Shown: piece after piece, positions 1 to 35,607 of the stretch | Layout of the letters: every line of letters starts with the position of its first letter | Numbering within the stretch: the stretch's first letter is position 1 | Virus genome (UHGV): UHGV-0212823 | Reading direction: 5' to 3' (one strand) | Length of the DNA: 35,607 nucleotides | From: a virus | Made by a program: the position numbers and the translations under genes | The notes under the pieces: model-generated | The model's input: the letters and a program-made list of their open reading frames with translations, nothing else | The model's database searches: none | What the model was told of the DNA's origin: nothing

Positions 1-122
1 GATTCAGTGCTGTCACGTTCCGCCCACTTCTTTTCCCAGCCGCGGTTACTCCAGGCATTTCCGCCGATGAATGCGACGGCCACCAGCAGCAAAATGGCAA
101 TAAACTGATAGCGCAGGCTCAC
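1..122 (-). CDS. Rz-like i-spanin, N-terminal part only (runs off window edge)
   Basis: GTG at 122-120 overlaps lysozyme stop; open frame to position 1 encodes VSLRYQFIAILLLVAVAFIGG..., a hydrophobic N-terminal anchor as expected for Rz placed after the endolysin. Confidence 0.45.
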   Translation of the reverse strand, partial: MSLRYQFIAILLLVAVAFIGGNAWSNRGWEKKWAERDSTE

Positions 123-658
123 TGGTCTATCCCCCAGCACGTCAGCGCGCTTTCCTGGTCTCGTCGTTCTACCTGACCATAGCACCCATTTTTCTGGCCT
201 TTGGTCAGGCGACAATCGCGGCCGCCGTCTTTAATCCACCAGCGGATCGCTTCACAGGCACCTCTACGGTCGCCAGCATTAATTCGCTTATAGAACGTAG
301 ACGGGAAGCATTTTCCGGGACCGATGTTATATGGGCAAAAAGAAGCGATACCCGCTTTCTGTGGTTCGGTCAGTGGTACTTTGATATTTCGGTCAACCCA
401 TGCCAGTGCTTTATCGCGTTCTATGGCGTTCACCTGGGCGCATTTCTCAGCAGACAGCTTCATTCCCTGAACTACTGGATTACCATCAACCATCGTGGCG
501 CCACGGCAAATGGTCCACACTCCGCCACCGTCACGATACGCCGTCAGGCTGTTACCCTCTTTTTCATCAAGAAACTGGTCGAGAATTACTGACGCAGGCG
601 CGCCGGCAAGCACTAGCCCAAGAACGGCAGCGCTTAATTTTGTTTTTTTCGAGGGCAT
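119..658 (-). CDS. phage lysozyme (T4-lysozyme/GH24 family), probable SAR endolysin
   Basis: 179 aa; weakly hydrophobic Gly/Ala-rich N-terminus (LSAAVLGLVLAGAPASVIL) followed by EGNSLTAYRDGGGVWTICRG catalytic region resembling phage 21-type R lysozymes; follows holin. Confidence 0.85.
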   Translation of the reverse strand: MPSKKTKLSAAVLGLVLAGAPASVILDQFLDEKEGNSLTAYRDGGGVWTICRGATMVDGNPVVQGMKLSAEKCAQVNAIERDKALAWVDRNIKVPLTEPQKAGIASFCPYNIGPGKCFPSTFYKRINAGDRRGACEAIRWWIKDGGRDCRLTKGQKNGCYGQVERRDQESALTCWGIDQ

Positions 659-660
659 AG

Positions 661-975
661 TTACTCTGCTCCCTCACCAGAGATACGTTTCATTGCCTCT
701 GTCACGACCTCAGCCGCCGCTGGGCGATCACGACTTGGTTTAACGGCCACATCAGCAAGGTACTTAGCCAATAACTGCGTTCTTTTTTTCTCTTCATCAA
801 GCCGTTCGCGTTCTTCTTTCCGCTTCGCGTAGTAGGTCTTAATGGTGAAATAAGCCGAGATCAGAGCGCCAAGGATAAATACATAATCTTGCAAACTCAG
901 AACAGAAAAGAAACCAAGCAGCCCTGACCACCAGTACGGCATGTTATGTCCATCGGTTGGGTTCATACGTTGCAT
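661..975 (-). CDS. putative holin (pinholin-like), 104 aa
   Basis: Two hydrophobic segments (YWWSGLLGFFSVLSL, YVFILGALISAYFTI) and charged C-terminus; RBS GGAGGTG upstream; stop 2 nt before lysozyme start. Confidence 0.55.
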   Translation of the reverse strand: MQRMNPTDGHNMPYWWSGLLGFFSVLSLQDYVFILGALISAYFTIKTYYAKRKEERERLDEEKKRTQLLAKYLADVAVKPSRDRPAAAEVVTEAMKRISGEGAE

Positions 976-1318
976 ATCCGCACCTCCGTGATCGGGGCAC
1001 TGTGTGTGATTAAAGGGTCAGGCTTCACGGGCTGGATTTATCAACAAAGCACGTAGTGAGTGATACCCGTGAGCCTGAATACGAAAAAGGCCACGCAAAT
1101 GCGCAGCCTTTATATCGAGAGTTTTATTATTCGAAGGCACTCCATCCAACAAACCACCCACGGTTATCAGGATTTTAACGGAGTGCTTTTGGATGAGCGC
1201 TGAACCCAAAGGTCAGTATTTTTACACAGCAATTTTGCAAAAAGCAGCGCCCATTCAAAACAAGGTCGCTTTCCAGTCACTCCGGGGACCCCATCATCGC
1301 AGACTGGAAAACGTTTAC

Positions 1319-1393
<75 letters not shown>

Positions 1394-1394
1394 A

Positions 1395-1471
1395 TGGTCC
1401 GCCACCGAGGGCTCGAACCTCGCACCGTCAACTTAGAAGGTTGATGCTCTATCCCGATGAGCTAGTGGCGG
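1395..1471 (-). tRNA. tRNA-Arg (anticodon UCU), 77 nt
   Basis: Acceptor CCGCCAC/GTGGCGG, anticodon stem TCAAC/GTTGA with loop CTTCTAA, T-loop TTCGAGC, CCA encoded. Confidence 0.8.
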
Positions 1472-1472
1472 C

Positions 1473-1549
1473 TGGTGGCCCTTGCTGGACTTGAACCAGC
1501 GACCGGGCGATTATGAGTCGCACGCTCTGACCAACTGAGCTAAAGGGCC
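1473..1549 (-). tRNA. tRNA with anticodon CAU (Ile2/lysidine-type or Met), 77 nt
   Basis: GGCCCTT acceptor, anticodon loop CTCATAA, T-loop TTCAAGT, CCA encoded; resembles enterobacterial ileX-type tRNA from memory. Confidence 0.8.
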
Positions 1550-1670
1550 GGGAACGAGATAGTACATAAGCAAAACTAACCATGCAAACTAAACGGTTCC
1601 AGTGGTTGCGGATGATCCTGTCTGATATTGTTAAATCGCCAAAAGTAACCACATCAGACAAGGAGATGTT

Positions 1671-2126
1671 ATGTCCGAGTACCATAGCTTGCTTCACGTC
1701 ATCAGATCACGTGTATGTGAAAACAGAAATATGTCTCACTCCGCTTATTATCAGGGAAGCCTGCAGGACAATCAGATCAGAAACAGAACGGCGCTTATAT
1801 TCACCCTTGAAATGATACTTCACCAGCACAGAATAAAGTATGGAACCATTTTCAATCCGCTCGAGGGAAAAGATGCGCTCTATCATCTAATATTTATCAA
1901 AACACACTGGTTACTATCCGATATCAGAAACCTCACCCTCGAAGATGCCTTGTTCGTCATACAAGAGGATCTGAGAATGGATAATCTTTCCAATGATGCG
2001 CAAGATGCTCTGAAAAACTTTAATCTACCTTCTGTGGCTTTTCAATTTGAGGATTTTCCAGAAGCGGATTGGAACTATAAGGAAAACTCAACATTCCTAC
2101 GAAGCCTGACGTTGAAAGCAGGCTAA
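1671..2126 (+). CDS. hypothetical protein, 151 aa (AT-rich moron on the opposite strand to the late genes)
   Basis: Strong RBS AAGGAG 6 nt upstream of ATG; AT-rich composition; weak hairpin plus T-tract after the stop (about 2146-2175). Confidence 0.5.
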   Translation: MSEYHSLLHVIRSRVCENRNMSHSAYYQGSLQDNQIRNRTALIFTLEMILHQHRIKYGTIFNPLEGKDALYHLIFIKTHWLLSDIRNLTLEDALFVIQEDLRMDNLSNDAQDALKNFNLPSVAFQFEDFPEADWNYKENSTFLRSLTLKAG

Positions 2127-2289
2127 TAGACGCGTTTATTTCCCCAAGTCGCTCTACAAGAGCGGCTTTTTCTTTTACCAGGCGGTTGTAATGGGTGAGG
2201 TGAAGTTTTTGCTGTCCAAGCCAGTCCTCAAGTTGGTCTGACGTCATGCCAGGATTAAAAAAATAAGGTAGCTGCTTTTCGTCTTGCAT
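2020..2289 (-). CDS. hypothetical protein, 89 aa (start trimmed to MQDEKQ...)
   Basis: RBS GGAGGT 6 nt upstream of ATG at 2289, directly after a terminator hairpin; C-terminal ~35 codons overlap the 3' end of the plus-strand ORF. Confidence 0.4.
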   Translation of the reverse strand: MQDEKQLPYFFNPGMTSDQLEDWLGQQKLHLTHYNRLVKEKAALVERLGEINASISLLSTSGFVGMLSFPYSSNPLLENPQIEKPQKVD

Positions 2290-2302
2290 TATTGACCTCC
2301 AG

Positions 2303-2331
2303 AAAAGCAAAAACCCCGCCAGATGGCAGGG
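2303..2331 (-). terminator. rho-independent terminator (second terminator in the late leader)
   Basis: Minus-strand RNA hairpin CCCTGCC-ATCT-GGCGGGG followed by UUUUUGCUUUU. Confidence 0.5.
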
Positions 2332-2367
2332 CTTCGATTATTAAGCTGTGTGTCGAAGTGACACTCA

Positions 2368-3057
2368 TTACGCTGCCAAACTGTGTTGTTCTTCAATCAG
2401 CGGCTGGCGATGGTTGCGATCAAATACACCTTTTAGCGCCTCTTTGCGTTGTTCGAAGTCCCAGCCCATGCCAATAAATACTGTATTGGCCCGCTGTAAC
2501 TCAGTGACGCAATGGATCTGCTCCGCCGTCAGGTAATCACGAATGCTCTCTTTTTTGTCGATGTCGTGGTAAACACGAAATTTTGCCGCCGTCATACCGA
2601 GCGCGATGCGGTTAATCAAATCCGCTTCGTTGCTAAAATGGTAAGGCTTAATCTCCTTACCCAGAGTTTCGCGCTCATGCTTGATGGCATCGCTCATCGG
2701 ACGATACTCCAGACGTGCGGTGTTACGATCCATTTTTTTGCTCGCCAGAGCGCCACGCATGCGGAAGAACTCAGCAACCAGTTTCTTTTTGAACTTACGG
2801 ACAACATCGTTATTACGCATGTAGGTGATAAGCAGAGTGGTTTGCTGTTCGTTCAGTAGCGCCACTCGACGCTTTTGAGGACCACCGTCAGTTTGAATGG
2901 TTCGGATTTCAAATCCGACCCTTCCGAATTCTTCAAGATCAGCCTTGTTACGGTCTACCAGCTTAATAACGGTGTCATGATCACGCCCAACCCCATCAGC
3001 AATAGCGACAGTGCTGGTTACAAGGTCGAGTTTTTTAATTTCAACTAATTGCATGGC
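2368..3057 (-). CDS. Rha-family phage regulatory protein (start trimmed to MQLVEIKK...)
   Basis: N-terminal MQLVEIKKLDLVTSTVAIADGVGRDHDTVIKLVDRN resembles the Rha/pRha domain; RBS TAAGG upstream. Confidence 0.55.
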   Translation of the reverse strand, partial: AMQLVEIKKLDLVTSTVAIADGVGRDHDTVIKLVDRNKADLEEFGRVGFEIRTIQTDGGPQKRRVALLNEQQTTLLITYMRNNDVVRKFKKKLVAEFFRMRGALASKKMDRNTARLEYRPMSDAIKHERETLGKEIKPYHFSNEADLINRIALGMTAAKFRVYHDIDKKESIRDYLTAEQIHCVTELQRANTVFIGMGWDFEQRKEALKGVFDRNHRQPLIEEQHSLAA

Positions 3058-3203
3058 GTTTACCTTACTTTGAGATGAACCTTTGCCGCACAGGAAACCA
3101 GCCCACCGAGGCTCGCCAGCACTAACTGACTTCCTCAAAGGCTCATTTCAAAGGGTGTGGTTCGGTGTGATATGTGCGCGGGCGGTGCGCAGGAAATGCG
3201 GAT

Positions 3204-3229
3204 ACAAAAAAACCCGCTCAGAGGCGGGT
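3204..3229 (-). terminator. tR'-like rho-independent terminator
   Basis: Minus-strand hairpin ACCCGCC-TCTGA-GCGGGU followed by U7; about 40-60 nt downstream of the promoter below. Confidence 0.65.
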
Positions 3230-3273
3230 GATTTGGAGTTAATTTGCTACAGGCGAGATACTCCATAATCAGA

Positions 3274-3303
3274 AGCATACAGGACACTTTTATGCAAAGT
3301 CAA
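3274..3303 (-). promoter_or_regulatory. pR'-like late promoter (sigma70)
   Basis: Minus strand -35 TTGACT (3303-3298) and -10 TATGCT (3279-3274) with 18-bp spacer, immediately downstream of the Q gene. Confidence 0.55.
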
Positions 3304-3344
3304 CACCAACGCGCAAAAAAGAGTCGCTATTTGCTCCGATCGCA

Positions 3345-4160
3345 TCAATAAGTTGTTGCTTTCTCAAATTCTGATGATGCATGACGCTCTCCTTTGTGCA
3401 GCACATCAATCAGCATTTCATAGAATGGCTTCCAGTTACGAGACCATGAGGACTGATGGAGATCCGGCAGACGTTTAAGGATAGCCCGGTGAACGGTCGC
3501 AGATGACACTCTGGAATACCCCTCGCCGCTGCAACGCTCACATGTTTTGAAAACCGGTGCGCCGCAGTCTTTTGTCGCGATGCGGTCCAGTACCTCGCCC
3601 TTTCCGCCACAACGGCAGCGGGCGCTGATTGTTCCCTTGCCTTCGCAACTATCACAGACGGCTGGAACAATCTCTGTAACCTCTGTCCACAACTCCCAGT
3701 CTGACGGACGAACGGCGCGCGAACGGCTGGCCCAGTAAGGCGCTTTACCCCACGGATAAGTTACTTTACGCGTGGTCTGTGTGCGGGATGTTCTCCCGCT
3801 ACCGCTACAACTGTGGCACGTCACGCTGGTGGCCGCCGAACGGGAGTATTCAGCAAAGGCAAATTGCGCCAGCATCAGCATGCACCATCCCAGCTCACCA
3901 CCGGCTGCTTTGCGCACGTTCTTTGGTGCAGTCTCCATCGCATGGCGTGCCAGCGCCTGTACAGCGAGTTGCTCATCGCTTTCGCTGATCCCGGTCTTAC
4001 CGAAGAAAGCAGCCAGGCCGAACCGCGCGCGGCTGCTGGTCGTACCGATGGCTACCATAACATCGGTCCCGGTAATCCGATCGGGAGAAGTATCTTTCAC
4101 GCTGTCGCTGATATGCATCCCCTGAGGGCTAAAATGTTTAAGAACAGACTCAAGCTTCAC
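3345..4160 (-). CDS. late antitermination protein Q (phage 82/Qin-like family)
   Basis: 271 aa from GTG with RBS GAGGAAA (alternative ATG at 4118); four CxxCxGxG zinc-finger motifs; sits directly upstream of the promoter/terminator pair. Confidence 0.6.
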   Translation of the reverse strand: MKLESVLKHFSPQGMHISDSVKDTSPDRITGTDVMVAIGTTSSRARFGLAAFFGKTGISESDEQLAVQALARHAMETAPKNVRKAAGGELGWCMLMLAQFAFAEYSRSAATSVTCHSCSGSGRTSRTQTTRKVTYPWGKAPYWASRSRAVRPSDWELWTEVTEIVPAVCDSCEGKGTISARCRCGGKGEVLDRIATKDCGAPVFKTCERCSGEGYSRVSSATVHRAILKRLPDLHQSSWSRNWKPFYEMLIDVLHKGERHASSEFEKATTY

Positions 4161-4244
4161 AATAATTTCCTCTGGCGACGGGATGTTTTTATTATCTCAT
4201 TTATTGCAACATACATCCATTTTGATGCAATAAATGAAATACAA

Positions 4245-5168
4245 TCAATCACCCTGATGAGAGCCAATCAGGTTCAGATAAACACCATCCTGACGTCTAC
4301 CCATATCTGCAAAGTTCTCACTCTCCAGATACCATTTGAGTACATTCAACGCCTCCTCACGACTGATCGGCCTGATGGTTTCCAGTTGCTTTTCCAGCCA
4401 GTTTTCCCTGTGCCAGATATGCGAACTCTCCCAGGCGTACTCGTTGGGATGCAGCTCCTTGTATGCTGCCACTCGCATCTGAGACAACCAGTCCCAGTAC
4501 TGGTATTCCCTGACGACGTCGCTGAGGGTATAGGGTGCCGGAAGCACGTCTGTATAGATAAACTCTCCGTCTCCCTCCTGCGTGTAATCACAGTAAATCT
4601 CCTGGTAAGGCCCGTACCTGGACTCAATGAGGCACTCAGCCGGAACAGGATCAAAAACAGCCTCATGGCTGCCAAAAGCACCACGAACATTCTCAGCCTT
4701 CTCCCGCTGTGATCTTGCATTACTGATGAAGTGCTGTGGGTTATCGAGCCACATTGTCGAAAATACGGAAGTCCAGCCCGCGCCGTTCTGCTGCAGGTAT
4801 CGCGTATACCGTTCCTGTGCCTCTTTCGGCGTGATTGTCAGTTTTCCCAGCGCAGCTTCCGCTGCGGCAATATGGACAGGCTCGCCGGTTTTGATAACCT
4901 CCAGCACCCACAGGTACGCATCCGTCTGTTTATGTCCTGTGATAACCCGTTGCAGTGGCAAAGGTTTAATTGTCGCCAGTTCCGTGCTGTATTTCGGTTC
5001 AGGGATGGTGAAAAGCTCCTGGTGCTCAGGATTGTCGCGAAATAACCCGGAGCGACGACAGAGGCTTTTCACCGTATTTAGATTGATGCCAGTTTCACGT
5101 GAGATGGATTTATACCCTCTGCCGCTGCGTTTTAGGCTGAGGATTTGCTCTTTAATATCGTTGTTCAT
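4245..5168 (-). CDS. helix-turn-helix domain protein of unknown function, 308 aa
   Basis: N-terminal MNNDIKEQILSLKRSGRGYKSISRETGINLNTVKSLC looks like an HTH; alternative upstream start at 5228 overlapping the ssb 3' end. Confidence 0.5.
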   Translation of the reverse strand: MNNDIKEQILSLKRSGRGYKSISRETGINLNTVKSLCRRSGLFRDNPEHQELFTIPEPKYSTELATIKPLPLQRVITGHKQTDAYLWVLEVIKTGEPVHIAAAEAALGKLTITPKEAQERYTRYLQQNGAGWTSVFSTMWLDNPQHFISNARSQREKAENVRGAFGSHEAVFDPVPAECLIESRYGPYQEIYCDYTQEGDGEFIYTDVLPAPYTLSDVVREYQYWDWLSQMRVAAYKELHPNEYAWESSHIWHRENWLEKQLETIRPISREEALNVLKWYLESENFADMGRRQDGVYLNLIGSHQGD

Positions 5169-5211
5169 TGCACACCCGATATGCTGGCGGGTTGCCCCGC
5201 CTTGCCTGTTA

Positions 5212-5604
5212 TCAGAAAGGTACGTCATCCGCAAAGTCTTCACCCAGCACAGGTTGCCCGCCAGTGTTTTTCTTCCGGCCCCCCGGGCGCACGGTTTTCG
5301 CACTAATCACAGAATCAGCCACCACCTGATACCCCGTCTGCAGGACGCCATTATTCCCCTTCCACTGGCTGGCCTGCATAGTGCCAGACACGCTGATCAG
5401 ATCGCCTTTCTGGTGTTTCAGCAGATAGTCCGCTTGTTTTCCGAACGCCGTCACCGCCAGCCAGAATGTCAGTTCGCCACTCTCGGCATCCCGGCAGGGA
5501 AGTGCAACAGCCAGCCGGGTATATGCCATGTTGTTGCCGTTGCTGATGGCCTTGCTCTGCACGTCGACCACCAGTCGGCCATGTGCTGCAATATGAGCTG
5601 TCAT
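5212..5604 (-). CDS. ssb: single-stranded DNA-binding protein (phage-type short SSB)
   Basis: OB-fold-like core and acidic C-terminal tip GEDFADDVPF (compare the DDDIPF tail of bacterial SSB); ATGA overlap with the upstream gene. Confidence 0.75.
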   Translation of the reverse strand: MTAHIAAHGRLVVDVQSKAISNGNNMAYTRLAVALPCRDAESGELTFWLAVTAFGKQADYLLKHQKGDLISVSGTMQASQWKGNNGVLQTGYQVVADSVISAKTVRPGGRKKNTGGQPVLGEDFADDVPF

Positions 5605-7733
5605 TTCGTTATCTCCTCACCTTCGTCAAGCTGAACCAGTAAATAAGAACGCACACGGATGTTGCCCAGGTGCCTGAGTCGCGGCGTCAGCGTCTGGTAA
5701 CCTTTATCGCTCGGCGACTTCTTCAGTATTCCGGCCTCACATAAAGTGCGGGCAAACTGGCCGCTGTCGAATCCCTTCGCCACCTCAGACTTGAATACGC
5801 CGGGCAACACATAGAACAGCAGCGGATCGTCCACGTGATTACCCTTATTCCGGTACCCCGCCAGCTCACTGATTGGCAGGCTTTGCTCGTCATAGGGTAA
5901 AGGGGCGAACCGTCGCATACCGAACGTGCTCAGGAACTGCACCGCCTGCTCTATGATCTGCTCGATTTCTTTGTTGCCGGTACCGAACACACCAATCCAG
6001 GCGTTATAGCTGTGCTGCAGGGCATCACGACAGCTCTGCTCATCCCAGCCGGTAATTACCCTGCCCAGCAACAGGGCAGCTTCCAGAATGGCAAACCGCG
6101 AACCAACACGGTGAACCTGCTCACCATAATCTGCCGGGATAAGATTCCGCCATCGCTCCTCTGCCGAACGTACCGCAGCGACGGCTTCATTGCGATGCTC
6201 AGCAAGCCAGCGGATCCATTCCCGCCCGGCTACGCCATGATTATTCTGATACGCGTCTTTCAGAGCGTCGGCATGCTGCTTGCCGTTTTCGTAATCATGG
6301 AACCGTACCGCCCTGCTCATTGGAATATTCAGTAGGCGTACCAGTTGCCCGGCTTTGGCCTTACGCCCGGCACCGGCTACAAATGTCTCCATATCCACTT
6401 CACCGGTACTGATCGCAACGGTCCGCCAGCGCTTCAGTTCCCGGTTACCACCTTCTTTGGCACCCTGCAGCTTCCCGGTGCCGTTGAACAGTGCGTAGGC
6501 GGACTTCCACACCTCTACGGGGTCAGCACCCTGCCCGATCTCGTCCAGCGGCATCAGCGCATCATTGTGTGCCGCCGCCTCGTTCGCCAGCCCCAGCGCT
6601 GTCCCGTACCAGGTCAGCCGCAACATATCGGGGTTGCCATACAGGCTGGAGGCCACGTTTGCTGTAGTTGTTTTCCCGGCACTTGATTGCTCGTAAAAGT
6701 GAATACCGAAACCATCAGCCCCTGTCAGTCCAATAAGAGGTGCCGCCAGCGCTGCCGCCATAGCGGTCATCATGGAGTAATTGCCACTGGCAAGGCGTGC
6801 CACGCTGTTACGCCAGCTTGCAGTATCTCCCTTCATTGTGTAACCCGCGGCAGCAGAACTACGTCCATTGAAGAGCACCGGGTGTTCAGGTTTTCCGATA
6901 ATTTCACCATCCGGCATAATGTAGGCACCACATTGCCAGCCAGTGGCATGAGCGACGCGCCAGAGTTGTCCGCTGCCGCTTCTCTGCATCCAGTCGGCCA
7001 GGGTTGCCCGCAGGTTACTTTTTGTGGTGACGTTTACCCCTCCGCCCTTCAGTGTGCGCCAGCCCTCCCTCTCGCCAATATCAGCCTGAGGAATGGCTCG
7101 GATAAGCGGCATGTCTTCACCTTCAGGCTGCCAGCGCAGGATCAGATAACGGTCCTTGCCATCAGAACCGATGCTCATAACGTCCAGCGGGGAGCATAGC
7201 CAGCTCTCATTGAGAGTCACTCCACCACTTTCCTTGTCCACTTTTGGTGTTATCCAGTACACCCCGTCGTCACGGCTTTCAATCCGGGGTTTCAGATCAT
7301 CATCGGTCACGGCCTGATGTTTTTTCCCTTTGACAGGCAGAGAGAGCACCACGCTATTTCCCTCCTCAGCATCTGCCTTTAGTGAAGGTAGTCGCGCCGT
7401 CCAGTCCTCCAGCACCTCCTGGCTTTCGGAATAAAAACGGGCCTCCTGCACACCGGCAAGGGCAAGCTTCGTGGCTATAAGGCTGAGGTGCTTTTCGGAT
7501 ATTTCCCCGGCCCGGTAGACCCGGACATAGCGCCGCTCGGCATCAACGATGTTCAGATTGTGCAGTTCATCGAGCTGCTTTTTACCGAGATAAACCGGCG
7601 GGATCGTGTCGCCGATTGTATTGTGGCGCTGCCAGTCCTCAGCGAAGGTCCATGCCTTTTCCCCGGCAAAGATAATTGCCTCGGTAAACGGATCTGGCGG
7701 CAGTTTGTTCAGGTTCGGTGCGTTTTTCATCAT
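5601..7733 (-). CDS. P-loop NTPase, putative replicative primase/helicase (DUF927-like, P4 alpha-like role); start trimmed to MMKNAPN
   Basis: 710 aa; Walker A motif SSAGKTT; same operon as CHC2 zinc-finger protein and SSB; RBS GAGAGG upstream. Confidence 0.6.
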   Translation of the reverse strand: MMKNAPNLNKLPPDPFTEAIIFAGEKAWTFAEDWQRHNTIGDTIPPVYLGKKQLDELHNLNIVDAERRYVRVYRAGEISEKHLSLIATKLALAGVQEARFYSESQEVLEDWTARLPSLKADAEEGNSVVLSLPVKGKKHQAVTDDDLKPRIESRDDGVYWITPKVDKESGGVTLNESWLCSPLDVMSIGSDGKDRYLILRWQPEGEDMPLIRAIPQADIGEREGWRTLKGGGVNVTTKSNLRATLADWMQRSGSGQLWRVAHATGWQCGAYIMPDGEIIGKPEHPVLFNGRSSAAAGYTMKGDTASWRNSVARLASGNYSMMTAMAAALAAPLIGLTGADGFGIHFYEQSSAGKTTTANVASSLYGNPDMLRLTWYGTALGLANEAAAHNDALMPLDEIGQGADPVEVWKSAYALFNGTGKLQGAKEGGNRELKRWRTVAISTGEVDMETFVAGAGRKAKAGQLVRLLNIPMSRAVRFHDYENGKQHADALKDAYQNNHGVAGREWIRWLAEHRNEAVAAVRSAEERWRNLIPADYGEQVHRVGSRFAILEAALLLGRVITGWDEQSCRDALQHSYNAWIGVFGTGNKEIEQIIEQAVQFLSTFGMRRFAPLPYDEQSLPISELAGYRNKGNHVDDPLLFYVLPGVFKSEVAKGFDSGQFARTLCEAGILKKSPSDKGYQTLTPRLRHLGNIRVRSYLLVQLDEGEEITK

Positions 7734-7740
7734 CTGCCTC

Positions 7741-8397
7741 TCAGTGAGCCACTGGCGTTGCCGGAATGCCTTCCGTTTTGAGCGCTTCAATAAAGCTGTC
7801 GTGAAGAAGCGCCATACCGTGCAGTCCCTGCTCTGACATGCGAAGCCCCGTCCTTTCCGGGTCCTTCTCAACCATGGTCCGGTAAATCATGGTGGCCATG
7901 ATGGGTGCCTGATCGGCTGGGTACACCTCGTAAGCCAGACCTTCAATGTGGTTTGCCAGCGCAAAACGCTCTGAGCCCGGGTAAACCACGATGCCCCCAT
8001 ACTCCCCGCAGTACACCGCTGCCAGCACGGGTTCGCCGTGCTCATCTGGCACCTTCACCAATCCGTGAAGGTCTTCCATCTCGCCAATGAATACGGCTGC
8101 GACCACCCAGCGCCAGAGAATGAGGCTCTGCTCAGCGGACAACTCAAAGCACTTCTCGCCGCCCCCCGTCCACAGCGCGGCGACCAGCCGCATGCCAGAC
8201 GGAAGATCGTCGTCATATACCCCGCTATCAAGCTCATGAATAACGGCATCTGGGCTTTCCGTTTTTATCGCCTCTTCGTTATCGTCAGCATTCTGGCAAA
8301 AATAAACAATGGAGTTTCCTTTAACTTCTGCGCGGTTTATTTTTATATGCTGATTGGTTGTCTTTTCTGCCACCATCTTATTTTCCGAATCACGCAT
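7741..8397 (-). CDS. hypothetical protein, 218 aa
   Basis: RBS GGAG 8 nt upstream of ATG at 8397; overlaps upstream gene end by 8 nt (translational coupling). Confidence 0.5.
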   Translation of the reverse strand: MRDSENKMVAEKTTNQHIKINRAEVKGNSIVYFCQNADDNEEAIKTESPDAVIHELDSGVYDDDLPSGMRLVAALWTGGGEKCFELSAEQSLILWRWVVAAVFIGEMEDLHGLVKVPDEHGEPVLAAVYCGEYGGIVVYPGSERFALANHIEGLAYEVYPADQAPIMATMIYRTMVEKDPERTGLRMSEQGLHGMALLHDSFIEALKTEGIPATPVAH

Positions 8398-8770
8398 GAT
8401 AAATCTCCAGACCAAATTTATTATTAGGATTGCCCAGTGCGGCGGTCACAGCTTCTTTCATGACTTCATTCATAAACTCAACCCCCTCTGACGTAAGGCG
8501 ACTGTTGTCTTTAGTCAGCATCCCGGCGTAGGTTTCGCTCAGCATCGACAGCCCCTTATCACTGCCGAACTTACGCAGACACTGGAATTCGATGCTGTTG
8601 ATGAGGCAATTGCTTATGGCTGATTCTGTCAAATTATCGAGAGCCACAACCTGTCTTTTCACCATCAGGTTAAGTACTGCTGAACCGTTGTTACGCAATC
8701 GACAATAATTAATAAAGGCATCGGCAATATGTTTTCGGTTTAATTCAAGAGAGTTATTTGAATTTTTCAT
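8390..8770 (-). CDS. hypothetical protein, 126 aa
   Basis: RBS AGGAGAA upstream; part of a co-directional coupled operon. Confidence 0.5.
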   Translation of the reverse strand: MKNSNNSLELNRKHIADAFINYCRLRNNGSAVLNLMVKRQVVALDNLTESAISNCLINSIEFQCLRKFGSDKGLSMLSETYAGMLTKDNSRLTSEGVEFMNEVMKEAVTAALGNPNNKFGLEIYHA

Positions 8771-8857
8771 AAATACTGTTCTCCTGCCACCAGGGCGAGT
8801 GTTTCCCCGACCTGATGGCCATTATTTCCGGTTTAGATTTATGTCGCGGTTCTGGAA

Positions 8858-9163
8858 TTATTTCCCGATACTTTGCCTGCGCTCACGAATATTGAAATCT
8901 GCTTCATCTGCATTAAATTTCAGAGCCGAAGCAATACCAGGCAAATACATCATCATTTCACCCAGGTTACGCAAATCCTCTTTAGCCATTTCACCTGTGT
9001 ATTCTTTGTTATCGCAGGCCCAGAAGAGGATATTGCCGACAGAGCCCAGACCGGACATGATCCCTTCGTATGCACCTTCGGAATGCATGCGGATACGGGT
9101 CAGGGTTTCATCGTCCTCTTTATCTAAATCACAGCGTGTCAGTAACTGTTCGATATTGCTCAT
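8858..9163 (-). CDS. hypothetical acidic protein, 101 aa
   Basis: ATGA overlap with upstream gene stop at 9160-9163. Confidence 0.5.
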   Translation of the reverse strand: MSNIEQLLTRCDLDKEDDETLTRIRMHSEGAYEGIMSGLGSVGNILFWACDNKEYTGEMAKEDLRNLGEMMMYLPGIASALKFNADEADFNIRERRQSIGK

Positions 9164-9903
9164 ACCGGCTCTCCCCAGAAATCGATGAGATCAACACCAT
9201 ACACAGCCACCCATGCCTCACGCGGCCATGATTTAACAAAGCCAAACTGCGCGTCCGGCACTTTATGGGGTTCCAGCCCGTTCTCCTGACACCACTTTTT
9301 AAGTGGACGCCAGCCATACTCAATATCAGTGACACTTTTCACGGCTTTCACCGTGGCATATTTCCCTGATTCGCCCAAGCGTTCTGCCAGTTGTTTCGAT
9401 TTACGCACGGCAGCTGATGCAGTGGCCATTGCCGTTGCTTCCCGGCGGCTGCCGATTTCGGCTTTGGTACGCTCAGCTTCGTCAGCGCGGGCTTTCTCTG
9501 CCAGTCGCCCCTGCTCTGACGCCATCGCAATCTGGAGAATTTCCATGGTGGACAGTTCACGCTGAACGGGTGCAGACTGATAACGCGCTTCAAGCTTGTC
9601 GACCAGTCCACGGCGCACCGCCTTTGACTCACGGGCAGCAACGCGGAGAGCCTGCTTATATCGCATCCCGATGACTTCCTGATCTGCTCCACCTTTTTTG
9701 CTATCCATAGGGGTTACGAAAGTTTCGTAAGCCTCCCCGGCAAGCTCATCTTTAATGCGAGCAACAAAATCATTATTTCGAATCGGTTTCTGCCCGCACT
9801 CTTTACGTGCCTCATTAACCATCACCAATAGTTCCTGCGAGTCGATATAATCGGCACCTTTATCCAGGATACCGCCCGCCATAAGTTCAGTTTTATCAGC
9901 CAT
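9160..9903 (-). CDS. hypothetical protein, 247 aa (possible antirepressor-like regulator); start trimmed to MADKTEL
   Basis: RBS GAGGTG 4 nt upstream of ATG at 9903; Ala/Arg/Glu-rich central coiled-coil-like segment. Confidence 0.45.
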   Translation of the reverse strand: MADKTELMAGGILDKGADYIDSQELLVMVNEARKECGQKPIRNNDFVARIKDELAGEAYETFVTPMDSKKGGADQEVIGMRYKQALRVAARESKAVRRGLVDKLEARYQSAPVQRELSTMEILQIAMASEQGRLAEKARADEAERTKAEIGSRREATAMATASAAVRKSKQLAERLGESGKYATVKAVKSVTDIEYGWRPLKKWCQENGLEPHKVPDAQFGFVKSWPREAWVAVYGVDLIDFWGEPV

Positions 9904-10123
9904 TGCACACCTCGTGTTCATTTCCCGTCTGCTCACCAAGATCCAGAGCATTTGTGGACTGCTGCGTAAGATGGGTCGCAATATCGACGAGAGATATCAC
10001 GTACATCTGCAGATTCTTTTCACCGGAGCCGAGGATTCGGGTAGCGCAGTTCATCAGATCCAGCGACCGTTGAAGGTTGATCAACACATCACCTTCTGTA
10101 CGATAAATGTGTGGCTTATCCAT
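9896..10123 (-). CDS. hypothetical protein, 75 aa
   Basis: RBS GGAGG 7 nt upstream of ATG at 10123; overlaps neighbours by 8 nt on both sides. Confidence 0.45.
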   Translation of the reverse strand: MDKPHIYRTEGDVLINLQRSLDLMNCATRILGSGEKNLQMYVISLVDIATHLTQQSTNALDLGEQTGNEHEVCNG

Positions 10124-10286
10124 TTTCAGCCTCCACAGCTTCACGGGCGATCTTTTCAATCAGCTCGATGAGTTCAAGGCACAACTGCTCTTCGTCCGCA
10201 CTGGAAGTGAGAAACCCAGCCGCGGATGCAAGTGCCTGAATCTTATGCAAAGCATCAAGGCCAACCCCGACTTTAACGTTACGCAT
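10116..10286 (-). CDS. small hypothetical protein, 56 aa (paralog of the 10670-10831 ORF)
   Basis: RBS AGGGGG upstream of ATG at 10286; shares sequence pattern with the other small ORF. Confidence 0.45.
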   Translation of the reverse strand: MRNVKVGVGLDALHKIQALASAAGFLTSSADEEQLCLELIELIEKIAREAVEAENG

Positions 10287-10677
10287 TGCATACCCCCTGT
10301 TCAGGTGTGACAGACCAGCCAGCCCGACGAGCCATTTCGAGGAACGCTGACAACGTTGCAACGTGCTCCCCATTAACCAGTGGGTAATCGCACACATGGC
10401 GGCCTTCTTTGAGCTGAACCAACACGCGCCCTGTGAAATTGGGTGAAACGTGAAGGTTCACAGTTGCCACGGTATTCAGCCCTTTCATCAGCATCAGTTT
10501 CGCAAAATCAGCAGCATCGCCGTGCACGCCACAGCCAAAACAGCGGAAGGTTTGAGCCTTAGAATCAACAGTGAATGATGGCGTTTTCTCGCTGTGAAGA
10601 GGGCAAAGGCCAACATAGTTTTTACCCTGTTTCTCAAGCTGAACGTGCTGATCAATCACTTTCAGAATGTCATTCAT
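10279..10677 (-). CDS. CHC2-type zinc-finger protein (DnaG-primase-like zinc-binding domain), 132 aa
   Basis: Motif CPLHSEKTPSF...FRCFGCGVHGD matches the CHC2 primase zinc finger; RBS AGGAGG 7 nt upstream. Confidence 0.7.
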   Translation of the reverse strand: MNDILKVIDQHVQLEKQGKNYVGLCPLHSEKTPSFTVDSKAQTFRCFGCGVHGDAADFAKLMLMKGLNTVATVNLHVSPNFTGRVLVQLKEGRHVCDYPLVNGEHVATLSAFLEMARRAGWSVTPEQGVCNA

Positions 10678-10831
10678 TCCCGGCCTCCTGCGCTTTTTTA
10701 GCGACCTCTTCAATCTGCGACATAAGGATCCCTGCCAGTTCAATGCGGGCAGGTGTATCTGTCAGAAACTGTGCTGCACGTGCGAATGCCTCAATTTCGA
10801 TAAGGGCATCGGTTTTGGTGAATTCAGACAT
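10670..10831 (-). CDS. small hypothetical protein, 53 aa (paralog of the 10116-10286 ORF)
   Basis: RBS AGGAGG 6 nt upstream of ATG at 10831. Confidence 0.45.
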   Translation of the reverse strand: MSEFTKTDALIEIEAFARAAQFLTDTPARIELAGILMSQIEEVAKKAQEAGNE

Positions 10832-11111
10832 GCGCCACCTCCTGAACACTGGAGGTGCAAGCATCAAAACGCTGTTCGAAAATCCAGGAGAAGTGATCAC
10901 CACCCTCCATCAACTGGAGACGGCATGGAGCTTTGGTACGGCTCTGCGCGGCGAAGACCAGACTCAAGTTAAGAAAATGAGAGCGGGCCTGCTGCTCATT
11001 GTTGGCTTCCGCACGCAGAACAACGGGCGTGGTGTTGGGTTTATCTGACGGAGTTCCCAGAAACAGGTATGTGAATTCCGGGCGAGTTTGGGTATCATGT
11101 GAACATGCCAT
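10824..11111 (-). CDS. hypothetical protein, 95 aa, first gene of the early operon
   Basis: RBS GGAG upstream of ATG at 11111; the rest of the listed 247-aa ORF upstream reads like translated intergenic DNA. Confidence 0.4.
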   Translation of the reverse strand: MACSHDTQTRPEFTYLFLGTPSDKPNTTPVVLRAEANNEQQARSHFLNLSLVFAAQSRTKAPCRLQLMEGGDHFSWIFEQRFDACTSSVQEVAHV

Positions 11112-11185
11112 AATGTTACTCCGATTAACGTTGTGGTTAGAGGCCCAACCGGATTGCCGTCCGTGTTGGGCTTCGAATAACTCAA

Positions 11186-11233
11186 GGTGTATTTCACCTT
11201 CAAAATAAAGGCTACTCCATGGTGAAATACACC
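11186..11233. promoter_or_regulatory. pair of palindromic operator-like sites GGTG-N5-CACC in the divergent control region
   Basis: GGTGTATTTCACC at 11186-11198 and its exact reverse complement GGTGAAATACACC at 11221-11233, between the divergent gene starts. Confidence 0.45.
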
Positions 11234-11298
11234 GCAAGCCTTTTTTTAATCTTTTTTTTGCGTATACTGACATACACCAAGTCAAAGGAGTGTCAGTA

Positions 11299-11484
11299 AT
11301 GGCAACAGGTGCAAAGAACGCCAAGTCACAAATGACCACAGTACGAATCCCCCATGAAGTGATGGAAGATATAGAATTCCTCAAGGAGGAAGGAGAAAGT
11401 ACAGCTGGTTTTTTAGTTACTGCAGCAAAAGGCGAAATCAAGCGCCGGCAGCGCAAGAAATCGAAAGATAATCTCGACCAGTGA
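11299..11484 (+). CDS. small putative DNA-binding regulator (ribbon-helix-helix-like), 61 aa
   Basis: RBS AAGGAG 8 nt upstream; -10 TATACT at 11263-11268; basic C-terminus KRRQRKKSK; divergent from the early operon. Confidence 0.5.
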   Translation: MATGAKNAKSQMTTVRIPHEVMEDIEFLKEEGESTAGFLVTAAKGEIKRRQRKKSKDNLDQ

Positions 11485-11498
11485 TCGGTCTGGTTCCC

Positions 11499-11531
11499 AA
11501 AGGCAACGTTCGCAGCGTTGCCTTTTTCTTT
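11499..11531 (+). terminator. rho-independent terminator
   Basis: Hairpin AAAGGCAACG-TTCGCAG-CGTTGCCTTT followed by TTCTTT. Confidence 0.55.
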
Positions 11532-11563
11532 GTGCACAGATGGTGCGCAGGTAATGAAGCCGC

Positions 11564-12181
11564 TCATTCATATACCCCAACTTTCCCGCCGCCAATCAAC
11601 ACAAATGGAATCTGACCAATTTCATCCACCAGTTTTTGCGCATTAACCAGCTCTGGCAAATCATCCTGGCGCTTACGAAGACGGCGGCCGGCATCGGAAG
11701 AATCCTCGTCTGAAGCCTTCCAGGCCGCTGCAACAATATTCCGCATCTGTTCAATCGTGTGATGAACGCCAAGCTGAGGATCTGCCCCCTCCTTCTCAAC
11801 TAAATCCAGTAACCATACGCGAAGCTCTTTCGCTACTTTCGTGCGGGCAAACATGCCGATGAGGTGGGCACCACGCGGTGAGAAAAGACGGGTATCAATT
11901 TCACGTAAGCTATTGTTTATCCCGTTCACCCTCATTTTGGCGACGGTCGTCATTGATGGGCTGAACTCATCCTCATGGCGGTAAAAAAGATTCAGCACCT
12001 TGTCTTTATCTGCATATCCCAAGAGCCCGGCCAGAGTGTCAGCAGTGAACCAAATTTTACCGTCGCCATTGTCATACGGAATTACTACCCGGTCATGAAA
12101 CTTCAGTTCGCGACAAATAACGCTCTGACCGATTTCAGAGTGAGCGAATCCCTGCCCGGAAAGGGCATTCATTTTATTCAT
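11564..12181 (-). CDS. Bro-N domain protein (phage antirepressor-like)
   Basis: Motifs FHDRVVIPYDNGDGKIWFTADTLAGLLGY and LIGMFARTKVAKELRVWLLDLVEK fit the Bro-N fold pattern. Confidence 0.6.
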   Translation of the reverse strand: MNKMNALSGQGFAHSEIGQSVICRELKFHDRVVIPYDNGDGKIWFTADTLAGLLGYADKDKVLNLFYRHEDEFSPSMTTVAKMRVNGINNSLREIDTRLFSPRGAHLIGMFARTKVAKELRVWLLDLVEKEGADPQLGVHHTIEQMRNIVAAAWKASDEDSSDAGRRLRKRQDDLPELVNAQKLVDEIGQIPFVLIGGGKVGVYE

Positions 12182-12290
12182 GGTTATTTACCTGTCGTTA
12201 ATTAGGTTGGTGGCTGTCGTCACAATCAGACCTTAATCAGATGCGAATGCAACAACACGCAACTCATGCACATAGGGTGTTCCTGATTGA

Positions 12291-12488
12291 TTAGGCTACC
12301 TCCTTGCGCGATTCTTCGATGCGCTGGTTGATCCAGTCATCTACTTCACTTTCGACAAAGGCGATGGCACGAGAGCCAATTTTGACAGAGGAAGGGAATT
12401 TACCCTGACTCATAAGGCGGTAGATCCAGGCTTTGCTGTAGCCGGTACGGCGTTGCACTTCTAACAAACGAATGAGTGTTGCAGACAT
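12291..12488 (-). CDS. alpA: AlpA-family transcriptional regulator/excisionase-like protein
   Basis: 65 aa; LLEVQRRTGYSKAWIYRLMSQGKFPSSVKIGSRAIAFVESEVDDWI is the AlpA/Xis-type winged HTH; RBS AGGAG upstream. Confidence 0.8.
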   Translation of the reverse strand: MSATLIRLLEVQRRTGYSKAWIYRLMSQGKFPSSVKIGSRAIAFVESEVDDWINQRIEESRKEVA

Positions 12489-12595
12489 GGTAGGCTCCTG
12501 TAGACGTCTCTATAACAGGAGCAATTACAATCAAATGGGGTGGTGAAGTCATCGCATCGAAATTATAATTTTCGCAGCGAAGTTATAACTTTGAT

Positions 12596-13567
12596 TTAAT
12601 TGAATTTTTCTTTAAATTTTTTGTTGGCTACTGCAAAGTAATCATCAAGGGCACGGCGGGTAAAATTAGGACACATTTCAACCAACTCTTCTTTCAATAG
12701 ATCCTGAGTCCAGCGTCTTTGCCTGCTGTTTGTATTTTTTATAACACTTAACATTGAGCCAACCAAAAAACTGAAATCCATTTCCTCAACTTCTGGCGTT
12801 CCAGTGATCGTTCTTTCAAATGCTATTAAATTATCAGGGCGTAAACCAATTTCACTATTAACTGGAAGCCCATCAGTGGGGAAATAGTTCATTGCATCCA
12901 ATTCTAACAAACGTATATTTCCATCTTTATCCTTTGTGATTTTACCTCGTTCAAATTCTTCCATAATATTAATTAATCGCCCGTTAGTATCTTTTATTAA
13001 TGGTCCACCCAGATTTATTAACCTATTCGATTCATAACCTTTCCCAGTTGAGTATATCCTTTGAAGATCCAGAACCTCAGCGCCAATCAATGGTAGATCA
13101 TAAATCACTTCATTTAGATATTCAGGGCCAGACACATATTCATAATCACCAAACCGACCTTTCTCAAGATAGGATTCCAACGTCATATCTTCATACTTAG
13201 AGCCATACCTAGCCGACATTTTCTCTTTCGAACTTTCGAACTCCTCCAGCAAATACTGTTTAAATTCTTCTTTATATGCTGAAAGTAAATCTCCTTCGCT
13301 CGCATTTTTCAGATTAGGATCACACATCAGCCTGAAAAGAAACATTTCTTGCAAGTGGTTAATAATTGGTACTTCTTTGTAAATCATCTCCCGACCAACA
13401 AATTTTTCTCCATATGGCAATCGAACAGACAAAATCAGATCGTGAGACAAGCCAAGCTCTATCAAATCCAAAACAGTAACGTTTCCTTCAACTATTGAGG
13501 AAAGCCGTTCCGCAGCTTCATCAAGCCCTATCCATTTCTTTATTTTTAGTAGACGATCACTAACCAT
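12596..13567 (-). CDS. hypothetical protein, 323 aa, AT-rich cargo gene
   Basis: Clean ORF with RBS GAGGTGG; far more AT-rich than neighbours; no motif recognised. Confidence 0.6.
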   Translation of the reverse strand: MVSDRLLKIKKWIGLDEAAERLSSIVEGNVTVLDLIELGLSHDLILSVRLPYGEKFVGREMIYKEVPIINHLQEMFLFRLMCDPNLKNASEGDLLSAYKEEFKQYLLEEFESSKEKMSARYGSKYEDMTLESYLEKGRFGDYEYVSGPEYLNEVIYDLPLIGAEVLDLQRIYSTGKGYESNRLINLGGPLIKDTNGRLINIMEEFERGKITKDKDGNIRLLELDAMNYFPTDGLPVNSEIGLRPDNLIAFERTITGTPEVEEMDFSFLVGSMLSVIKNTNSRQRRWTQDLLKEELVEMCPNFTRRALDDYFAVANKKFKEKFN

Positions 13568-13755
13568 TGCACCACCTCATACTCTGGAATCTAAGAGCCA
13601 TGTCAGCCAGCATAGATTACGGTTCGGGAATCAGCTTAGGCATAGCCTTTTCTTTGGATGGATTATCGTCTACTGAGGTAAACATGTCTAGATAGCACTG
13701 TATATTATGCCAGTGAAATTGAGAGAACACGATGTGAGGTCAGTTGTGACCTGTA

Positions 13756-13962
13756 TCAGGTTTTCAGGTCATGACGCGATTCGGCAATACGATTATTTAT
13801 CCACTCGTCGATCTCACTTTCGATAAATGCTATAGAACGCACACCAATCTTCACGGACTGCGGGAAGCGCTTTTCTTTAAGCAGCCGATAAATCCAAGCC
13901 TTGCTATACCCTGTTCTACGAAGTACCTCGGAAAGGCGTATAAATCTACTATTCTGAGCCAT
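13756..13962 (-). CDS. alpA: AlpA-family transcriptional regulator/excisionase-like protein (second copy); start trimmed to MAQNSRF
   Basis: RLSEVLRRTGYSKAWIYRLLKEKRFPQSVKIGVRSIAFIESEIDEWI, paralogous to the 12291-12488 protein. Confidence 0.75.
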   Translation of the reverse strand: MAQNSRFIRLSEVLRRTGYSKAWIYRLLKEKRFPQSVKIGVRSIAFIESEIDEWINNRIAESRHDLKT

Positions 13963-14607
13963 ATGATGTTTCCTGTGTTGCGGACATAACAAAAGAACCT
14001 GGCACTGAGTGACAGGTTTAATATTAATGATTCAAGATTAAGGATGTGGTTTAACCCACAGCATGCAAGCATGTGCGGTTAATAAATTCTTCAGCAAGAT
14101 AGATGCAGCTAAGGGGCTACAGAGTGGCGACTGAATTTCAACAAGGGACGAAACATACCTAGTAAGTGAATTTCTGAAATACACTCATAATACATTTGCT
14201 CATCCCGCATCGGGCTGAGAATCCAGATTTTAAAGAACTATTATACAATTGCATTTATCCTCCAGAACTTCTGGAAGACTGCTACACAAGGGCGTAGCGC
14301 GACTTACACTTAGGCAAGCCTCCCCATTAATTTTAAAGAACATCGCACTTTTCAGTGCTCGATTGATTCACTTTTCAGCGACGGAGAACAAGTGTTCGTT
14401 GTGAAAAGAACTGATCCGATTTCCAACCCTTCTTCAGGGCATGTCCGATGTCTTCACCGAGTAAATCATTTTAAAGAACTAGCACTTCAACAGTGCCGCT
14501 GCTTGTCTAAAGAACAATGGTCGTCAACTGAAATGAAAGATAGATCACTACTGTCTACATGTCCAGCGTTTTTCACATCATAAAAATGAACACGGCCTCA
14601 CTAAATA

Positions 14608-14730
14608 GTCGTTCCAAAACCGCCAAAAGTTGTTCCAGAGTTGTTCCAACTTGAATGTGTGCATATAAATAAAGACAATAACTTATCCTTATAAATATAC
14701 ATATGGAACAACTGGAACAAGTGGAACGAC
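14608..14730. repeat. nonamer array module A: three direct GTYGTTCCA copies and three inverted copies around an AT-rich spacer
   Basis: GTCGTTCCA 14608-14616, GTTGTTCCA 14629-14637 and 14640-14648; inverted TGGAACAAC/TGGAACAAG/TGGAACGAC tandem at 14704-14730. Confidence 0.6.
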
Positions 14731-14759
14731 TATTTTTCTCTTACATGTGAATAAACAGC

Positions 14760-15947
14760 TTATCCAGCAGCCTTACCCGCCAGTTCATCCAGATAGTCAG
14801 CGTACCACTGGAGCATCTCCCGTCTCCCATCGAGGTACTGAGCATGGTTGTAAGTACCACGGATAGTATTCCTGTCAGCGTGCGCCAGTTGAGTTTCTAT
14901 CCATGCAGAATCAAATCCTTTCTCATGCAATACGGTGCTCATCGTGTGTCTGAAACCATGGCCAGTAGCCTTTCCGCCATAGCCTATACGTTTAATCACC
15001 TGGTTAATGCTGGCCTCGCTCATTGGTTTATGTGCATCGTTGCGACCGGGGAAGACATACTTACCCCAGCCGGTGATCTCTTTTAGCTCCAGCAGATGAG
15101 ATTTAACCTGTCTAGAAAGTGGTACAAGGTGAGGACGGCGCATCTTCATGCGTTCCTTAGGGATCTGCCACAAATCATTGTCCAGGTCGAATTCAGCCCA
15201 CTCTGAGGCGCGGAGTTCAATGGTCCTGACACTGGTGTACATAAGCAGTAATGTCGCAATGCGTGTCACTTTACTACCACTATAAGCATTCACTGCGTGA
15301 ATAAATGGACCAAGTTCGGCGGGGAGTAGGTGTGGGAAGTGATTTTGCTTGGGTGATTTTAGTGCGCCAGCCAGATCGGTTACGGGGTTTACCTCTGCTC
15401 TGCCAGTAATTATCGCGTAAGTGAAAATCTGCCGACATGCCTGACGGGTTTTCTTGAGCTTATCCAGTACTCCTCGTTCTTCCATTTTGCGCAACACTGA
15501 CAGCATGTCCATCGGCTTGATTTCGGTAATGGCCTTCTTTCCGACATACGGGAATATATCCTTTCGTAGATATTCAAGAATGTCCTCAGCATACCCGGAA
15601 GACCAGTTCAACTTCTTATGCTCATGCCATTCAAGCGCCAAAAGCTCGAAGCTGTTATTAATTGCTAGATTCTTCGCTTCTCTGGCGGCTTGTTTAACTT
15701 CAGAGGGATCGTCACCTGCTGCAAGTACACGCTTGGCTTCCGTACGTTTGTCTCTGGCTTCAGCAAGCGTCACATCAGGATAAACGCCAATGGAAAGCAG
15801 CTTTTCTTTGCCTGAATAGCGGTACTTCATGCGCCAGTACCTGGAACCATTCGGGTTAACCAGCAGATACAAACCACCACCATCAGACAGCTTATATGGT
15901 TTATCTGTTGGCTTTGCAGTACTTATCTGGCGGGCTGTTAGCTTCAT
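14760..15947 (-). CDS. int: tyrosine site-specific integrase, P4/CP4-57 type
   Basis: 395 aa; N-terminal arm-binding-type domain (LSDGGGLYLLVNPNGSRYWRMKYRY) and C-terminal catalytic region with HGFRHT and Tyr-containing RGTYNHAQY motifs. Confidence 0.9.
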   Translation of the reverse strand: MKLTARQISTAKPTDKPYKLSDGGGLYLLVNPNGSRYWRMKYRYSGKEKLLSIGVYPDVTLAEARDKRTEAKRVLAAGDDPSEVKQAAREAKNLAINNSFELLALEWHEHKKLNWSSGYAEDILEYLRKDIFPYVGKKAITEIKPMDMLSVLRKMEERGVLDKLKKTRQACRQIFTYAIITGRAEVNPVTDLAGALKSPKQNHFPHLLPAELGPFIHAVNAYSGSKVTRIATLLLMYTSVRTIELRASEWAEFDLDNDLWQIPKERMKMRRPHLVPLSRQVKSHLLELKEITGWGKYVFPGRNDAHKPMSEASINQVIKRIGYGGKATGHGFRHTMSTVLHEKGFDSAWIETQLAHADRNTIRGTYNHAQYLDGRREMLQWYADYLDELAGKAAG

Positions 15948-16365
15948 ATTGGGGGTATCTCACTTCATTGAACCTGAACATACCCCCGAATGTACCCCCA
16001 GATGAGCGTAGATTTCAATAGATGATAATAGACATTGGGATAATGAGATTCTGCTCTATGCCTTGTTATATCTGGATTTAGTAGACTTTGAGAGAGGTCA
16101 GTAGAAGTGAATATGGTACGCCCTGTAGGATTCAATATAAATAAATAATCAATTGATATAAATGAATATTATTTTGTTCAATTTAATCACATACCCCCAC
16201 ACATACCCCCAAATTTATTTGCATCAATACTGAGCAAAAAACTTACCCGGTTTGGCAGAGTTCCAAGCCTATAGTAAAACAATAATGCAACAAATCCCTG
16301 ACTGAATTTCAGCAGCCATCTCTGGGTATCCATTTTTTAAATACGCGTATATATATACAGAAAAC

Positions 16366-16482
16366 GTTGTTCCAGTCGTTCCAGTTGTTCCAAAACATGT
16401 AATCAATTGAATTTTAAATAAATCATAATCGAAAAGTGGAACAATTCGGTGTCAAAAAAGTTGTTCCAGATGGCGGTTTTGG
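16366..16482. repeat. nonamer array module B: same GTYGTTCCA family, inverted relative to module A
   Basis: GTTGTTCCA/GTCGTTCCA/GTTGTTCCA at 16366-16393, TGGAACAA at 16437-16444, GTTGTTCCA 16460-16468, TGGCGGTTTTGG 16471-16482 (reverse complement of 14614-14625). Confidence 0.6.
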
Positions 16483-16959
16483 TACAACTGGAGTGGGTAA
16501 TTTGGAGTAGCAGTGACAAAATGGCGCAAATTTCAGCCAATGCACACAGGGTGTTCATGAAGATTAAGTGAAAGTAAAACAGATAGGGAATTTGAGATTT
16601 GGCGAAAGGAGTGTTGATCATTTGTGAGCAAACTGCATTCGGATTACTGGGCTTGCAGTTGCCAGAAAAACTACGAGCCGGCGAAATTCATACCGACATC
16701 GCAACCCATTGATGCAGCTTAATTATAGCGAATCGCGAGAATTGGCTAACCCATTGAAATTGTTCCAGAGTGTAAATTTACACTCTGCTCATAATACGTG
16801 CAACCCACTGAATTACCTTGATTATAACGAATCGTTAGGATTGCCTAACTGGCTGATTTTGTTCAATTCCGTCGATTCAACGGAGTTAGTTGATCACGAA
16901 TAGTATTCGGGGTCGCCTGAACATTAACACTACTTAGGTTCTAAAGAGGAGTTAAAACA

Positions 16960-17202
16960 ATGTTCGTGGAACTCGTTTATGACAAAAGGAATTTTGATGG
17001 TCTGCCCGGTGCAAAAGATATCATTCTGGGCGAATTGACCAGGAGGGTTCACCGGATTTTCCCCGACGCTGATGTCCGGGTTAAACCGATGATGACATTG
17101 CCGGCGATCAACACTGACGCCAGCAAGCACGAGAAGGAACAGATAAGCCGTACTGTTCAGGAAATGTTTGAAGAGGCTGATATGTGGCTGGTTTCAGATT
17201 AA
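16960..17202 (+). CDS. dinI: DinI-family protein
   Basis: 80 aa; pattern ELTRRVHRIFPDADVRVKP...EKEQISRTVQEMFEEADMWLVSD resembles DinI; strong RBS AAGAGGAG. Confidence 0.75.
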   Translation: MFVELVYDKRNFDGLPGAKDIILGELTRRVHRIFPDADVRVKPMMTLPAINTDASKHEKEQISRTVQEMFEEADMWLVSD

Positions 17203-17336
17203 ACGCCCTGAACCGTAATATTGCTTAAGTACAATCCGCCGTGACTGGCAATCATTCAATACTCGCACTATCGGACGTGAGCCAGTCGGCCGCAATCATG
17301 CTCTTGCATACGGCATGGTTGCGGCAGTTATAATTT

Positions 17337-18749
17337 TTACGACTGAGTATCCTGCTGATTTTGCTGGCGCTCCCGTTCAGCTTTTTCTATCGCTTCGCGT
17401 GTCTCTTTCTGCATCCTGTTCCAGATACTGTCTTCCGGCATTTCCACACGCACAGATACAAAAGAATCTGCCGGAATATCGACAGGCTCACCGTCAGCCA
17501 CTGTCTCTGTAAACACGCCGTCAATATCGGTGTTCCCTATTCTGTTCTGAGCAAACGGTGGCGCTGATGTATGAACCCGGTGATACGTTCTGACCAGTAC
17601 AGAGCCATCAGCATTGACTTTGTAGTCCAGCCAGATGCGGGGTTGCTTGTTTCTGTCGACCGGGATTTCAAAACCGCCATCGATCCCACCCCATACAGCA
17701 TCATCATTCAGGCCAATGCAGCCGGTGATACGATATTGCCCAACAGAAATCCGCTCTACCGCGCACCCTTCTGATTCATGGTTAGTCTCATAAGAACCGT
17801 CCCGGTGAATGATGACTACCGGGGATGCCTGTTTTAGAAAACCATTACCATCAACGGTTGTGTTTCGTGTACCCCATAACGTGTTCTGGTTAAATGTGGA
17901 TGCTATCCCGCCTGAAACAGAGCCGCTCGCCACCTTCACATTACCGTTTGCATGATTTACGCTAAAAATCGAATAGATATCAGAGGTCCGGTGCAACACA
18001 GATGCGGACCACTGATATGTGGCGGTCGCATCACCAGCAATATCACGAAAAGAGAGCACTCCTGCATTGCTGGCTGCAGTATTAAAGTACGTCAGGATAT
18101 TGTTGATAGAACCAAACGCACCATCAACACCGTGAACGACGGCGGCCTGACGAAGACCTGCAGTCGTCCCAAAACCGGAACCACCTTTCGATAATGGCAG
18201 TATTCCCGTCGTATCATCACCGCTCAGCTCTACAGTACTTTTCACAGCAAGTGCTTTTAATCCCAGATTGGAGCGCGATTGCGCCTTGTCCACTACGTCT
18301 GAAAAATTCTTCGACCTTTTCAGCGTATCGCTATCAATATTCCCAACCTGGTCTGCGAGGTACTTCCACGACGGCCCAGGAAAGCTGGAGCCGTCTGGCA
18401 GCTTCACATTTATCATACCCGGGGAACTAAACACCTGCTGCCAGTTCTGTTTGTCGTAGTTCAGTCCGCGAAGGGCTTCGGTGTTCTGTACCACCATTGC
18501 GGCAGTGACCATATTCAGTGTCACACGGGAAACGGCATCCCAGGCCAGGTTATTTGCTGTCGGACCAGTAAAGGCACTGACCAGTGTCAGCGAATCATTG
18601 CTCTCGATGGATTTTACCGGAAGGGTGTAGGCTATGCCGCCCACCACAGAAACGACAAAGTCGCCAGGCTGAAGCGTCGTACTAAAAGAGGTCTGATAGC
18701 CAAGAACTGTTGCTGAGTTATGAGTTAACTGAATAACACCTGCAGACAT
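17337..18749 (-). CDS. putative tail fibre protein, 470 aa
   Basis: Distal-most tail gene; Gly/Ser/Thr/Asn-rich; charged coiled C-terminus; RBS AAGGAA upstream. Confidence 0.55.
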   Translation of the reverse strand: MSAGVIQLTHNSATVLGYQTSFSTTLQPGDFVVSVVGGIAYTLPVKSIESNDSLTLVSAFTGPTANNLAWDAVSRVTLNMVTAAMVVQNTEALRGLNYDKQNWQQVFSSPGMINVKLPDGSSFPGPSWKYLADQVGNIDSDTLKRSKNFSDVVDKAQSRSNLGLKALAVKSTVELSGDDTTGILPLSKGGSGFGTTAGLRQAAVVHGVDGAFGSINNILTYFNTAASNAGVLSFRDIAGDATATYQWSASVLHRTSDIYSIFSVNHANGNVKVASGSVSGGIASTFNQNTLWGTRNTTVDGNGFLKQASPVVIIHRDGSYETNHESEGCAVERISVGQYRITGCIGLNDDAVWGGIDGGFEIPVDRNKQPRIWLDYKVNADGSVLVRTYHRVHTSAPPFAQNRIGNTDIDGVFTETVADGEPVDIPADSFVSVRVEMPEDSIWNRMQKETREAIEKAERERQQNQQDTQS

Positions 18750-18758
18750 GGTGGTTCC

Positions 18759-19703
18759 TTAATACATGTTCGGAAGAATAAGAATGGGCATGGCGATATT
18801 TCTGTTACGGGTCATATCCCATGCACCAGAATTGCGGTCCGCAAATACTTTGTTGTAGGCTGACCTGACGCTACCGCCTGACATGACCACGCCTTTGGTT
18901 CTGATATTTCCCCATCCACCAATCATTCGTACCTGAACGCCGGTATAGACTATCTGGCAGAACCCGCCGCCAATATCCTGGAAGGCATCGGTGATCTGGA
19001 TTTGTCGGTCATACACAAAGGGGCGTTTCAGCGTGGAGAATGTCACCAGGCCTGCGGCGTTGGTCATCGTGATACCGTCGCCGCCGACAGGTGCGGTCTG
19101 ATTGAATATCACCAGGTCTATCGTCGCCGTTCCGGCCACGTCGTCCCGCCCGGTGTAGGAAATATCGCGCACGATGATATTGCCGCCATCAAACCCCACC
19201 GACACATTCGGGTTATCCCATTTGCCAAAAGGAATACCGCTGACCGGAAGCGGCGCGCTGCCGTTAACCGTAATGCGTCCCGACCAGGCGCAGGTCATCA
19301 GCGCAGCCTGATTAGATATGGCGGTGAAGTCAGTCGAGTTCGAAACCAGCAATCCTTCGTTATAAGTCGCCGCAGGCAGCAGTTCCATGACATAACCAGA
19401 CCAGTCAGGAGTGATGGCCTTTCCCCCGATGGTCTCTGCCCCAATGATGACCCCGGAATTACCGTTGCGGGTGACGCTCGTCATAATGGCCACATCAAAT
19501 TCAGCATAGGAATAGATGTAAATAGGGGTGGTGGGCACCACGATAGCCTGTGAGCCGGGAACAAGTGGCGTATTGACCGGGTACTGCATTGACTGGGATG
19601 ACCAGCCCGAGAACGATGTACAAAAACTCGGGGCTCGCAGCCCCGCAGTAATTGCCATAACCGGACGGCCATCGTTATAGTCGATTAATATCCCCTCCGG
19701 CAT
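18759..19703 (-). CDS. tail-associated hypothetical protein, 314 aa (start trimmed to MPEGIL)
   Basis: RBS GGAGG upstream of ATG at 19703, 1 nt after the J-like gene stop; Gly/Thr-rich. Confidence 0.5.
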   Translation of the reverse strand: MPEGILIDYNDGRPVMAITAGLRAPSFCTSFSGWSSQSMQYPVNTPLVPGSQAIVVPTTPIYIYSYAEFDVAIMTSVTRNGNSGVIIGAETIGGKAITPDWSGYVMELLPAATYNEGLLVSNSTDFTAISNQAALMTCAWSGRITVNGSAPLPVSGIPFGKWDNPNVSVGFDGGNIIVRDISYTGRDDVAGTATIDLVIFNQTAPVGGDGITMTNAAGLVTFSTLKRPFVYDRQIQITDAFQDIGGGFCQIVYTGVQVRMIGGWGNIRTKGVVMSGGSVRSAYNKVFADRNSGAWDMTRNRNIAMPILILPNMY

Positions 19704-19704
19704 A

Positions 19705-22416
19705 TCACCACCTCCCGACGACAACCCGCCCACCGCCAGATAAATTGACAGTTAGTCCATTGCCGTTAATTACGACGGTGTTATTAACCCCGTTAAATGC
19801 GAACTCACCACTGTCGGCATATAACTTTCCGTGGAATTCAGGGCTGGCATTCTTGGGAAGATTCCATCCTCTTACACCGGGAATGAAATTCGCCGATTGC
19901 AGAGAATCGGTAATTTTACCAAAATCAATGGACGCTTCCTGGATGAGCGCACTGCGAATAAATACCTGCCCGTTATAGACAAAGAATGCAGCCTGCCAGT
20001 TACCTGGATTGTTACCGGAGTAAATACCGAACTGATCGGCGGCAAATACAACCGTGGATTTATAGCTGTTTCCTGATGGCTCAATAGACATGCCAAATCC
20101 GGTATTGTATTTAACACCGTCTCGCACAATGCCCATATTCAGGGTGTAAGAGGCTTTGGCTGTTCCGTCACTTTTTACTTCAGCTGTCATCTTCTGGTTT
20201 ACAGCAGCCATCAACTGCCCATCAGGACCGATTTGCGCCTGAACATAATCAGCCAGTTCAGCAAATGCACCATCCAGATTTGCCACTGTTGTCCTGACCG
20301 TCATAATTTCAGCTTTAACTTCACCGTACTGTTCAAACTGACGCTGGACCGTCCCATGACCGGCGAGAGCATTTTCCATAATGCCTTCCAGATTTGTATC
20401 AACCCCATCCTTAATATTCTGAAAGGCATCAGAGTTCTGAATCTGGTCATCAATGATGTCAATCAGACCGCCAGTATCCATGGAGCACAGCGCCGGCACC
20501 TCGATAAAGCCGGAGGTGCCAAAGGCATTAATCGTCCTGATGTACCAGTAATAGGTATGGCCGATCTTTAACTGATTACTGGTCCAGGTTGTTCCCATCC
20601 CCTCGCGGCTGGCATTCGCTTCCACGGTGGCTGTTGAGGTATTGGGTAGCTTTGTTTCGCCTGAAGTCCAGAAATCAAACTGCGTGGAAACATTAGTGAT
20701 CGCCGCCAGACGCGGGATCAGCGTGACGGCAAAGAAGCCCTGCTCAATATCGACATGGGAAGGTGCTGGCGGGGCTTCAATGCTGAATTCCAGATACCCT
20801 TCTGGCGATTCTGCCCCCATCTGGTTTACAGCAATAACGTGGGCTGTATAGGTGTTTTTCGGTAACCCGGTAAGTCGTGTGAACGTTCCTGGAACCTGGA
20901 CGGACATGACCATCTGACCGTTTCGACGGATGATCACTTTGTTGTAGACCACCTGCCCGATATTCTGCCAGGACAAAATGCCCTGTACTACCTGACCGAT
21001 TTCCTCCACGGTGTATTTCAGGTTCTGCGGCTGCGCCACGCCACCTGACGGCAACTGAGTGAACGGCGGTCGCTCAATCGGTTTACCAATGGCATCGCCC
21101 CAGACATCTGCCGTTTCCTGCTTCAGCGTCAGTTGCACACCGTTCTGCACGCCAAATTTCCAGTCCGTTACCCGCATCTCAACATTCACGATACCGATAG
21201 ACGGGAAATTCACCTTCACATACATTCCCGGGCGATAACGATACCCGCTCAGGTTTAACGTAACGTTCATGGTTCTGGCGATGCGGGTGCGCTTTAACTT
21301 CACGTCTGCCAGACGCTGGGCCTGAAATTCAGAGGTCACAAATCGCAGCTTCATATCCTGCGATATTTCCACGCCGTCTTCCGTCACCCATTCACTGACA
21401 GACACAGAAGGGAAATCCGCTTCGGTATAGCCCTGCTGCGGATCGACAAATGTCCCCTTGATAGTGTTAACACGTTCCGCCTGAGAGACTTCCGGCATGA
21501 TTTCTATATCACCGGCCAGTTGGCTCTCAGTGATCACCTCTGTCGCGGGGCCGTAGTATGCCCCGACCAGAAGGCCATGTTTACCCGCGGTATATGTTAC
21601 ATCCCCGGCACATGCCGCCAGCATTCCCTCCAGAATACTGACCTTGTTTTCACTGAGATCGAACTCACCGTTAATCGTGTAACGCTTCTCAACGGTATTA
21701 CCGCCAGTAATAACATCCTCATCACAGATGTTCGCCGCTTCCTGAAACTGGTCCCAGAGAATATCGGTGTCGGGCACTTTCAGGTAATTTCGGTAATAGT
21801 CCAGGATAACCAGCGCCGCATTATTGCTGTAACCCGTTAACCCGGTGCGCGGGTCATAAATAGCCCGCCCCTGCTTTTCGACCTTGATGTTAGGGATACC
21901 TGCCGGGAATTTTTCAGCGTTGAACTTCAGGGATACGCGCAGCCAGGTGATCCCTTTCCCGATCATGTCTTCTTTCCATGACGGGCAGTTTTCCAGCATG
22001 TACGGGTCCGCCGTCTGGCGATTGGTGTGCAGCTCGAAAAAGGCATGCTCAGGATAGCTACTGATCGGCTCATCACCCAGCCAGACAGTCTGTACACCGG
22101 ATAACGGATGCCCCGCCAGGGCAATGGCCAGATGCAGCATTTCGCCATCATCCTGTTCGCCAGCCTGCTCTTCGGAAAAGAACAAAGTGCCCGCCGACGT
22201 TGAGCGACCGTAAACAACGGTTTTGGCACTGGCCGCTGCGCGCAGAACCTGTTTGCGTTCAGACGTATCACGGTAGGAATTCAGCGACGGGGTCTTGGTC
22301 AGCGCCTGAGTGGCAATCTGTGCGGCGACGGTGATAACCATCGCAATGGCATACATTTCATTTGCCGCTGCCACACCTGCGGCAATGGTTGCAACAATAG
22401 GAACAGCAGCAGGCAT
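19705..22416 (-). CDS. host-specificity / tail tip protein, J-like
   Basis: 903 aa; internal segments (APPAPSHVDIEQGFFAVT, TQFDFWTSGE, GHTYYWYIRTINAFGTSGFIE) match conserved lambda J blocks as I recall them; hydrophobic N-terminus. Confidence 0.8.
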   Translation of the reverse strand: MPAAVPIVATIAAGVAAANEMYAIAMVITVAAQIATQALTKTPSLNSYRDTSERKQVLRAAASAKTVVYGRSTSAGTLFFSEEQAGEQDDGEMLHLAIALAGHPLSGVQTVWLGDEPISSYPEHAFFELHTNRQTADPYMLENCPSWKEDMIGKGITWLRVSLKFNAEKFPAGIPNIKVEKQGRAIYDPRTGLTGYSNNAALVILDYYRNYLKVPDTDILWDQFQEAANICDEDVITGGNTVEKRYTINGEFDLSENKVSILEGMLAACAGDVTYTAGKHGLLVGAYYGPATEVITESQLAGDIEIMPEVSQAERVNTIKGTFVDPQQGYTEADFPSVSVSEWVTEDGVEISQDMKLRFVTSEFQAQRLADVKLKRTRIARTMNVTLNLSGYRYRPGMYVKVNFPSIGIVNVEMRVTDWKFGVQNGVQLTLKQETADVWGDAIGKPIERPPFTQLPSGGVAQPQNLKYTVEEIGQVVQGILSWQNIGQVVYNKVIIRRNGQMVMSVQVPGTFTRLTGLPKNTYTAHVIAVNQMGAESPEGYLEFSIEAPPAPSHVDIEQGFFAVTLIPRLAAITNVSTQFDFWTSGETKLPNTSTATVEANASREGMGTTWTSNQLKIGHTYYWYIRTINAFGTSGFIEVPALCSMDTGGLIDIIDDQIQNSDAFQNIKDGVDTNLEGIMENALAGHGTVQRQFEQYGEVKAEIMTVRTTVANLDGAFAELADYVQAQIGPDGQLMAAVNQKMTAEVKSDGTAKASYTLNMGIVRDGVKYNTGFGMSIEPSGNSYKSTVVFAADQFGIYSGNNPGNWQAAFFVYNGQVFIRSALIQEASIDFGKITDSLQSANFIPGVRGWNLPKNASPEFHGKLYADSGEFAFNGVNNTVVINGNGLTVNLSGGGRVVVGRW

Positions 22417-22814
22417 TAACGCACCCTCCAGACACTCAACGGTTTAACCCGAAGACTGACAAGACCATTTTCGCCAGGAACCCATACAACGCCGGAATAC
22501 ACCACCCCGGCGCATCGCGCCCCGGCATTTTCAACAACGGCAATATCCCCACGCTGCGACAGTTTTACCGGTACTTCGTCGAGATAGCGGGCCAGCACCT
22601 TTTCAAGCGAACCGCCACCGCGCAATATCGCCTTTTTCGCCCCATGCTCACTGTCGTAGGTTCCGCGCCAGTCTGCCGCAAAATCCTCGCCGCACATGGC
22701 CTGAGCGCAGTCTGCCGCGAACAGGCAGCAGTCATGACTGCCCCATAAAAAAGGCCGCTTTTCAGCGGCCCTTATTACGGTAATTAATCTGTTATGCCAG
22801 TCCGGATGCTTCAT
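22416..22814 (-). CDS. minor tail protein, 132 aa (possible Cys/His peptidase-like)
   Basis: Position between tape measure and J; HDCCLFAADC motif; start overlaps J-like gene. Confidence 0.45.
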   Translation of the reverse strand: MKHPDWHNRLITVIRAAEKRPFLWGSHDCCLFAADCAQAMCGEDFAADWRGTYDSEHGAKKAILRGGGSLEKVLARYLDEVPVKLSQRGDIAVVENAGARCAGVVYSGVVWVPGENGLVSLRVKPLSVWRVR

Positions 22815-22820
22815 GCTTCC

Positions 22821-23405
22821 TCACTTATAGGTAAATCCTGGCGCATCTTTTTTACTGCCCCAGTAAATCGAACGTTCAGACATCTGCGCCACATACCGGA
22901 ATATGCGGTCGCCGGGATAAGCGGCCTGCTGCGATTCATCGGTATAGCGATCTGGGAAAGGACGCTGCCAGTCTTCAAAAATATTACTGATGGTGTACTG
23001 CAGGGCGTTCGTCCCGCCAGCGGTCGCCCCTGTACTGGATACCCGCCCTTTAAACAGGAGATCGGCAACCTGGACAACACCGTGATCATCCATAGCCACC
23101 AGATAGATTTCGGCATTTCTGCCCACGCATCGCTCATTCAGCGTGGTGGCAAAGAGGGACATATCCAGACCTGAGAGGGTCATTTTGACCTGCGTCGGGC
23201 TGGTCGTGCTGGTTTCACTGGCATCATCAACAGAACCCATGCGCCCCATGCCGTAATAGACATAACCACCAATAACCAGTGTCCCGGTCCCGGAATGCAC
23301 ATAGACGGTACCGGATTCAAACTGAATATTGGCGGCGATCGCGACCGTCACCCTGTCGCGGGATAACCAGTCCACCATCGAATCAGAAAACGGGGAATAC
23401 AGCAT
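22821..23405 (-). CDS. minor tail protein, 194 aa
   Basis: Position and coupling within the tail tip module. Confidence 0.45.
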   Translation of the reverse strand: MLYSPFSDSMVDWLSRDRVTVAIAANIQFESGTVYVHSGTGTLVIGGYVYYGMGRMGSVDDASETSTTSPTQVKMTLSGLDMSLFATTLNERCVGRNAEIYLVAMDDHGVVQVADLLFKGRVSSTGATAGGTNALQYTISNIFEDWQRPFPDRYTDESQQAAYPGDRIFRYVAQMSERSIYWGSKKDAPGFTYK

Positions 23406-23998
23406 TAAAATGCCTCCTCAAGCTCCAGCGTGTAACTGGTAAAAACACCCGGCACACGGTTACCGGCACCCTGCTGGTTATCTTTCAGTTTGAAAATGCC
23501 GTAGGGTTTCGCGACCTCAATGACAGCATTAGCAGGCGGAGAGCTACGCAACATCGGCGCAAATGTAATCATTGCGGTACCGTTCGCCGCGCTCGTCACA
23601 TCGGCTGTAACCATCTTCAGTTCATCGTTAACAGTGAAATAATCGCCCTGTCTGAGCGCAACTACCCCCGGCGTCCAGCCCTTGCTCCGAAGCTGGATTC
23701 CGGTCTGATTAGCGCCATCAACAACTGGCGTTCCAGCAGGCACTCTGCCACTTCTGCCCCAGTCACGCACTTTTACCCTGCCATACTCACCGTCAAGCGA
23801 AGCCACCAGAGCATCAATGCGCCTGGATTTTTCGTCAGTCAGGTTATTAAAAGTCAGAGAACATACCCAGCGGGTACCAGGGAAGCGTGCTGTCTGCGAT
23901 GAACCATTGAAGGGAGAACGGAAGGTTTTGGTGTTACTCTCTGGTCGCCAGGTCAGCGACGCGGGACAGACATCTTCCGGCCATTCGAGTACAGCCAT
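23405..23998 (-). CDS. minor tail protein, 197 aa
   Basis: First gene after the tape measure gene in the late direction. Confidence 0.45.
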   Translation of the reverse strand: MAVLEWPEDVCPASLTWRPESNTKTFRSPFNGSSQTARFPGTRWVCSLTFNNLTDEKSRRIDALVASLDGEYGRVKVRDWGRSGRVPAGTPVVDGANQTGIQLRSKGWTPGVVALRQGDYFTVNDELKMVTADVTSAANGTAMITFAPMLRSSPPANAVIEVAKPYGIFKLKDNQQGAGNRVPGVFTSYTLELEEAF

Positions 23999-24081
23999 AA
24001 ACTCTCCTGAAAATTTTGATTAGACTCTGATAATTGTTTTAACATCAGCATGCTATTTCACTTTTAAAGGAATTAATTAAG

Positions 24082-24300
24082 ATGGAAAATATCGAGCTAG
24101 AACAACTGAAAAAAGAAATTGAAACTCTTCAGATGCGTATGGGAAGCGCAGAATACTTGATAAAATTTTTGTATCAGCGACTCCCTCAGCATGAAATTGA
24201 TGAACTGGGTCAAGAGATGTCAGAAGCCTTAAAATCCTACGGTGAAGACACCTTTGTGGGTGGATTACTGACTGAGGGATTGAGACTTTTAAGAAAATAA
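24082..24300 (+). CDS. small hypothetical protein, 72 aa, opposite strand inside the tail operon
   Basis: AT-rich; predicted helical, heptad-like N-terminus (IELEQLKKEIETLQ); occupies the gap between tape measure and minor tail genes. Confidence 0.4.
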   Translation: MENIELEQLKKEIETLQMRMGSAEYLIKFLYQRLPQHEIDELGQEMSEALKSYGEDTFVGGLLTEGLRLLRK

Positions 24301-24375
24301 CTCAACAATAAAATCATCAAACGGCAACTGACTGCCGCTTTCAACTTTTTGGATCACTAACGACTCCTTGCGATT

Positions 24376-27300
24376 TTACACACCCAGTAATCTCCTGGCC
24401 TGACCGTTGGTCTGAAAATCGCTCATCATCTCCTGGCGCGCCTGTCGAGCACCGTTTCTTGCTCCCTTGGCGGCTGCCTGTTCCATTGCCTGCTTCAGTG
24501 CGGCGTCTCCGTTCCCAGATATGTTGAAGTGCTGATGAATAATCGTATCACCGCCGCCTGATGTAGCACCTGGAGTGCCAATCATGCGAACACCCAGCGA
24601 ACCATCAGCTGATCGTGTCAGCGGCATAATGGCTTCCGGCCCCGCCTCCCCCATAAGCCCGGCGCCTTTTGCAAAAGCAAAATATGTCGGTGTGCTAACA
24701 ATGCTGTTGCTGTAAGCGCTCAGACTTTCAGAGGCATATGCACCACCTTTTGCATTCAGCTTTATGCCTGAAGCAGCAGAGTTATAAGCGCCTGAAGGAG
24801 TGCTACCAGATGCAGCTCCAGCGCCCGCACCAAACATACCGCCAATTGAACTGAAAAAGCCGCTGTTACTGGCTGAGCGCAAAGAATCCACCAGCATCGC
24901 ATTGAGGATAATTTTCTGCATAGACTGAAGCACCGAACTGGCCCAATCTTCCCAGTCAACCTTATTACCGGCCAGTGCATCAGATATGTTACCCACCAGC
25001 CCGGACATTGCGTTATTCACCAGGTCAGCAGACTGAGATGCATAATCAGAAGCAGTGTCAGCCCAGTTTGCAAAACCTTCACGCATACCCGTTGTCCAGT
25101 CACTACGCTGAGCGTCAGAAGCTGAGTAGTAAGCTTCCTGATCTCGTAACCGTTCATCGAGATAACGTTTATTCAGTGCCAGTTCCTGACGGTATAGGTC
25201 TTCCGAAATATCACCTGACTGGTACTGGCGCTGCAGATCAACGTTCTTCTGCTGAAACTCTTCCCGGATACGCAGCACTTCCTGCATCCGTTCACGCATT
25301 CGGCTTCCCTGACCATACCCGGTAAGTTCTGCCTGGTTAGATGCCCTGGCACTGGCATTCGAATCAGCAAGGTTAGCTTCATACGCCGCTAATTGTTCGC
25401 GGATTTTCTGCTGATCAATCAACGCAGCATTCTGCAACAGGGTTTGTTTTTGTGCCTCGGTGAGAGACGTAAGCTCTCCCTGGCTAACCTGGTATTTCAG
25501 TTTTGCCAGTTCGGTATTTTGACCAGCCAGAGCGATTTGCTCTTTCTGCTGCTTAATGAGTTTGTCGTAAGTATCCGCCGTTTTTTCGGCTTCAGTTTTT
25601 CCACCTTTTGCTTTCGGCTTGTTAGCTTGATTATTTCTCCATTCCTCTAAACCATTATTAATTAACTCCTGACGGCTGGTTTGGTAACGAGGATCGTTAG
25701 AAGCGAAGCCAAGATCATCAGCAGAATAACTTAATCGTAAGCGTTCTCTCTCCTCGCCTTTACGGCGAGATAATTCAAGTTCACGCCTACTTTTTTCAAT
25801 CGCATCCACCTGTTTAGTATTAAGCTCAGCCTGAGGTGACCGTAACGGAGAGTTAACCAGTCCCTGACGAGACATAAGCAGTGCATTTCCCAACCCTAGC
25901 AGACGGTTAAACTCTGTATGCTGGCCGTTCATAATTAATAATGACTGATAGGCTGAATTCTGTTCTGCTGCCTGCTGACGAATAAGCGCAATACGACGAT
26001 GCTCTACCCCCTCAAGAACCTCCTGAATAGACTGCGATTTAGCCTGCATCTGTGCCAAGCGTTCTTGCTCAATAGCTAAAGCATTAGTGGCATCAGAAAG
26101 ACCTCGAGTAGCGTCATCTATGCTCTTAAGATGGTTAACCATGTAACCAGCAACTGTAGGACCAGGGTTAGCCAACATATGCTGGTAACCGGAAATTTCT
26201 TCCCGTAACTGCCTAACCTTTTTCGCCTGCTCATCAATAAGCCGGTTTTGCTCGTCTAATGCCTGTCTAGTCTTGGCTTCATTATCTGAAGCTTCAGGTA
26301 ATGACATGGTTTTTGTTTTAGAGCGTATCTGATCAATGGTATTTGCATAGTCTTGTGCGGATCGACGAGCTTGCTCCTGATTCTGGTACATGGTGTACCA
26401 TGCACCTGCTCCCAACATAACCAGACCAGGAATCCCGCCAACCAACCCAAGAGCACCACCCATCAATCGAGAACCTAACGATGTCACATTATTTAGGGCT
26501 TCCTGCGCTGCGGTCCTTGCCGAAATATTTCTAATTAATGATGCTTGAGCATCAGATAACCTTTTCTCCGCTGCTGCCTGTGCATCAGTTCCCCTAGTAG
26601 CAATTAAAGCTTGTTGTGCCCGATACACAGTTGCACGAGCGCGAGCCGTGGATATTTGAGTACCTCTCACTTGCGCTTCAGCAAGCGCAATTTCACTCTT
26701 TGCTGCATTTAATAATCCAGATGTCGCTGAAAATGCTCCTGATGCTATATCTCCGAACCAACGCGCTGCGCCAACAGCAACAAGAACACCTGCGGCAGTT
26801 GCAACTTCATCAATGTTATCTGCAATCCCATTTAATGCGCCTGTTAATGTCCGACTAACACCGCTTGCTTCATTTGCGCCGCCAACCCATGCCATAAAGG
26901 CGTTTTCAATTTTTGTTGTTGCAGCGGATACAGTCTGCGGCATTGCGTTGTATTCTTCACGAAGTGATCCTAGCTGGCTGATTAGTGCCGGAACAACCTT
27001 GTCAGCAGTAAGTTGGCCTGCGTCAGCCATTGCCTTTAAGTCTTTTCTGGCTACCCCCATCCCAGAGGCAAGAGCTCTGATAACGCGATCGCCATTCTCA
27101 TTAACTGAGTTAAACTCCTCACCACGTAAAACCCCTTGAGCCAGCGCTTGGCTGAATTGGGTAATAACAGAACTCGCCTCTGCCGTGCTTGCACCAGAAA
27201 GTTTCAATCCGGTAGAAATAGCCTCAGTAACATTTAGTACTTCTTCGGAGCTATAACCGAATTCACGCATTGATGCCGCTGAGCGTGCAAACAGGTTTGC

Positions 27301-27687
27301 GTTATCTGAAAATGCTGTTCCTGTTCGCTGACTAATATCCATCAGAGTGCGTTGTGACTGATTGAAGTCATCAGTTGATTGCGAGGCCTGCTTCAATCGA
27401 GCATTAACCGAACTCCATTCATCCGCAAGAGATATCAAATGCCCAGTAGCGTACGCACCGGCGAAAGCGCCAGCAAGCCCCATAGCAGATGATTTTGCAG
27501 AATTAAGTTGGCTTGTTACTTCTGCCAGCGCTCTCTGTGTCTCTCTTGATGCTGCAGCAGCTTGACGCCCCCCATTCTGCATGGTTTTGTAATAATCTTG
27601 TCCCATACGTGAAGCGCGAGAAATTTCTGTCTGGAAAGATTGTGAATTTGCGGACACTTTAATAATCAATTCTCGCAAGGTGGCCAT
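24376..27687 (-). CDS. tail tape measure protein
   Basis: 1103 aa, Ala/Gln-rich coiled-coil-like, follows the G/GT chaperone pair. Confidence 0.85.
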   Translation of the reverse strand: MATLRELIIKVSANSQSFQTEISRASRMGQDYYKTMQNGGRQAAAASRETQRALAEVTSQLNSAKSSAMGLAGAFAGAYATGHLISLADEWSSVNARLKQASQSTDDFNQSQRTLMDISQRTGTAFSDNANLFARSAASMREFGYSSEEVLNVTEAISTGLKLSGASTAEASSVITQFSQALAQGVLRGEEFNSVNENGDRVIRALASGMGVARKDLKAMADAGQLTADKVVPALISQLGSLREEYNAMPQTVSAATTKIENAFMAWVGGANEASGVSRTLTGALNGIADNIDEVATAAGVLVAVGAARWFGDIASGAFSATSGLLNAAKSEIALAEAQVRGTQISTARARATVYRAQQALIATRGTDAQAAAEKRLSDAQASLIRNISARTAAQEALNNVTSLGSRLMGGALGLVGGIPGLVMLGAGAWYTMYQNQEQARRSAQDYANTIDQIRSKTKTMSLPEASDNEAKTRQALDEQNRLIDEQAKKVRQLREEISGYQHMLANPGPTVAGYMVNHLKSIDDATRGLSDATNALAIEQERLAQMQAKSQSIQEVLEGVEHRRIALIRQQAAEQNSAYQSLLIMNGQHTEFNRLLGLGNALLMSRQGLVNSPLRSPQAELNTKQVDAIEKSRRELELSRRKGEERERLRLSYSADDLGFASNDPRYQTSRQELINNGLEEWRNNQANKPKAKGGKTEAEKTADTYDKLIKQQKEQIALAGQNTELAKLKYQVSQGELTSLTEAQKQTLLQNAALIDQQKIREQLAAYEANLADSNASARASNQAELTGYGQGSRMRERMQEVLRIREEFQQKNVDLQRQYQSGDISEDLYRQELALNKRYLDERLRDQEAYYSASDAQRSDWTTGMREGFANWADTASDYASQSADLVNNAMSGLVGNISDALAGNKVDWEDWASSVLQSMQKIILNAMLVDSLRSASNSGFFSSIGGMFGAGAGAASGSTPSGAYNSAASGIKLNAKGGAYASESLSAYSNSIVSTPTYFAFAKGAGLMGEAGPEAIMPLTRSADGSLGVRMIGTPGATSGGGDTIIHQHFNISGNGDAALKQAMEQAAAKGARNGARQARQEMMSDFQTNGQARRLLGV

Positions 27688-27703
27688 TGTTCATTCTCCA
27701 GAA

Positions 27704-27726
27704 ACAAAAAAACCGCCGAAGCGGTT
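27704..27726 (-). terminator. rho-independent terminator after the inserted membrane-protein gene
   Basis: Minus-strand hairpin AACCGC-TTCG-GCGGTT followed by U7. Confidence 0.5.
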
Positions 27727-27733
27727 TGTATTA

Positions 27734-28069
27734 TTATTTTTCCCAGACTTTTCGTCGGGCTTCCTCAAGATAATCTTCATCTGTTTTTGTAGGATGATCA
27801 CTTGATAACAAATCACTACCACAATGTTTGCATTTGATGGCTTCTTTTTTTATTAATTCAGCACAGAATGGGCATTTTTTCATACCATCAAATTCCAGCT
27901 TCTCTTTTTCTTCAAACTGTACATCTTTTTTAATAACTAAAGAGTGGACTAAGGCAACAATGAACAGCAGAGCCCCATAAATCCACCACCCCAAAAAAGA
28001 GCGTCCTTTGCTACTTGCAATCAGTGCAGGTATCAGACCAATAACAATTGAAATAAGTAAGATTTCCAT
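27734..28069 (-). CDS. small membrane protein with C-terminal zinc ribbon, 111 aa (moron)
   Basis: Two hydrophobic helices ([35 protein letters not shown]) then CPFC...CKHC; AT-rich; own terminator. Confidence 0.55.
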
Positions 28070-28125
28070 GACCTTCCCCTAAACATCATCAATGAGGTAA
28101 ATCCTATTATCTTACTGAATAAATG

Positions 28126-28802
28126 TCACTGAGTTGCTGCTATTAATGCAGCCTCGAGCCCTGCAAACGGGTCATTCGATGCTGATTGCTCGTCCCCACC
28201 CCAGCGCAGGATCGCATCTTCCAACGCTACTTTTGCCCCCTGTGATCCGTAGACGGCCGAGACGACCTGAGCAGCCTGAATATCACCGCGAATATCGCCA
28301 ATGGGGCTTTGCCTGTCGAACTCAATCCACATCAAAAGCTCGCTTGCTGTCATGGTCTGCCGAAGTTCTGAGAGCGTGCGCCCCATGCGGAGCGCAAGCG
28401 CCATCAGAAACTTTACGCCGGGGGTTGCGACTTTTCCCGCGCTTCATCCGCGCTGTTGATAAGGTCAAGCGCCTGTTTTAGCAGACGTGAGTGAACGGGG
28501 CCGTAAATTTCACGTACCTGCTCTTCTTCATCGACGCTGAATACCGGTTGCTTGTTGGTATCGCAAAGGACATCAATGAACAGCACGACGTCAGCACAAA
28601 GATTACGGTGTGCTTTTTCTGATACAGATACCTCGCCTTCTTCATCAGCACCAGATTTTGCAATTTCCTGCCAACGTAACCACCCTTCGCCAGAAGGTTC
28701 CCGCAGAACAACCTTCACACCGCCCCATTCAGGGACCGTAATGATTTTATGACGAAAGCCTGACATTTTAGCCAGCGCCAGTTCTTTAAGACTCTTAGCC
28801 AT
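28126..28802 (-). CDS. tail assembly chaperone G-T fusion via programmed -1 frameshift (T-like extension 28126-28443)
   Basis: The -1 frame is open from 28443 to 28126 and overlaps the last 10 codons of the G-like ORF; GGAAAAG lies in the overlap at about 28431-28437. Confidence 0.5.
28413..28802 (-). CDS. tail assembly chaperone (lambda G-like)
   Basis: 129 aa acidic protein between major tail protein and tape measure. Confidence 0.7.
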   Translation of the reverse strand: MAKSLKELALAKMSGFRHKIITVPEWGGVKVVLREPSGEGWLRWQEIAKSGADEEGEVSVSEKAHRNLCADVVLFIDVLCDTNKQPVFSVDEEEQVREIYGPVHSRLLKQALDLINSADEAREKSQPPA

Positions 28803-28829
28803 TTTTTATCCCTGATTAAAGAAGATGAT

Positions 28830-29534
28830 TTACGCTACCGTTACGACGCAGGTTGCTGAGGTAACTTTTCCAGCAGGTGTGGAGGCGTCGGTAACTTCAC
28901 AAACGTAATCACCGGCATCACCTACAGCAGCGTTTGCCTTGTTGAAGGTTGCTGTCGTCTGTCCACTAACCGCGCTGCCGCCTTTCTTCCAGACGTAGGA
29001 ATAAGGCGCTGTTCCCCCGGCAGCTACTACCGTCAGTGACAATGCCGCACCAGAGGAAACGGATTTGGTGTCAGGCAGATCGGTGGTAAGCCGCAGCGCG
29101 TTATCAATTTTCGTCGGCTTACCTTTCAGGCGTAGCGAGAACGTTGCGGCCACCACGCTGTTTGTTCCTGAAGACCAGGTATGCTGACGGACTTCAGACA
29201 GGAACTGGAAGCCAATACCAGACGGGAAGACAATCCGGAAACCATACGTGGTGTCGTTATCGTAAGCTTCACGCAGCGCATCCTGTGCCGGGTTAACGTA
29301 AAAATTACCGGACATGGAGATTTCTGACTGGGCACCCAGGCCATTGATGTTTTCCTGCTCGGTGGAACACAGCGTGGTGACATCAATGTCCTGCTTCTGA
29401 CCGCCAGTAAACTGGACTTCTTTGATAGTACAGTGCAAATCCAGCCAGGTTGCGGCGCCAATCGTATCCAGTGTCGCTGGCGCAGAGGTGATCTGAATTT
29501 TAGTACCCTGCGATTTTTCATACAGTGAGGACAT
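28830..29534 (-). CDS. major tail protein (lambda V-like) with C-terminal Ig-like domain
   Basis: 234 aa; C-terminal Ig-like pattern (PYSYVWKKGGSAVSG...DAGDYVCEVTD); immediately upstream of the chaperone pair. Confidence 0.8.
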   Translation of the reverse strand: MSSLYEKSQGTKIQITSAPATLDTIGAATWLDLHCTIKEVQFTGGQKQDIDVTTLCSTEQENINGLGAQSEISMSGNFYVNPAQDALREAYDNDTTYGFRIVFPSGIGFQFLSEVRQHTWSSGTNSVVAATFSLRLKGKPTKIDNALRLTTDLPDTKSVSSGAALSLTVVAAGGTAPYSYVWKKGGSAVSGQTTATFNKANAAVGDAGDYVCEVTDASTPAGKVTSATCVVTVA

Positions 29535-29591
29535 ATTTGTCTCCTGAAAATAGAAAACCCGCCGTAGCGGGTCTGTGAGTTAATGGATTTG

Positions 29592-29939
29592 TCAGACAGT
29601 GACCTGAAATTCCAGCGTCGCCCGGTAATACCGGCTCTCTGGTTCATAACCAGGGGTTTTGCTTATATTGGTGGGATTGAGTGGCTTAACCATCTGAAGC
29701 ACAATATCACGAAGATTCCGCGCCTCTTTGAGAGTCAGTGAGTAAACATCCACCTGAACCGATATCCCGGATTCGGCCTGTCCGCAAAGAACATCGGCGG
29801 TCACATCAGAAATAAGTGAAAAAATTACCCATGGTGGCGATATCGAGGGCTGACCATCACTACCCAACGGCGCAACGTAAGGATAAACCTGTCCACCGGC
29901 CAGAGGCTTCAGCAAAAGATAAAGGTCATCTTCCGTCAT
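29592..29939 (-). CDS. putative tail terminator protein (gpU-like position)
   Basis: 115 aa, directly before the major tail protein gene. Confidence 0.5.
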   Translation of the reverse strand: MTEDDLYLLLKPLAGGQVYPYVAPLGSDGQPSISPPWVIFSLISDVTADVLCGQAESGISVQVDVYSLTLKEARNLRDIVLQMVKPLNPTNISKTPGYEPESRYYRATLEFQVTV

Positions 29940-30385
29940 TTACTCAGCACCTCATCAATCGCCTGGTTCATGCGTTTCATAGCGACTCGCGTGGCCAGTT
30001 CTTCGCGCGTATCAAACGCAGGACGAACAAAAGGATGTGGGGGCATATTCACTGTGCCCATTTCGACAAATCGCCAGTAAAACGCGTTGCGTCGATCGGA
30101 GGCTTTCATTGAATTATCGCTGTTACCCGTTCGCATGTTTCGACCACGAATATGAACACCGGATGAAATATCACCGAGTTTACGCGATCGCTGCGTCAGC
30201 ACCACAACGTTTTTCTTCAGCTTTCCGGTTCGTTCAGGCGCTCTTACTATCACCTCGTCTTTCAGAACCTCAGCACCAGCCCGAGTGGCATCACGCAGAA
30301 CTTTGTTGTTTTCGGCGCGACTCAGTAATTCCAGATCGCGGGATATCTCTTCAAGGCCAGAAAAATCCAGACTGATATCAATCAT
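29936..30385 (-). CDS. HK97 gp10-family tail completion/neck protein
   Basis: 149 aa; resembles HK97 gp10-family proteins from memory; overlaps both neighbours by 4 nt. Confidence 0.65.
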   Translation of the reverse strand: MIDISLDFSGLEEISRDLELLSRAENNKVLRDATRAGAEVLKDEVIVRAPERTGKLKKNVVVLTQRSRKLGDISSGVHIRGRNMRTGNSDNSMKASDRRNAFYWRFVEMGTVNMPPHPFVRPAFDTREELATRVAMKRMNQAIDEVLSK

Positions 30386-30720
30386 TTTTCCGCTCCATTT
30401 TTACAGAGTATTTCCAGCCTTGTGGCTTTACTGTCAGGTATGGGAGGACCGATGATATTCAGTACTGCGCCTTTAAATGGACCTGTCAGCACTTTTAATC
30501 TTGATGCAGCAGTCACATCACGCCGGAAACGGACCCACACCCGGATCGTTGCCTGCGCCGTTTCCGCACCCGATTGCAACTGCTCCCGGCCACTGATACC
30601 CAGCACTTCCGCCCATATGGTCTTTCCTTCCTGCCACTCTTCAACCGGCTGGCCTGTCGTGTCGCGAAAAGAAGCAAAGTTCAGGATAGTAACGCGATGG
30701 CGTAATCGACCTGCCTGCAT
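30382..30720 (-). CDS. head-tail adaptor / head closure protein
   Basis: 112 aa; RHRVTI...W pattern typical of the head-tail adaptor family. Confidence 0.7.
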   Translation of the reverse strand: MQAGRLRHRVTILNFASFRDTTGQPVEEWQEGKTIWAEVLGISGREQLQSGAETAQATIRVWVRFRRDVTAASRLKVLTGPFKGAVLNIIGPPIPDSKATRLEILCKNGAEK

Positions 30721-30729
30721 ATTCCCTCC

Positions 30730-31050
30730 CTACAGTGGTATGTATCGGTACGGTTGAAGCAAAGACTCAAAACCAAACGGGAAGGTGGTAACAGTATTTC
30801 CGACACTGACTGGTTCTCTGTTTTCAAACCAGTGCCCAACGAGAAGCATCAATGCCAGCAAAATATCGTCGGCAATACTGAGTCCATCAGGATCAGATTC
30901 AGGTACCTTATCTTCATACAGTTTTCGGTTGATGTAATTCTCTGCCATACGCCTTGCGGCGCCGTAGTAGAGCAATAACATTTCATCTTCCGTTGTATCG
31001 TCAGCATCGATCCGACACTGAGCCCTTAGCTTCTCTATCATTTCGCTCAT
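30730..31050 (-). CDS. gp6-like head-tail connector protein (start trimmed to MSEMIEK)
   Basis: About 106 aa, acidic, directly after the major capsid gene. Confidence 0.6.
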   Translation of the reverse strand: MSEMIEKLRAQCRIDADDTTEDEMLLLYYGAARRMAENYINRKLYEDKVPESDPDGLSIADDILLALMLLVGHWFENREPVSVGNTVTTFPFGFESLLQPYRYIPL

Positions 31051-31127
31051 CGTTTTACCCGGCCCGCAGCGAACTGCGGGCATAAAAAAACCGCTTACGC
31101 GGCATCAGGAGACAGCAGAAGTGTTGA

Positions 31128-32345
31128 TTACGGCGCCTTACCCACCAGCGCTTTGATGGCCGCTGTATCTTCCAGCACGCAGTCAAAGCGATGGAAGGCC
31201 AGGAATGCGGTCTGATCATACTCTGCGTAACGCTCAACCAGACGCTTCAGTGTCATGTAGGAAACACGGCGAACAATGAAGCGATTGAAATCACCCAGGT
31301 AAATAAATTTCTTACTCGCTGCCGCGGCATCAATCGCCTGATCAATTACATAGGGAATACCCAGAACGGTTGCCGGGGAACCACCAACAACATCCGGTAG
31401 CCAAAGAGGGCGCTTCTGATCATCCACCATCTCTTCGATTACCTGAAGAGTGACGTCATTAAACGCCCAGCGGAAACGTGGACCACCGCGATATGCCGGA
31501 TCGATCGCATGCTTCAGGCTGTTCATTTCCTGCCAGGTGAATGTTGCGGCCGCCGCAGCAGAAACAGTCCCGGTTACTGAAGCCGCCAGCCCTTTAGGCT
31601 GCTGAGGTGTACCAGCGCCGGTACCCTGCACGAGATATTTGGCTTCACCGCGACCAATTCGCTGCGCAATACGTCCAGCCAGGTATGCCTCAATATCTAC
31701 ACCGCTGTCCTGCAGCAGTTCATTGGAGACGCGGATAATTTTGGATGACAGTTTTTTAGCCCCCAGGATTGCGGTGCCGAATGTTACATCCCCCTCCGTT
31801 GCTGCAGCGTTTTCTGCAAGCAGTTCCCCCTCCTCAGCTGTACCATCAGAAGTGGACCAGGTAATATCCTGACCGTTTGAAGTATTGAGGATTTGCGCAA
31901 CGCTCACGATCCCGCCGTAAGCTTTCATGGCATCAATGATGGTATTTCGCATCTGGGTAGGGACCGTATAACCACCTTTATCATCAGGTGTGGTTCCCTG
32001 CGCACGAAGTTCTTTAACGGCCTGACGTTCTTCAGCAGTCAGCTCACCGAAGCCATGGCGCAGGAGACGATCGAATGCTGCAGCACGGCGCACTTCTGCC
32101 TGCATTTCAGGACTTTCCTGACGCTGGCGCTGTTCAGGCTCCTGTTCATCAACAAAAGACTGATCATGGCGGCGCAATTCCTCTTCACGAGCGATACGCT
32201 CATCAAGCGCGTCCAGTTCGGATTTTGCGACGTTCCACTGAGTGCGCTGCTCTTCGGTCCAGGTGGTATCACCAATTTTATCGTGCAGAGCACGCATATC
32301 AGTGGCGATGGTATTACGTTTTTGCTTCATTTCATGCAGTTTCAT
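31128..32345 (-). CDS. major capsid protein, HK97 fold, with N-terminal scaffold-like delta domain
   Basis: 405 aa; charged coiled N-terminal ~100 aa then capsid core; RBS AAGGAAAAA; follows the protease gene. Confidence 0.9.
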   Translation of the reverse strand: MKLHEMKQKRNTIATDMRALHDKIGDTTWTEEQRTQWNVAKSELDALDERIAREEELRRHDQSFVDEQEPEQRQRQESPEMQAEVRRAAAFDRLLRHGFGELTAEERQAVKELRAQGTTPDDKGGYTVPTQMRNTIIDAMKAYGGIVSVAQILNTSNGQDITWSTSDGTAEEGELLAENAAATEGDVTFGTAILGAKKLSSKIIRVSNELLQDSGVDIEAYLAGRIAQRIGRGEAKYLVQGTGAGTPQQPKGLAASVTGTVSAAAAATFTWQEMNSLKHAIDPAYRGGPRFRWAFNDVTLQVIEEMVDDQKRPLWLPDVVGGSPATVLGIPYVIDQAIDAAAASKKFIYLGDFNRFIVRRVSYMTLKRLVERYAEYDQTAFLAFHRFDCVLEDTAAIKALVGKAP

Positions 32346-32354
32346 GGTTTTTCC

Positions 32355-32954
32355 TTACGCGTTAAGAAGAGTCAGCAGGCGCTCACGCGCCATTCGTTGA
32401 TTAATGGCGTTATGTAGCGCACCACTGTCGCGCGCCTCCTGCCAGGCTTTCATCGATCGGACGCCGGAATCGGCCTCCTGATATGCGGGATAGGTCACCG
32501 GACTGACATCAAACAGCCGGGAAAACTTCGATATTTCGCGAATAACTACCCCTTCGTCGTCCTCATACCAGTGCTCACCATCACGGGCGACTCGAAAGGC
32601 AAAGGACGACTGATTAATGTCACCGCGCAGCATCGGAGCCAGCACCAGATCGCGAATGGTTTGCGTATCCGGCGCGGTAATGTCGTAACGCAGACCGCGA
32701 TCATCTACAGATAGTGACAACGTTCCGGCAGCGCTACGACCAAGGATAAAATTAGGGTCATGGTTAAACAGCCCGCGAACATCATCATTGAGCACATCGT
32801 CAAAAGCACCGGGTTTGATAATTTCACGAAAACCCCAGAGAGGTTCCGAGCGACTGTTAAACACCGATCCGTAACCCAGAATGCGGGTGGGTTCATCGGT
32901 GCGTTGTTCCGCGCGAACCTCCCCGCTATAGCAGCGTGTTTCACGGTCATTCAT
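32355..32954 (-). CDS. prohead protease (HK97 family)
   Basis: 199 aa between portal and capsid genes; start overlaps the portal stop. Confidence 0.85.
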   Translation of the reverse strand: MNDRETRCYSGEVRAEQRTDEPTRILGYGSVFNSRSEPLWGFREIIKPGAFDDVLNDDVRGLFNHDPNFILGRSAAGTLSLSVDDRGLRYDITAPDTQTIRDLVLAPMLRGDINQSSFAFRVARDGEHWYEDDEGVVIREISKFSRLFDVSPVTYPAYQEADSGVRSMKAWQEARDSGALHNAINQRMARERLLTLLNA

Positions 32955-34173
32955 TGGTTTTTTCCTCGTCGGTTTTTGGTGCCTTAAAATCGTCTGCCGG
33001 GTTAGCCGCGTTCACGCTTACCAGCATTTCATCCAGGCCGTCTACCGGGTTCATATCTTCGAAGGCTCTCGCCTCGTTGCGGCTCATCCAGCCATCAGTG
33101 ATCGCAAAGTGGTAGAACTGAGCACGCTCCTGCGGGGTTCCGCGTAGCAGGCCTGTCAGGTTAAACCGGACGTAATACCCTGCCGCCAGTTCCGCACGAG
33201 TAAACAGCCGTCGGTTGAGCTCCTGCTCCCAGTTAGTCACCCACGGCATGATCGTGTAGCGGACAAACTGAATGGCCTGCTGCGTAATGTTTGAGAAGGT
33301 GGCTTTTTCGAGATCGTTAATCATATGTGCAGGAACATTGAATATCCCGGCAATCATGGAGCGGTTCAGCTTCGACATATCAATGATCTGGGCATCAACA
33401 GGGGAAACAGTCAGCGCTTTGTAATCCAGCTCTGCCGGGAGAAGCATTGTTTTATTCTCCTGGCTACGCAGCGCAACAACTGCCTTTTGCCACATGCTTT
33501 TTAAACGCCCCCAGCTTTCATCATTCAACTGGCTTTTTACAGAAATGATGCCGGCTGGTCGGGCATTACCACTGAAGAAAGAACTGGTATATGCCTGCCC
33601 ACTCATCCCCATACCGATCGTCTCGGCGTGTTGCATGATCGGGCTGAGTCCCATTTTCTGGTTATTGCCGAGCGCCCTGATATGCACCATATCGTCAGGG
33701 TTTATAGCAAACGCGCCTTCTTCGTTGTAAACCCCATAGGTGTAACGGCCTCCGGTGTTGAGTAGCGTGGTTTCCCACGGCATACAGCACTCCAGGCCAG
33801 AAACCTCACCGCGTCTGGAACGTTTTACCCACGTATAGCCATTACCCCAGCCCAAAATATGACGTTGCTTTAACTCGCGCCATTTATAGCTGGTCTGCCA
33901 CACGTTCGGCTCATCGTGCACCAGGTAGAACACAGGATGGTCGCGCGCAGCTTCAACCTTGTTATTGGTTTTACGCATCACGTGTAGCGGCATCTGCGCA
34001 ATATTTGACGAGATAACATAAATACAGGCGTAAACAGCAGCCAGTTTCATAGCTGTTTCGGGGCTGACAAAAACATCGCGGGCAAAAATATTGTCCGTTT
34101 CTGCTGATTCTCCCGTAATTGGCGTAGAGGGATTCTCCAGTGGTTCATTGCGAAACAGGGCATCAAGCAGCAT
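32947..34173 (-). CDS. portal protein (HK97 family)
   Basis: 408 aa; position after large terminase. Confidence 0.9.
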   Translation of the reverse strand: MLLDALFRNEPLENPSTPITGESAETDNIFARDVFVSPETAMKLAAVYACIYVISSNIAQMPLHVMRKTNNKVEAARDHPVFYLVHDEPNVWQTSYKWRELKQRHILGWGNGYTWVKRSRRGEVSGLECCMPWETTLLNTGGRYTYGVYNEEGAFAINPDDMVHIRALGNNQKMGLSPIMQHAETIGMGMSGQAYTSSFFSGNARPAGIISVKSQLNDESWGRLKSMWQKAVVALRSQENKTMLLPAELDYKALTVSPVDAQIIDMSKLNRSMIAGIFNVPAHMINDLEKATFSNITQQAIQFVRYTIMPWVTNWEQELNRRLFTRAELAAGYYVRFNLTGLLRGTPQERAQFYHFAITDGWMSRNEARAFEDMNPVDGLDEMLVSVNAANPADDFKAPKTDEEKTNE

Positions 34174-34324
34174 TTTTCCCCCTCATTGCGACCACCAGCG
34201 CATAAAGCAGAAGCAAACTACCGGACATCATCAGAGATGAAGCCAGCCCGAACTGGAGATATACGCCAGCAGCGAGCGAACCGAAACCTGCCAGCCCGAT
34301 AGCATCGGTCATTAATGTTTTCAT
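34163..34324 (-). CDS. small hydrophobic ORF, 53 aa, coupled between terminase and portal
   Basis: ATG overlaps the terminase stop (ATGA); stop overlaps the portal start; MKTLMTDAIGLAGFGSLAAGVYLQFGLASSLMMSGSLLLLYALVVAMRGKNAA; below the ORF-track size cutoff. Confidence 0.35.
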   Translation of the reverse strand: MKTLMTDAIGLAGFGSLAAGVYLQFGLASSLMMSGSLLLLYALVVAMRGKNAA

Positions 34325-35607
34325 AGAATTAAAAGGTCTTCGTCAGGGTCGAGTGTGGACAGGAAATCAGCTTCACCACCACCGTTAACCAGCATTCTGC
34401 TCATTGCAGTAAATAGCGCAGCGGGACCATCTATTTTCGCTTCTGGCGTGGATTTGTTCGGAAAGATATTGTCGTTTTTGTCAGGCTTGACGGTGACGTT
34501 TGACATCATCCAGTTCATAACCGGATGATTGCTGTGATGAAAACGCCCGCCATAAACCAGAGACTCCACCTCTTTCATTGACTCAGAAAAGTTTCTGACC
34601 GTCTGCGGAACCTCCACCAGCGGTACACCCTCTTCTGCCAGAGCCAGACTAAACTGCGTTGCGCTCCACGGATCGAATCCCGTTTCCTTCAGGTTTTCGC
34701 CGCTAATCCACTCCAGAAAATCAGCTTTAATCTGCGCATGATCGATAACATCACCATCGGTCAGTTCCAGCTTCCCAAGCTCAGCCCATTTGCGATACAT
34801 CTGCGCCATTTGAGCGGAACATTTTTCCAGTCGCCCTTCGGGTAACCAGAATTTAAAGTCTGCATGCGCGTGACCGTTGTCTGCCCGCCAGAGTTTTACC
34901 GCAGCACAAATATCAATCTTGTGGGCCAGATCCACACCAGCCCACATCGGGTAGGTTTTCAGCTCATGACGGGGGGCTATAAACTCACATTTTTCCCACT
35001 TAATCATGTCCATCCAGGCTGACTCAGCGGTCACCCAGATATTCATGTGTTTGGTGAAAAAGTTAACCCTGGCGGAAACCTGTTCTTTGGCCTTCTTTGC
35101 CAGACGGCGAAGATCATCCCAGCGCTTACAGATACCCAGCCCGGGGTTTGCCTTTTGCCAGACCGTTTCATCAAACGGATCATCATCTTTATCCAGGGTG
35201 AAGATGATGGCGAAAAATGTATCGTCCTTAACCGCGCCTTCCACTTCGCTGTTATAACCACGCAGCACCTTAATGGCATAATCTCGCAGCTCGTAACAAA
35301 TCCCTTCTTTGTTAAACCCGGCAGTCGTTATGCCAAACAGAAGAGACTGCAATCGTGCGCCGGTTGCAGTCTCCAGAACGTCCCAGACATCACGGGTTTT
35401 ATGCGCATGAAGTTCGTCGACGATGCCACAATGGATATTGAGGCCATCCAGATTGTTGGCATCAGAAGATAGTGGTTCAAACTTGGATGCTGTCTGCTCC
35501 TGGTAGATCGCCAGTTTATTGAATTCAAACAGTCGCCCCAGTGTGGGTTTCGCTTTTTTAACCATGTTTTTCGCATCTTCAAAAACGATGCGAGCCTGAT
35601 CCCGCGT
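34321..35607 (-). CDS. terminase large subunit, C-terminal portion (5' end lies beyond the window)
   Basis: Frame stays open upstream of the first listed Met to the window edge (...TRDQARIVFEDAKNMVKK...); nuclease-domain-like C-terminus. Confidence 0.85.
   Translation of the reverse strand, partial: TRDQARIVFEDAKNMVKKAKPTLGRLFEFNKLAIYQEQTASKFEPLSSDANNLDGLNIHCGIVDELHAHKTRDVWDVLETATGARLQSLLFGITTAGFNKEGICYELRDYAIKVLRGYNSEVEGAVKDDTFFAIIFTLDKDDDPFDETVWQKANPGLGICKRWDDLRRLAKKAKEQVSARVNFFTKHMNIWVTAESAWMDMIKWEKCEFIAPRHELKTYPMWAGVDLAHKIDICAAVKLWRADNGHAHADFKFWLPEGRLEKCSAQMAQMYRKWAELGKLELTDGDVIDHAQIKADFLEWISGENLKETGFDPWSATQFSLALAEEGVPLVEVPQTVRNFSESMKEVESLVYGGRFHHSNHPVMNWMMSNVTVKPDKNDNIFPNKSTPEAKIDGPAALFTAMSRMLVNGGGEADFLSTLDPDEDLLIL

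Follow-up and report, generated by a model that had tools for sequence, protein, structure and literature searches.

Among the lambdoid phages, Stx phages carry stx in the slot between Q and S. In the corresponding region of the virus genome UHGV-0212823 (35,607 nucleotides, referred to here as the window) there are two convergent open reading frames (ORFs) which share the sequence at their 3' ends, called gene A and gene B in the following. This arrangement raises the question of whether both frames are genes and, if so, what two genes on opposite strands do together at this position. A first-pass annotation, made from the letters of the sequence, had described the pair as candidate cargo in the Q-to-lysis slot, had suggested that the plus-strand frame is expressed in lysogens and had left open whether both ORFs are real.

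Layout of the A/B locus

The pair is placed between the Q and Rha genes and the tRNA and lysis genes of a lambdoid prophage, and Q, Rha, the tRNAs, holin and lysozyme are all encoded on the minus strand (Table 1), which agrees with the Q-to-lysis context read in the first pass. The lengths of both ORFs, their overlap of ~107 bp, the strong ribosome binding site in front of each of them and the start of the minus-strand ORF directly after a terminator were likewise confirmed, at the positions listed in Table 1. The plus-strand ORF had also been called AT-rich; the GC content is 0.39-0.42 across positions 1651-2100, compared with ~0.47-0.55 in the flanks.

Table 1. Features of the A/B locus and its neighbours, with positions in the window
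Feature	Position	Strand	Evidence and remarks
Gene A, ECs1072-family phage-associated protein, 151 aa	1671..2126	+	NF033230; phrog_5286; predicted all-alpha, cytoplasmic; ATG start
Gene B, small helical protein, 89 aa	2020..2289	-	phrog_3501; YdfC-like N-terminal motif QxPYFFNPGMTxxQLEDWL; ATG at 2289, stop at 2020-2022; co-directional with late transcription
Dual-coding 3' overlap of A and B, 107 bp	2020..2126	both	ORF coordinates
Shine-Dalgarno of gene A, AGGAG	1661..1665	+	read from sequence; 5 nt before ATG
Shine-Dalgarno of gene B, GGAGG (complement)	2296..2300	-	read from sequence; 6 nt before ATG
Putative extended -10 promoter of A	1623..1631	+	TG 1623-1624, hexamer TATTGT 1626-1631
Intrinsic terminator of A, 10-bp hairpin 2146-2168 and T tract	2146..2178	+	terminator scan
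Intrinsic terminator just upstream of B, late-transcription strand, terminator-like hairpin 2335-2310	2310..2335	-	terminator scan
tRNA-Met(CAT), tRNA-Arg(TCT), tRNA-Gly(TCC) cluster	1319..1549	-	separates gene A from lysis genes
Antiterminator Q	3345..4160	-	Pfam PF03589, E 9.5e-52
PR'-like promoter after Q	3303-3274	-	promoter scan
Terminator after Q	3229-3212	-	terminator scan
Rha-family regulatory protein gene, between Q and B	2368..3054	-	Pfam PF09669, E 2e-15
Holin	975-661	-	
Lysozyme	658-119	-	

The Shine-Dalgarno motif of B is conserved with SKA5 and 118970_sal3, two phages whose first gene behind Q is B. The terminator that precedes B shares its 3' half and its T tract, in conserved form, with the one located after Q in these two phages. 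In the Rfam scan the tRNAs alone were found above the threshold; a sub-threshold match to isrJ falls on the terminator upstream of B. Residues 86-212 of the Rha protein match the PADLOC family PDC-S22 (E 2.8e-16).

Protein families of A and B

The protein encoded by A belongs to the ECs1072 family (NCBIfam: NF033230), a family labelled as 'hypothetical equivalog'. It reaches 174.9 bits at a cut-off of 70 (E 9.2e-52), with residues 2-144 aligned to positions 1-142 of the 142 profile positions, and it also matches phrog_5286 (E 5e-32). We collected 32 homologs with 57-92% identity, while the phage-borne ECs1072 members are only 33-42% identical to the window protein and the ortholog in ST64B is 38% identical. 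The association with phages and prophages is seen in the genes flanking A, which are Q/Rha on one side and holin/lysozyme on the other, as well as in its relatives, which are found in prophages and phages. An exhaustive HMM search of 1.84 billion representatives detected just 110 clusters for A. Nearly all of the full-length matches have a length of ~145-155 aa and carry no extra domain that would hint at a function; three matches are 173-197 aa long, apparently due to N-terminal extensions.

The AlphaFold2 (AF2) model of A (pLDDT 89.4, pTM 0.86) is all-alpha with seven helices and is predicted to be soluble. No fold relative was found by Foldseek in the PDB (best E 1.6), and the best hit in BFVD had an E-value of 0.79. 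A HEPN-toxin fold was considered for A and rejected, as the Foldseek matches were non-significant (E ~2, TM ~0.25). The Pfam search with A gave no match, and NCBIfam gave the ECs1072 model alone.

B is a clear member of the small proteins of PHROG 3501, such as Sb50 of ST64B (E 4.5e-41 against phrog_3501, residues 1-82 aligned to profile positions 1-82 of 85). The alignment of its homologs (n=55) has 21 invariant columns, mainly at residues 9-48, and the AF2 model consists of one long helix from residue 17 to 61 and a disordered tail. With B, the Pfam search returned nothing even at E <= 10 and NCBIfam returned noise only. The homology and structure searches proposed in the first pass have yielded families for both proteins and, for A, no related fold in the PDB or BFVD. 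No similarity of A or B to Stx, known toxins or defence proteins was detected with Pfam, PADLOC and Foldseek, and no family of PADLOC-DB v2 matches either protein at E <= 0.1.

From its sequence, B looks YdfC-like. YdfC and B have a common N-terminal xPxhhxPGYTxxELxxWM motif, which is followed by a long helix, and YdfC, encoded in the dicBF operon of the Qin prophage, is like B in its size and its early position in a lytic operon. Homology between B and YdfC is tentative: the hhalign comparison of the B profile with a profile of YdfC and B', the partner found in the SfIV-type pairs described below, gave a probability of 72.8% over 32 N-terminal residues only; against the lone B' sequence of SfIV the probability was 33.5%. 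The B' protein in turn has 39% identity with phage ORFs of the YdfC family, which themselves are near-identical to YdfC of K-12. Unlike B, YdfC has no A partner in Qin, and YdfC itself is without known function (PMC5069750). Literature searches on ECs1072, STMMW_20121 (the ST64B ortholog of A) and YdfC found no functional study, and other searches found nothing on the ECs1072 or PHROG 3501 families.

Both open reading frames are genes

Outside the overlap, stop codons are found in 0 out of 45 unique relatives for A and in 0 out of 42 unique relatives for residues 6-37 of B, and the alternative frames are full of stops in the relatives of both. The pN/pS ratio in these parts is 0.38 for A, with a median dN/dS of 0.08, and 0.25 for B, so that each of the frames is conserved under purifying selection. 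Both ORFs have many homologs and the overlap was seen again in all related loci that we inspected, which puts the pair beyond chance. A and B are both real genes.

The reading in which one of the two frames is an antisense artefact, as considered in the first pass, is already contradicted by these conservation data and we regard it as extremely improbable. It could draw on the fact that clear purifying selection within the overlap is seen in the A frame only, and on phage records such as those of ST64B and a Klebsiella phage, which annotate just one of the two genes. Against it, each ORF is the sole open frame outside the overlap and has a separate PHROG family, the invariant residues of B and the confident predicted fold of A point to two proteins, and the PGAP annotation of E. 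coli includes both genes. In the records of ST64B, Klebsiella and other phages gene A is missed or the start of B is wrong. Each protein carries the annotation 'hypothetical', and often one of the two is left unannotated.

A and B are linked across prophages

B was found convergent to A in all of the 89 fetched loci with an intact A, with an overlap of 71-113 bp. When loci in IMG/VR were anchored on B, an intact A was present in 77 out of 79, and the remaining two contained fragments of A. The genera in whose prophages the pair was seen are Citrobacter, Salmonella, Klebsiella, Escherichia/Shigella, Serratia, Proteus and Photorhabdus.

The pair is found behind at least two unrelated families of Q, PF03589 in the window and PF06323 in E. 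coli, and additionally behind other Q-like genes. SfIV itself and 408 out of 5,426 complete E. coli genomes have SfIV-type pairs beside an S24 repressor, and distant relatives of A in P2-like early operons and beside cI-like repressors also have a B-like partner. In the cI-adjacent context, B' may be transcribed either from PL or with the repressor operon. In every one of these contexts (Q, repressor and P2-like) the B or B-like ORF contains a P-x-hydrophobic...W[LM] motif. The linkage reaches the most distant homologs of A which were recovered by the profile search (E ~1e-5 to 1e-8). The occurrence of the pair in three genomic contexts and behind Q genes of unrelated families shows that it moves as a unit, and we define A/B as a conserved two-gene prophage module across many temperate phages of enteric bacteria. 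The ymfI/ymfJ genes of e14 also converge and overlap and occupy the same slot adjacent to cI; they were rejected as relatives because they have no sequence similarity to A or B.

The loss of the two genes is asymmetric. An intact B without A was found in 101 E. coli genomes, and SKA5 and 118970_sal3 possess B together with the lysis genes and have A reduced to a remnant. Phages with B only retain a 3' remnant of A (E 4.5e-12 in one such locus), and in two further loci A is disrupted and B is intact. The opposite case, in which A is intact and B is damaged or has no start, is present in few loci, three in number, and one distant relative of A has no partner ORF, so that A can exist without B.

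A possible explanation for the linkage is a frozen accident. B would then be an ordinary gene of the lytic operon, next to which an unrelated moron, A, landed and extended its frame into the dispensable tail of B, and the two would be inherited together solely because the overlap cannot be undone, with no functional interplay between them. The viable phages SKA5 and 118970_sal3 and the 101 E. coli genomes, in all of which an intact B does without A, fit with this explanation, and so do YdfC-family genes that occur without a homolog of A. The intact pair in three genomic contexts and behind unrelated Q families, and a linkage that persists to the most distant homologs of A, argue against it.

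The overlap is a dual-coding sequence

In the phase of the overlap, the wobble positions of A are opposite the second codon positions of B, and the wobble positions of B are opposite the second positions of A. The synonymous-site analysis that had been suggested in the first pass showed a lower synonymous rate in the overlap in both frames, with pS dropping from 0.71 to 0.42 in A and from 0.60 to 0.36 in B. Inside the overlap the pN/pS ratio is 0.45 for the A frame and ~1.0 for the B frame. The weak constraint on the overlapping tail of B, together with its disorder in the AF2 model, would again be compatible with a frozen accident. The A/B overlap is ancient and conserved.

Putative promoter and embedded terminator of gene A

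A TGnTAnnnT motif is positioned ~40-50 nt before the start of A and is conserved in most of the aligned loci, where it is kept despite differing surroundings, e.g. TGATAAAAT in Klebsiella compared with TGATATTGT in the window. We assign it as a putative extended -10 promoter, an assignment inferred from this conservation pattern. There is no good -35 element, and the threshold-based and consensus promoter scan did not call the site. AAGGAG-like Shine-Dalgarno motifs align upstream of A in most loci.

Downstream of A, a hairpin followed by a T-run is found 3-44 nt past the stop codon in 38 out of 42 distinct sequences. The terminator lies inside B, a further 20-50 nt beyond the overlap of the coding sequences; its hairpin sits within the codons of B for KEKAALVERL, which is conserved as KEKAALxERL. 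In the alignment 86.9% of the cells are paired, compared with 35-62% in slid controls, and 12 cells are compensatory, a number which is reached in none of 500 shuffles. The hairpin is more stable on the plus strand than on the minus strand in 26 out of 32 variants, and the minus-strand version has no T-run. The observed stability is -12.6 kcal/mol compared with -3.7 kcal/mol under synonymous recoding, and 27 out of 28 variants are in the top 5%. The terminator of A is thus selected beyond the codon needs of B. Such active maintenance of a signal for A within the codons of B speaks further against a frozen accident, which we consider rather unlikely.

With a promoter-like motif, a Shine-Dalgarno motif and a terminator, A is a self-contained transcription unit, of which the promoter part is putative. 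The gene is moron-like, as the first pass had proposed: it is AT-rich, it has a promoter-like motif and a terminator of its own and it is absent from related phages except for the 3' remnant. The view of the slot as a site for cargo therefore holds for A, and it does not hold for B as an independent cargo gene, since B is a conserved partner encoded on the lytic strand.

Expression of the ortholog in ST64B lysogens

The ortholog of A in ST64B occupies the same slot and has the same partner as in the window, and the geometry of STMMW_20121 is exactly that of the ST64B A ORF. According to the authors of a transcriptomic study, STMMW_20121 has its own promoter and is transcribed from it under nearly every lysogenic condition (PMC7067206). 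Its transcription start site was mapped, and RNA-seq gave 61-269 TPM in 16 out of 17 conditions, compared with 0.3-33 TPM for the holin and 1.5-7 TPM for the Q-like gene in the same lysogens (PMC7067206). Neither the convergent partner nor the embedded terminator of the ST64B member is mentioned in that study, the only one that the literature searches found on this member (PMC7067206). Expression of the plus-strand gene in lysogens, as suggested in the first pass, has been published for this 38% identical ortholog and is predicted for A of the window.

The region annotated as sb50/STMMW_20131 has 23-258 TPM in ST64B lysogens (PMC7067206). This signal may mean that B is not fully silent in lysogens; PR' leader RNA or the 3' end of the A transcript would account for it just as well.

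The expression data also bear on an addiction system of the toxin-antitoxin or abortive infection type, in which A would be a growth-inhibiting effector and the B protein, the antisense overlap of the mRNAs or both would be the antidote. The convergent 3' transcript overlap is the geometry of convergent type I systems, the module occupies accessory slots of prophages, and the asymmetric loss described above, where B-only loci with remnants of A are common, loci with a disrupted A and an intact B exist and a partnerless intact A is rare, is a further point in its favour. In ST64B, however, A is expressed at ~100 TPM in healthy lysogens, in which B should be largely terminated upstream, and one locus (L083) has an intact A with a broken B. 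A is moreover a soluble helical protein of 151 aa and not a small membrane peptide, and B is a conserved protein of 89 aa, whereas a type I antitoxin is a non-coding RNA. No toxin-antitoxin or defence profile of Pfam, NCBIfam or PADLOC matches, and the HEPN hits were non-significant as described above. Altogether we judge an addiction system to be quite unlikely.

A possible lysogeny/lysis toggle

The geometry of the locus points to a simple lysogenic/lytic expression switch. We favour, with a probability of roughly 55%, a reading in which A is expressed in the lysogen and B heads an antisense lytic transcript, so that the pair forms a lysogeny/lysis toggle. A, which points against lytic transcription, would be the part of the module that is expressed in the lysogen, and B would be at the head of the late operon on the lytic strand. 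Because B is right behind a terminator, its production would depend on read-through by Q-modified polymerase. As A and B have their last 107 bp in common and the hairpin of A is within codons of B, lytic transcription of B would run antisense through all of A, and the mRNA of A would be complementary to the 3' half of the B mRNA. Upon induction, convergent transcription together with antisense pairing would probably silence A.

For the proteins, A may have an accessory role in the lysogen, in which it could exclude superinfecting phages, act in defence or modulate the host or prophage, and B, produced from the start of lytic transcription, may partner or neutralise A and so provide self-immunity. 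In a more specific version, the pair would be an ancient dual-coding toggle and a prophage accessory system of a new kind, in which A is a lysogen effector with a new fold, tied to B by the shared codons and the embedded terminator, and B, as a member of the YdfC superfamily, silences A together with the lytic transcript or confers immunity when the phage enters the lytic cycle; this is a tentative proposal which we consider less likely than not. The data show that both genes are real, that their linkage and overlap are conserved and that the embedded terminator is under selection, and lysogenic transcription is published for the ST64B ortholog; we infer the late-only production of B, the antisense interference and all functions of the two proteins.

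If this specific version is true, the YdfC-like and the ECs1072 family would each receive their first function. New functions in defence, exclusion and virulence come in large part from prophage accessory genes that are expressed in lysogeny, and ST64B in Salmonella is a ready experimental model for which transcriptomic support is already present. At this locus the constraints of dual coding and of RNA structure furthermore bear on one set of bases, which makes it a clear example from nature.

Comparison with known systems

The gene bor of lambda is a lambdoid moron which is antisense to the late operon and expressed in lysogens. Like such classical lambdoid morons, A is an autonomous accessory unit of promoter (putative in A), gene and terminator with a lower GC content which is absent from sibling phages, and A shares the orientation antisense to the late genes with bor and the Q-to-lysis slot with stx. 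A differs from both in being a predicted cytoplasmic protein whose predicted fold has no relatives in the PDB or BFVD, neither a lipoprotein nor a toxin, and in being interlocked with a gene on the lytic strand, together with which it travels to other genome positions.

Convergent transcripts that overlap at their 3' ends are known to provoke cleavage by RNase III or to interfere with transcription. The lambda oop RNA and cII as well as the type I toxin-antitoxin loci txpA/RatA and bsrG/SR4 have, like A/B, convergent and mutually antisense transcripts overlapping at the 3' end. They differ from A/B, where both partners encode conserved proteins of 151 and 89 aa.

A third comparison is with BstA, which acts in defence and has a cognate element for self-immunity, called aba. 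BstA of prophage BTP1 is a prophage accessory gene expressed in the lysogen (PMC7067206). The likeness of BstA/aba to the roles proposed for A and B is a functional analogy only, with no similarity in sequence or structure, and the immunity element of BstA is a DNA sequence, whereas the proposed counterpart B is a protein.

Organisation of the late region

The late genes of the window are found on the minus strand, and the two genes studied here, the 151-aa A and the 89-aa B, are convergent and have 2020-2126 (107 bp) in common. Both have strong Shine-Dalgarno sequences, AGGAG at 1661-1665 for A and GGAGG, the complement of 2296-2300, for B. A is AT-rich, with a GC content of 0.39-0.42 compared with about 0.5 in its surroundings. 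The first-pass annotation had described this pair accurately in its coordinates, strands, ribosome binding sites, the terminator before B and the AT-richness of A. As Citrobacter is the source of the closest relatives of both proteins (a C. freundii protein with 98% identity to B, a C. braakii protein with 92% identity to A), the host is probably a Citrobacter.

Features of the late region of the window, and the D23580 genes that correspond to the ST64B locus (L004)
Feature	Coordinates	Strand	Position or evidence
Antiterminator Q	4160-3345	-	PF03589, E 9.5e-52
PR'-like promoter	3303-3274	-	after Q
Terminator	3229-3212	-	after PR'-like promoter
Rha-family gene	3054-2368	-	
Second terminator	2335-2310	-	between Rha-family gene and B
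B, 89-aa ORF	2289-2020	-	
A, 151-aa ORF	1671-2126	+	between tRNAs and B
Terminator of A	2146-2168 plus T tract	+	terminator scan; downstream of A stop
tRNA genes Met-CAT, Arg-TCT, Gly-TCC	1549-1319	-	
Another terminator	1111-1086	-	between tRNAs and holin
Holin	975-661	-	
Lysozyme	658-119	-	
STMMW_20121	D23580 2090066-2090500		A in L004, 3001-3435
STMMW_20131	D23580 2090430-2090789		sb50 in L004, 3365-3724
STMMW_20141	D23580 2090820-2091443		sb49 in L004, 3755-4378

Two successive terminators precede B on the late path, one just after the PR'-like promoter (promoter and terminator together at 3303-3212) and one after the Rha-family gene (2335-2310). The 3' half of the latter is common to the single post-Q terminator of phages SKA5 and 118970_sal3, and its Rfam match to isrJ, an sRNA of Salmonella prophages, stays below threshold (22 bits; gathering score 37). 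The C-terminal residues 86-212 of the Rha-family protein match the PADLOC candidate defence model PDC-S22 (E 2.8e-16); the related phages SKA5 and ST64B have no Rha-family gene at the corresponding position. Most related loci have terminators only between A and the holin, where the window carries its tRNA cluster (1319-1549), which therefore entered this accessory slot as an insertion of its own.

Both ORFs are genes

A matches the NCBIfam family NF033230 'ECs1072 family phage-associated protein' end to end with 174.9 bits (cut-off 70), as well as phrog_5286, and B matches phrog_3501 (E 4.5e-41). We found 32 homologs of A at 57-92% identity, 89 by profile query, and 55 homologs of B. The homology searches that the first-pass annotation had proposed thus yielded families and homologs for both proteins, and Pfam and PADLOC profiles gave no match for A and none for B. 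An exhaustive profile search with A against 1.84 billion representatives returned 110 clusters only; nearly all full-length matches have about 145-155 aa and no added domain. The invariant residues of A include R39, L46, L50, A69, L70, H72, W80, I85 and W134.

In a six-frame test on 42-45 unique related sequences, the annotated frame was the only one free of stops, for A and for B alike. B residues 6-37, the part outside the coding sequence of A and outside the terminator hairpin, had stops in 0/42 sequences and a pN/pS of 0.25; A residues 31-116 had stops in 0/45 and a pN/pS of 0.38, with pS saturated at about 0.8. Outside the overlap, the median dN/dS of unsaturated pairs was 0.08 for A and 0.22 for B. 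The first-pass annotation had doubted that both ORFs are real and named conservation of each frame as a check. Both frames are conserved, and the family matches, the sole stop-free frames and the purifying selection outside the overlap remove this doubt: A and B are both real genes. An artefactual ORF is rejected because, outside the overlap, each annotated frame is the sole stop-free one in relatives, with low pN/pS.

Outside the overlap pS is 0.71 for A and 0.60 for B; within it the values fall to 0.42 and 0.36, respectively, as expected from dual coding. Read off the sequence, the wobble position of each gene faces the second codon position of the other. Constraint on the shared bases is dominated by A, because pN/pS is 0.45 in the frame of A versus about 1.0 in that of B, and AlphaFold2 predicts A residues 136-150, which lie in the overlap, as a confident C-terminal helix and the overlapping tail of B as low-confidence or disordered. 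The strongly conserved part of B is residues 6-48, with most of its 21 invariant positions.

Linkage of A and B

Loci anchored on A were collected from GTDB species representatives, IMG/VR and phage records, giving 89 with intact A including the window (63 distinct sequences). An opposite-strand B homolog overlapping the 3' end of A by 71-113 bp is found in 89/89 of them; B is interrupted by an internal stop in one (L083, A intact) and its start codon is unclear in two. Among 79 evaluable loci anchored on B, 77 have an intact A and two have A fragments. The sole lineage found with B without A comprises E. coli phage SKA5, Salmonella phage 118970_sal3 and 101 E. coli genomes, in which Q and its terminator are followed by B as the next gene. 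Part of A persists at these B-only loci, as a 3' remnant on the strand opposite B (L002 2738-2938, E 4.5e-12); the absence of A is thus a secondary loss. The pair is a conserved unit with strict linkage and an ancient overlap.

For L193, a distant A relative, no partner ORF was found. L060 has an internal stop in A, and in L045 / L109 (IMGVR_UViG_2871639894_000005) A is in two parts about 1.15 kb apart, apparently by insertion, with B intact.

Genomic contexts and partner proteins

The slot of the pair is the same across unrelated phage backbones. The Q that precedes it belongs to PF03589 in the window and to PF06323 in E. coli; in ST64B the preceding gene is the Q-like Sb49, a Klebsiella phage also has Q there, and in Proteus the pair lies in this slot too. 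The records of ST64B (L004 3001-3435, NC_004313) and Klebsiella phage ST846-OXA48phi9.2 (L006 3001-3447) leave the ECs1072-family gene unannotated, and place the start of its partner (Sb50 and a 110-aa CDS, respectively) well ahead of the conserved one, MQ..QQPYFFNPG.

More distant A relatives are found at other genome positions, where a small partner gene still converges on them and overlaps them. An S24 (cI-like) repressor is the neighbour of the pair in SfIV and the original ECs1072-type E. coli prophages; this SfIV-type pair, both genes of which are annotated by PGAP, occurs in 408 of 5,426 complete E. coli genomes (coverage >=80%). The A-like gene of P2-like prophages runs antisense to the cox early operon, and the operon-strand ORF that it overlaps has 81-110 aa. 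In the Q-slot and P2-like contexts the small gene is on the lytic-operon strand near the operon start, with A antisense to the operon, and the gene of YdfC, a Qin prophage protein, is placed likewise in Qin. In the cI-adjacent context the partner (B') is on the repressor strand and could be read from PL or from the repressor operon.

The partners have a common N-terminal motif followed by a long helix. The motif is QLPYFFNPGMTSDQLEDWL in B of the window, QPYIFNPGMSMTELQTWL in the E. coli Q-slot partner, EPKIVAPGYTNEEIYEWM in the SfIV partner, EPRLFRGDYTDKQLIDWL and TPFIYRGSLNDVELRGWL in the first and second P2-like partners and KPYIYAGNLDSNGLIEWL in the MAG locus L015. In the AlphaFold2 model B consists of this motif, a single long helix spanning residues 17-61 and a tail that is disordered, a shape compatible with a small protein that forms oligomers or binds a partner. 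Identity between the SfIV-type partner and YdfC of the K-12 Qin dicBF operon is 39%, and a profile-profile comparison of B with YdfC/B' gave 72.8% probability, which is suggestive, short of proof, of a relationship between B and YdfC.

YdfC-family genes are also found without an ECs1072 partner, in L105 (2501-3016, Escherichia phage vB_EcoS-689R5) and L107 (1501-2360), with other small opposite-strand ORFs that follow ydfC directly or at a distance of a few hundred bp. In e14 of E. coli K-12 (L097 4498-5085), ymfI (+) and ymfJ (-) are convergent with a 63-bp overlap beside the ymfK repressor, in the slot of the SfIV-type pair. They have no sequence similarity to A or B and may be a second, unrelated module of the same architecture.

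A rival explanation of the overlap is a frozen accident, in which A and B have no functional link. That A is inherited together with a B-type protein across contexts suggests that B may also act on or with A.

Promoter-like block and terminator of A

Otherwise divergent loci have in common a block upstream of A with an extended -10-like TGnTAnnnT (in the window TG at 1623-1624 and TATTGT at 1626-1631), followed by a conserved leader and the Shine-Dalgarno sequence. A consensus promoter scanner did not call this -10; from its conservation, we regard the block as the putative promoter of A. The leader (1632-1660, plus strand, GTTAAATCGCCAAAAGTAAC...CAGACAAGGAG), conserved across divergent loci between the putative -10 and the Shine-Dalgarno sequence, holds an imperfect inverted repeat GTTnATT...AATnAAC and may function as an operator or form a structured 5' UTR.

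The terminator hairpin of A is built from the B codons for KEKAALxERL, and an equivalent hairpin and T-run 3-44 nt past the A stop is found in 38 of 42 distinct downstream sequences. Across 32 distinct variants, 86.9% of the hairpin cells are paired, compared with 35-62% with slid partners, and the 12 double-change cells were reached by 0/500 shuffles. The plus strand has 37 G·U pairs and the minus strand 14; the mean hairpin dG is -12.6 versus -9.7 kcal/mol, the plus strand is more stable in 26/32 variants, and the T-run is confined to it. Codon choice is skewed to pairing, with Ala42 being GCC in 29/32 variants and Arg47 being CGG in 24/27, though CGG accounts for 11% of the Arg codons of these genes. 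Synonymous recodings that keep the amino acids of B have a mean of -3.7 kcal/mol, and the real hairpin is in the top 5% of recodings for 27/28 variants, which are kin by descent and hence not independent trials. In the B-only lineage, a single one, an Ala-to-Glu change (KEKAELEERL) breaks the stem. Pairing, strand asymmetry, codon skew and recoding together show that the terminator is a selected plus-strand RNA structure and not a by-product of the B protein sequence.

Expression of the ST64B ortholog

Owen et al. 2020 drew attention to STMMW_20121, a gene of the ST64B prophage in S. Typhimurium D23580, as a candidate accessory gene with expression in lysogens (PMC7067206). We compared the Table S5 coordinates (PMC7067206) with the ST64B locus, and they reproduce its lengths, gaps and 71-nt overlap exactly; STMMW_20121 is therefore the ST64B ortholog of A (38% identity). 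In the lysogen it is transcribed from its own promoter (PMC7067206), at 61-269 TPM in 16 of 17 conditions and at 4.9 TPM in late stationary phase, and the ST64B holin is at 0.3-33 TPM and the Q-like gene at 1.5-7 TPM (PMC7067206 Table S5). The suggestion that A is lysogen-expressed cargo is thus borne out at the level of transcription for this ortholog. The annotated sb50 region has 23-258 TPM, with its peak under nitric-oxide shock, when lytic genes rise (PMC7067206 Table S5). Its annotation begins 102 nt before the conserved start of B and also takes in the 3' end of A, so its signal is not assignable to the B mRNA.

Proposed working of the pair

In a lysogen, A would be made from its own promoter on a transcript that ends inside B. 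B, which follows a terminator immediately and heads the late operon, would be made once lytic, antiterminated transcription begins; in other contexts its place is early in a lytic operon. Lytic transcription would run antisense through A, and the A and B mRNAs would be complementary over at least 107 nt. Such convergent geometry is known from lambda oop/cII and from type I TA loci, where it leads to interference or RNase III cleavage. A rival reading of the pair is a TA/Abi-like addiction module.

Databases already list both families as hypothetical proteins, and the searchable literature yielded no functional study of either. Three features appear undescribed within that literature: a YdfC-like gene as the obligatory convergent partner, the conservation of this pairing over three genomic contexts, and the terminator embedded in partner codons. 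We classify A/B as an accessory unit of the moron type that is interlocked with a partner on the lytic strand, and its role is experimentally tractable. The roles proposed for A and B resemble, by analogy only, those in BstA/aba, where a prophage defence gene is combined with its cognate self-immunity.

Follow-up and report, generated by a model that had tools for sequence, protein, structure and literature searches.

A predicted lambda-type late-gene switch carrying a Rha-family gene cassette with a structured leader RNA

Introduction

Several described phage systems resemble, each in part, the locus that is the subject of this paper. One is the Q/pR'/6S RNA/tR' system of phage lambda, in which a late promoter with a TTGMATAAAA block between -35 and -10 is followed by a terminator and then by the lysis genes. 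In P22-like phages and ES18, a rha cassette consisting of a terminator, a leader and a Rha-family gene is present in the late operon, after Rz. Leader RNAs that control antirepressor-type genes are represented by P1 c4/icd-ant and Gifsy-1 IsrK. The roles of Rha- and KilA-N-type genes in induction and in cross-talk between phages are poorly known.

Two small phage RNAs are also relevant for comparison. In Shiga-toxin phages, the short transcript running from pR' to tR' is called StxS (PMC7547250), and P22F is an 89-nt small RNA of P22 that was reported in 2026, with no function assigned, in a paper that also cites IsrK (PMC13397905).

The DNA analysed here, to which we refer as the window, is the whole 35,607-nt virus genome UHGV-0212823; coordinates of features on the minus strand are given in descending order. 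From comparison of its sequence with that of relatives, we consider it probable that the locus is an ordinary lambda-type Q-dependent late-gene switch into which a mobile Rha cassette with a folded RNA leader has been inserted. The switch itself is of the ordinary lambda type, and the leader RNA is the less ordinary part of the locus.

The Q gene, the late promoter and the first terminator

The Q gene (4160..3345, minus strand) encodes a protein of 271 aa that matches Pfam PF03589 with an E value of 1e-51 and the lambda Q structures 7UBM and 4MO1 in the PDB with an E value of 3e-38. PF03589 is the Q-lambda family (PMC9388147), to which the gene belongs as judged by these matches; the window protein is about 65 aa longer than lambda Q and carries extra CxxCxGxG motifs. 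The Q stop is separated by 41 nt from a predicted sigma70-type late promoter, pR' (3303..3274, minus strand), with a -35 TTGACT at 3303..3298 and a -10 TATGCT at 3279..3274. In the alignment with lambda pR', the -35 TTGACT and the TTGMATAAAA block are common to both, with TTGCATAAAA, a candidate Q binding element which lies in the 18-nt spacer of the window, aligning between -35 and -10 with TTGAATAAAA of lambda, where the spacer is 17 nt. At a distance of 27 nt from this block, a -10-like hexamer followed by GG is present in the window and AACGAT followed by GGG in lambda, the hexamer starting 3 nt past the -10 in the former and 6 nt past it in the latter.

The same spacing of elements, i.e. 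a -35, exactly 18 nt, a -10, exactly 3 nt and a hexamer nAYYRT, was found in 58 out of 62 Q-family loci, each with a different sequence downstream of the Q homologue, with GG directly 3' of the hexamer in 50. A second promoter class, also within the Q family of the window, is without a TTGMATAAAA-type block. The window version of the conserved hexamer block, GATTAT+GG (3270..3263, minus strand), is a candidate sigma-dependent pause element. Since the hexamer begins only 3 nt past the -10, it would overlap the start site, and transcription is expected to start within 3269..3266.

Downstream of the promoter lies terminator 1 (3229..3206, minus strand), with a stem at 3229..3212 and a run of seven T residues at 3212..3206, T3212 both closing the stem and opening the T run; its fold z-score is -3.2. 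A hairpin with a T run is found 52-65 nt past the -10 in 51 of the 58 loci, and these 51 terminators at the tR' position comprise 34 different hairpin sequences. Generic scans gave counts that are not significant alone, with six promoter-like sites against 5.3 expected and seven terminator-like sites against 6.4 expected, and it is because of the comparison across relatives, not of these counts, that the promoter and terminator 1 are taken as real. In an earlier note, made from the letters of this DNA, a Q-like gene followed by a sigma70-like promoter (3274-3303) and an intrinsic terminator (3204-3229) was recognized as the classic pR'/tR' arrangement, a reading which is borne out by the Q-lambda family match, the lambda pR' alignment, the fold of terminator 1 and the conservation of both the layout and the terminator position.

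In the absence of Q, polymerase starting at about 3269..3266 would stop at terminator 1 and yield an RNA of about 55-63 nt; the predicted length of about 60 nt compares with 194 nt for the terminated RNA of lambda. As with StxS, a constitutive late promoter and a near terminator would give a short RNA with a hairpin and a U-tail in lysogens, but the window RNA has no sequence similarity to StxS and no Rfam match. Relatives do not share the 5' hairpin of this short RNA. Once loaded at the promoter-proximal pause, Q would allow read-through of terminator 1 and of two further terminators discussed below.

The inserted segment and the second terminator

Alignment by blastn with the close relative L006 showed that window positions 4142..3262 correspond to L006 3019..3899 with 97.2% identity, and window positions 2331..1501 to L006 3929..4759 with 98.2% identity. 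Between these, a 930-bp segment of the window (3261..2332, minus strand) has no counterpart in L006, in which the two flanks are 29 bp apart. Within the segment are a variant form of the initial transcribed region, then terminator 1 and the leader RNA, and finally the Rha gene with some 35 nt behind it. At its downstream border lies terminator 2 (2335..2301, minus strand), with a GC stem (2331..2325/2320..2314) and an interrupted T tract, T5-GC-T4; the stem as a whole covers 2335..2310, the T-rich tail reaches to about 2301, and the fold z-score is -2.5. The earlier note was right in placing a second terminator (2303-2331) behind the Rha gene and before the tRNAs and lysis genes. A hairpin identical to that of terminator 2 is the only tR' of L006, where it directly follows pR', and a near-identical copy acts as tR' in two other relatives (L026 and L074). 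The possibility that terminator 2 is part of the Rha cassette was rejected, since it is the backbone tR' in L006 and is not found behind Rha genes elsewhere.

By this comparison, terminator 2 is the tR' native to the backbone, which the 930-bp insertion has displaced, and because it is the tR' of L006 the double terminator is best seen as a scar of cassette insertion and not as a special design. With the incoming segment came a separate copy of the short pR' leader including terminator 1, followed by the leader RNA and the Rha gene; the 930 bp replace the 29 bp just past the transcription start region, and the backbone tR' is now found behind Rha. The two tandem terminators are in this sense what a swap of cassettes at the junction of pR' and tR' has left behind, which indicates that the T tracts of terminators act as joints in phage mosaicism. 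The exact arrangement of the window is present in three other public assemblies.

The Rha-family gene

The Rha-family gene (3054..2368, minus strand) encodes 228 aa and matches PF09669 (E 2e-15, above the Pfam cut-off), with the Phage_pRha domain at residues 13-100, as well as phrog_2657 (E 4e-74). For this gene, given as 2368-3057 in the earlier note, the family, the stop end at 2368 and the terminators on both sides hold, and only the start has to be moved, to an ATG at 3054. The protein shares 78% identity with those of P22-like Salmonella phages (SPN9CC, for example), in which Rha is flanked by the Rz and small terminase genes, and 47% identity with gp79 of ES18, the annotation of which refers to the original rha phenotype, interference with phage growth in hosts without IHF. 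A literature search of limited scope, directed at the first studies of rha and IHF and at leaders of Rha or KilA-N genes in late operons, yielded nothing useful.

It was confirmed that the late operon contains a Rha gene in P22-like phages and in ES18, and as in these phages a terminator is followed in the window by the same leader and then by the Rha-family gene. However, the window cassette is located directly behind pR' and before the lysis genes instead of after Rz, the terminator upstream of the leader serves at the same time as tR', and another tR' is found past the Rha gene. The placement had been called unusual, which is true in a relative sense only, as, of 96 contexts, about 15% have the leader-plus-gene cassette directly behind Q and most have it behind the Rz/spanin gene. 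Since the gene would be carried on the Q-dependent late transcript, Rha would be a late gene here, which suggests that a regulator-type gene can come under Q control ahead of lysis.

Structure of the leader RNA

From terminator 1 to the start codon of Rha, approximately 140 nt are occupied by a structured leader RNA of the P22F type (3193..3063, minus strand). On the transcript strand it would fold into a hairpin P1 (3190..3187/3179..3176) and a long interrupted helix composed of P2 (3153..3136/3085..3068) and P3 (3134..3126/3101..3093), which ends 2-3 nt before the Shine-Dalgarno sequence AAGG (3066..3063); the fold is placed on the sense strand because of an invariant G.U pair. The P1 loop (3185..3181) reads CCGCC in the window and CCGCA in most versions. 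P1, P2 and P3 are recovered by RNAalifold unaided. In the leader helices, 95% and 93% of the alignment cells are paired, compared with 29-46% when the partners are slid, and 6 and 10 pairs show changes on both sides, numbers matched by 4 and 0 of 500 shuffles, respectively, although sequence diversity of the leader is low and relatedness inflates such shuffle tests. One pair of P2 occurs as U-A, G-C and C-G, and when the strands of lower P2 were swapped between versions 2.8 kcal/mol was lost (0 of 2000 permutations); covariation in P3 is modest (269 of 2000 permutations). Conservation of the secondary structure formed by P1, P2 and P3 is thus supported by covariation in the compared sequences. 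Tentatively, a pseudoknot may be added, in which the P1 loop pairs with a bulge UGCGG (3090..3086) of nearly invariant positions; few changes lie behind this pairing.

Other structures were considered and discarded. An apical hairpin P4 proposed by RNAalifold is broken in Xenorhabdus versions, and its invariance in the first sequence set arose because the search pattern fixed it. A slipped pairing of two CCTTTG/CAAAG repeats, or of CGAACC with GGTTC, was noticed by eye, but the G-C and C-G variants in P2 favour the register described above. Occlusion of the Shine-Dalgarno sequence was rejected as a general mechanism, as it is strong only in some lineages, namely in leader versions from Xenorhabdus, Photorhabdus, Serratia symbiotica and some E. 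coli; in the window it is weak, with an unpaired probability of 0.28 compared with 0.43 for shuffled sequences. An N-terminal extension of Rha from a TTG at 3138 is also rejected: in 43 of 76 versions this TTG and the real ATG are in different frames, for which reason the leader is considered non-coding, and the cargo genes differ. A search of Rfam at E <= 1 returned only three tRNAs and nothing at 3303..3048, and on inspection by eye none of the resemblances to ops, boxA/boxB, put, hammerhead or LexA-box elements was convincing. Like P1 c4/icd-ant and Gifsy-1 IsrK, the leader is a structured RNA located 5' of a phage gene that is regulatory or resembles an antirepressor, but there is no sequence or Rfam relationship, and no antisense partner was identified.

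Distribution of the leader

Window positions 3147..3064 are identical to P22F at 78 of 84 positions (93%), and the leader as a whole is about 85-88% identical to the copies in ES18 and P22. It occurs in 841 of 5426 complete E. coli genomes (about 15%), in Stx phages, in P22 and in many genera of Enterobacterales, mostly behind lysis genes and preceding Rha, KilA-N or HNH genes. An intrinsic terminator is usually found directly 5' of it. Identity between versions is 84-94% even though the downstream genes change. In public records the leader is unannotated, and Rha coding sequences are there extended into it. A leader of the L031 type in front of a TerB-like gene is similar in build but not alignable.

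Possible function of the leader

Most likely, the leader acts in cis on translation or stability of the cargo gene that follows it, and is trimmed to a stable RNA of about 90 nt, as in P22F. A different possibility is that its main product is a trans-acting small RNA of the P22F type, cut from the late transcript and directed at host or phage targets. That P22F is abundant at a length of 89 nt, both in cells and in vesicles, would fit such a role (PMC13397905), as would the invariant single-stranded blocks of the leader, i.e. CGAACC, the UGCGG bulge and an apical CUGRYG motif. Against this, the leader always directly adjoins a start codon with fixed Shine-Dalgarno spacing, the published ends of P22F derive from read coverage only (PMC13397905), and neither a target nor an Rfam family is known, so that we regard a primarily trans-acting RNA as unlikely.

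Slightly less probable still is a reading of Rha as an autonomous moron, with its own promoter active in lysogens and insulated from the late operon by terminators 1 and 2. A gene bracketed by terminators is indeed a typical moron layout, and the cassette moves between phage contexts as one unit. However, a promoter scan found no sigma70-like site, such as a moron would have of its own, between terminator 1 and the Rha ATG (3204..3055, minus strand; only sigma70 sites were scanned), these approximately 150 nt are occupied by covarying helices, and terminator 2 is an element of the backbone rather than of the cassette.

It is improbable that the conserved stretch of about 150 nt acts as DNA, as a recombination boundary or protein operator, instead of as RNA. 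It does mark module junctions, where homology often begins inside the terminator T tract plus GTATC, and different cargo genes are found behind it. The compensatory changes, however, preserve base pairing, both kinds of G.U pair, invariant as well as variable, would become A.C on the opposite strand, and a discrete 89-nt RNA of the leader sequence accumulates in P22-infected cells (PMC13397905). A recombination role could exist alongside the RNA role.

Returning to action in cis, it is conceivable, although we hold it to be a tentative proposal, that the leader represents an undescribed class of cis-regulatory RNA, gated by a partner or a nuclease, which rides with antirepressor-type or homing-endonuclease cargo through lambdoid late operons of Enterobacterales and may also yield a trans-acting small RNA. 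The switch would then be nuclease processing, or binding of a protein or RNA partner to the invariant single-stranded blocks. For P22F, reported only recently, the covarying structure provides a model that can be tested, and the leader offers a handle on control of Rha- and KilA-N-type genes.

The downstream late region

Downstream of terminator 2, an 89-aa ORF (2289..2020, minus strand; phrog_3501, E 5e-41) is present; in the backbone lineage it comes immediately after tR', and it is 98% identical in L006. It is followed by genes for tRNA-Met(CAT), tRNA-Arg(TCT) and tRNA-Gly(TCC) (1549..1319, minus strand), by terminator 3 (1111 to about 1080, called as 1111..1086, minus strand), with a fold z-score of -4.7 (0 of 200 shuffles), and by the holin (975..661) and endolysin (658..119) genes on the same strand, which are by position the late genes served by pR'. 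Lambda, in contrast, lacks the gene cassette, the tRNAs and the two further terminators that precede the holin gene in the window. That tRNAs and lysis genes lie downstream on the strand of the Rha gene agrees with the earlier note, and the two terminators to be read through according to that note do lie in the path of late transcription, but three have to be passed, the additional one being terminator 3. Read-through would result in one late transcript with the Rha gene, the 89-aa ORF, the tRNAs and the lysis genes. That the hairpins are chance matches, with the late genes driven by a promoter nearer to the lysis genes, is very improbable, since, although the scan counts equal shuffle expectation and two weak promoter-like sites exist at 2364..2337 and 2045..2017, these sites match at 9 of 12 positions, the fold z-scores range from -2.5 to -4.7, and the terminator position is kept in the relatives with compensatory changes in the hairpins.

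Some elements are additional to those in the earlier note: the folded leader, terminator 3, the 89-aa ORF and a convergent ORF of 151 aa (1671..2126, plus strand; phrog_5286), which is antisense to the late transcript and has a terminator at 2146..2168 on the plus strand.

The late promoter and its terminators

The region downstream of the Q-like gene belongs to a well-known kind of regulatory system, the lambda-type Q/pR'/tR' switch; the finding of the earlier note is real and its overall interpretation essentially right. All features of the window discussed here lie on the minus strand unless a plus is given. The Q-like gene (4160..3345, 271 aa) matches Pfam PF03589, the Q-lambda family (PMC9388147), with an E value of 1e-51, and its product matches the solved lambda Q structures 7UBM and 4MO1 (E 3e-38). 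It is followed by a promoter-like site found by consensus scan, TTGACT-18 nt-TATGCT (-35 at 3303..3298, -10 at 3279..3274), and by terminator 1, a GC hairpin (3229..3212) and seven consecutive T (3212..3206). After about 150 nt free of ORFs comes the Rha-family gene (Pfam PF09669, E 2e-15; stop ending at 2368), which is indeed present where the earlier note placed it, with its start at the ATG at 3054 instead of 3057, and then terminator 2, a second hairpin (2335..2310) whose T-rich tail reaches about 2301. The positions proposed earlier for the promoter and these two terminators are correct. Further downstream lie an 89-aa ORF (2289..2020), genes for tRNA-Met, tRNA-Arg and tRNA-Gly (1549..1319), terminator 3 (1111..1086, in the interval 1111..1080), and the holin (975..661) and endolysin (658..119; Pfam Phage_lysozyme) genes.

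By consensus scan of the window, neither promoter-like sites (6 against 5.3 expected) nor terminator-like sites (7 against 6.4) exceed chance. The hairpins of terminators 1, 2 and 3 are more stably folded than their shuffles, with z-scores of -3.2, -2.5 and -4.7. The strong support for the predicted switch is comparative. From 80 loci encoding Q proteins 78-97% identical to that of the window, 62 distinct downstream sequences were obtained, and 58 of these contain TTGACT or TTGATT, exactly 18 nt, TAnnnT, exactly 3 nt and an nAYYRT hexamer, the -10 hexamer being TATGCT in 49 and GG directly following the nAYYRT hexamer in 50. A hairpin with a T run was detected 52-65 nt past the -10 in 51 of the 58 loci, with 34 different hairpin sequences; a constant position with a varying sequence is the pattern expected of a functional tR'. 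The proposed order of Q gene, promoter and terminator is thus borne out.

The promoter shares with lambda pR' the -35 hexamer TTGACT and a TTGMATAAAA block in the spacer. In both, a -10-like hexamer followed by GG (GATTAT-GG in the window, AACGAT-GGG in lambda) is found exactly 27 nt past the start of this block, and the lambda hexamer is the sigma-dependent pause element at which Q is loaded. The spacing from the -10 is a misfit: the hexamer starts 3 nt past it in the window as compared to 6 nt in lambda, and would so run into the expected transcription start (3269..3266). We regard GATTAT as no more than a candidate pause element, and the spacer with TTGMATAAAA as no more than a candidate Q binding element (for the general scheme of Q loading at a pause element, see PMC9388147). 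With about 65 aa more than lambda Q, the Q protein of the window contains two segments (1-124 and 179-263) that match overlapping regions of the lambda protein. It also has four CxxCxGxG motifs and a weak hit to the DnaJ zinc finger, pointing to an internal duplication of its zinc-binding region.

With the stretch 5000..35607 taken into account, the window resembles a complete phage genome encoded on the minus strand. Head and tail genes (35.6k..17k) come first, followed by an integrase-sized ORF (15947..14760), a 756-aa primase-like ORF (7871..5601) and the Q and lysis genes, a layout like that of Escherichia phage CharmingMan.

Expected expression of the late region

In the absence of Q, transcription would yield an RNA of about 55-63 nt with its 3' end at terminator 1. 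It would be a counterpart of lambda 6S RNA and of the StxS RNA found in Shiga-toxin phages (PMC7547250), without a function being implied for it here. A consensus scan for sigma70-like sites between terminator 1 and the Rha start found none, so that transcription of the Rha gene should be left to polymerases that get past terminator 1, i.e. those modified by Q. The earlier note had late genes depend on read-through of two terminators. Terminators do precede the lysis genes, but they number three, since the strong terminator 3 separates the tRNA cluster from the holin gene, and read-through of all three would be required. The late transcript would also be antisense to a convergent 151-aa ORF (phrog_5286; 1671..2126, plus), which has its own terminator (2146..2168, plus) and overlaps the 3' end of the 89-aa ORF. 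This ORF pair is kept in the compared loci L006, L026, L054 and L074. A weak promoter-like site (GTGTCA-16-AATAAT, 2364..2337), scoring no better than chance, lies just 5' of terminator 2.

Origin of the double terminator

The double terminator is explained, as judged from sequence comparison, by insertion of a cassette. The Q gene of L006, a close relative, is 97% identical to that of the window, and the two align over 4142..3262 (97.2% identity) and 2331..1501 (98.2%), with 29 bp between these blocks in L006 versus 930 bp in the window (3261..2332). In L006 the terminator 2 hairpin, with the 89-aa ORF directly behind it, is the sole terminator after pR'; a near-identical hairpin occupies the same place in L026 and L074, and the sequence 3' of Rha genes elsewhere (L144, ES18, L199) is unrelated. 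Terminator 2 is therefore, by this comparison, the resident tR' of the backbone. The 930-bp segment imported another version of the pR' short leader together with terminator 1, a conserved leader and the Rha gene. The same short-leader version precedes other cargo in loci L012, L013 and L039. Where different contexts share homology, it often starts within the T tract of the terminator plus GTATC, a sign that terminators may act as joints for recombination. Three other public assemblies have exactly the arrangement of the window. A related one is present in L060, L061 and L066 (4108..4480), where the Rha gene is a mosaic: the N-terminal domain is shared (residues 1-107/111, 98-99% identity to the protein of the window) and the C-terminal part differs.

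A conserved leader RNA upstream of the Rha gene

The part that deserves a second look is the leader between terminator 1 and the Rha gene (3193..3063), which is widespread, structured and unannotated. Of 5426 complete E. coli genomes, 841 contain DNA with 84-86% identity to the stretch 3217..3048. The leader is further represented in 75 phage records, with P22, ES18, BTP1, HK544 and several Stx-converting phages among them. A pattern scan with one genome per species located it in Enterobacter, Citrobacter, Kluyvera, Kosakonia, Yersinia, Pantoea, Brenneria, Cedecea, Serratia symbiotica, Xenorhabdus, Photorhabdus and others. The 63 distinct proteins encoded downstream of it include 32 with a Rha domain, 19 with KilA-N and 9 with HNH, while P22_AR_N and T5orf172 are single cases. 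The upstream ORF belongs to the Rz lysis-protein family in 56 of 96 cases, to other spanin-type families in some 15 more, and is a Q protein, from all three Q families, in 14; an intrinsic terminator nearly always lies 5' of the leader. A coding role was rejected, the upstream TTG being out of frame with the real ATG in 43 of 76 versions. Public annotation often stretches the Rha CDS into the leader (e.g. L004 4097..4714; P22 NC_002371 39508..39629).

The RNAalifold prediction from 76 distinct versions has a hairpin (P1) and two helices, P2 of 18 bp and P3 of 9 bp, P3 being stacked on P2 with bulges of one base (5' side) and 7 nt (3' side) in between. Counting P1-P3 and a loop-bulge pseudoknot, 95.3% of cells form a standard pair in the alignment of these versions (A2) and 93.4% in one of 66 versions including other genera (A5), as compared to 29-46% and 38-46% with the 3' partners slid. 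Pairs changed on both sides number 6 in A2 (reached by 4/500 shuffles) and 10 in A5 (shuffles 4.2 +/- 1.1; 0/500), and such cells 51 (14.3 +/- 2.8; 0/500) and 41 (8.0 +/- 2.2; 0/500), respectively, tests which overstate independence due to the low sequence diversity. One P2 pair is seen as U-A, G-C and C-G, and lower P2 is rebuilt as UUUAGG/CCUAAG in Xenorhabdus and Photorhabdus and as UUUUUA/UAAAAA in Serratia symbiotica. If the strands of lower P2 are exchanged between versions, an average of 2.8 kcal/mol is lost (0/2000 permutations); P3 is weaker in this test (269/2000). The pseudoknot (loop CCGCA, bulge UGCGG) is also a weaker part, with one position seen as C-G, U-A and U.G; the P1 loop of the window, CCGCC, retains four of its five pairs. 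Weak, too, is the apical hairpin, which the Xenorhabdus versions do not retain. One G.U pair is invariant and several G.U/A-U alternations occur in the helices, which places the fold on the sense strand and thus in RNA rather than in a DNA cruciform, a point that sits poorly with the leader being a junction element acting at the DNA level.

Rfam gave no match to the leader, and a full-text literature search for its sequence returned one paper (PMC13397905; Noncoding RNA, June 2026). It describes P22F, an 89-nt RNA from P22-infected Salmonella whose 3' end is 6 nt short of the start codon of rha and which is listed with 'no known function'. With 93% identity to 3147..3064, P22F covers the upper part of P2, P3, the apex and, from lower P2, the 3' strand together with the Shine-Dalgarno sequence. 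Its published 5' end coincides with the A.C mismatch that divides P2. As far as searched, the text of that paper does not contain the structure, covariation, cargo range or taxonomic spread of the leader. P2 ends 2-3 nt 5' of the Shine-Dalgarno sequence. Versions from Xenorhabdus, Photorhabdus and Serratia symbiotica, and some from E. coli, have this sequence almost fully paired; for the window type, pairing does not clearly exceed that of shuffles (probability of being unpaired 0.28 versus 0.43). Since occlusion is clear only in some lineages, we go no further than proposing a leader that acts in cis on translation or stability of the cargo, independent of upstream context, and that is processed to a stable RNA of about 90 nt. 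Among the hypotheses for its function we give this one about an even chance; the rivals are a small RNA acting in trans and a junction element at the DNA level.

In E. coli-type versions such as L198, L202 and L138, P1 (AUGCGU-ACCGCA-ACGCAU) is followed by 5-8 U and so resembles a second intrinsic terminator right after the first. Three further loci (L031, L033 and L050, ~3940..4090) carry a different leader of about 150 nt directly after tR' and 5' of a TerB-like gene. It resembles the first in build, combining a small GC hairpin with a long helix (GGGGTGAGCCA / TGGCTCACCC) and a Shine-Dalgarno sequence, and may represent a second family of cassette leaders.

Follow-up and report, generated by a model that had tools for sequence, protein, structure and literature searches.

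The DNA analysed here raises the question of how a temperate phage could keep its early genes silent when it carries no recognizable repressor of the cI type. The window, a stretch of 35,607 nucleotides from the virus genome UHGV-0212823, represents most of a temperate tailed phage and has almost every gene on the minus strand (Table 1). A sequence-only reading had singled out the divergent region between the early operon and a small plus-strand gene, where it noted two 13-bp sites and a small ribbon-helix-helix (RHH)-like regulator, and had proposed that lysogeny control depends on this protein, on the AlpA, Bro-N or Rha proteins, or on a gene outside the window. The start of the early operon, the TATACT −10 element and the open reading frame of the small gene were all found where it had placed them. 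Megablast against E. coli genomes gave no close relative of the window, blastn against the phage collection gave short Bro-N matches only, and tblastn of the 61-aa protein against that collection gave no match. We compared 66 viral loci that encode relatives of the 61-aa protein.

Table 1. Positions of genes and of observed or predicted control elements along the window
Feature	Position	Strand	Remarks
Endolysin and holin	119-975		In minus-strand-dominated window
Three tRNA genes (Gly-TCC, Arg-TCT, Met-CAT)	1319-1549	−	Between Rha/Q region and lysis genes
Early-side genes up to Icd-like			Rha-like, Q antiterminator, SSB, DUF927 primase-helicase, second Rha/Ant-like, CHC2 zinc-finger protein
Icd-like protein, 95 aa	10824-11111	−	Opens leftward early operon
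Candidate −10 of antisense RNA, TATCAT	11093-11098	+	Within Icd-like coding region
Predicted two-hairpin RNA	11107-11174	+	5′ hairpin 11107-11137, loop CUCCGAU; G+C-rich 3′ hairpin 11140-11174
Putative operator O1, GGTGTATTTCACC	11186-11198		About +5 to +17 of leftward promoter; invariant in class A
Leftward early promoter core	11209-11237	−	−35 TTGCGG (11237 to 11232), 17-nt spacer, −10 TAGCCT (11214 to 11209)
Putative operator O2, GGTGAAATACACC	11221-11233		Inside leftward promoter spacer
T-tracts (A-tracts on minus strand)	11240-11259		Just 5′ of leftward −35; conserved in 30 class-A sequences
Small gene −10, TATACT	11263-11268	+	Near-invariant in 66 loci
Putative operator O3, ACTGACATACACC	11266-11278		Over small gene −10 and transcription start; 3 mismatches to O2
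Gene of small protein with predicted RHH fold, 61 aa	11299-11484	+	AAGGAG 8 nt upstream of ATG
Terminator-like hairpin and T run	11499-11531 (hairpin 11499-11525)		Between small gene and convergent Bro-N gene; 12-pair stem, then TTCTTT
Bro-N domain, antirepressor-like protein	11564-12181	−	Pfam Bro-N 1e-5; convergent operon 11564-12488
AlpA-family protein	12291-12488	−	Pfam Phage_AlpA 4e-18; convergent operon with Bro-N gene
323-aa protein ORF	12596-13567	−	Between conserved promoter and alpA
Promoter-like site TAGACA, 17 nt, GATAAT	13662-13690	−	Adjoins LexA-box-like sequence
LexA-box-like CTGG-N8-ACAG	13696-13715	−	Upstream of 323-aa protein/AlpA/Bro-N operon
Second AlpA		−	Between 323-aa protein gene and integrase gene; two AlpA-family HTH proteins in window
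P4-type integrase	14760-15947	−	
Tail, head and terminase genes	17337-35565		

On the left side of the control region, the Icd-like protein matches NCBIfam NF033153 (phage_ICD_like) with 42.3 bits (cut-off 25) as well as phrog_1743 (5e-14), and its ATG is preceded at 7 nt by a GGAG Shine-Dalgarno sequence. Its reading frame is open upstream over 744 nt (10824-11567, minus strand), spanning the control region antisense to the small gene; this is probably due to chance. On the right side, PHROG families labelled 'anti-repressor Ant' were matched in the convergent AlpA/Bro-N operon. The 323-aa ORF had no match in Pfam, PHROG, NCBIfam or PADLOC, is missing at the same position in most relatives and is flanked by the duplicated alpA; PADLOC also matched none of the unannotated 151-aa, 352-aa and 224-aa proteins.

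Some further elements were noticed around the integrase gene. Repeats of the AGTTGTTCCA type occur on both sides of it (14604-14725 and 16362-16492) and might serve the integrase as arm-type binding sites within the attachment site. Three to four copies of ATTTTAAAGAAC (14226-14481, spaced 103 and 138 bp) lie where no gene is encoded between the second alpA and the integrase gene, and could be iterons of an origin or sites for protein binding. The Rfam int-alpA RNA motif (RF02996), found between integrase and alpA in L049 (5523-5590), L060 (5972-6038) and L068 (11505-11571), is absent from the window according to Rfam. A DinI-like gene (16960-17202, plus strand; phrog_189, 8e-22) lies between the integrase and the tail fibre genes.

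Conventional repressors were sought with Pfam, NCBIfam and PHROG. None of the window ORFs tested encodes a protein with a Cro/cI-type HTH and an S24 peptidase domain, and the 61-aa protein itself has no such match, which agrees with the earlier statement that no LexA-cleavable cI-like repressor is visible in the window. The window end interrupts the large terminase gene, of which the match spans profile positions 278-670 of 812. The relative L084 matches both window ends, and no HTH or S24 protein is encoded in the 3.5 kb that join them there; this stretch holds the genes of a spanin-like protein, an HNH endonuclease and both terminase subunits together with small ORFs. Given the Icd-like gene and the P4-type integrase, RNA-based immunity as in P4 or P1 was to be expected. 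The Rfam families C4, isrK and c4-a1b1 gave no match in the window when scored at the gathering threshold, and none at E ≤10 in the region 10700-11700, yet the same search recovered all three in P4 as a positive control (74.9, 60.8 and 44.1 bits). Immunity of the P4/P1 RNA type was rejected on this basis.

The 61-aa protein belongs to the YlcI/YnfO family: it matches the NCBIfam model NF041551 (DUF3950) over profile positions 1-42 of 42 with 64.5 bits against a cut-off of 30, and also matches two PHROGs of unknown function. Its 170 relatives are spread across the Enterobacterales, and a sequence search gave no relative of solved structure. The E. coli K-12 protein YlcI is 19% identical to it and is encoded in a different context, beside nohD; K-12 ylcI was dropped as a model for the module for both reasons. 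The sequence-only reading called the small protein RHH-like and named structure prediction as a check. An AlphaFold (AF2) model calculated from a 46-sequence alignment indeed has a strand-helix-helix arrangement, with residues 11-18 extended, helices at 19-28 and 35-59, and a pLDDT of 85.9. In structure comparisons the model resembles solved RHH proteins, with ORF56 of plasmid pRN1 as the best match.

RHH proteins have a G-x-S/T/N turn that opens helix 2. In the 61-aa protein the corresponding turn is G32-E33-S34. In the 46-sequence alignment E33, S34 and also R16 do not vary, and conservation of G32 is 90% or more. Alignment with hhalign to Arc placed M12, T14 and R16 on the base-contacting residues Q9, N11 and R13, and R16-P18 on Arc R13-P15; the probabilities were 11.6% for Arc and 0.9% for Mnt, and the register is plausible. 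Taken from the predicted structure, the fold is that of a ribbon-helix-helix protein. The paired strands of an RHH dimer would then be the part that reads the major groove of the operator. The protein has no cleavage domain.

Two 13-bp sites that are exact reverse complements of each other, 35 bp between centres, had been described in the divergent region as an operator pair. The sites are present as described: O1 and O2 are 100% complementary with 22 nt between them. They do not make a pair, however, as a third and weaker site, O3, brings the number to three. The motif GGTG-N5-CACC has three occurrences in the window against 0.43 expected, and three were reached in 0 of 100 shuffles. The 10-mer TGAAATACAC was found 106 times in 393 kb of related loci, 105 times inside the 140-bp control region. 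In 30 distinct sequences of class A, to which the window belongs, the spacers drift while all three sites, the Shine-Dalgarno sequence and the promoter hexamers are kept, and in the other classes O1 is exchanged jointly with O2 and O3. O3 is the weakest of the three sites; it always stands 31 nt 5′ of the ATG, with the class-specific core. This conservation suggests that the repeats are operators of the 61-aa protein. Since the O1-O2 and O2-O3 spacings of 35 and 45 bp are not whole helical turns, the sites do not obviously lend themselves to cooperative binding along one DNA face. Exact copies of CTGAAATACAC, the form that O3 has in sister loci, also occur at 14174-14184 (plus strand) and 21011-21021 (minus strand), one in the AlpA-integrase intergenic region and one within the central tail fibre gene; the number expected from shuffling is 0.01. 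Relatives have no distal copy within 3 kb, and those in the window could be distal operators or chance occurrences.

The second 13-bp site had been assigned to the position of the −35 element of the small gene. This assignment was not correct, as that slot is at about 11240-11245 and the site instead occupies the spacer of the leftward promoter. Across the loci the minus strand keeps TTGnnn, 17-18 nt and TAnnnT, preceded by A-tracts, and the −35 element in L062 is TTGACA. The leftward hexamers of the window are too weak to pass the threshold of a simple promoter scanner, and the promoter assignment therefore rests on this conservation. The A-tracts resemble an UP element and may act as one. 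The promoter of the small gene has no recognizable −35 element. In the leader of the small gene, CTGACA (11266-11271) and TGTCAG (11291-11296) could pair and enclose the Shine-Dalgarno sequence; CTGAAA and TTTCAG in sister loci look like a compensatory change, and in some classes the pairing is lost.

All of the 66 loci have a TATACT-like −10 element 5′ of the RHH gene, and the operator core recurs at −31, about −76 and −99 to −112 relative to its ATG. The orientation of the farthest site varies among the loci, from inverted to direct, and L058, L059, L060 and L061 have direct repeats as their first two sites. Relatives with a C-terminal insertion of about 45 residues have five sites, 22-23 bp apart and of alternating orientation. 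The residues of the strand and the bases of the operator change together: strand residues 11-15 covary with the 5-bp operator centre, and R16 and the GTG/CAC flanks are constant. About seven classes can be distinguished, including QMTTV with GTG-AAATA-CAC, QQIVS with GTG-AATGC-CAC, LQ[VL]SV with GTG-AACAC-CAC, KQISI with GTG-AATCA-CAC and QSLKS with GTG-TGGTC-CAC; two more exist. The comparison of 66 loci thus supports the earlier proposal of a divergent control region with a small RHH regulator predicted to bind the repeats.

A natural exchange between two similar phages is informative about which gene goes with the operators. Locus L062 is 95% identical to the window in the DUF927 primase, 94% in Bro-N, 91% in AlpA, 96% in the integrase and 84% in the Icd-like protein, but only 49% in the regulator, and the operators differ. 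DNA homology ends at 11145 and restarts at 11441. The swapped segment, 11146-11440, comprises the operators and the N-terminal, DNA-binding part of the RHH gene, with no other gene inside. Whatever reads the operators must be encoded in this segment, which points to the RHH gene as the sole gene there. Judged from the DNA comparison, this exchange is the strongest single argument of the analysis, and its pattern is that of heteroimmune phages.

A second conserved element lies between the start codon of the Icd-like gene and O1, where a two-hairpin RNA is predicted. The loop of its 5′ hairpin is complementary to the Icd-like Shine-Dalgarno sequence and the stem covers the start codon. The consensus fold (RNAalifold, pair counts) has 8 covarying pairs and 97.9% of cells paired; its covariation score of 0.355 compares with 0.155 after shuffling, and in slid controls 33-51% of cells pair. 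Because G-U pairs are frequent only if the element is read as plus-strand RNA, we placed it on the plus strand. Read in this way, the 3′ hairpin has 96.8% of cells paired, compared to 78.8% as minus-strand RNA, and the plus-strand fold is the more stable in 42 of 43 variants. For the window the minimum free energy is −37.4 kcal/mol (z −6.6) on the plus strand and −26.0 kcal/mol (z −3.5) on the minus strand.

A covariance model of the two-hairpin RNA detected a single copy in each module locus, an E. coli island outside the training set among them, and had no match in P4 or in 21 unrelated phage loci; Rfam has no family that matches the element. A TAnnnT hexamer stands 8 nt 5′ of the first paired base of the RNA in all loci inspected, those with another first gene and frame included, and this hexamer, TATCAT in the window, is a candidate promoter for an antisense RNA. 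The window has no clear U tract after the RNA hairpin; U-rich tails are present in some other loci. From its position and conservation we infer that the element is a cis-antisense RNA against the first early gene. A second copy occurs about 800 nt further into the early operon in L035 (2010-2090) and L029 (2059-2137), and L005 and L055 have two Icd-like genes each; the antisense RNA may travel with Icd-like genes as a unit.

The reading that best accounts for these observations, to which we give a probability of about 0.7, is that the 61-aa RHH protein is the autoregulated repressor and immunity determinant of the phage and acts together with the cis-antisense RNA. Transcription of the repressor gene would start at a promoter of its own, in which only the −10 element is good, and would end at its own terminator. 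The protein would bind the three 13-bp operators, each composed of GTG, five variable bases and CAC. With O2 in the spacer of the leftward promoter and O1 just past its start, occupancy of these sites would turn off the early operon, including the genes for the Icd-like protein, the primase-helicase, SSB and the Q antiterminator, and lysis through Q. O3, over the −10 element and start of the repressor gene, would allow the repressor to limit its own synthesis. The antisense RNA would add a second layer: an approximately 70-nt plus-strand transcript starting inside the Icd-like gene and complementary to its ribosome-binding site and start codon probably blocks the translation of early transcripts that escape repression.

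Release from repression probably proceeds via an antirepressor since the repressor has no cleavage domain. The Bro-N protein, encoded in the convergent AlpA operon behind the LexA-box-like site, is the candidate for this role; alternatively, read-through from the AlpA/Bro-N operon across the repressor gene could release the switch. The box was missed by a scan with the strict consensus and recovered with a looser pattern and an alignment of relatives. The sequence CTG[TG]-N8-ACAG and the adjoining promoter-like site are conserved in the phage-type relatives L003, L056, L062 and L063, and the E. coli locus L068 has a similar LexA-like box (at 12886) 5′ of its integrase gene. The box of the window precedes the −35 element, an unusual place for LexA repression, which makes SOS-linked induction of the antirepressor a weak proposal.

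Other explanations of the repeats were weighed against the repressor reading. The inverted 13-mers might form an RNA hairpin, with a 13-bp stem and a 22-nt loop, that is part of a leader or terminator; the arms are perfectly complementary and on the plus strand a T run follows 7 nt past the second arm. However, in the four loci where the first two sites are direct repeats these cannot pair, a third copy lies 45 bp away, and the spacing ranges from 22 to 35 bp. Each site also keeps an internal GTG…CAC symmetry that a stem does not need, and site sequence covaries with the protein. Compensatory changes from arm to arm independent of the third site and of the protein class were not seen. We rejected the hairpin, which is barely credible given the loci with direct repeats. 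Alternatively, the repeats may be real operators that are bound by AlpA, the Icd-like protein or Rha, or else by a repressor of conventional type whose gene lies beyond the window. The phrog_1743 family matched by the Icd-like protein is labelled 'transcriptional repressor', two AlpA-family HTH proteins are encoded in the window, and a small part of the genome lies beyond the interrupted terminase gene. Against this stand the L062 exchange, in which the operators are wholly different, the Icd-like, AlpA, Bro-N and integrase proteins are the same and only the RHH gene is in the swapped segment, and the L084 junction with its spanin-like, HNH endonuclease and terminase genes and no HTH protein. 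We consider another binder very improbable.

The alternative that deserves more weight accepts that the protein binds the sites and makes it a Cro-like or copy-control regulator of the lytic early and replication genes, with lysogeny held by other means. The controlled operon does carry replication genes, satellite induction has been reported to be AlpA-dependent, and plasmid pMV158, with CopG and RNAII, likewise combines an RHH protein and an antisense RNA. The small gene is monocistronic, though, with its own promoter and terminator, and no other gene close to the switch is oriented away from the lytic operon. Other repressor candidates were not found, and the cassette swap between near-identical phages looks like that of an immunity region. 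A role restricted to lytic or copy control is accordingly rated as unlikely.

Seen as a putative immunity repressor with a predicted antisense RNA, the module comes close to the immI region of phage P22 (Mnt/Arc, sar, ant). In both cases a small RHH repressor is encoded divergently from an operon with antirepressor-like genes, operators lie in the core of the target promoter and an antisense RNA covers a ribosome-binding site. The relation between Mnt and Arc is also echoed by the long-form relatives of the 61-aa protein, which have an extra C-terminal helical segment and more sites. The sequence similarity of the 61-aa protein to Arc and Mnt is marginal, however. The operon predicted to be controlled here is the whole early, replication and Q operon, whereas in P22 it is the accessory antirepressor operon; a second repressor of the c2 type is absent here; and in place of the single 21-bp operator of P22 there are single 13-mers distributed over 90 bp. 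Plasmids pMV158 (CopG/RNA II) and pRN1 (ORF56) offer an RHH repressor whose target, at the promoter of a replication operon, is a 13-bp element with pseudo-symmetry, and pMV158 in addition a cis-antisense RNA directed at the translation start of a gene in the controlled operon. There the repressor gene is the first of the controlled operon, in contrast to the divergent, monocistronic gene found here in an integrating phage or satellite with three separated operators.

With the P1 immI region (c4 RNA, icd, ant) and P4 (CI RNA, seqA/seqC) the module shares an early operon that starts with an Icd-like gene, antirepressor-like genes and a structured RNA ahead of them. Unlike these, it has no Rfam C4, isrK or c4-a1b1 RNA, its predicted RNA is on the opposite strand, and a predicted protein repressor is present. 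Divergent lysogenic and lytic promoters and graded operators, the weakest lying over the promoter of the repressor itself, recall λ cI and OR, but the protein here is of the RHH instead of the HTH type, has 61 aa and no oligomerization or cleavage domain, and a counterpart of Cro was not identified. Exchange of heteroimmune cassettes among similar phages is likewise seen in phages of the λ, Gifsy and 186 types. The Gifsy and 186 types also share an uncleavable repressor with a possible SOS-controlled antirepressor, the latter link being conjectural here. For the RNA only, SymR/SymE is similar in that a short RNA originates inside the 5′ end of the gene of a potentially toxic protein and covers its Shine-Dalgarno sequence and start codon; there is no sequence or Rfam kinship, the target here is the first gene of a long phage operon, and the RNA here is predicted.

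The module is present in 444 of 5,426 complete E. coli genomes, and many of the 66 loci are elements of 11-18 kb. The E. coli island carries an integrase, an HTH protein, a KilAC antirepressor, the RHH gene, an Icd-like gene, a DUF927 primase and capsid genes, and lacks tail genes; the convergent arrangement of the AlpA/Bro-N type is likewise present. By its annotated content this gene set is the make-up of a capsid-forming phage-inducible island, and the switch module appears to be common to phages and capsid-forming satellite islands. A literature search found no functional work on YlcI, YnfO or DUF3950, or on RHH proteins in a P4-like or PICI context. A 2026 survey lists the YlcI/YnfO family in such islands merely as 'prophage-associated protein' (PMC13612085), and the induction of enterobacterial phage-inducible islands has been described as proceeding via AlpA, with no repressor named (10.1101/2022.09.08.507074). 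Two possible precedents proved irrelevant: the repressor of the mEpimmI phages is of the cI type and the EcCIMP1 'repressor' is PerC-like. The proposed mechanism, a repressor over promoters combined with an antisense RNA, is conventional; the protein family, the RNA and their roles in phages and satellites appear to be undescribed.

It is tempting to extend the repressor reading to the whole group, such that the YlcI/YnfO RHH protein with its antisense RNA would be the unrecognized master repressor of a large group of enterobacterial satellites, both capsid-forming and classical phage-inducible islands, and of the phages that share their early module, with the specificity classes as immunity groups. 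This extension is tentative, and we rate it at somewhat less than an even chance. The repressor reading would provide a testable function for the widespread YlcI/YnfO (DUF3950) family, for which none has been described so far. The approximately seven matched protein and operator classes form a ready series for studying DNA recognition by RHH proteins, and may be a source of small orthogonal repressors. If satellites have a divergent repressor gene, operators and an antisense RNA, their induction by helper phages would have to be studied differently. If the wider proposal is true, satellite induction would involve relief of the YlcI/YnfO repressor, beyond activation by AlpA alone.

What the first reader, a model, noticed from the sequence alone, without database searches (positions are those of the whole stretch)
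12291..13992. AT-rich orphan gene between two AlpA paralogs beside the integrase: candidate defence/accessory cassette
The 323-aa ORF at 12596-13567 is much more AT-rich than its neighbours, has its own RBS, and shows no motif I can place. It is bracketed by two AlpA-family genes (12291-12488 and 13756-13962), which looks like duplication by insertion of an AlpA-plus-cargo unit. Tandem 17-bp direct repeats (TCGCATCGAAATTATAA / TCGCAGCGAAGTTATAA, 12552-12588) and a 7-bp inverted repeat (12495-12521) lie between the cargo gene and the downstream AlpA gene, and a hairpin TGACCTG-N11-CAGGTCA (13747-13771) overlaps the upstream AlpA stop. Integrase-proximal variable slots in P4-like and other temperate elements often carry anti-phage or exclusion genes.
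Basis: partly seen in the sequence, partly recalled or inferred. Interest (0 to 1): 0.75.

Follow-up and report, generated by a model that had tools for sequence, protein, structure and literature searches.

The report
Swappable regulator cassette upstream of alpA
The AT-rich "orphan" gene is real and sits in a highly variable slot, but it looks less like an anti-phage weapon than a swappable DNA-binding switch protein that arrives with its own binding sites on the promoter of the element's master activator gene alpA; this may be the missing repressor of AlpA-type phages and satellites.

Summary
The 323-aa gene (X, 12596-13567, minus strand) has no Pfam, PADLOC, PHROG, NCBIfam or PDB relative, but it is not an orphan: 297 cluster representatives exist, all unnamed. 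In every context examined, from Enterobacterales to Gilliamella and Aquitalea, X lies directly upstream of an AlpA gene, and in all but Gilliamella directly after a P4-type integrase. The slot is nevertheless hypervariable: 64 loci whose AlpA is 62-89% identical hold 15-23 unrelated protein families. A sister element (L073) is about 85% identical on both sides and differs exactly from 30 nt before X's ATG to AlpA1's ATG. Operator sequence changes with the slot protein, and specifically with its C-terminal domain, while AlpA's DNA-reading helix is unchanged. The "7-bp inverted repeat" is a hairpin that hides AlpA's ribosome-binding site and is kept by compensatory changes across loci. None of 11 slot families matches a known defence system. 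Best reading (about 0.45): X is an immunity-type repressor of the alpA promoter. The main rival is an activator. The defence reading is not excluded but has no positive support. None of this is tested experimentally.

The parts
12291..12488 (-). AlpA1 (65 aa). This is the AlpA gene controlled by the cassette, and the likely master activator of the early operon.
   Evidence: Pfam PF05930 E=4.4e-18. It is 63-83% identical to the AlpA that follows the slot in all related loci. It is part of the backbone shared with L073: 84.7% identity resumes exactly at its ATG.
12494..12522 (-). Hairpin GCTCCTGT-N13-ACAGGAGC. Its 3' arm contains AlpA1's Shine-Dalgarno sequence (AGGAG), so it would act as a translational lock on alpA.
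   Evidence: MFE -14.7 kcal/mol, z=-3.2. 54 of 74 distinct alpA leaders have a hairpin of at least 6 bp covering the SD, with 56 distinct arm pairs. Permutation test of own versus other loci's SD regions: 6.21 versus 5.07 nt, z=6.5.
12524..12529 (-). -10-like hexamer TGTAAT of the candidate alpA1 promoter, 2 nt upstream of the hairpin's 5' arm. It lacks the usual A at position 2, so the promoter is probably weak or activator-dependent.
   Evidence: Read. An equivalent nnTAAT hexamer sits directly before the anti-SD arm in the other loci.
12547..12552 (-). -35-like hexamer ATGACT, overlapping operator Op2 by 2 nt.
   Evidence: The xTGAxx hexamer is conserved after the proximal operator in X-family loci. 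It lies exactly 17 nt from the nnTAAT hexamer in the window, L009, L023, L059, L063, L011 and L017, although the spacer sequences differ (read).
12551..12561 (-). Operator Op2, TTCGATGCGAT (imperfect palindrome), centred about -40 from the predicted start site.
   Evidence: The motif occurs only here in the window and only in this spacer in each relative.
12571..12581 (-). Operator Op1, TTCGCTGCGAA (perfect palindrome), 20 bp from Op2 and centred about -60.
   Evidence: Related X members have TTGCATGCAA, TTGCAGCAA or TTGTGTGCAA at the same place.
12596..13567 (-). X, 323 aa. It has an N-terminal AlpA/Xis/MerR-type winged helix (about aa 10-67, nt 13367-13540), a middle domain with no structural relative (about aa 70-255), and a basic three-helix C-terminal domain (about aa 262-323, nt 12599-12784).
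12489..13597 (-). The exchangeable cassette: the X ORF plus the 107-nt spacer carrying the operators, promoter and hairpin.
   Evidence: Window versus L073: 85.6% identity over 16100-13597 and 84.7% over 12488-11500, with unrelated content in between.
13662..13715 (-). Backbone region upstream of the cassette that probably drives the slot gene. It holds a promoter-like TAGACA-17-GATAAT (13690-13662), an inverted repeat CACTG-N10-CAGTG around TGGCATAAT (13696-13715), and a GTAGACG box (13667-13673).
   Evidence: Promoter scan gives 10 of 12 matches. The region is conserved with L073 at about 85% and partly with L004, L005 and L007.
13756..13962 (-). AlpA2 (68 aa), a second AlpA paralogue next to int. 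It may be the excisionase partner of Int.
   Evidence: Pfam PF05930 E=1.4e-20. It is 63% identical to AlpA1. It is shared with L073. EcCIMP1 is a precedent for two AlpA-family genes with split roles (PMC11773190).
14760..15947 (-). P4-type tyrosine integrase (395 aa).
   Evidence: Pfam Arm-DNA-bind_3, Phage_int_M and Phage_integrase.

Best explanation
X is the cassette-specific DNA-binding regulator of the alpA1 promoter. Most likely it is an immunity-type repressor that keeps this AlpA-driven temperate element silent.

Proposed mechanism:
1. In the lysogen X is made from a backbone promoter upstream of the cassette.
2. X dimers bind, through the basic C-terminal three-helix domain, to two palindromic operators 20 bp apart (12571-12581 and 12551-12561). 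These operators abut and overlap the -35 of the weak alpA1 promoter and so block it.
3. Transcripts that read through from X into alpA1 carry both arms of a hairpin that hides AlpA1's ribosome-binding site, so no AlpA1 is made from them.
4. When X is inactivated, presumably through its middle domain by an antirepressor or helper-phage protein, the alpA1 promoter fires.
5. Its predicted start lies inside the hairpin's 5' arm, so this mRNA has a free ribosome-binding site. AlpA1 is made, reinforces its own promoter (published for Gram-negative PICIs), and turns on Bro, replication, Q and lysis.
6. Swapping the cassette (protein plus operators) changes immunity specificity.

Shown here: domain make-up, operator positions, operator/protein co-variation, hairpin co-variation, cassette boundaries.
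Inferred: binding itself, the sign of regulation, the start site, and the inducer.
For: 1. Position. X-family members at 20-100% identity always sit directly before an AlpA(-like) gene, preceded by int in all but Gilliamella. This holds in phages, small islands, Gilliamella and a betaproteobacterium.
2. Private operators. Each cassette type has its own pair or array of palindromes 20-21 bp apart just before a -35-like hexamer. AlpA's recognition region RRTGYSKAWIYRL is identical in the window, L009 and L011, whose operators differ.
3. Single location. The operators occur nowhere else in each 9-17 kb locus.
4. Natural domain swaps. L069 and L064 share only their C-terminal 72 aa (61% identity) and have identical TAATATTA operators. 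The type-A C-terminal domain is shared by X and cluster 2, and both use TTGC/GCAA half-sites in opposite arrangement.
6. Unit of exchange. Protein plus operators move together, as in lambdoid immunity regions.
7. Need for a repressor. The window has no CI/Cro-type repressor and no P4-type immunity RNA.
8. Co-residence. Two elements with different cassettes coexist in the same E. coli genomes.
9. Open question in the field. The literature states that a global repressor in Gram-negative PICIs is unclear and that AlpA is an activator (PMC6092414).
Against: - No experiment, and binding is inferred.
- Operators centred near -40 and -60 fit class II/I activation as well as repression.
- The -10-like hexamer lacks A at position 2, so the promoter may simply be off by default and need no repressor.
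- About 9 of 66 related loci have no slot gene, and published PICIs such as EcCICFT073 stay silent until a helper is induced.
- DUF6387-type slot proteins (12 loci) show no repeated palindromes and have terminator-like hairpins instead, so not every slot occupant need be a regulator.
- C-terminal domain and operators are physically adjacent, so their co-inheritance could partly reflect linkage.
- The start site is predicted, not mapped.
Confidence: 0.45

Rival explanations
1. X is a sensor-activator. It binds the same operators at about -40 and -60 and switches on the intrinsically weak alpA1 promoter when its middle domain detects an induction cue, such as a helper-phage protein or stress signal.
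For: - Operator centres at about -40 and -60 match classical class II/I activator geometry.
- The -10-like hexamer lacks the key A, so the promoter probably needs help.
- Slot-less relatives exist.
- alpA is helper-inducible and AlpA is an activator in published PICIs (PMC6092414; PMC11773190).
Against: - An activator gives little reason for DNA-binding specificity to diversify into many private operator types while the sensor part (N and middle domains) stays conserved. That pattern is the hallmark of immunity repressors.
- The window phage would then have no identifiable lysogeny repressor.
Confidence: 0.2
2. One reading: X is an anti-phage defence, exclusion or abortive-infection effector carried as cargo in an integrase-proximal hotspot, and the nearby repeats only serve its own expression.
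For: - The slot is hypervariable and uniformly AT-rich.
- X's middle domain has no structural relative, so an unknown activity cannot be excluded.
- EcCIMP1, an island of this type, gives superinfection immunity with no known defence system (PMC11773190).
Against: - 0 of 11 slot families hit PADLOC, whereas true satellite hotspots hold many known systems.
- The operators lie downstream of X on the next gene's promoter, not upstream of X.
- The slot holds one or two small same-strand genes.
- Only one invariant acidic residue (E164) and no catalytic-looking motif in the middle domain.
- In Gilliamella AbiEii sits upstream while X stays next to alpA.
- The documented P4-like defence hotspot is between int and psu, a different place (PMC8628076).
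Confidence: 0.15
3. X is an accessory recombination-directionality or excision-control factor. Its Xis-like N-terminal domain works with Int and AlpA2 at attP, and the palindromes are architectural sites.
For: - The N-terminal domain has the excisionase/AlpA fold and is the most conserved part of the family.
- The gene lies between int and an Xis-family gene.
Against: - The palindromes are at the alpA promoter, more than 3 kb from the likely attP region beyond int.
- They vary with the cassette while Int is conserved.
- Elements with the same int carry unrelated slot proteins.
Confidence: 0.07

Closest known systems
Lambdoid immunity regions (cI/cro plus operators: imm-lambda, imm434, imm21) and the P2 int-C-cox / 186 int-cI-apl arrangement (from general knowledge)
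   Same: A regulator and its cognate operators are exchanged as one unit between conserved flanks, giving many specificities. The regulator gene lies between int and an Xis-like early regulator (Cox/Apl there, AlpA here). The immunity region is AT-rich.
   Different: All genes here are co-directional rather than divergent. X has no HTH_3 or S24 domains and no sequence relation to CI or C. Insulation from read-through appears to rely on an SD-hiding hairpin. Repression is not demonstrated.
SaPI Stl / Gram-positive PICI Rpr master repressors
   Same: Hypervariable, modular DNA-binding proteins next to int in satellites, thought to couple the element to a helper phage. They would fill the gap noted for Gram-negative PICIs (PMC6092414).
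   Different: Stl is transcribed divergently from the genes it represses and has an N-terminal HTH. X is co-directional, its likely DNA reader is C-terminal, there is no sequence or fold match, and X also occurs in a full-size phage.
AlpA / Xis / MerR-type winged-helix proteins (PF05930; PDB 8c3t, 4j2n, 8dgl, 6amk)
   Different: No sequence-profile similarity (hhalign probability 0.1%; no Pfam hit). X is five times larger and has two further domains.
Defence hotspots of P4-like satellites (int-psu region; Rousset 2022 as cited in PMC8628076)
   Same: A variable, integrase-proximal region in a P4-integrase element.
   Different: Different location and layout, with no psu, delta or sid here. Those hotspots hold many recognisable defence systems, and this slot holds none in 11 families tested.
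Gram-negative PICIs (EcCICFT073, EcCIMP1) and their int-alpA 'integration zone'
   Same: Same int, alpA, Bro, primase order and an AlpA of the same family. L005 sits at the EcCIMP1 site (proA/tRNA-Thr).
   Different: Published descriptions place alpA just downstream of int and do not describe a regulator gene between them. EcCIMP1 has only a gene of about 70 aa there. The window element also carries full virion and lysis genes.

Membership tests
Phage_AlpA / excisionase winged-helix family (PF05930) | Sequence match to the Pfam or profile model | tested here: not met
   No Pfam hit for X or for 53 relatives. hhalign of the X family against the AlpA alignment gives probability 0.1%.
Phage_AlpA / excisionase winged-helix family (PF05930) | Two-helix plus beta-wing fold | tested here: inconclusive
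Known anti-phage defence systems (PADLOC-DB v2) | Match to any defence protein model | tested here: not met
   X has 0 families at E<=1. Ten other slot-family representatives give only two chance-level hits, E 0.002-0.005.
Defence hotspot of a mobile element | Related elements carry different genes at the same position | tested here: met
   15-23 families in 64 loci. Clean swap against L073. L017 and L018 in E. coli carry the same int.
Defence hotspot of a mobile element | A sizeable share of occupants are recognisable defence systems | tested here: not met
   0 of 11 families. The only recognisable defence gene seen, AbiEii in L100, lies upstream of X rather than replacing it.
Immunity cassette (repressor plus cognate operators) | Protein and its binding sites are exchanged together between conserved flanks | tested here: met
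   Cassette boundaries 13597 and 12488 include the ORF and the operator/promoter spacer. Operators are private to each cassette type.
Immunity cassette (repressor plus cognate operators) | Operators overlap the promoter of the lytic or early operon | tested here: inconclusive
   Op2 overlaps a -35-like hexamer by 2 nt. The promoter is supported by a conserved 17-nt spacing across loci, but it failed the tool's consensus rule and no start site is mapped.
Immunity cassette (repressor plus cognate operators) | The protein binds the operators and represses transcription | not testable with these tools
   Needs EMSA or footprinting and reporter assays.
CI/LexA-type phage repressor | HTH_3 DNA-binding domain plus S24 autocleavage domain | tested here: not met
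   No such Pfam domains in X or in any other early-region ORF of the window.
SaPI Stl / PICI Rpr | Divergent transcription from the repressed operon, with an N-terminal HTH | tested here: not met
   X is co-directional with alpA in all loci. The operator-linked domain is C-terminal.
SaPI Stl / PICI Rpr | Derepression by a helper-phage protein | not testable with these tools
   Needs genetics or biochemistry.
P4-type RNA immunity (CI RNA/seqA; Rfam C4, isrK) | Rfam match in the Bro or early zone | tested here: not met
   Only three tRNAs at gathering threshold. Nothing relevant at E<=1 in 9000-17000.
Gram-negative PICI (for the element in the window) | int, alpA and primase present, with no virion or lysis genes, about 12-15 kb | tested here: not met
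   int, AlpA and a DUF927 protein are present, but so are TerL, portal, capsid, tape measure, J, Q, holin and lysozyme. The relatives L005, L017 and L018 do look like PICIs.

The most novel reading that the evidence does not exclude
The int-alpA slot of AlpA-type elements (Gram-negative PICI-like satellites and a group of temperate phages) encodes a hypervariable set of modular sensor-repressors. These would be the long-sought equivalent of Stl in Gram-negative PICIs. Each has a swappable DNA-binding domain plus a private operator pair on the alpA promoter. The system would work together with a promoter-embedded anti-Shine-Dalgarno hairpin that lets alpA be translated only from its own promoter. 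On this reading the cassette decides both immunity group and which helper or inducer can wake the element.
Probability: 0.35. Interest if true: 0.8.

Novelty: new variant of a known kind. Interest (0 to 1): 0.62.

Why it matters
AlpA is the published master activator of Gram-negative phage-inducible islands. [quoted passage not shown] A cassette that pairs a private DNA-binding protein with private operators on the alpA promoter gives a concrete, cheap-to-test candidate for that switch. It would also explain why closely related islands can coexist in one genome, and it offers a way to classify these elements into immunity or induction groups. The SD-hiding hairpin, kept by co-variation across dozens of species, is a second testable control layer. 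It also warns against calling every AT-rich, integrase-proximal unknown gene a defence gene.

Tried and rejected
1. **Palindromes as AlpA autoregulation sites.** Rejected: AlpA's HTH is identical where the palindromes differ.
2. **Sequence kinship between X and AlpA.** None.
3. **The 770-nt ORF-free gap between int and AlpA2 as a decayed slot gene.** blastx found nothing better than E=1.5.
4. **P4-type RNA immunity.** No C4/isrK match.
5. **An operator regulon elsewhere in the element.** The motifs occur only in the spacer. A 1-mismatch site at 11509-11519 is within chance.
6. **RNAalifold on a MAFFT alignment of 19 alpA leaders.** It gave no structure because two hairpin classes were aligned 2 columns out of register. 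I replaced it with an alignment-free permutation test.
7. **Strict test for two exact 4+4 palindromes.** Positive in only 22 of 64 loci. It misses imperfect copies, including the window's own, and is truly negative for the DUF6387 loci.
8. **First AF2 model from 12 close homologues.** Unusable at pLDDT 52. The 146-sequence alignment fixed this.
9. **afdb50 fold search.** The library was unavailable.
11. **EcCIMP1_002 and c1499/c1500 as slot homologues.** EcCIMP1_002 is only about 70 aa, and the other two are capsid genes elsewhere in EcCICFT073.
12. **Close DNA matches in complete E. coli genomes or deposited phages.** None.
Full report
**1. What is in the window.**
Read on the minus strand, the 35.6-kb window has the gene order of a lambda-type temperate phage. 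The order is terminase large subunit, portal, HK97-type capsid, tape measure, tip protein J and tail fibres, then dinI on the other strand. Next come a P4-type integrase (14760-15947), AlpA2 (13756-13962), the 323-aa ORF "X" (12596-13567), AlpA1 (12291-12488) and a Bro-N protein. After these come small ORFs, a CHC2 zinc-finger protein, a DUF927 protein, SSB, antiterminator Q, three tRNAs, holin and lysozyme. The early region is the kind described for Gram-negative PICIs and P4-like elements rather than for lambda. No CI/Cro-type repressor was found among its ORFs, and there is no P4-type immunity RNA.

**2. The observation.**
- X is 36.7% GC against 49.5% for the window and has a GAGGTG ribosome-binding site.
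- X has no hit in Pfam, PADLOC, PHROGs, NCBIfam or PDB sequences.
- Both neighbours are Phage_AlpA proteins.
- The two 17-mers, the 7-bp inverted repeat and the 13747-13771 hairpin are all there.

**3. X is not an orphan, and its position is fixed.**
A word-indexed search found only 12 close clusters, all in Enterobacteriaceae and all "hypothetical". An exhaustive HMMER search found 297 representative clusters. Nearly all are 280-350 aa and share N-terminal, central and C-terminal blocks. None of 53 diverse members has a Pfam domain.

I examined the contexts of members at 100%, 76%, 70%, 63%, 38%, 32%, 28% and about 23% identity, plus Gilliamella and the betaproteobacterium Aquitalea. Every one has X directly upstream of an AlpA or AlpA-like gene, followed by Bro, KilA-N or AntA and then a primase. 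All but Gilliamella have a P4-type integrase directly upstream of X. These elements sit at several different chromosomal sites. They include small islands (L005 lies at the proA/tRNA-Thr site used by the PICI EcCIMP1) as well as phage-like elements.

**4. The slot is nevertheless hypervariable.**
- *E. coli:* 547 complete genomes share L005's integrase at about 85% nucleotide identity, but the match stops at the first base of the slot gene and none carries X. Two examples have unrelated 251-aa and 265-aa proteins there, each followed by a conserved 65-aa AlpA.
- *Across species:* I fetched 80 loci from species-representative genomes using AlpA alone. Most have int upstream and a single same-strand ORF of 150-350 aa in a gap of about 1.0-1.3 kb. 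About 9 have no slot gene.
- *Diversity:* the occupants form 23 clusters, or 15 by any local similarity. Only 7 of the 80 are X-family.
- *Known families:* ten representatives of the other clusters have no PADLOC match, and their only Pfam family is DUF6387.
- *Composition:* slot genes are AT-rich in 64 of 64 loci, with mean GC 37.9% against 48.1% for int. AT-richness therefore belongs to the slot, not to X.

**5. Cassette boundaries.**
L073 (an Enterobacter MAG) has the same double-AlpA backbone. It is 85.6% identical to the window from upstream of int to position 13597, which is 30 nt before X's ATG. It is 84.7% identical again from AlpA1's ATG (12488) through Bro. Between these points it carries two unrelated genes and a different spacer. 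The exchanged unit is therefore the slot ORF plus the spacer that precedes alpA. AlpA1 and AlpA2 are 63% identical. They are old paralogues and part of a shared backbone, not the product of a recent insertion.

**6. The spacer is a regulatory module that co-varies with the protein.**
The 107-nt spacer between X and AlpA1 has 83% mean column identity among the four loci whose X is at least 63% identical. The other cassettes carry different motifs at the same place:

| Loci | Motif |
|---|---|
| L009, L023, L013, L059, L063, Gilliamella L100 | TTGCATGCAA or TTGTGTGCAA |
| L011 | TTGCAGCAA |
| L015 | ATTTCAnTGAAAT |
| L064, L066, L068 | TAATATTA |
| L017 | ACCGCAATTGCGGT, twice |
| L018 | TACCCTnAGGGTA, 4-5 copies |
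| Cluster 8 | TTCCGGAA, twice |
| Cluster 3 | ACTTCCAA, 4-5 direct copies |

AlpA's recognition region RRTGYSKAWIYRL is identical in the window, L009 and L011 although their palindromes differ. The sites therefore belong to the cassette protein and not to AlpA. Within each 9-17 kb locus the motif occurs only in this spacer. A strict test for two exact copies is significant for clusters 0, 2, 7 and 17. It is negative for the DUF6387 loci, which instead have terminator-like hairpins. The generalisation does not cover every slot family.

**7. Which domain reads the operators.**
With 146 sequences AlphaFold2 gives a confident model (mean pLDDT 91.5, pTM 0.75).
- *C-terminal domain:* natural recombinants point here for operator recognition. 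L069 and L064 share only their last 72 residues (61% identity) and have the same TAATATTA operators. The "type A" C-terminal domain is shared by most X members and by cluster 2 (jackhmmer E down to 2e-19; hhalign 87%). Both groups use TTGC/GCAA half-sites, arranged as TTGC-n-GCAA in X and as GCAA-TTGC in cluster 2. The domain is basic. As a profile, its best PDB hit is the HTH of the sigma54 RpoN box (E=0.007), with scattered weak HTH Pfam hits.
- *Caveat:* the domain and the operators are adjacent, so part of this association could be linkage.

**8. Promoter and hairpin.**
Directly after the proximal operator comes a conserved xTGAxx hexamer (ATGACT in the window, 12547-12552). Exactly 17 nt further on is an nnTAAT hexamer (TGTAAT, 12524-12529). 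The 17-nt spacing holds in the window, L009, L023, L059, L063, L011 and L017, although the intervening sequences differ (read). The -10-like hexamer lacks the usual A at position 2, so it failed the consensus scan. The promoter is probably weak or activator-dependent, which fits the published positive autoregulation by AlpA.

The hairpin begins 2 nt after the hexamer. Its 3' arm contains AlpA1's Shine-Dalgarno sequence (z=-3.2).
- Across relatives, 54 of 74 distinct leaders have a hairpin of at least 6 bp over the SD, with 56 different arm pairs.
- The anti-SD changes in step with the SD: AGGAG/CTCCT, GGGGG/CCCCC, GAGGT/ATCTC, GGGAG/CTCCC.
- In a permutation test, each leader complements its own SD region better than those of other loci (6.21 versus 5.07 +/- 0.18 nt, z=6.5; 0 of 2000 permutations reach the observed value).

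If transcription starts about 7 nt after the hexamer, the alpA1 mRNA would lack most of the anti-SD arm, whereas read-through mRNA from X would contain it. That step is inference, and the start site is unmapped.

**9. Interpretation.**
The simplest model is that X is the cassette-specific regulator of the alpA1 promoter. I favour a repressor of the immunity type for five reasons.
- DNA-binding specificity, rather than the putative sensor part, has diversified into many private operator types.
- Protein and operators are exchanged as a unit, as in lambdoid immunity regions.
- The gene occupies the place of C/CI between int and Cox/Apl in P2 and 186 (general knowledge).
- The window phage has no other recognisable repressor.
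- Elements with different cassettes coexist in single E. coli genomes (strains F9792 and F8111-1SC3).

The main rival is an activator, because operators near -40 and -60 on a weak promoter fit that geometry equally well, and because slot-less relatives exist. The defence reading is not excluded, since the middle domain is structurally novel. It has no positive support, however, and several observations count against it: no known systems in 11 families, operators on the next gene's promoter, and AbiEii sitting upstream of X in Gilliamella.

**10. Comparison with what is known.**
Papers in the library describe int followed by alpA as the "integration zone" and do not describe a regulator between them. 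[quoted passage not shown] The documented P4-like defence hotspot lies between int and psu, which is a different place. No deposited phage genome encodes an X homologue. I therefore rate this a new variant of a known kind, namely an immunity or regulatory cassette built from an undescribed protein family and combined with an SD-hiding leader. Interest is moderate to high and depends on experimental confirmation.

Noticed in passing
window 12500-12506, 13549-13555, 13667-13673; related loci: A short box, CGTCTAC or its complement GTAGACG (generalised as GTCYAC/GTRGAC), flanks the cassette on both sides. It is found in 30 of 61 distinct alpA leaders and in 49 of 61 int-to-slot intergenic regions, against 3.8% of random 60-nt windows. 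It belongs to the backbone rather than the cassette, so it may bind a conserved factor such as AlpA or Int.
   Followed up: partly
window 13963-14759: A stretch of about 770 nt between int and AlpA2 has no ORF yet is 85% identical in L073. It holds three terminator-like hairpins, plus a hairpin with a T-run (13996-14018) immediately upstream of AlpA2's ribosome-binding site. There is no protein similarity (blastx) and no Rfam hit. Its function is unknown.
   Followed up: partly
window 13696-13715: An inverted repeat CACTG-N10-CAGTG encloses an extended -10-like TGGCATAAT upstream of X. L073 has a perfect TGGTATAAT at the same place. This could be a regulated promoter for the slot gene. It would allow a two-way switch if AlpA represses it.
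   Followed up: no
whole window: A complete HK97-type virion and lysis gene set is joined to a PICI-type early region (int, two AlpA, Bro, DUF927 protein). One study found AlpA in only 1 of 169 model prophages and reported PICIs that had captured up to 17 helper late genes (PMC10111431). This element may be a phage/satellite chimera or a little-known phage group.
   Followed up: partly
E. coli NZ_CP024273.1 and NZ_CP024269.1: Strains F9792 and F8111-1SC3 each carry two AlpA-type islands with different slot cassettes (L017-type and L018-type) at different chromosomal positions.
   Followed up: no
L019, L031, L032, L047, L060, L077, L079, L083, L086, L087 (slot genes): DUF6387-type slot proteins have no repeated palindromes downstream. 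They have GC-rich terminator-like hairpins instead, so the slot may hold two kinds of occupant (regulators and true cargo).
   Followed up: partly
L076 2798-4346; L081 2795-4358 (Providencia): Two tandem paralogues of the cluster-2 slot protein fill the slot. Both carry the type-A C-terminal domain.
   Followed up: no
L100 3938-4855 (Gilliamella): An AbiEii toxin gene with a small upstream partner, plus transposase fragments, lies immediately upstream of X in place of the integrase.
   Followed up: no
window 11290-11484 (+): This 64-aa ORF is one of the few on the opposite strand in the early region (phrog_949 and phrog_6522, function unknown). The E. coli islands L017 and L018 have YlcI/YnfO-family genes in the equivalent position and orientation. 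It is another candidate small regulator.
   Followed up: partly
window 16000-16950 and 16960-17202: An AT-rich (35-41% GC) stretch lacking ORFs of 110 aa or more lies between int and a dinI gene on the opposite strand. It is the likely attP region, but I did not map it.
   Followed up: no
window 1319-1549: Three adjacent tRNA genes (Met-CAT, Arg-TCT, Gly-TCC) lie between Q and the lysis genes, as in some lambdoid and Stx phages.
   Followed up: no
NZ_CP196304.1 (E. coli ECamp52): The L017-type slot protein is annotated 'protein kinase' in one RefSeq genome and 'hypothetical protein' in the others. This is probably an annotation artefact.
   Followed up: no

Follow-up and report, generated by a model that had tools for sequence, protein, structure and literature searches.

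The repeated word TTTTAAAGAAC in the gap between int and alpA of a 35,607-nt viral DNA (hereafter the window, meaning that whole stretch) is likely to act in RNA, as part of a nut-like antitermination leader gating alpA1 and the early operon, and the repeats are probably not protein sites on DNA. Judged from its sequence, the region can be read as a variant of the nut-type antitermination leader that has several modules and lacks N, in which boxA words and adjoining hairpins would most likely let RNA polymerase pass stop signals into alpA.

The gap lies on the minus strand together with int and alpA, and spans 797 bp from the int stop codon (14760) to the alpA ATG (13962), or about 770 bp should alpA instead begin at an upstream TTG. 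An initial annotation of this DNA saw no convincing gene here, and we concur: the two plus-strand open reading frames and a 48-aa minus-strand one have no Pfam match, and the two plus-strand frames have no PHROG match either. The same annotation considered that the region might control int, which its orientation contradicts: on the coding strand the gap is downstream of int and upstream of alpA, and is thus positioned to act on alpA and the early operon. An Rfam search returned three tRNAs alone at the gathering threshold, and noise only within the gap at E ≤ 10; furthermore, the gap has no close DNA relatives in E. coli genomes or deposited phages.

Three exact copies of TTTTAAAGAAC had been described, at 14228, 14331 and 14469 on the plus strand, and these are indeed the only ones in the window, all of them 11-mers in direct orientation inside the int–alpA gap (0.01 copies expected by chance in 35.6 kb; three matches reached in 0 of 100 shuffles). 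The variants AAAAGAAC (14404-14411) and CTAAAGAAC (14507-14515) and the 13-bp palindrome CCAGAACTTCTGG (14262-14274) were likewise found as annotated. BoxA is bound by the host NusB/NusE(S10) pair. Read on the minus strand, the repeat becomes GUUCUUUAAAA, a perfect fit to GYTCTTTAANA, the gamma-proteobacterial boxA consensus of Baniulyte et al. 2017 (PMC5725501), which has five matches in the window against 0.15 expected, three of which form a coding-strand cluster within the gap. Altogether five boxA-like words, three perfect and two near, are present in the putative leader, each with a hairpin within 10 nt on its 3' side, and the leader can thus be described as a tandem array of nut-like sites, whose features are, in the direction of transcription:

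14539..14567, minus strand: promoter block P1, GCTGGACATGTAGACAGTAGTGATCTATC, 29 nt (promoter elements span 14567–14537)
14505..14515, minus strand: boxA-like word 1, GUUCUUUAGAC, about +16 from the inferred start (the annotated 14507 variant)
14482..14496, minus strand: boxB-shaped hairpin GCACU-GUUGA-AGUGC, 8 nt past boxA 1 and 2 nt before boxA 2
14469..14479, minus strand: boxA 2, GUUCUUUAAAA, perfect GYTCTTTAANA (the copy at 14469)
14445..14460, minus strand: hairpin UCGGUG-AAGA-CAUCGG, starting 8 nt past boxA 2
14426..14440, minus strand: boxB hairpin GCCCU-GAAGA-AGGGU, like lambda nutL boxB in 14/15 bases
14399..14411, minus strand: boxA-like word 3, GUUCUUUUCACAA, opening an H-19B/Stx-phage-type nut module (the annotated 14404 variant)
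14386..14397, minus strand: inter-box hairpin GAAC-ACUU-GUUC, middle element of the 14411-14368 module
14368..14381, minus strand: boxB UCGCU-GAAA-AGUGA with a GNRA tetraloop, last element of that module
14345..14358, minus strand: hairpin GCACU-GAAA-AGUGC, 3 nt before boxA 4
14331..14341, minus strand: boxA 4, GUUCUUUAAAA, perfect consensus (the copy at 14331)
14301..14320, minus strand: hairpin GGCUUGC-CUAAGU-GUAAGUC, 10 nt past boxA 4
14259..14277, minus strand: hairpin CUUCCAG-AAGUU-CUGGAGG, holding the 13-bp palindrome
14228..14238, minus strand: boxA 5, GUUCUUUAAAA, perfect consensus (the copy at 14228)
14199..14219, minus strand: hairpin CUCAGCCCG-AUG-CGGGAUGAG, 8 nt past boxA 5
14144..14160, minus strand: conserved hairpin around GAUGUUUCGUCCCU; the block TCGTCCCT is invariant in alignments and also occurs in L036 and L154
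14055..14078, minus strand: stable hairpin t1, CCGCACAUGC...GCUGUGGG (MFE -13.2 kcal/mol, z = -2.4)
13988..14018, minus strand: intrinsic-terminator-like hairpin t2, then UUCUUUUGUU (MFE -9.2 kcal/mol, z = -2.3)
13756..13962, minus strand: alpA1, 68 aa, Phage_AlpA/HTH_17 (Pfam PF05930, E = 1.4e-20), first gene past the leader

The candidate promoter P1 combines a -35 element TGGACA (14565->14560) and a -10 element TATCTT (14542->14537) across a 17-nt spacer, and was scored as sigma-70-like by a promoter scan (9/12 consensus matches). Transcription would then start near 14530 on the minus strand and yield a predicted untranslated leader of about 570 nt up to alpA1, in which the longest sense reading frame has 48 codons. 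The 29-nt block is identical in L001, L002, L089 and L095; a further 15 loci show up to 6 mismatches to it, and L137 and L138 carry TTGACT-17-TATAAT at the equivalent place. Folding of the entire leader gives a modest gain over shuffles (z = −2.4) and is less telling than the local hairpins, while in its 3' third C exceeds G (C/G 1.3-1.8), a composition that would be expected for Rho loading.

Local structure is concentrated next to the boxA words: the 40 nt on their 3' side have a mean MFE of -9.3 kcal/mol against a leader background of -5.8 kcal/mol (Mann-Whitney p = 5.5e-7). Across six helices, 92.4% of alignment cells are paired, compared with 32-44% when the partner strands are slid, in an alignment of six sequences with the structure drawn from the window row, a choice that biases the slid-partner control in its favour. 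Base pairs changed on both sides number 13 versus 0-4 with slid partners, and 0/500 shuffles come up to this. Helix 2 (14445..14460) is paired in 96.7% of cells and helix 4 (14301..14320) in 100%, each with three pairs altered on both sides, and helix 6 (14199..14219) has five such pairs (GUAUCCUG/CAGGAUAC in L107 and GUAUUCUU/AAGGAUAC in L095). Support is weaker for helix 5 (14259..14277; 83% paired, zero double changes), where five of the six aligned sequences retain the CCAG/CUGG stem around a variable loop, and where the palindrome CCAGAACTTCTGG may matter as DNA.

Several of these hairpins have the shape of phage boxB elements. Four fall in 14345-14496 on the minus strand, out of six on that whole strand and none on the plus strand (0.84 expected), as counted with a loop list to which GUUGA had been added after being seen. 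The stem at 14482..14496 covaries, to GCGCU/AGCGC in L002 and GUGCU/AGCAC in L107, with counterpart loops of GAAAA (lambda nutR-like) and GACAA (P22-like), respectively. Stem and loop at 14426..14440 agree with the lambda nutL boxB, GCCCUGAAGAAGGGC, save for a closing G-U pair that becomes A-U in the L001 equivalent (ACCCU...AGGGU). Among the other relatives, L053 contains an exact lambda nutR boxB (reference sequence from PMC2724277), and the GACAA-loop hairpin of L107 is of P22 type. The hairpins past boxA 4 and boxA 5 have loops that are not of boxB type.

In the segment 14411-14368, boxA, inter-box hairpin and boxB align collinearly with nutR of Stx2 phage 1717, GCUCUUUGUAACAA; two hairpins have been described in the nutR of H-19B (PMC3526286). 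The inter-box hairpin covaries, with GGAC/GUCC in Stx 1717, L002 and L154 and GGGA/UCCC in L107 and L095, and the boxB at 14368..14381 shows a compensatory stem change in L036 and a GNRA variant, GCAA, in L154. Its sequence, ACGTCGCTGAAAAGYGA, was found in at least 120 viral contigs, where the inspected contexts lie between cro and cII (the nutR spacer) in lambdoid phages of Stx type.

At the far end of the leader, the U run behind t1 is degenerate in the window, whereas L036, L053 and L154 have the hairpin with a U run; t2, which has its own U run in the window, ends about 15 nt upstream of the alpA ribosome-binding site. While t2 is kept in L001, L002, L095, L098, L107 and L053, terminators unrelated to it in sequence occupy its place in L036, L154 and L137/L138, and a predicted terminator directly precedes the first gene in 10/10 leaders inspected. 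Such terminators would also delimit a discrete RNA, and the leader might itself be the product, a structured ncRNA of about 500 nt ending at t1/t2 and serving as a Nus/N decoy or an immunity RNA. Its conserved structure and the coexistence of boxB types of differing specificity classes with no cognate N gene would suit such an RNA. We nevertheless consider it improbable, as it matches no Rfam family, all copies are direct and no complementary target was found, and alpA lies directly past the terminator in about half of the leaders, with another early gene in the rest, an arrangement that fits a leader at least as well as an ncRNA.

The initial annotation had proposed a comparison with related elements, in which the repeats turn out to be kept. 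The overall layout of promoter, boxA words, hairpins and terminators before alpA is common to about 10 diverged relatives, the first boxA-like word in 10/11 leaders examined being placed about +21 to +38 relative to the promoter block, and a second, in most leaders, about +61 to +73. In 109 non-redundant loci, the 700-nt stretches upstream of alpA contain boxA 14 times in sense orientation and once (strict pattern) or twice (relaxed pattern) in antisense, and a relaxed boxA motif gives 57 sense versus 4 antisense matches in 7.8 kb of relatives. Clusters of 2-6 sense copies are found in ten distinct leaders. More than one boxA word per leader is unusual among known boxA systems. Variation among relatives falls mostly at the Y and N positions of the consensus (GCUCUUUAACA, GUUCUUUAACA, GCUCUUUAAUA and others); the boxA 4 position reads GCUCUUUAAAA in L095, L098 and L107, and GTTCTTTAAAAT at boxA 5 is common to the window, L001, L002 and L095. 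Between the window and L001 there are no changes in 57 boxA nucleotides, which is weak evidence given that the whole leader is 95% identical. A search of viral contigs for the double-boxA pattern TCTTTAA…CTGAAAAAG…TCTTTAA gave seven matches with one true family member, so that by this measure the module is not widespread.

Both the leader and alpA1 are absent from the closest Int relatives (L081-L088), which marks the array as accessory. Together with the mosaic nature of phage genomes and the absence of an N gene from the window, this patchy distribution could reflect a decaying mosaic of lambdoid nutL/nutR regions gained by recombination and without present function. Such decay is very unlikely in view of an architecture that persists in about 10 leaders diverged until hard to align, with compensatory changes in its stems, boxA words that fit the consensus perfectly, and terminators that have been functionally replaced.

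The strand bias of boxA bears equally on the proposal that TTTTAAAGAAC marks sites on double-stranded DNA where AlpA, an excisionase or some other regulator encoded by the element would bind. Two AlpA-family genes lie near the gap, the repeats are exact 11-mers, and AlpA of EcCICFT073 is reported to activate its own promoter (PMC6092414). Across relatives, however, the copies are co-oriented with transcription, their spacing is irregular and altered in L001, the word is a known RNA consensus, and 1.6-1.9 kb separate the sites from the att core. Moreover, the region upstream of EcCICFT073 alpA is devoid of TTTTAAAGAAC words and contains GGAACAAC-type repeats in its int-alpA gap, similar to clusters of GTYGTTCCA in the window, which are found just upstream of P1 and again beside attP. 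We therefore regard DNA sites of this kind as an unlikely role for TTTTAAAGAAC, and by position GTYGTTCCA appears to be the better candidate for an AlpA or regulator site. The Q-like antiterminator AlpA of Pseudomonas, whose binding element is GGGACG, was judged not comparable as a model, being a larger protein (eight helices, residues to at least 142) than the AlpA of the window (68 aa).

The repeats had also been described as iteron-like, and the gap as a possible attachment region. Neither view fits the data: the copies are irregularly spaced (103 and 138 bp in the window), and their phase is not conserved, as an insertion of about 23 nt changes the spacing to 103 and 161 bp in the closest relative, L001. 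Between the copies there is neither regular phasing nor an AT-rich unwinding element, and the primase gene is 6 kb off. Homology with about 150 integrated relatives ends at 16133, upstream of int, where a 20-nt att core, GAATCCTACAGGGCGTACCA (16114-16133), equals the 3' end of a host tRNA-Arg(UCU) gene; these homology breakpoints and the tRNA-Arg core rule out an attP in the gap. The TTTTAAAGAAC sites lie on the other side of int, and do not flank the crossover core as arm-type repeats would; ACATACCCCC repeats do so on both sides of it and are, from their placement, the better candidates for Int arm sites. Replication iterons and attP arm-type sites, to which U-rich tails of weak intrinsic terminators can be added, are thus hardly credible explanations of TTTTAAAGAAC, even though the repeats are direct, the integrase carries an arm-binding domain, and two copies follow short hairpins flagged by a terminator scan. 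A U-tract would not account for the conserved G at position 1 or for the AANA tail, and the copy at 14228 has no adjacent upstream hairpin. Overall, the initial view of a regulatory, non-coding region holds, and both the region and its functional-looking repeats are conserved in relatives; the attachment, int-control and iteron components of that view do not hold.

These data lead us to a model of a nut-like antitermination leader in which P1, just downstream of int, would start a leader transcript of about 570 nt running to alpA1. Upon emerging, the nut-like sites would nucleate a Nus-factor complex (NusB/E, NusA, NusG and SuhB, with or without an N-type RNA-binding protein), which would render polymerase Rho-resistant on the long untranslated RNA and carry it past t1 (14078-14055) and t2 (14018-13988), such that read-through would gate alpA1 and the early operon behind it. 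In vitro, a host complex nucleated by boxA can suppress intrinsic as well as Rho-dependent termination (PMC6614801). For an N-like protein, a six-frame scan of the window for arginine-rich motifs (ARM) gave no credible small ORF, tblastn with Stx-phage N gave no match (best E = 1.4), and the N family is absent from the Pfam/PHROG matches of the early genes, a few kb of the genome lying outside the window. With no N-like gene in the window the classical lambda mechanism is incomplete, and the trans-acting factor could be either host Nus factors acting on their own or the N protein of a different phage.

In the latter case the leader might serve as a multi-specific sensor, or a decoy, for N antiterminators of other lambdoid phages, a possible if doubtful role that would draw on the presence of lambda-type and Stx/H-19B-type boxB elements in one leader and of P22-type ones in relatives. 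As a sensor, it would respond to induction of, or superinfection by, a lambdoid phage by switching on alpA1, with ensuing excision and early operon expression; as a decoy, its RNA would soak up the intruder's N. If correct, the antitermination reading would place the processive antitermination signals boxA and boxB in a new context, where a tandem array lacking a cognate N gene gates the AlpA master regulator of an early region of int–alpA–Bro–primase type (PICI/P4-like), and would provide a concrete route for host Nus factors or a co-resident phage N to control element induction. It would also mean that repeats with the look of DNA iterons can instead be RNA signals, a point of importance for annotating phage intergenic regions.

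Known systems share parts of this organization. As in P4 CI RNA and P1/P7 C4, a structured leader with short repeats and predicted premature-termination control precedes early genes, and the element has a P4-type int and primase; in contrast, the repeats of those RNAs are complementary (seqA/seqC against seqB), all copies here are direct, and no Rfam C4 match occurs in the window. The Gram-negative PICI EcCICFT073 shares the gene order of the window (int, alpA, Bro-N, DUF927 primase, SSB), with alpA as the first early gene, and the GGAACAAC-type repeats past int. Expression of PICI alpA depends on a helper phage by a route reported as unidentified (PMC10111431). Neither EcCICFT073 nor any of four other int–alpA elements of E. 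coli has boxA/boxB modules upstream of alpA, so that these are not a general PICI feature, and the window differs further in carrying a full late region (Q, lysis, head, tail). The mEp021/mEpimmI phages, with three nut sites (nutL, nutR1, nutR2), an N-like Gp17 and Nus dependence (PMC11893012), are likewise a non-lambda-like temperate group with more nut sites than the usual two, but their sites are dispersed and Gp17 is encoded, whereas the window sites are in tandem and no N-like protein was found.

Host-only boxA systems (the rrn leader, Salmonella CRISPR-array leaders and the suhB 5' UTR) have in common with the window an rrn-type consensus, and not the weaker lambda CGCUCUUA, on a long untranslated RNA otherwise exposed to Rho. 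Here too, consensus boxA lies in a predicted untranslated leader (sense ORFs ≤48 codons), and, as in the boxB-boxA order of rrn, modules 1-2 and boxA 4 also have a hairpin on the 5' side of the boxA word. Those systems have a single boxA and no known gating of a mobile-element regulator, whereas the window leader adds canonical phage-type boxB hairpins and predicted intrinsic terminators. Finally, lambdoid nut sites are similar in placing boxA, a spacer and a boxB hairpin on a nascent early transcript upstream of terminators, and the sequence of the window provides sense boxA, boxB hairpins and predicted downstream terminators, with no cognate ARM-type N protein from the element itself in the window. 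In contrast to those sites, the array lies between int and alpA and not beside cI/cro/N, has no N gene, contains five boxA-like words and at least four boxB-shaped hairpins instead of one each, and mixes boxB types that in known phages are tied to different N proteins.

The TTTTAAAGAAC word, proposed in the initial annotation as an iteron-like DNA repeat, has exactly three copies in the 35,607-bp window, on the plus strand at 14228, 14331 and 14469 and always within the int–alpA gap (0.01 copies per window expected by chance, with three copies reached by no shuffle). The annotated shorter variants (14404–14411 and 14507–14515) and palindrome (14262–14274) were confirmed as well. The gap, which measures 797 bp between the end of int (stop codon, 14760) and the alpA ATG (13962), indeed holds no convincing gene: its small ORFs have no Pfam match, neither of the two compared with PHROGs matched, and the leader sense strand has no reading frame above 48 codons. 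Read on the minus strand, which carries both int and alpA, the word becomes GTTCTTTAAAA, and all three exact copies perfectly fit GYTCTTTAANA, the gamma-proteobacterial boxA consensus derived by Baniulyte et al. from rRNA and suhB boxA sequences (PMC5725501). For reference, PMC2724277 gives UGCUCUUUA as the rrn boxA and CGCUCUUAAAAAUUAA as the boxA-spacer of lambda nutL. The window contains five consensus matches versus 0.15 expected, three of them clustered in the gap in sense orientation; the remaining two (5147–5157 and 28781–28791, plus strand) are antisense to genes and probably chance matches. In the best-supported reading, the repeats would work in RNA, serving as boxA within a series of tandem nut-like sites, with Nus recruitment and read-through into alpA1. 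This reading rests on the observed sequence match, strand bias, layout, conservation and covariation, from which we infer transcription, factor binding and read-through of the leader, whose features are as follows.

Features of the int–alpA leader
14565→14537, minus: P1, predicted sigma-70-like promoter (TGGACA, 17 nt, TATCTT)
14515–14505, minus: boxA-like 1, GUUCUUUAGAC
14496–14482, minus: hairpin GCACU-GUUGA-AGUGC, 8 nt after boxA 1
14479–14469, minus: boxA 2, 2 nt after the preceding hairpin
14460–14445, minus: hairpin UCGGUG-AAGA-CAUCGG, 8 nt after boxA 2
14440–14426, minus: hairpin GCCCU-GAAGA-AGGGU
14411–14399, minus: boxA-like 3, GUUCUUUUCACAA
14397–14386, minus: hairpin GAAC-ACUU-GUUC
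14381–14368, minus: hairpin UCGCU-GAAA-AGUGA
14358–14345, minus: hairpin GCACU-GAAA-AGUGC
14341–14331, minus: boxA 4, 3 nt after the preceding hairpin
14320–14301, minus: 7-bp hairpin, 10 nt after boxA 4
14277–14259, minus: palindrome hairpin
14238–14228, minus: boxA 5
14219–14199, minus: 9-bp hairpin, 8 nt after boxA 5
14078–14055, minus: terminal hairpin 1, −13.2 kcal/mol
14018–13988, minus: terminal hairpin 2, −9.2 kcal/mol, then UUCUUUUGUU

A hairpin follows every boxA word of this leader, and across eight distinct leaders the 40 nt after boxA average −9.3 kcal/mol versus −5.8 for all same-leader windows (p = 5.5e-7). Defined as a 5-bp stem closed by U–A with a GNRA-like tetra- or pentaloop, boxB-shaped hairpins number four in 14345–14496 (three without GUUGA, a loop listed after being seen); the minus strand as a whole has six and the plus strand lacks them, with 0.84 expected over both strands. 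The two further ones (22609 and 22768, minus) lie inside tail genes and are probably chance matches. In the minimum-energy fold of 14360–14415 (minus), boxA-like word 3 (CUUUUCAC) pairs with the boxB 3' side (GUGAAAAG), an alternative structure in which both elements would be hidden. Three other roles for the words were rejected: replication iterons, given the irregular 103- and 138-bp spacing, no AT-rich element between copies and a primase 6 kb off; Int arm sites, given an att core (16114–16133) on the other side of int; and terminator tails, given that a U-tract leaves the conserved G at position 1 and the AANA tail unexplained.

The repeats are conserved in relatives, with boxA clusters of two to six words in 10 distinct leaders downstream of related integrases. 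A relaxed boxA motif occurs 57 times in sense versus 4 in antisense in 7.8 kb, and the 700 nt upstream of alpA at 109 non-redundant loci hold 14 sense versus 1–2 antisense boxA (~0.6 expected per strand); copies differ mainly at the consensus Y and N positions. The first boxA-like word lies at leader-slice position 21–38 in 10 of 11 leaders and the second at 61–73 in most, with a hairpin between them that covaries: the window stem GCACU/AGUGC is replaced by GCGCU-GAAAA-AGCGC in relative L002 (a lambda nutR-type loop), GCGCU-GAAAA-AGUGC in L138 and GUGCU-GACAA-AGCAC in L107, the latter loop as in P22 boxB (GCGCUGACAAAGCGC; PMC11480772); L053 has GCCCUGAAAAAGGGC, the exact lambda nutR boxB. In a six-leader alignment, limited to six sequences and with the structure taken from the window row, pairing in six local helices reaches 92.4% versus 32–44% with partners slid, and 13 pairs are changed on both sides versus 0–4, values reached by none of 500 shuffles. 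The closest integrase relatives (L081–L088) lack the leader and alpA1, int leading directly to a 350-aa gene and then an AlpA2-like gene, so that leader and alpA1 behave as an accessory (mosaic) cassette; L002, L095, L098 and L107 have the same leader with a different first gene behind it. Of the two AlpA paralogues in the window (13756–13962 and 12291–12488), L081–L088 have only the AlpA2-like one. That the leader is a decaying mosaic fragment is a minor possibility.

The commonest form of the 14381–14368 stem-loop, ACGTCGCTGAAAAGYGA, is found in at least 120 viral contigs, and in the inspected contexts it falls between cro and cII, where nutR lies in lambdoid phages; many of these phages are Stx-converting. 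Aligned to the nutR of Stx2 phage 1717 (GCCGCTCTTTGTAACAACGGACATTCGTCCTACGTCGCTGAAAAGCGA), the window module (GTTCTTTTCACAACGAACACTTGTTCTCCGTCGCTGAAAAGTGA) is identical at 37/57 positions and shares the order boxA, 4-bp inter-box hairpin, GAAA boxB; among relatives, covariation is seen in the inter-box stem (GGAC/GUCC, GAAC/GUUC, GGGA/UCCC). The H-19B nutR is described as carrying two hairpins, N being bound to the tetraloop of boxB (PMC3526286). By sequence, these features together mark the variant at 14404 as the boxA of a recognisable nut site.

P1 falls within a 29-nt block that is invariant in four loci (L001, L002, L089 and L095) and has at most six mismatches in 15 more, and the more distant L137 and L138 have TTGACT-17-TATAAT at the equivalent place. 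A second, diverged copy of the block (CACTGGCATAATATACAGTGCTATCTAGAC) lies at 13686–13715, between alpA1 and the 323-aa gene, and in L152–L160, relatives without the long leader, a P1-like block stands directly before the first early gene. From P1 to the alpA1 start codon run ~570 nt of untranslated sequence, C-rich over G in the 3' third, and the 14018–13988 hairpin ends ~15 nt before the alpA ribosome-binding site. An intrinsic-terminator-like hairpin precedes the first gene in 10 of 10 inspected leaders; its sequence is unrelated in L036, L154 and L137/L138, and its being kept in place nonetheless argues for conservation of function.

Acting in the transcript as a tandem nut-like array, the boxA words would bring NusB/NusE and further Nus factors to RNA polymerase as it leaves P1, and the modified polymerase would cross the long untranslated RNA and both predicted terminators into alpA1. 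No N-like gene was found in the window: scanning all six frames for arginine-rich N-termini turned up nothing credible, Stx-phage N had no match, and the early genes matched no N family. To judge from contig sizes, the few kb of phage outside the window should contain the terminase region. [quoted passage not shown] A decoy or immunity RNA is a minor possibility for the leader. In an E. coli O104:H4 int-alpA element, a perfect rrn-type boxA (GCTCTTTAACA; L164:4509–4519) stands between the antirepressor and Icd-like genes in sense orientation, so boxA use may occur elsewhere in int-alpA elements.

The gap had also been proposed as an attachment region, which the homology break and tRNA end place elsewhere. 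Homology upstream of int ends at 16133 in most of 160 loci encoding integrase relatives, and integrated relatives have at this break a tRNA gene ending in GAATCCTACAGGGCGTACCA (tRNA-Arg(UCU) in close relatives, tRNA-Arg(CCU) or tRNA-Thr in two more distant). The window keeps only 20 nt of the tRNA, the attP core GAATCCTACAGGGCGTACCA at 16114–16133, identical to the tRNA-Arg(UCU) 3' end, and attP therefore lies upstream of int; many IMG/VR prophage contigs start at the int start codon and run downstream, making the gap interior to the prophage. The core has ACATACCCCC-type repeats to either side (15978, with a degenerate copy adjoining, 16189 and 16201; spans 15951–15999 and 16189–16210), which are likely Int arm-type sites.

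The suggestion that the repeat words are DNA sites for AlpA appears to fit poorly with attP upstream of int, the match to an RNA consensus and the strand bias in relatives. AlpA does activate its own promoter region in EcCICFT073 (PMC6092414), whose int–alpA gap (L168:11190–11250) carries GGAACAAC repeats similar to the GTYGTTCCA 9-mers of the window, and these are better placed for such a role: all nine exact copies are confined to two clusters, one at 14608–14730, immediately before P1, the other at 16366–16468, beside attP, where the repeats are noted over 16366–16488 and also at 16759–16767. They are candidate AlpA/RDF or replication-protein sites. The cluster between the int stop and P1 comprises three direct copies, ~55 bp of AT-rich sequence and three inverted copies, and that at 16366 lies beyond the distal att arm; the two would be at opposite ends in the prophage and 1.7 kb apart in the circle. 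Perfect 14-nt inverted arms (14603–14616 and 14722–14735) could, if transcribed, form an int mRNA 3'-end hairpin.

The window genes, nearly all on the minus strand, are those of a temperate phage in circular or excised arrangement.

Gene order of the window
35565 to 17337, minus: head and tail genes, the last a tail fibre
16960–17202, plus: DinI-family gene
15947–14760, minus: P4-type integrase with arm-binding domain
13962–13756, minus: alpA1, directly after the gap
Between alpA1 and the second alpA: 323-aa gene
12488–12291, minus: second alpA (alpA2)
Downstream of alpA2, in order: Bro-N anti-repressor, CHC2 zinc-finger protein, DUF927 primase, SSB, Q antiterminator
End of the order: Rha-like regulator, three tRNAs, lysis genes

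The tRNA cluster, Met(CAU)-Arg(UCU)-Gly(UCC), lies at 1319–1549 between the Rha/Q and lysis genes, and its tRNA-Arg(UCU) is unrelated to the host tRNA-Arg(UCU) gene that is the integration target. No LexA/CI-type repressor was recognised in the window. A 64-aa plus-strand ORF (11290–11484; PHROG 949/6522), antisense within the 247-aa minus-strand ORF 10824–11567 that adjoins the Bro-N gene, has a ribbon-helix-helix-like pattern as judged by eye, and its position resembles the YlcI/YnfO and Icd-like pair of E. coli int-alpA elements (L164), a pair at which immunity RNAs have been reported. The early region follows the int/AlpA, Bro, replication order of Gram-negative PICIs (PMC10111431) and the late region resembles Salmonella and Klebsiella siphophages. 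The whole looks like a complete temperate phage combining a PICI-like early region (int, alpA, Bro-N, CHC2, DUF927 primase, SSB) with a lambdoid late region (Q, tRNAs, lysis, head, tail, DinI).

Neither nut sites nor boxA are new in themselves. Our literature search returned no paper in which boxA or nut sites are connected to alpA leaders or to PICI-like elements, and nut modules are absent from the E. coli PICIs checked, EcCICFT073 included, which makes them a feature of one phage lineage rather than of PICIs in general. What appears unusual is the tandem multiplicity, a single leader carrying five boxA-like words together with at least four boxB-shaped hairpins, the mixing of boxB classes within it, the absence of the cognate N gene from the window, and the position of a nut-like array between int and alpA of a PICI-like early region.

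Follow-up and report, generated by a model that had tools for sequence, protein, structure and literature searches.

The SaPI origin contains 6-12 iterons located just 3′ of rep in opposed orientations with an AT-rich centre between them, and the SaPI Rep binds these iterons through its C-terminal winged-helix domain (PMC9371898, PMC7581432). The origins of Gram-negative PICI are organised like that of SaPI, and the pri-rep-ori region of EcCICFT073 was reported to be functional in a plasmid-maintenance test (PMC6092414). Similarly, the SCCmec protein Cch (Cch/Cch2) is an initiator helicase with nearby iterons (PMC7581432), although SCCmec belongs to another host and element type and its putative origin, downstream of the helicase gene, has three 5-nt direct repeats and no mirrored double module. 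The locus described here also resembles P4, in which short iterons of either orientation, partly spaced at 9 bp, form two clusters away from each other, one of them placed just past the outer arm sites of an attP upstream of a P4-type int. It differs from P4 in that the P4 crr is also located 3′ of alpha and the P4 ori is about 4.7 kb off, upstream of the operon. The ori and crr arrangement of P4 has long been known and is poorly understood, and our literature search found no mechanistic paper on crr.

The window analysed here is the whole stretch of 35,607 nucleotides of the viral genome UHGV-0212823. The nonamer GTYGTTCCA has 9 exact matches in this 35.6-kb window, all inside 14608-14730 or 16366-16468, whereas dinucleotide-preserving shuffles averaged 0.62 matches per window and never exceeded 3. 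A sequence-only reading had proposed two modules with about six nonamers each, and the genome-wide count agreed with it, as the exact copies are clustered and not spread at similar density. When one mismatch was allowed, CTTGTTCCA at 14713-14721 (minus) was added to module A, and ATTGTTCCA at 16437-16445 (minus) and GTTGTACCA at 16480-16488 (minus) were added to module B, resulting in six nonamers per module. Another copy had been placed at 16760-16768, but this was found to be a single one-mismatch match (ATTGTTCCA, 16759-16767), and because chance alone would give about 9 one-mismatch matches in the window, it was not counted as part of an array. The exact and one-mismatch scan found no further iteron cluster elsewhere in the window.

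Both the modules are ~120 bp long and contain two oppositely oriented sets of short iterons (3 + 3 copies) around an AT-rich region of 78-82% AT. Module A (14608-14730) starts with GTCGTTCCA (14608-14616, plus), followed by 12 nt, GTTGTTCCA (14629-14637, plus), 2 nt, a second GTTGTTCCA (14640-14648, plus), a 55-bp spacer with 78% AT (14649-14703) and three contiguous inverted copies (14704-14712, 14713-14721 and 14722-14730, all minus). Module B (16366-16488) has three contiguous direct copies (16366-16374, 16375-16383 and 16384-16392, all plus), a 44-bp spacer with 82% AT (16393-16436) and then an inverted (16437-16445, minus), a direct (16460-16468, plus) and an inverted copy (16480-16488, minus), the last one being degenerate. 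Since the outer side of module B is irregular with its middle iteron flipped, this module may be an incomplete origin. The element CCAAAACCGCCA, which had been described as common to both modules in opposite orientation, was confirmed at 14614-14625 and 16471-16482, and its counterpart in relatives is the conserved 12-nt gap separating the two outer iterons. In addition, module A is flanked by the motif CACATGTAAG (14740-14749, minus) and module B by GTATATATATAC (16347-16358), the latter being the motif conserved on the distal side of array 2 in canonical elements. These elements have CACATGTGAG after the rep stop codon and ahead of array 1. The flank motifs CACATGTGAG of array 1 and GTATATATAC of array 2 are common to canonical origins and to modules A and B, respectively, and the two modules carry the signatures of the two halves of the canonical mirrored double origin.

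The gene lying between both the modules (14760-15947, minus) encodes a P4-type tyrosine integrase with Arm-DNA-bind_3, Phage_int_M and Phage_integrase domains, and module A (array 1) lies 29 bp past its stop codon. The region 15950-16210 contains attP, in which arm-type repeats RTACCCCC were mapped at 15950-15958 (inverted, abutting the int start), 15978-15987, 15990-15999, 16189-16198 and 16201-16210. The core at 16114-16133 (minus strand GAATCCTACAGGGCGTACCA) is 20 nt long and is the 3′ end of the host tRNA-Arg(TCT). The repeats flank the core in the same layout as the annotated P4 attP arms (ATGCCCCC type), and they recur at attL and attR of related islands. The attP is intact and the genome is in an excised or permuted form, which agrees with the earlier suggestion of an unintegrated or circularly permuted genome. 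Module B (array 2) is found 155 bp past the outer attP arm site, which is close to the P4 offset (crr at 116 bp from the arm and the first crr iteron at 139 bp). On the circular genome, a distance of 1.6 kb that includes int-attP separates modules A and B.

The order of genes in the element is PICI-like, with an inward-facing int, AlpA, Bro, replication genes and late genes on one strand. The zone order and AlpA expected of Gram-negative PICI are present, whereas the size and gene content are outside the definition of 10-20 kb and no tail genes. The genes for the virion and for lysis are complete (terminase, portal, capsid, tape measure, J, fibre, holin and endolysin), so the element is a phage and not a 10-20 kb satellite, and it looks like one of the "elongated PICIs" or like a phage with an early region of PICI type (PMC10111431).

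The rep gene (5601-7733, minus) encodes a 710-aa DUF927 helicase-initiator, and DUF927 (E = 1.5e-50) was the only Pfam domain found in it. The sequence search of PDB returned 8tch (E = 8.5e-11) and 5dgk, and both were also the top Foldseek matches of the Rep model (E about 1e-12; a model of moderate quality with a mean pLDDT of 66 and a poorly modelled ATPase core), 5dgk (Cch) being the best structural match. The Pfam, PDB and fold searches together place Rep in the SaPIbov1 Rep/SCCmec Cch family; the NCBI annotation says "DUF927 domain-containing" only. Because SaPIbov1 Rep and SCCmec Cch are its nearest relatives of solved structure, the nearest described system is the SaPI/PICI Rep-ori, which likewise uses a DUF927-family self-loading helicase initiator (PMC9371898, PMC6092414, PMC10111431). 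The 710-aa protein had earlier been called alpha-like, which did not hold for its helicase, as BLASTP of Rep against P4 alpha detected no similarity (best E = 0.36). Alpha contains Zn_Ribbon_Prim, Toprim_3 and D5_N/DUF5906/Pox_D5 domains, and the N-terminal primase domains alone are common to alpha and those relatives of Rep in which Zn_Ribbon_Prim and Toprim_3 are fused to the DUF927 helicase. In the window, unlike in the SaPI/PICI system, the zinc ribbon is a separate gene (10279-10743, minus) coding for a CHC2 (DnaG-type) protein of 154 aa, the presumed primase component. The ssb gene (5212-5604, minus) starts at the rep stop codon, and with this overlap there is no origin in an intergenic stretch 3′ of rep in this lineage. 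The distance from rep to the arrays is 6.9 and 8.6 kb, so the putative origin differs from those of SaPI/PICI in being away from rep (about 7-8.6 kb) with its halves separated by int-attP, and also in having 9-mers at 9-bp contiguous spacing instead of penta- or hexamers.

The presence of the array was compared with the relatedness of Rep. A Rep 91-99% identical to that of the window is carried by strains of Enterobacter or Klebsiella aerogenes. The GTTGTTCCA array (type A) was found in 11/11 viral-contig relatives with Rep ≥75% identical. It was absent when Rep was 58-73% identical, where the same architecture occurred with other 9-mers (GTTGGTTCA, GTTGTCTC and GGTGGTTCA). In 67 of the 69 non-type-A relatives, the array begins roughly 30-100 bp past the rep stop codon. 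A motif in the Rep C-terminus predicted the iteron type in 81/81 proteins, a co-variation for which the independent support is a handful of other specificity switches, as the split between types A and B is essentially one phylogenetic event. Between iteron types, Rep differs mostly in its last ~120 residues, and the Rep proteins of L101 and L106 are 94% identical overall with different iterons. Furthermore, six more elements were chosen solely by Rep C-terminal type for a prediction test. The A-like C-terminus was accompanied by GTGGTTCCA, the B-like one by GTTGGTTCA and one near the GGTGGTTCA type by the close variant CGTGGTTCA, while three novel C-termini came with the novel iterons TTAGCCCA, GTTGCCTCA and AGTGGGTTA. 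The outcome was as predicted (same, similar or new iteron) in 6/6, and all these arrays are 3′ of rep. With at least nine pairs of Rep C-terminus and iteron tabulated, the iteron specificity appears to be set by the C-terminal domain of Rep, as in the SaPI/PICI system, and the last ~120 residues are proposed as the iteron-binding domain.

Most of the relatives are Gram-negative PICI satellites with the array directly 3′ of rep. The layout was examined in about eighteen of them, which had either a mirrored double module or another array close by or beside attR. In the PICIs L077, L105 and L114, which have differing iterons and integrases, the second array and the attR arm repeats are about 150-190 bp apart. 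The halves in relatives can be kilobases apart or split by attP, and genes inserted between the two arrays are frequent, so that gene capture may favour the middle of the origin. The architecture in common includes contiguous iterons, an AT-rich centre of ~45-55 bp and inverted iterons at one- and two-turn spacing. Because the 9-mer co-varies with the Rep C-terminus, and the module architecture and flank motifs match those of SaPI/PICI origins, modules A and B are very probably the two halves (array 1 and array 2, respectively) of a SaPI/PICI-type iteron origin of the element's own DUF927 Rep.

The nonamers had alternatively been suggested to be arm-type sites of the P4-type integrase, which would make a very large attP spanning int. 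They do lie on both sides of int and attP, an arm-binding domain is present in the integrase, and in L052-type relatives, whose integrase is of the fis/yhdJ type, module A is placed between that integrase's own arm repeats and its start codon. However, the same array was retained both with Int 82-94% identical and with Int merely 25-27% identical, it is 3 kb away from int in L057, and arrays of the same design are 3′ of rep in most other relatives. Moreover, about 1.4 kb separates module A from the core, and the P4-like arm positions are filled by the distinct repeat RTACCCCC, which makes an arm-site role extremely unlikely. That the arrays serve as operators for a regulator (AlpA, Bro/antirepressor-type or a repressor) controlling int and the early operon is also highly improbable. 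Module A is upstream of the alpA-led early genes, and several early regulators accompany type-A arrays in most relatives, but not in all. AlpA as the array binder was rejected because its homologue is undetectable in four array-bearing relatives, those with Int 25-27% identical, where the AlpA-like ORF has diverged strongly. Among the early genes, only rep shows consistently high conservation, with ssb (64-90%) coming closest, and each of zn154, o273, o101 and o126 is absent from L050 or from L057. The arrays of other lineages lie against the rep stop codon, and their sequence follows the Rep C-terminus and not the regulators.

The first alternative of the sequence-only reading was a P4-like origin, and the parts of it that stood are that the arrays are the likely cognate iterons of the element's own primase/helicase and form two clusters with one beside attP. 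A genuine ori/crr pair of the P4 family, with an alpha-family primase-helicase as its binder, could account for the offset of 155 bp against 116/139 bp from attP, for TGTTC inside both iterons and for the alpha-type Zn_Ribbon_Prim and Toprim_3 N-terminus of the fused relatives. The helicase, however, carries DUF927 in place of the D5_N/DUF5906/Pox_D5 domains and shows no detectable alpha similarity, its closest structures being SaPIbov1 Rep and Cch. The iterons are different as well: the P4 iteron given in the sequence-only reading, TGTTCACC, was correct per P4 sequences, which show TGTTCACC/GGTGAACA, against GTTGTTCCA (GTYGTTCCA) here. The analogy with P4 ori/crr is good at the level of function, but the helicase of the window is not of the alpha family, and membership in the P4 family can practically be dismissed. 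An origin outside the canonical place, the irregular module B and a mosaic history with different integrases on the same backbone would also fit one or both modules being non-functional recombination relics of an ancestral origin, with the working origin elsewhere. This is hard to reconcile with the lack of any other iteron cluster in the window and with the iterons and spacing of module A being invariant, with no indels in the array, across 10 related elements. The module B block is also kept in three independent elements (L009, L016 and L017) despite diverged flanks, with a weaker match of ~70% identity in L164 (Yokenella), and we consider the relic explanation highly unlikely.

If modules A and B are the origin of Rep, the AT-rich centre would be melted without ATP as by Rep-type helicases, which self-load; priming would come from the separate zinc-ribbon protein together with the Rep N-terminal domain, and the open single strands would be covered by the product of the adjacent ssb. 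Integration at the tRNA-Arg core would send the two halves to opposite ends of the prophage. Each half may fire alone, or one may enhance or pair with the other in the manner of crr. That the canonical double origin has been split around int-attP so as to give excision-dependent replication, or origins at both prophage ends, is a speculative and rather doubtful extension. If true, the integrated prophage would have array 1 at its left end and array 2 at its right end, >33 kb apart, and only excision would restore the 1.6-kb distance. The ori and crr of P4 cooperate, and efficient replication would depend on excision if the halves here did the same. If each half fires alone, origins would be present at both prophage termini and could drive in-situ amplification of the flanking host DNA.

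The kind of origin proposed here is known from SaPI/PICI, and what seems new is the position of its halves on either side of int-attP, away from rep. These findings assign a probable origin and initiator to widespread, uncharacterised Enterobacterales prophages and PICI-like elements. The table of Rep C-termini and iterons might guide specificity swaps, incompatibility predictions and satellite typing. The bipartite origins in about eighteen elements tie the PICI origin to P4 ori/crr and make the role of the second cluster testable, and a complete phage with a PICI-type early region bears on module exchange between satellites and phages.

The region 14300-17000 gave no megablast match in the phage collection and dinI as the sole match in complete E. 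coli genomes, and a distant-mode search with it returned int fragments only. The Rfam search of 13900-17000 at E up to 1 gave no match, and hence no match to P4-like CI/C4/isrK immunity RNA near the modules; three tRNAs and nothing else were found in the whole window at the gathering threshold. In the promoter/terminator scan of 13900-17050, promoter-like sites were not commoner than in shuffles. The replication modules of Eru-type Stx phages were set aside as irrelevant since the proteins differ. The tblastn search of Rep against sequenced phages found seven records only, one of them covering most of the protein. Scans of viral and genome contigs for a triple-nonamer pattern returned many long one-orientation runs in unrelated taxa including giant-virus contigs, which were taken as putative coding repeats, and the relevant matches were about six viral and four genomic.

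Across the 35,607 bases of the window there are nine copies of the nonamer GTYGTTCCA, all of them inside 14608–14730 or 16366–16468, the chance level in shuffled sequence being a mean of 0.62 and a maximum of 3. This genome-wide count confirmed the two nonamer arrays flanking the integrase gene (int) that were noticed in the sequence-only reading, and the CCAAAACCGCCA element common to both arrays in opposite orientations was also confirmed; the extra copy noted near 16760 is a single one-mismatch match, no more than chance would give. When one-mismatch copies were included, module A (14608–14730) and module B (16366–16488) were found to contain six iterons each. In module A, two iterons 12 nt apart are followed after 2 nt by a third, and a 55-bp spacer (78% AT) separates these from three contiguous inverted iterons. 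In module B, a 44-bp spacer (82% AT) comes after three contiguous iterons and before three more, of which the first is inverted, the second direct and the last inverted and degenerate.

Repeats of another family, RTACCCCC, were found at 15950 (inverted and abutting the int start), 15978, 15990, 16189 and 16201, flanking a 20-nt block at 16114–16133 that reads GAATCCTACAGGGCGTACCA on the minus strand. Comparison with the host tRNA 3′ end, as suggested earlier, located the core in this block, which is identical to the 3′ end of host tRNA-Arg(TCT). In a related prophage (L058), tRNA-Arg(TCT) lies upstream of a 93%-identical int and identity with the window begins exactly at the 20-nt block, and in an Enterobacter MAG (L136) the similarity to the window ends at 16133. 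The annotated record of P4 has nearly the same attP layout with ATGCCCCC-type arm repeats, of which one, at the int start, is inverted, two stand beside it and the last two lie past the core. The core at the tRNA-Arg 3′ end together with this P4-like layout indicated that the RTACCCCC repeats are the arm-type sites, that attP is intact and that the nonamers are something else. Thus, the earlier suggestion of an intact attP in an excised or permuted genome was borne out, and the reading of the nonamers as Int arm sites was wrong because the RTACCCCC repeats hold the arm positions. In a metagenomic contig (L009, 2520–2780), what looks by eye like the 3′ end of another integrase gene comes before the core, P′ arm and module B; if this reading is right, the elements may be in tandem or the attachment region may be a hybrid.

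The 710-aa protein of the window (Rep; rep, 5601–7733, minus strand) contains a DUF927 domain. Its sequence matched both SaPIbov1 Rep (8tch) and SCCmec Cch (5dgk), as did the fold of its AlphaFold model (mean pLDDT 66, moderate quality). No similarity was found between Rep and P4 alpha, the helicase of which is of the D5_N/DUF5906/Pox_D5 type, unlike the DUF927 Rep, and the Zn_Ribbon_Prim and Toprim_3 primase part of alpha is held in common only with longer fused relatives of Rep (roughly 820–950 aa). Primase and helicase are split in the window: Rep is without this N-terminus of the fused relatives and has instead a confidently modelled domain of ~125 aa, and a CHC2 zinc-ribbon protein has a gene of its own (10279–10743). 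The alpha-like helicase proposed from sequence was therefore replaced by a DUF927 Rep. The SaPI Reps are self-loading initiator helicases, whose C-terminal winged-helix domain reads short iterons just 3′ of rep that have opposite orientation on the two sides of an AT-rich centre (PMC9371898, PMC7581432). The origins of Gram-negative PICIs have the same organisation, and the pri-rep-ori of EcCICFT073 was reported functional in a plasmid maintenance test (PMC6092414). These publications support the linking of the protein family of Rep to iteron origins.

The distribution of the arrays was followed in eighty viral-contig loci encoding homologues of the DUF927 protein. The GTTGTTCCA array was present in all 11 loci with Rep at least 75% identical to that of the window, including one (L057) where it is 3 kb from int. 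Four of the 11 have an integrase only 25–27% identical and no detectable AlpA homologue, and the keeping of the array alongside such integrases ruled out the nonamers as integrase arm sites. Alignment of ten GTTGTTCCA elements showed invariant iterons and spacing without indels within the array, and a centre that is AT-rich throughout but varies in sequence. The GTTGTTCCA nonamer was absent from the 69 loci with 58–73% identical Rep, which have the same array architecture with other units (GTTGGTTCA in 67, GTTGTCTC in L101 and GGTGGTTCA in L106); the array starts ~30–100 bp past the rep stop codon in 67 of these 69 loci.

The iteron type co-varied with the Rep C-terminus. Type-A Reps, to which that of the window belongs, and type-B Reps are 0.8–0.9 identical over the helicase core and 0.18–0.46 over the last ~80 residues, and it is mainly this C-terminal region that sets the L101 Rep apart from its nearest relatives; the L101 and L106 Reps are 94% identical overall and their iterons differ. 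A short C-terminal motif gave the correct iteron type in 81 of 81 proteins. As a forward test, 120 database homologues were grouped by this motif and six elements with unexamined motifs were then fetched. All six have arrays directly 3′ of rep, with the iteron GTGGTTCCA for an A-like C-terminus (Serratia), GTTGGTTCA for a B-like one, the close variant CGTGGTTCA for one close to the GGTGGTTCA type, and TTAGCCCA, GTTGCCTCA and AGTGGGTTA for three novel C-termini.

The six fetched elements are canonical PICIs, with an origin 3′ of rep built as a mirrored double module. Array 1 consists of CACATGTGAG, contiguous iterons, an AT-rich centre and spaced inverted iterons, and array 2 continues with spaced iterons, a further AT-rich centre, inverted iterons that are contiguous, and GTATATATAC. 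In the rep direction, the array-1 pattern with a CACATGTAAG flank is seen in module A and the array-2 pattern with a GTATATATATAC flank in module B. The two halves in the window adjoin neither each other nor rep, the stop codon of which overlaps the ssb start; array 1 is 29 bp past the int stop codon and array 2 is 155 bp past the outer attP arm repeat. Other lineages too have a second array that has moved: it lies 150–190 bp from the attR arm repeats in three islands (L077, L105 and L114) with differing iterons and, in L114, a differing integrase. On one prophage contig, module A lies next to int (L054) and module B at another locus (L016), which would fit separation of the modules by integration. 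In a PICI-like element (L091, 11757–20319), the stretch between the two iteron arrays contains P22-like head and ejection genes, one SieA-like gene and one abortive-infection gene, all apparently cargo inserted between the origin halves. The AT-rich centre motif TTATTGTTTTTAT / TGTTTTATAAG is common to elements with differing iterons (window 14660–14700, L091 11790–11830, and 3′ of rep in L185–L190), and the 12-nt gap beside the outermost iteron has a T-run at its end in every case; both may be host-factor or primase sites.

Homology and co-variation point to a most likely mechanism in which the Rep C-terminal domain docks on the iterons; docked Rep would melt the AT-rich centre and then load as two hexamers, with the zinc-ribbon protein priming and the adjacent ssb coating the DNA. 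Modules A and B could be either two origins or one origin with a crr-like auxiliary site, and parting them by integration may have a regulatory effect. The P4-like replication iterons proposed earlier hold in substance as probable iterons of the element's own Rep, but the family is SaPI/PICI Rep-ori and not P4 alpha. This kind of origin is already known; what is new is its division into two halves around the att site in a full-size phage.

Nearly all genes of the window are coded on the minus strand, in the order terminase (truncated at the window edge), portal, protease, capsid, tape measure, J and tail fibre; dinI, which is on the plus strand; module B, attP, int and module A; alpA, an orphan of 323 aa, a second alpA, a gene of the Bro family, several regulators and the CHC2 zinc-ribbon protein; and Rep, ssb, a Q-like antiterminator, three tRNAs, holin and endolysin. 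The sequence is that of a whole temperate siphovirus, excised or permuted, whose early region follows the Integration/Bro/Replication order reported for Gram-negative PICIs (PMC10111431). The element has the PICI style in the inward int, two alpA, Bro zone, DUF927 rep with ssb and nearly single-strand coding, yet it encodes a complete set of virion and lysis genes; its appearance is that of the 'elongated PICIs' or of a phage cousin of the Gram-negative ones. The L052-type relatives adjoin a yhdJ-like methylase gene, which is the fis/yhdJ PICI site. The tRNA cluster (1319–1549, minus strand) comprises Gly(TCC), Arg(TCT) and Met(CAT), and the tRNA-Arg(TCT) among them belongs to the isoacceptor that is the integration target but is quite unlike the host gene in sequence. 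The 323-aa ORF between the alpA paralogues (12596–13567, minus strand) lies in a low-GC stretch (35–38%), had no match in Pfam or PHROG and two weak (31%) matches among the 80 related loci, and may be an accessory or defence gene. The 600-bp non-coding stretch from module A to alpA contains three GTTCTTTAAAAT elements (14226–14500, minus-strand reading), two preceded by a short GC hairpin; an Rfam search gave no match for them, and they might be regulator sites or terminators. Upstream of dinI, a 65-nt direct repeat (16701–16765 and 16800–16864, 74% identical) and a perfect 11-bp hairpin (16766–16787) were found, and parts of the 16701–16864 stretch are conserved in L009 and L017.

Follow-up and report, generated by a model that had tools for sequence, protein, structure and literature searches.

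A zinc-ribbon membrane protein gene in the HK97 gene-15 moron slot of UHGV virus genome UHGV-0212823: a candidate superinfection-exclusion determinant

The gene 15 element of phage HK97 was the first to be called a moron (Juhala et al. 2000; Cumby et al. 2012, as cited in PMC3594210). In PMC3594210, its product gp15 is described as a superinfection-exclusion protein of the inner membrane, with an effect dependent on the tail region of the incoming phage, and the non-phage homologues of gp15 (YebO) are described as lacking exclusion activity. The HK97 genes follow one another in the order GT, gp15 (annotated as 'moron product'), terminator and tape measure gene, whereas in HK022 the junction between gp14 and the tape measure gene is empty and spans 19 nt. 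Since this junction is filled in HK97 and empty in HK022, it is the original moron slot and not a tightly conserved one.

Other prophage-expressed proteins, such as P22 SieA and the lipoproteins Ltp of TP-J34, Cor, and Llp, stop the incoming phage at or before DNA entry (PMC10883804, PMC3952083, PMC3594210). T4 Imm is reported to bind the tape measure protein of T4 and to prevent translocation of the genome, with R33 and W50 as important residues (2026 preprint, 10.64898/2026.03.06.709160). Moreover, a preprint on PhiESI, a related prophage, reports that its lysogens resist superinfection; the determinant is not mapped there.

The present analysis concerns a small gene of UHGV virus genome UHGV-0212823. 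The whole stretch analysed, hereafter the window, is 35,607 nt long, and all features located below by coordinates lie on its minus strand. The nearest deposited phage to the window is Salmonella phage FSL SP-016, with 73-83% identity. Comparison of the window with E. coli genomes gave no close match.

A cassette between the T and tape measure genes

The moron ORF (27734..28069) starts with ATG, encodes 111 aa and is flanked by tail genes. Upstream lie the tail assembly chaperone G (28413..28802; PF06222, E = 2e-55) and the tail assembly protein T (28126..28404; PF06223, E = 9e-20), the latter in the -1 frame relative to G. Both frames are open over a stretch of 31 nt, which contains a GGGAAAAG run, and the arrangement is consistent with the usual G/GT frameshift. 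Downstream, an HK97-type tape measure protein of 1103 aa (24376..27687; PF06120, PF20155, and PF09718) begins with an ATG at 27687. The GC content of the moron ORF is 0.360 (GC3 0.286) and that of the whole cassette 0.361, compared with 0.570 for T, 0.497 for G, 0.483 for the tape measure gene, and 0.495 for the whole window. The initial annotation of this DNA had reported an AT-rich 111-aa ORF between the tail chaperone and tape measure genes, and composition and gene identities confirm it.

The G protein was used as an anchor to collect 80 IMG/VR loci, 78 of which reach the tape measure gene, with G 84-100% identical; T identity in sibling phages is about 85-98%. The gap between T and the tape measure gene is filled in all 78 of these close relatives. 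It is 291-575 nt long, with the single exception of a gap of 1642 nt that carries an IS5 insertion, and its GC content is 0.31-0.44. At least 11 unrelated cassettes occupy it. The zinc-ribbon cassette of the window is found in 28 of the 78 loci and a gp15-like cassette in 8. At least six different slot ORFs have lipobox signal sequences and two others have signal peptides. One type of cassette (2 loci) contains no convincing ORF, and the remaining ones show membrane, lipoprotein or signal-peptide features by sequence inspection. A three-helix membrane protein also lies in the same slot of an E. coli prophage. A Pfam search of the alternative cassettes detected no family of known function and no known exclusion family, such as Cor or Ltp, which is reported to act on the tape measure protein. 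Genomes compared with one another lose homology directly behind the stop codon of T and regain it at the ribosome-binding site of the tape measure gene. The otherwise tightly conserved position that had been assumed at first is thus the archetypal moron slot, with gene 15 in HK97, nothing in HK022, and a cassette in every one of the 78 relatives.

The feature is almost certainly a moron cassette in the HK97 gene-15 slot. It is absent or replaced in homologous genomes (HK022, HK97, and the 78 relatives), its base composition deviates from that of the flanking genes (0.361 against 0.483-0.570), and it has its own terminator. With a promoter-like site and a ribosome-binding site before the ORF, and with unrelated replacements in siblings whose G is at least 84% identical, the earlier proposal of a moron holds. 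At this junction, the gene is not conserved in all related phages, so the contrary case considered with that proposal, a need for the gene in tail assembly, is excluded.

The cassette resembles the HK97 gene 15 element in several respects. Both lie at the same junction between GT and the tape measure gene, with a terminator after the cassette. Both encode a small protein with a membrane helix, deviate in composition, and have their own expression signals, of which the promoter in the window is putative. Indeed, gp15-like and zinc-ribbon cassettes alternate in the same slot of sibling prophages, and both proteins have non-phage bacterial homologues. However, gp15 (YebO-like; PHROG 5031) has no sequence relationship to the 111-aa protein. 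It is 62 aa long, has a single hydrophobic helix at its N-terminus, and lacks cysteines, whereas the protein of the window has 111 aa, a two-helix hairpin, and a C4 ribbon. A match to PHROG 5031 (15 residues of the C-terminal helix, E = 0.05) was considered as a sign of gp15 homology and taken as chance. The exclusion phenotype was demonstrated for gp15, but for the 111-aa protein it is proposed by analogy.

Expression signals and the encoded protein

A consensus scan located a promoter-like site at 28101..28129, composed of a -35 GTGACA (28129-28124), a 17-nt spacer, and a -10 TAGGAT (28106-28101), with 9 of the 12 consensus positions matched. The -35-like GTGACA overlaps the TGA stop codon of T. 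The pattern GTGAC[AT]-N17-TAnnnT stands at the T stop in 40 of 55 distinct relatives, across five kinds of cassette, and its spacer is invariably 17 nt long, though the spacer sequence varies. Since the motif is common to five cassette kinds, the promoter would be supplied in part by the conserved end of T. This conserved architecture is the best available argument for a real cassette promoter. A Shine-Dalgarno-like GGGGAAGG was read from the sequence at 28072..28079, directly 5' of the ATG.

At the other end, an intrinsic terminator (27700..27727) with a 7-bp stem, a UUCG loop, and a U-run precedes the start codon of the tape measure gene by 12 nt. Its hairpin (minus strand 27727..27710) reads AAACCGC-UUCG-GCGGUUU, followed by the U-run. 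The predicted fold has an energy of -9.9 kcal/mol (z = -2.07), 7 of 200 shuffled sequences fold equally well, and the number of terminator patterns in the 2-kb region shows no excess over chance (3 against 2.0 expected). A hairpin with a T-run is found at the same place before the tape measure gene in 52 of the 55 distinct relatives, whatever cassette they carry. The terminator is taken as real because of this conserved position and not because of the pattern count. Of the strong hairpin and U-tract noted earlier, the presence is therefore supported by the relatives, but the strength is that of a typical intrinsic terminator. In lambdoid phages, late transcription is antiterminated and would read through such a terminator; the terminator would therefore matter only for moron transcription in the prophage state.

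The 111-aa protein is predicted to consist of a membrane hairpin, a C4 zinc ribbon, and a C-terminal helix. The family alignment, AlphaFold2, and hydropathy place transmembrane helix 1 at residues 2-20 (28010..28066), with a conserved IPAxIA motif at its end, and transmembrane helix 2 at residues 25-45 (27935..27997). They are joined by the four-residue loop K21-G-R-S24 (27998..28009), the most conserved segment of the family (column conservation 0.97). Among 87 homologues, 18 residues are invariant. They include F25, W28, W29, Y31, A39, and H42 of helix 2, in which G32 is nearly so, and all four cysteines C66, C69, C80, and C83. Kyte-Doolittle windows of 19 residues exceed 1.6 near residues 10-13 and 32-41. 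The AlphaFold2 model (mean pLDDT 78) contains four helices (2-20, 25-45, a short one at 50-60, and a C-terminal one at 97-110), with short beta strands forming a small ribbon at 63-87. The zinc ribbon (residues 63-87, KKCPFCAE...KCKHCGSD; 27809..27883) is assigned from Pfam, the invariant cysteines, and the model, and its predicted ligands are C66-P-F-C69 and C80-K-H-C83. It scores 30.2 bits against Pfam Zn_ribbon_3 (PF13248), above the gathering score of 27. The C-terminal helix (residues 97-110; 27740..27781) is restricted to the 111-aa class, and the other classes have different C-terminal extensions. Both the two transmembrane helices, on which hydropathy windows and structure prediction agree, and the C-terminal CxxC...CxxC ribbon had already been proposed from the letters and are upheld.

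The C-terminal part of the protein contains 14 K+R. Together with the cysteine ligands and the domain extensions on longer family members, these charges favour a cytoplasmic location of the ribbon. Given two helices and a cytoplasmic ribbon, the KGRS loop would then be at the periplasmic face. A basic loop facing the periplasm is contrary to the positive-inside rule.

Searches for function were made at several levels. PHROG 8436, labelled 'unknown function', matches the protein over its full length (E = 5e-50; residues 1-110 on profile 1-109/110). Literature searches on the zinc-ribbon family, its accessions, and PHROG 8436 found nothing functional. PADLOC-DB v2 gave nothing significant for the 111-aa protein, its best matches (E = 0.003-0.006) being to ribbon-sized stretches of LmuB and HEase models. 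NCBIfam gave sub-threshold matches confined to the ribbon, such as that to TcaA, which at E = 6e-4 falls well short of its cutoff. Among PDB sequences, a profile search found nothing but bL32-type ribbons (E about 0.09), and Foldseek against BFVD found only uncharacterised 'zinc-ribbon containing' viral proteins. Generic membrane-anchored Zn_ribbon_3 (PF13248) proteins, e.g., the N-terminus of TcaA, have the C4 ribbon in common with the 111-aa protein, but the match is limited to the ribbon and carries no functional information.

Age, distribution and relatives of the family

The moron ORF is a real, constrained gene under strong purifying selection, as dN/dS against its closest relatives is 0.02-0.05 (dN 0.004-0.008, dS 0.14-0.18). 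Between copies whose proteins are 99% identical, 13-16% of the synonymous sites differ. Compared with relatives of 65-78% protein identity in the same slot, dN is 0.15-0.29 and synonymous sites are saturated. The 80 closest IMG/VR copies (64-99% identity) are all in the same slot, including one case at a contig end and one with IS5. The synonymous divergence and the same-slot copies indicate that the cassette is an old, well-maintained resident of this phage group. The recent acquisition suggested in the initial annotation is ruled out by the synonymous divergence, with 13-16% differences at 99% protein identity and saturation at 65-78%, in the same slot. The exact 111-aa protein is indexed in 2433 blocks of an assembly collection, and source names point to Salmonella enterica.

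Prophages of Cronobacter and E. coli, as well as Salmonella phage FSL SP-016, also carry a member of the zinc-ribbon family in the T-to-tape-measure slot. It occurs elsewhere as well. In Edwardsiella, a family gene lies between tail genes L and K of a lambda-like tail module; in this Edwardsiella prophage, T overlaps or abuts the tape measure gene and nothing is found at that junction. A 173-aa class follows the tailspike at prophage ends and once adjoins the host psp operon. Owing to the Edwardsiella and prophage-end locations, an obligatory role in tail assembly is excluded. Conserved presence with the tail module, as expected of a structural gene, was not seen in the relatives, in HK022, or in the copies outside tail modules.

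More distant homologues were found with tblastn among deposited phages, at 27-43% identity and immediately upstream of tape measure genes. They include Pseudomonas D14C-type phages (22 of 22 IMG/VR loci), Klebsiella ST846-OXA48phi9.2-type phages (about 70 of 80 loci), Pseudomonas phage YMC11/02/R656, locus L336, and K. pneumoniae P0086. The neighbouring tape measure proteins represent three Pfam types, namely TMP_3, TMP_2 with TMP_4, and TMP_4 alone. An exception to this adjacency is a protein 80% identical to the R656 homologue, which precedes a lambda I-like gene (L181). In Klebsiella phage KP12, the homologue is located elsewhere than at the tape measure junction. A strict tie of the family to the position upstream of the tape measure gene was considered and ruled out by the Edwardsiella, L181, prophage-end, and non-phage copies.

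Beyond phages, the family is large. A profile search covering 1.84 billion cluster representatives found 345 clusters at E <= 1e-30 and 4038 at E <= 1e-10. The hairpin and ribbon are a fixed unit that behaves, by its profile matches, as a family of its own, since the best 120 matches of a hairpin-only profile all contain the ribbon. A scan of one genome per species detected the core at 52-61% identity in Anaerolineales, Bryobacteraceae, Planctomycetaceae, Parvibaculum, and Bacillota MAGs. The phyla with a non-phage core include Acidobacteriota, Chloroflexota, and Planctomycetota. These copies have variable C-terminal extensions and no tape measure gene nearby. Some versions of 87-91 aa show translational coupling to a signal-anchored protein of 104 aa; their surroundings are either chromosomal or arrays of small genes on the same strand, and one such array adjoins an integrase. 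In longer members, Pfam detected Ank, TPR, HEAT, HIRAN or extra-ribbon domains now and then, and such extensions hint at a cytoplasmic C-terminus, though not at a function.

A link to T4 Imm is provided by the R656 homologue. In this protein, an Imm_superinfect domain (PF14373, E = 1.6e-18) replaces the hairpin and is fused to the same CPYCAE...C..C ribbon. T4 Imm itself is a member of PF14373 (7.2e-16). Thus, directly ahead of a tape measure gene, as in the window, R656 encodes a protein that joins a genuine PF14373 domain to the same ribbon. Furthermore, T4 Imm is small and lies in the inner membrane, as is predicted of the protein studied here, and the two have several features in common: a hydrophobic hairpin, an (L/I)P..IA motif, a short loop with basic residues (RGSKS in Imm, KGRS here), and an aromatic GW or WW after it. 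It differs in having no zinc ribbon and in being encoded by an early gene of a lytic myovirus and not by a prophage moron. Alignment of the family hairpin with Imm_superinfect by hhalign gave P = 1.9e-4, with a probability of only 48% over 56 columns and a 10-residue deletion required; reversed-sequence controls gave P = 0.15-0.22. The alignment pairs IPAxIA-KGRS and the WW motif with LPxxIA-R(G/H)xx and GW. With T4 Imm and the R656 homologue as positive controls, hmmscan of the 111-aa protein against PF14373 found no match at E <= 0.1. A search for Imm_superinfect relatives with the hairpin-only profile revealed no bridge, its best 120 matches all being hairpin-plus-ribbon proteins. A remote relation of the family's hairpin to Imm_superinfect is therefore suggestive only.

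Proposed role and alternative explanations

The reading preferred here, to which a probability of roughly 0.4 is given, is that of a prophage-expressed inner-membrane protein that would block the tape-measure-dependent genome entry of superinfecting phages. It is the best supported because of the shared slot, the envelope-type character of nearly all cargoes found there, the Imm-domain fusion, and the recurrent location beside tape measure genes. The superinfection-exclusion or anti-phage role suggested in the initial annotation agrees with the gp15 precedent and with the homologue that carries an Imm domain, and is a reasonable proposal. In a lysogen, the gene would be transcribed from its own promoter and transcription would end at its own terminator. 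During lytic growth, antiterminated late transcription would pass through into the tape measure gene. The protein would reside in the inner membrane, with the ribbon and the C-terminus probably cytoplasmic and the KGRS loop periplasmic. There it would act against incoming siphophages by blocking the opening of a DNA channel by their tape measure protein, and superinfecting phages would thereby be excluded, as by HK97 gp15 and T4 Imm. SieA, Ltp, Cor, and Llp are likewise prophage-expressed envelope proteins, as proposed for the 111-aa protein, but they share no sequence or domain similarity with it and have other genomic locations, and Cor and Llp act on outer-membrane receptors.

A broader version of this reading joins the family and the locus. 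The hairpin-plus-CPxCAE-ribbon proteins would form a large unrecognised inner-membrane exclusion family, distantly related to T4 Imm and directed against the tape-measure-dependent DNA entry of siphophages. In HK97-like prophages, cassettes would be exchanged at the junction between G/T and the tape measure gene, where the T stop codon would supply a built-in -35, so that any cassette with a -10 at 17 nt would be expressed from the prophage. Taken together, these propositions are rather doubtful.

The gene could instead be a lysogenic-conversion factor that is not aimed at phages. It would alter the physiology of the host envelope (stress tolerance, signalling or host interaction) and keep the function of its chromosomal homologues. 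The same core occurs in non-phage chromosomal contexts of many phyla, sometimes coupled to the 104-aa signal-anchored protein, and the 345 clusters at E <= 1e-30 show how numerous the family is. Because the hairpin-plus-ribbon core is so widespread outside phages, it may have a general membrane role. Morons generally encode diverse fitness factors, according to PMC3594210, and other cassettes of the slot are uncharacterised lipoprotein or signal-peptide ORFs with no Pfam family. Adjacency to the tape measure gene may also reflect nothing more than a permissive intergenic site, since many unrelated cassettes use the slot. However, gp15, the only tested occupant of the slot, is an exclusion protein, an activity that its YebO homologues lack. 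One homologue of the 111-aa protein is fused to a T4 Imm-type domain, and in unrelated tail modules the gene is again found immediately ahead of the tape measure gene. Conversion with no anti-phage purpose is on balance unlikely, though it is the strongest of the alternatives. It is quite improbable that the protein serves as an abortive-infection or membrane-damage sensor-effector, idle until infection and then depolarising or permeabilising the cell so that no progeny are made. A small two-helix membrane protein encoded by a prophage would suit such a role, and some prophage defences act after DNA entry, e.g., Tab (PMC10884400) and Tai (PMC11364771). Nevertheless, the protein resembles no PADLOC model, the cassette has no partner gene, and the sequence suggests neither a pore nor an enzyme.

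A role in the phage's own lytic cycle through late read-through, be it in lysis timing, in handling its own tape measure protein at the membrane or in tail assembly, would agree with the location of the gene inside the late tail operon in the same orientation and with the adjacent tape measure gene in several lineages. Yet siblings with G 84-100% identical carry unrelated cassettes or gp15 instead, the junction is empty in HK022 and an Edwardsiella prophage, and elsewhere the same gene occurs at the ends of prophages or with tail genes L and K on either side. The promoter-like site and the terminator of the cassette also argue against such a role, which is very unlikely. As for a non-functional hitch-hiker ORF in AT-rich filler DNA, the selection analysis refutes it. 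The dN/dS of 0.02-0.05 at a dS of 0.14-0.18, the 65-78% protein identity kept despite saturated synonymous sites, the 18 invariant residues in 87 homologues, and the exact protein in 2433 assembly-collection blocks leave it hardly any probability. The composition lends it no real support either, because long ORFs arise by chance more rarely in AT-rich than in GC-rich DNA.

The HK97 gene-15 moron slot was already known; new is a different cargo in this slot, drawn from a large, strongly conserved, uncharacterised family. If the protein had no anti-phage activity, it would simply be one more uncharacterised moron. The slot, with about a dozen envelope-type cassettes that have a promoter architecture in common, amounts to a small natural collection of candidates for exclusion factors, and this diversity and architecture make it a convenient experimental system. 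If the exclusion reading is true, a second, unrelated protein would act from the HK97 gene-15 slot, and the relative with the Imm-domain fusion would provide a starting point for finding out how DNA entry mediated by the tape measure protein is halted by small membrane proteins. The gene would then be a very common phage-resistance determinant in lysogens of Salmonella, Enterobacter, Cronobacter, and Klebsiella, with a bearing on the host range in phage therapy and on competition between lysogens.

The end of gene T and the G/GT overlap

The conserved end of gene T may take part in the expression of whatever occupies the slot between this gene and the tape measure gene. Its TGA stop is overlapped by the -35-like hexamer GTGACA (window 28124-28129), and across the window and loci L101-L179 this hexamer is common to five unrelated cassettes. 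Each of these cassettes contributes a -10 placed exactly 17 nt downstream of GTGACA. This shared arrangement suggests that incoming cassettes dock at the T gene end, which would supply one half of their promoter. Compared with G, gene T is read in the -1 frame, and the overlap of the open G and T frames is confined to 28443-28413. Within this overlap, GGGAAAAG (28438-28431, minus strand) is the likely G/GT slippery site, although it departs from the canonical X XXY YYZ heptamer when read in the G frame.

Insertions and cargo near the tape measure gene

In Pseudomonas D14C-type phages (locus L020), two cargo genes occupy the slot upstream of the tape measure gene: the zinc-ribbon gene and, immediately before it, an ORF for a BamE-like lipoprotein (138 aa, L020 3015-3431). 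One relative carries an insertion at this junction, where an IS5-type element encoding an InsH-like transposase (326 aa) on the opposite strand separates the zinc-ribbon gene from the tape measure start (L030 4337-5742; L030 and L108 are one contig). This insertion has probably crippled the tail operon and left the moron intact.

The window holds a second low-GC insert (23999-24375, GC 0.36), bounded by the tape measure stop codon and, at its other end, by the gene for the distal tail protein (23405-23998, PHROG 1302). It is present in sibling prophages L423 and L425 and absent from sibling L424, and has the look of a second moron slot of variable content. An ORF of 72 aa lies inside it on the opposite strand (24082-24300), for which no Pfam or PHROG match was found; the insert is possibly a 'reverse moron'.

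Gene order and the integrase region

The window runs from lysozyme (119-658) through early genes, integrase, tail and head to terminase. Since the integrase gene (14760-15947) is internal, the genes are arranged as in the vegetative phage. A low-GC stretch (12600-14700, 0.36-0.42) adjoins the integrase gene and contains a 323-aa ORF (12596-13567), a candidate cargo gene without a match in Pfam or PHROG. Three adjacent phage-borne tRNA genes, Gly-TCC, Arg-TCT and Met-CAT, are located at 1319-1549 on the minus strand.

Family members outside phages

Non-phage members of the family (87-91 aa, loci L413-L416) show translational coupling to a signal-anchored protein of 104 aa that is itself conserved; at three of these four loci, a secreted repeat protein of 96 aa comes before the family member. 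L414 and L415 place them among runs of small genes on one strand, an arrangement that recalls integron-like cassette arrays; the former includes an Ltp-type lipoprotein, the latter a TM2+ribbon gene and, adjoining, an integrase. A GTDB scan (L426-L505) matched the Salmonella phage moron protein to MAG proteins of Acidobacteriota, Chloroflexota, Planctomycetota and Bacillota at 52-61% identity over its 87-105-residue core. This is unusually high for hosts so distant, and implies that the protein either is under very strong constraint or has spread widely by horizontal transfer.
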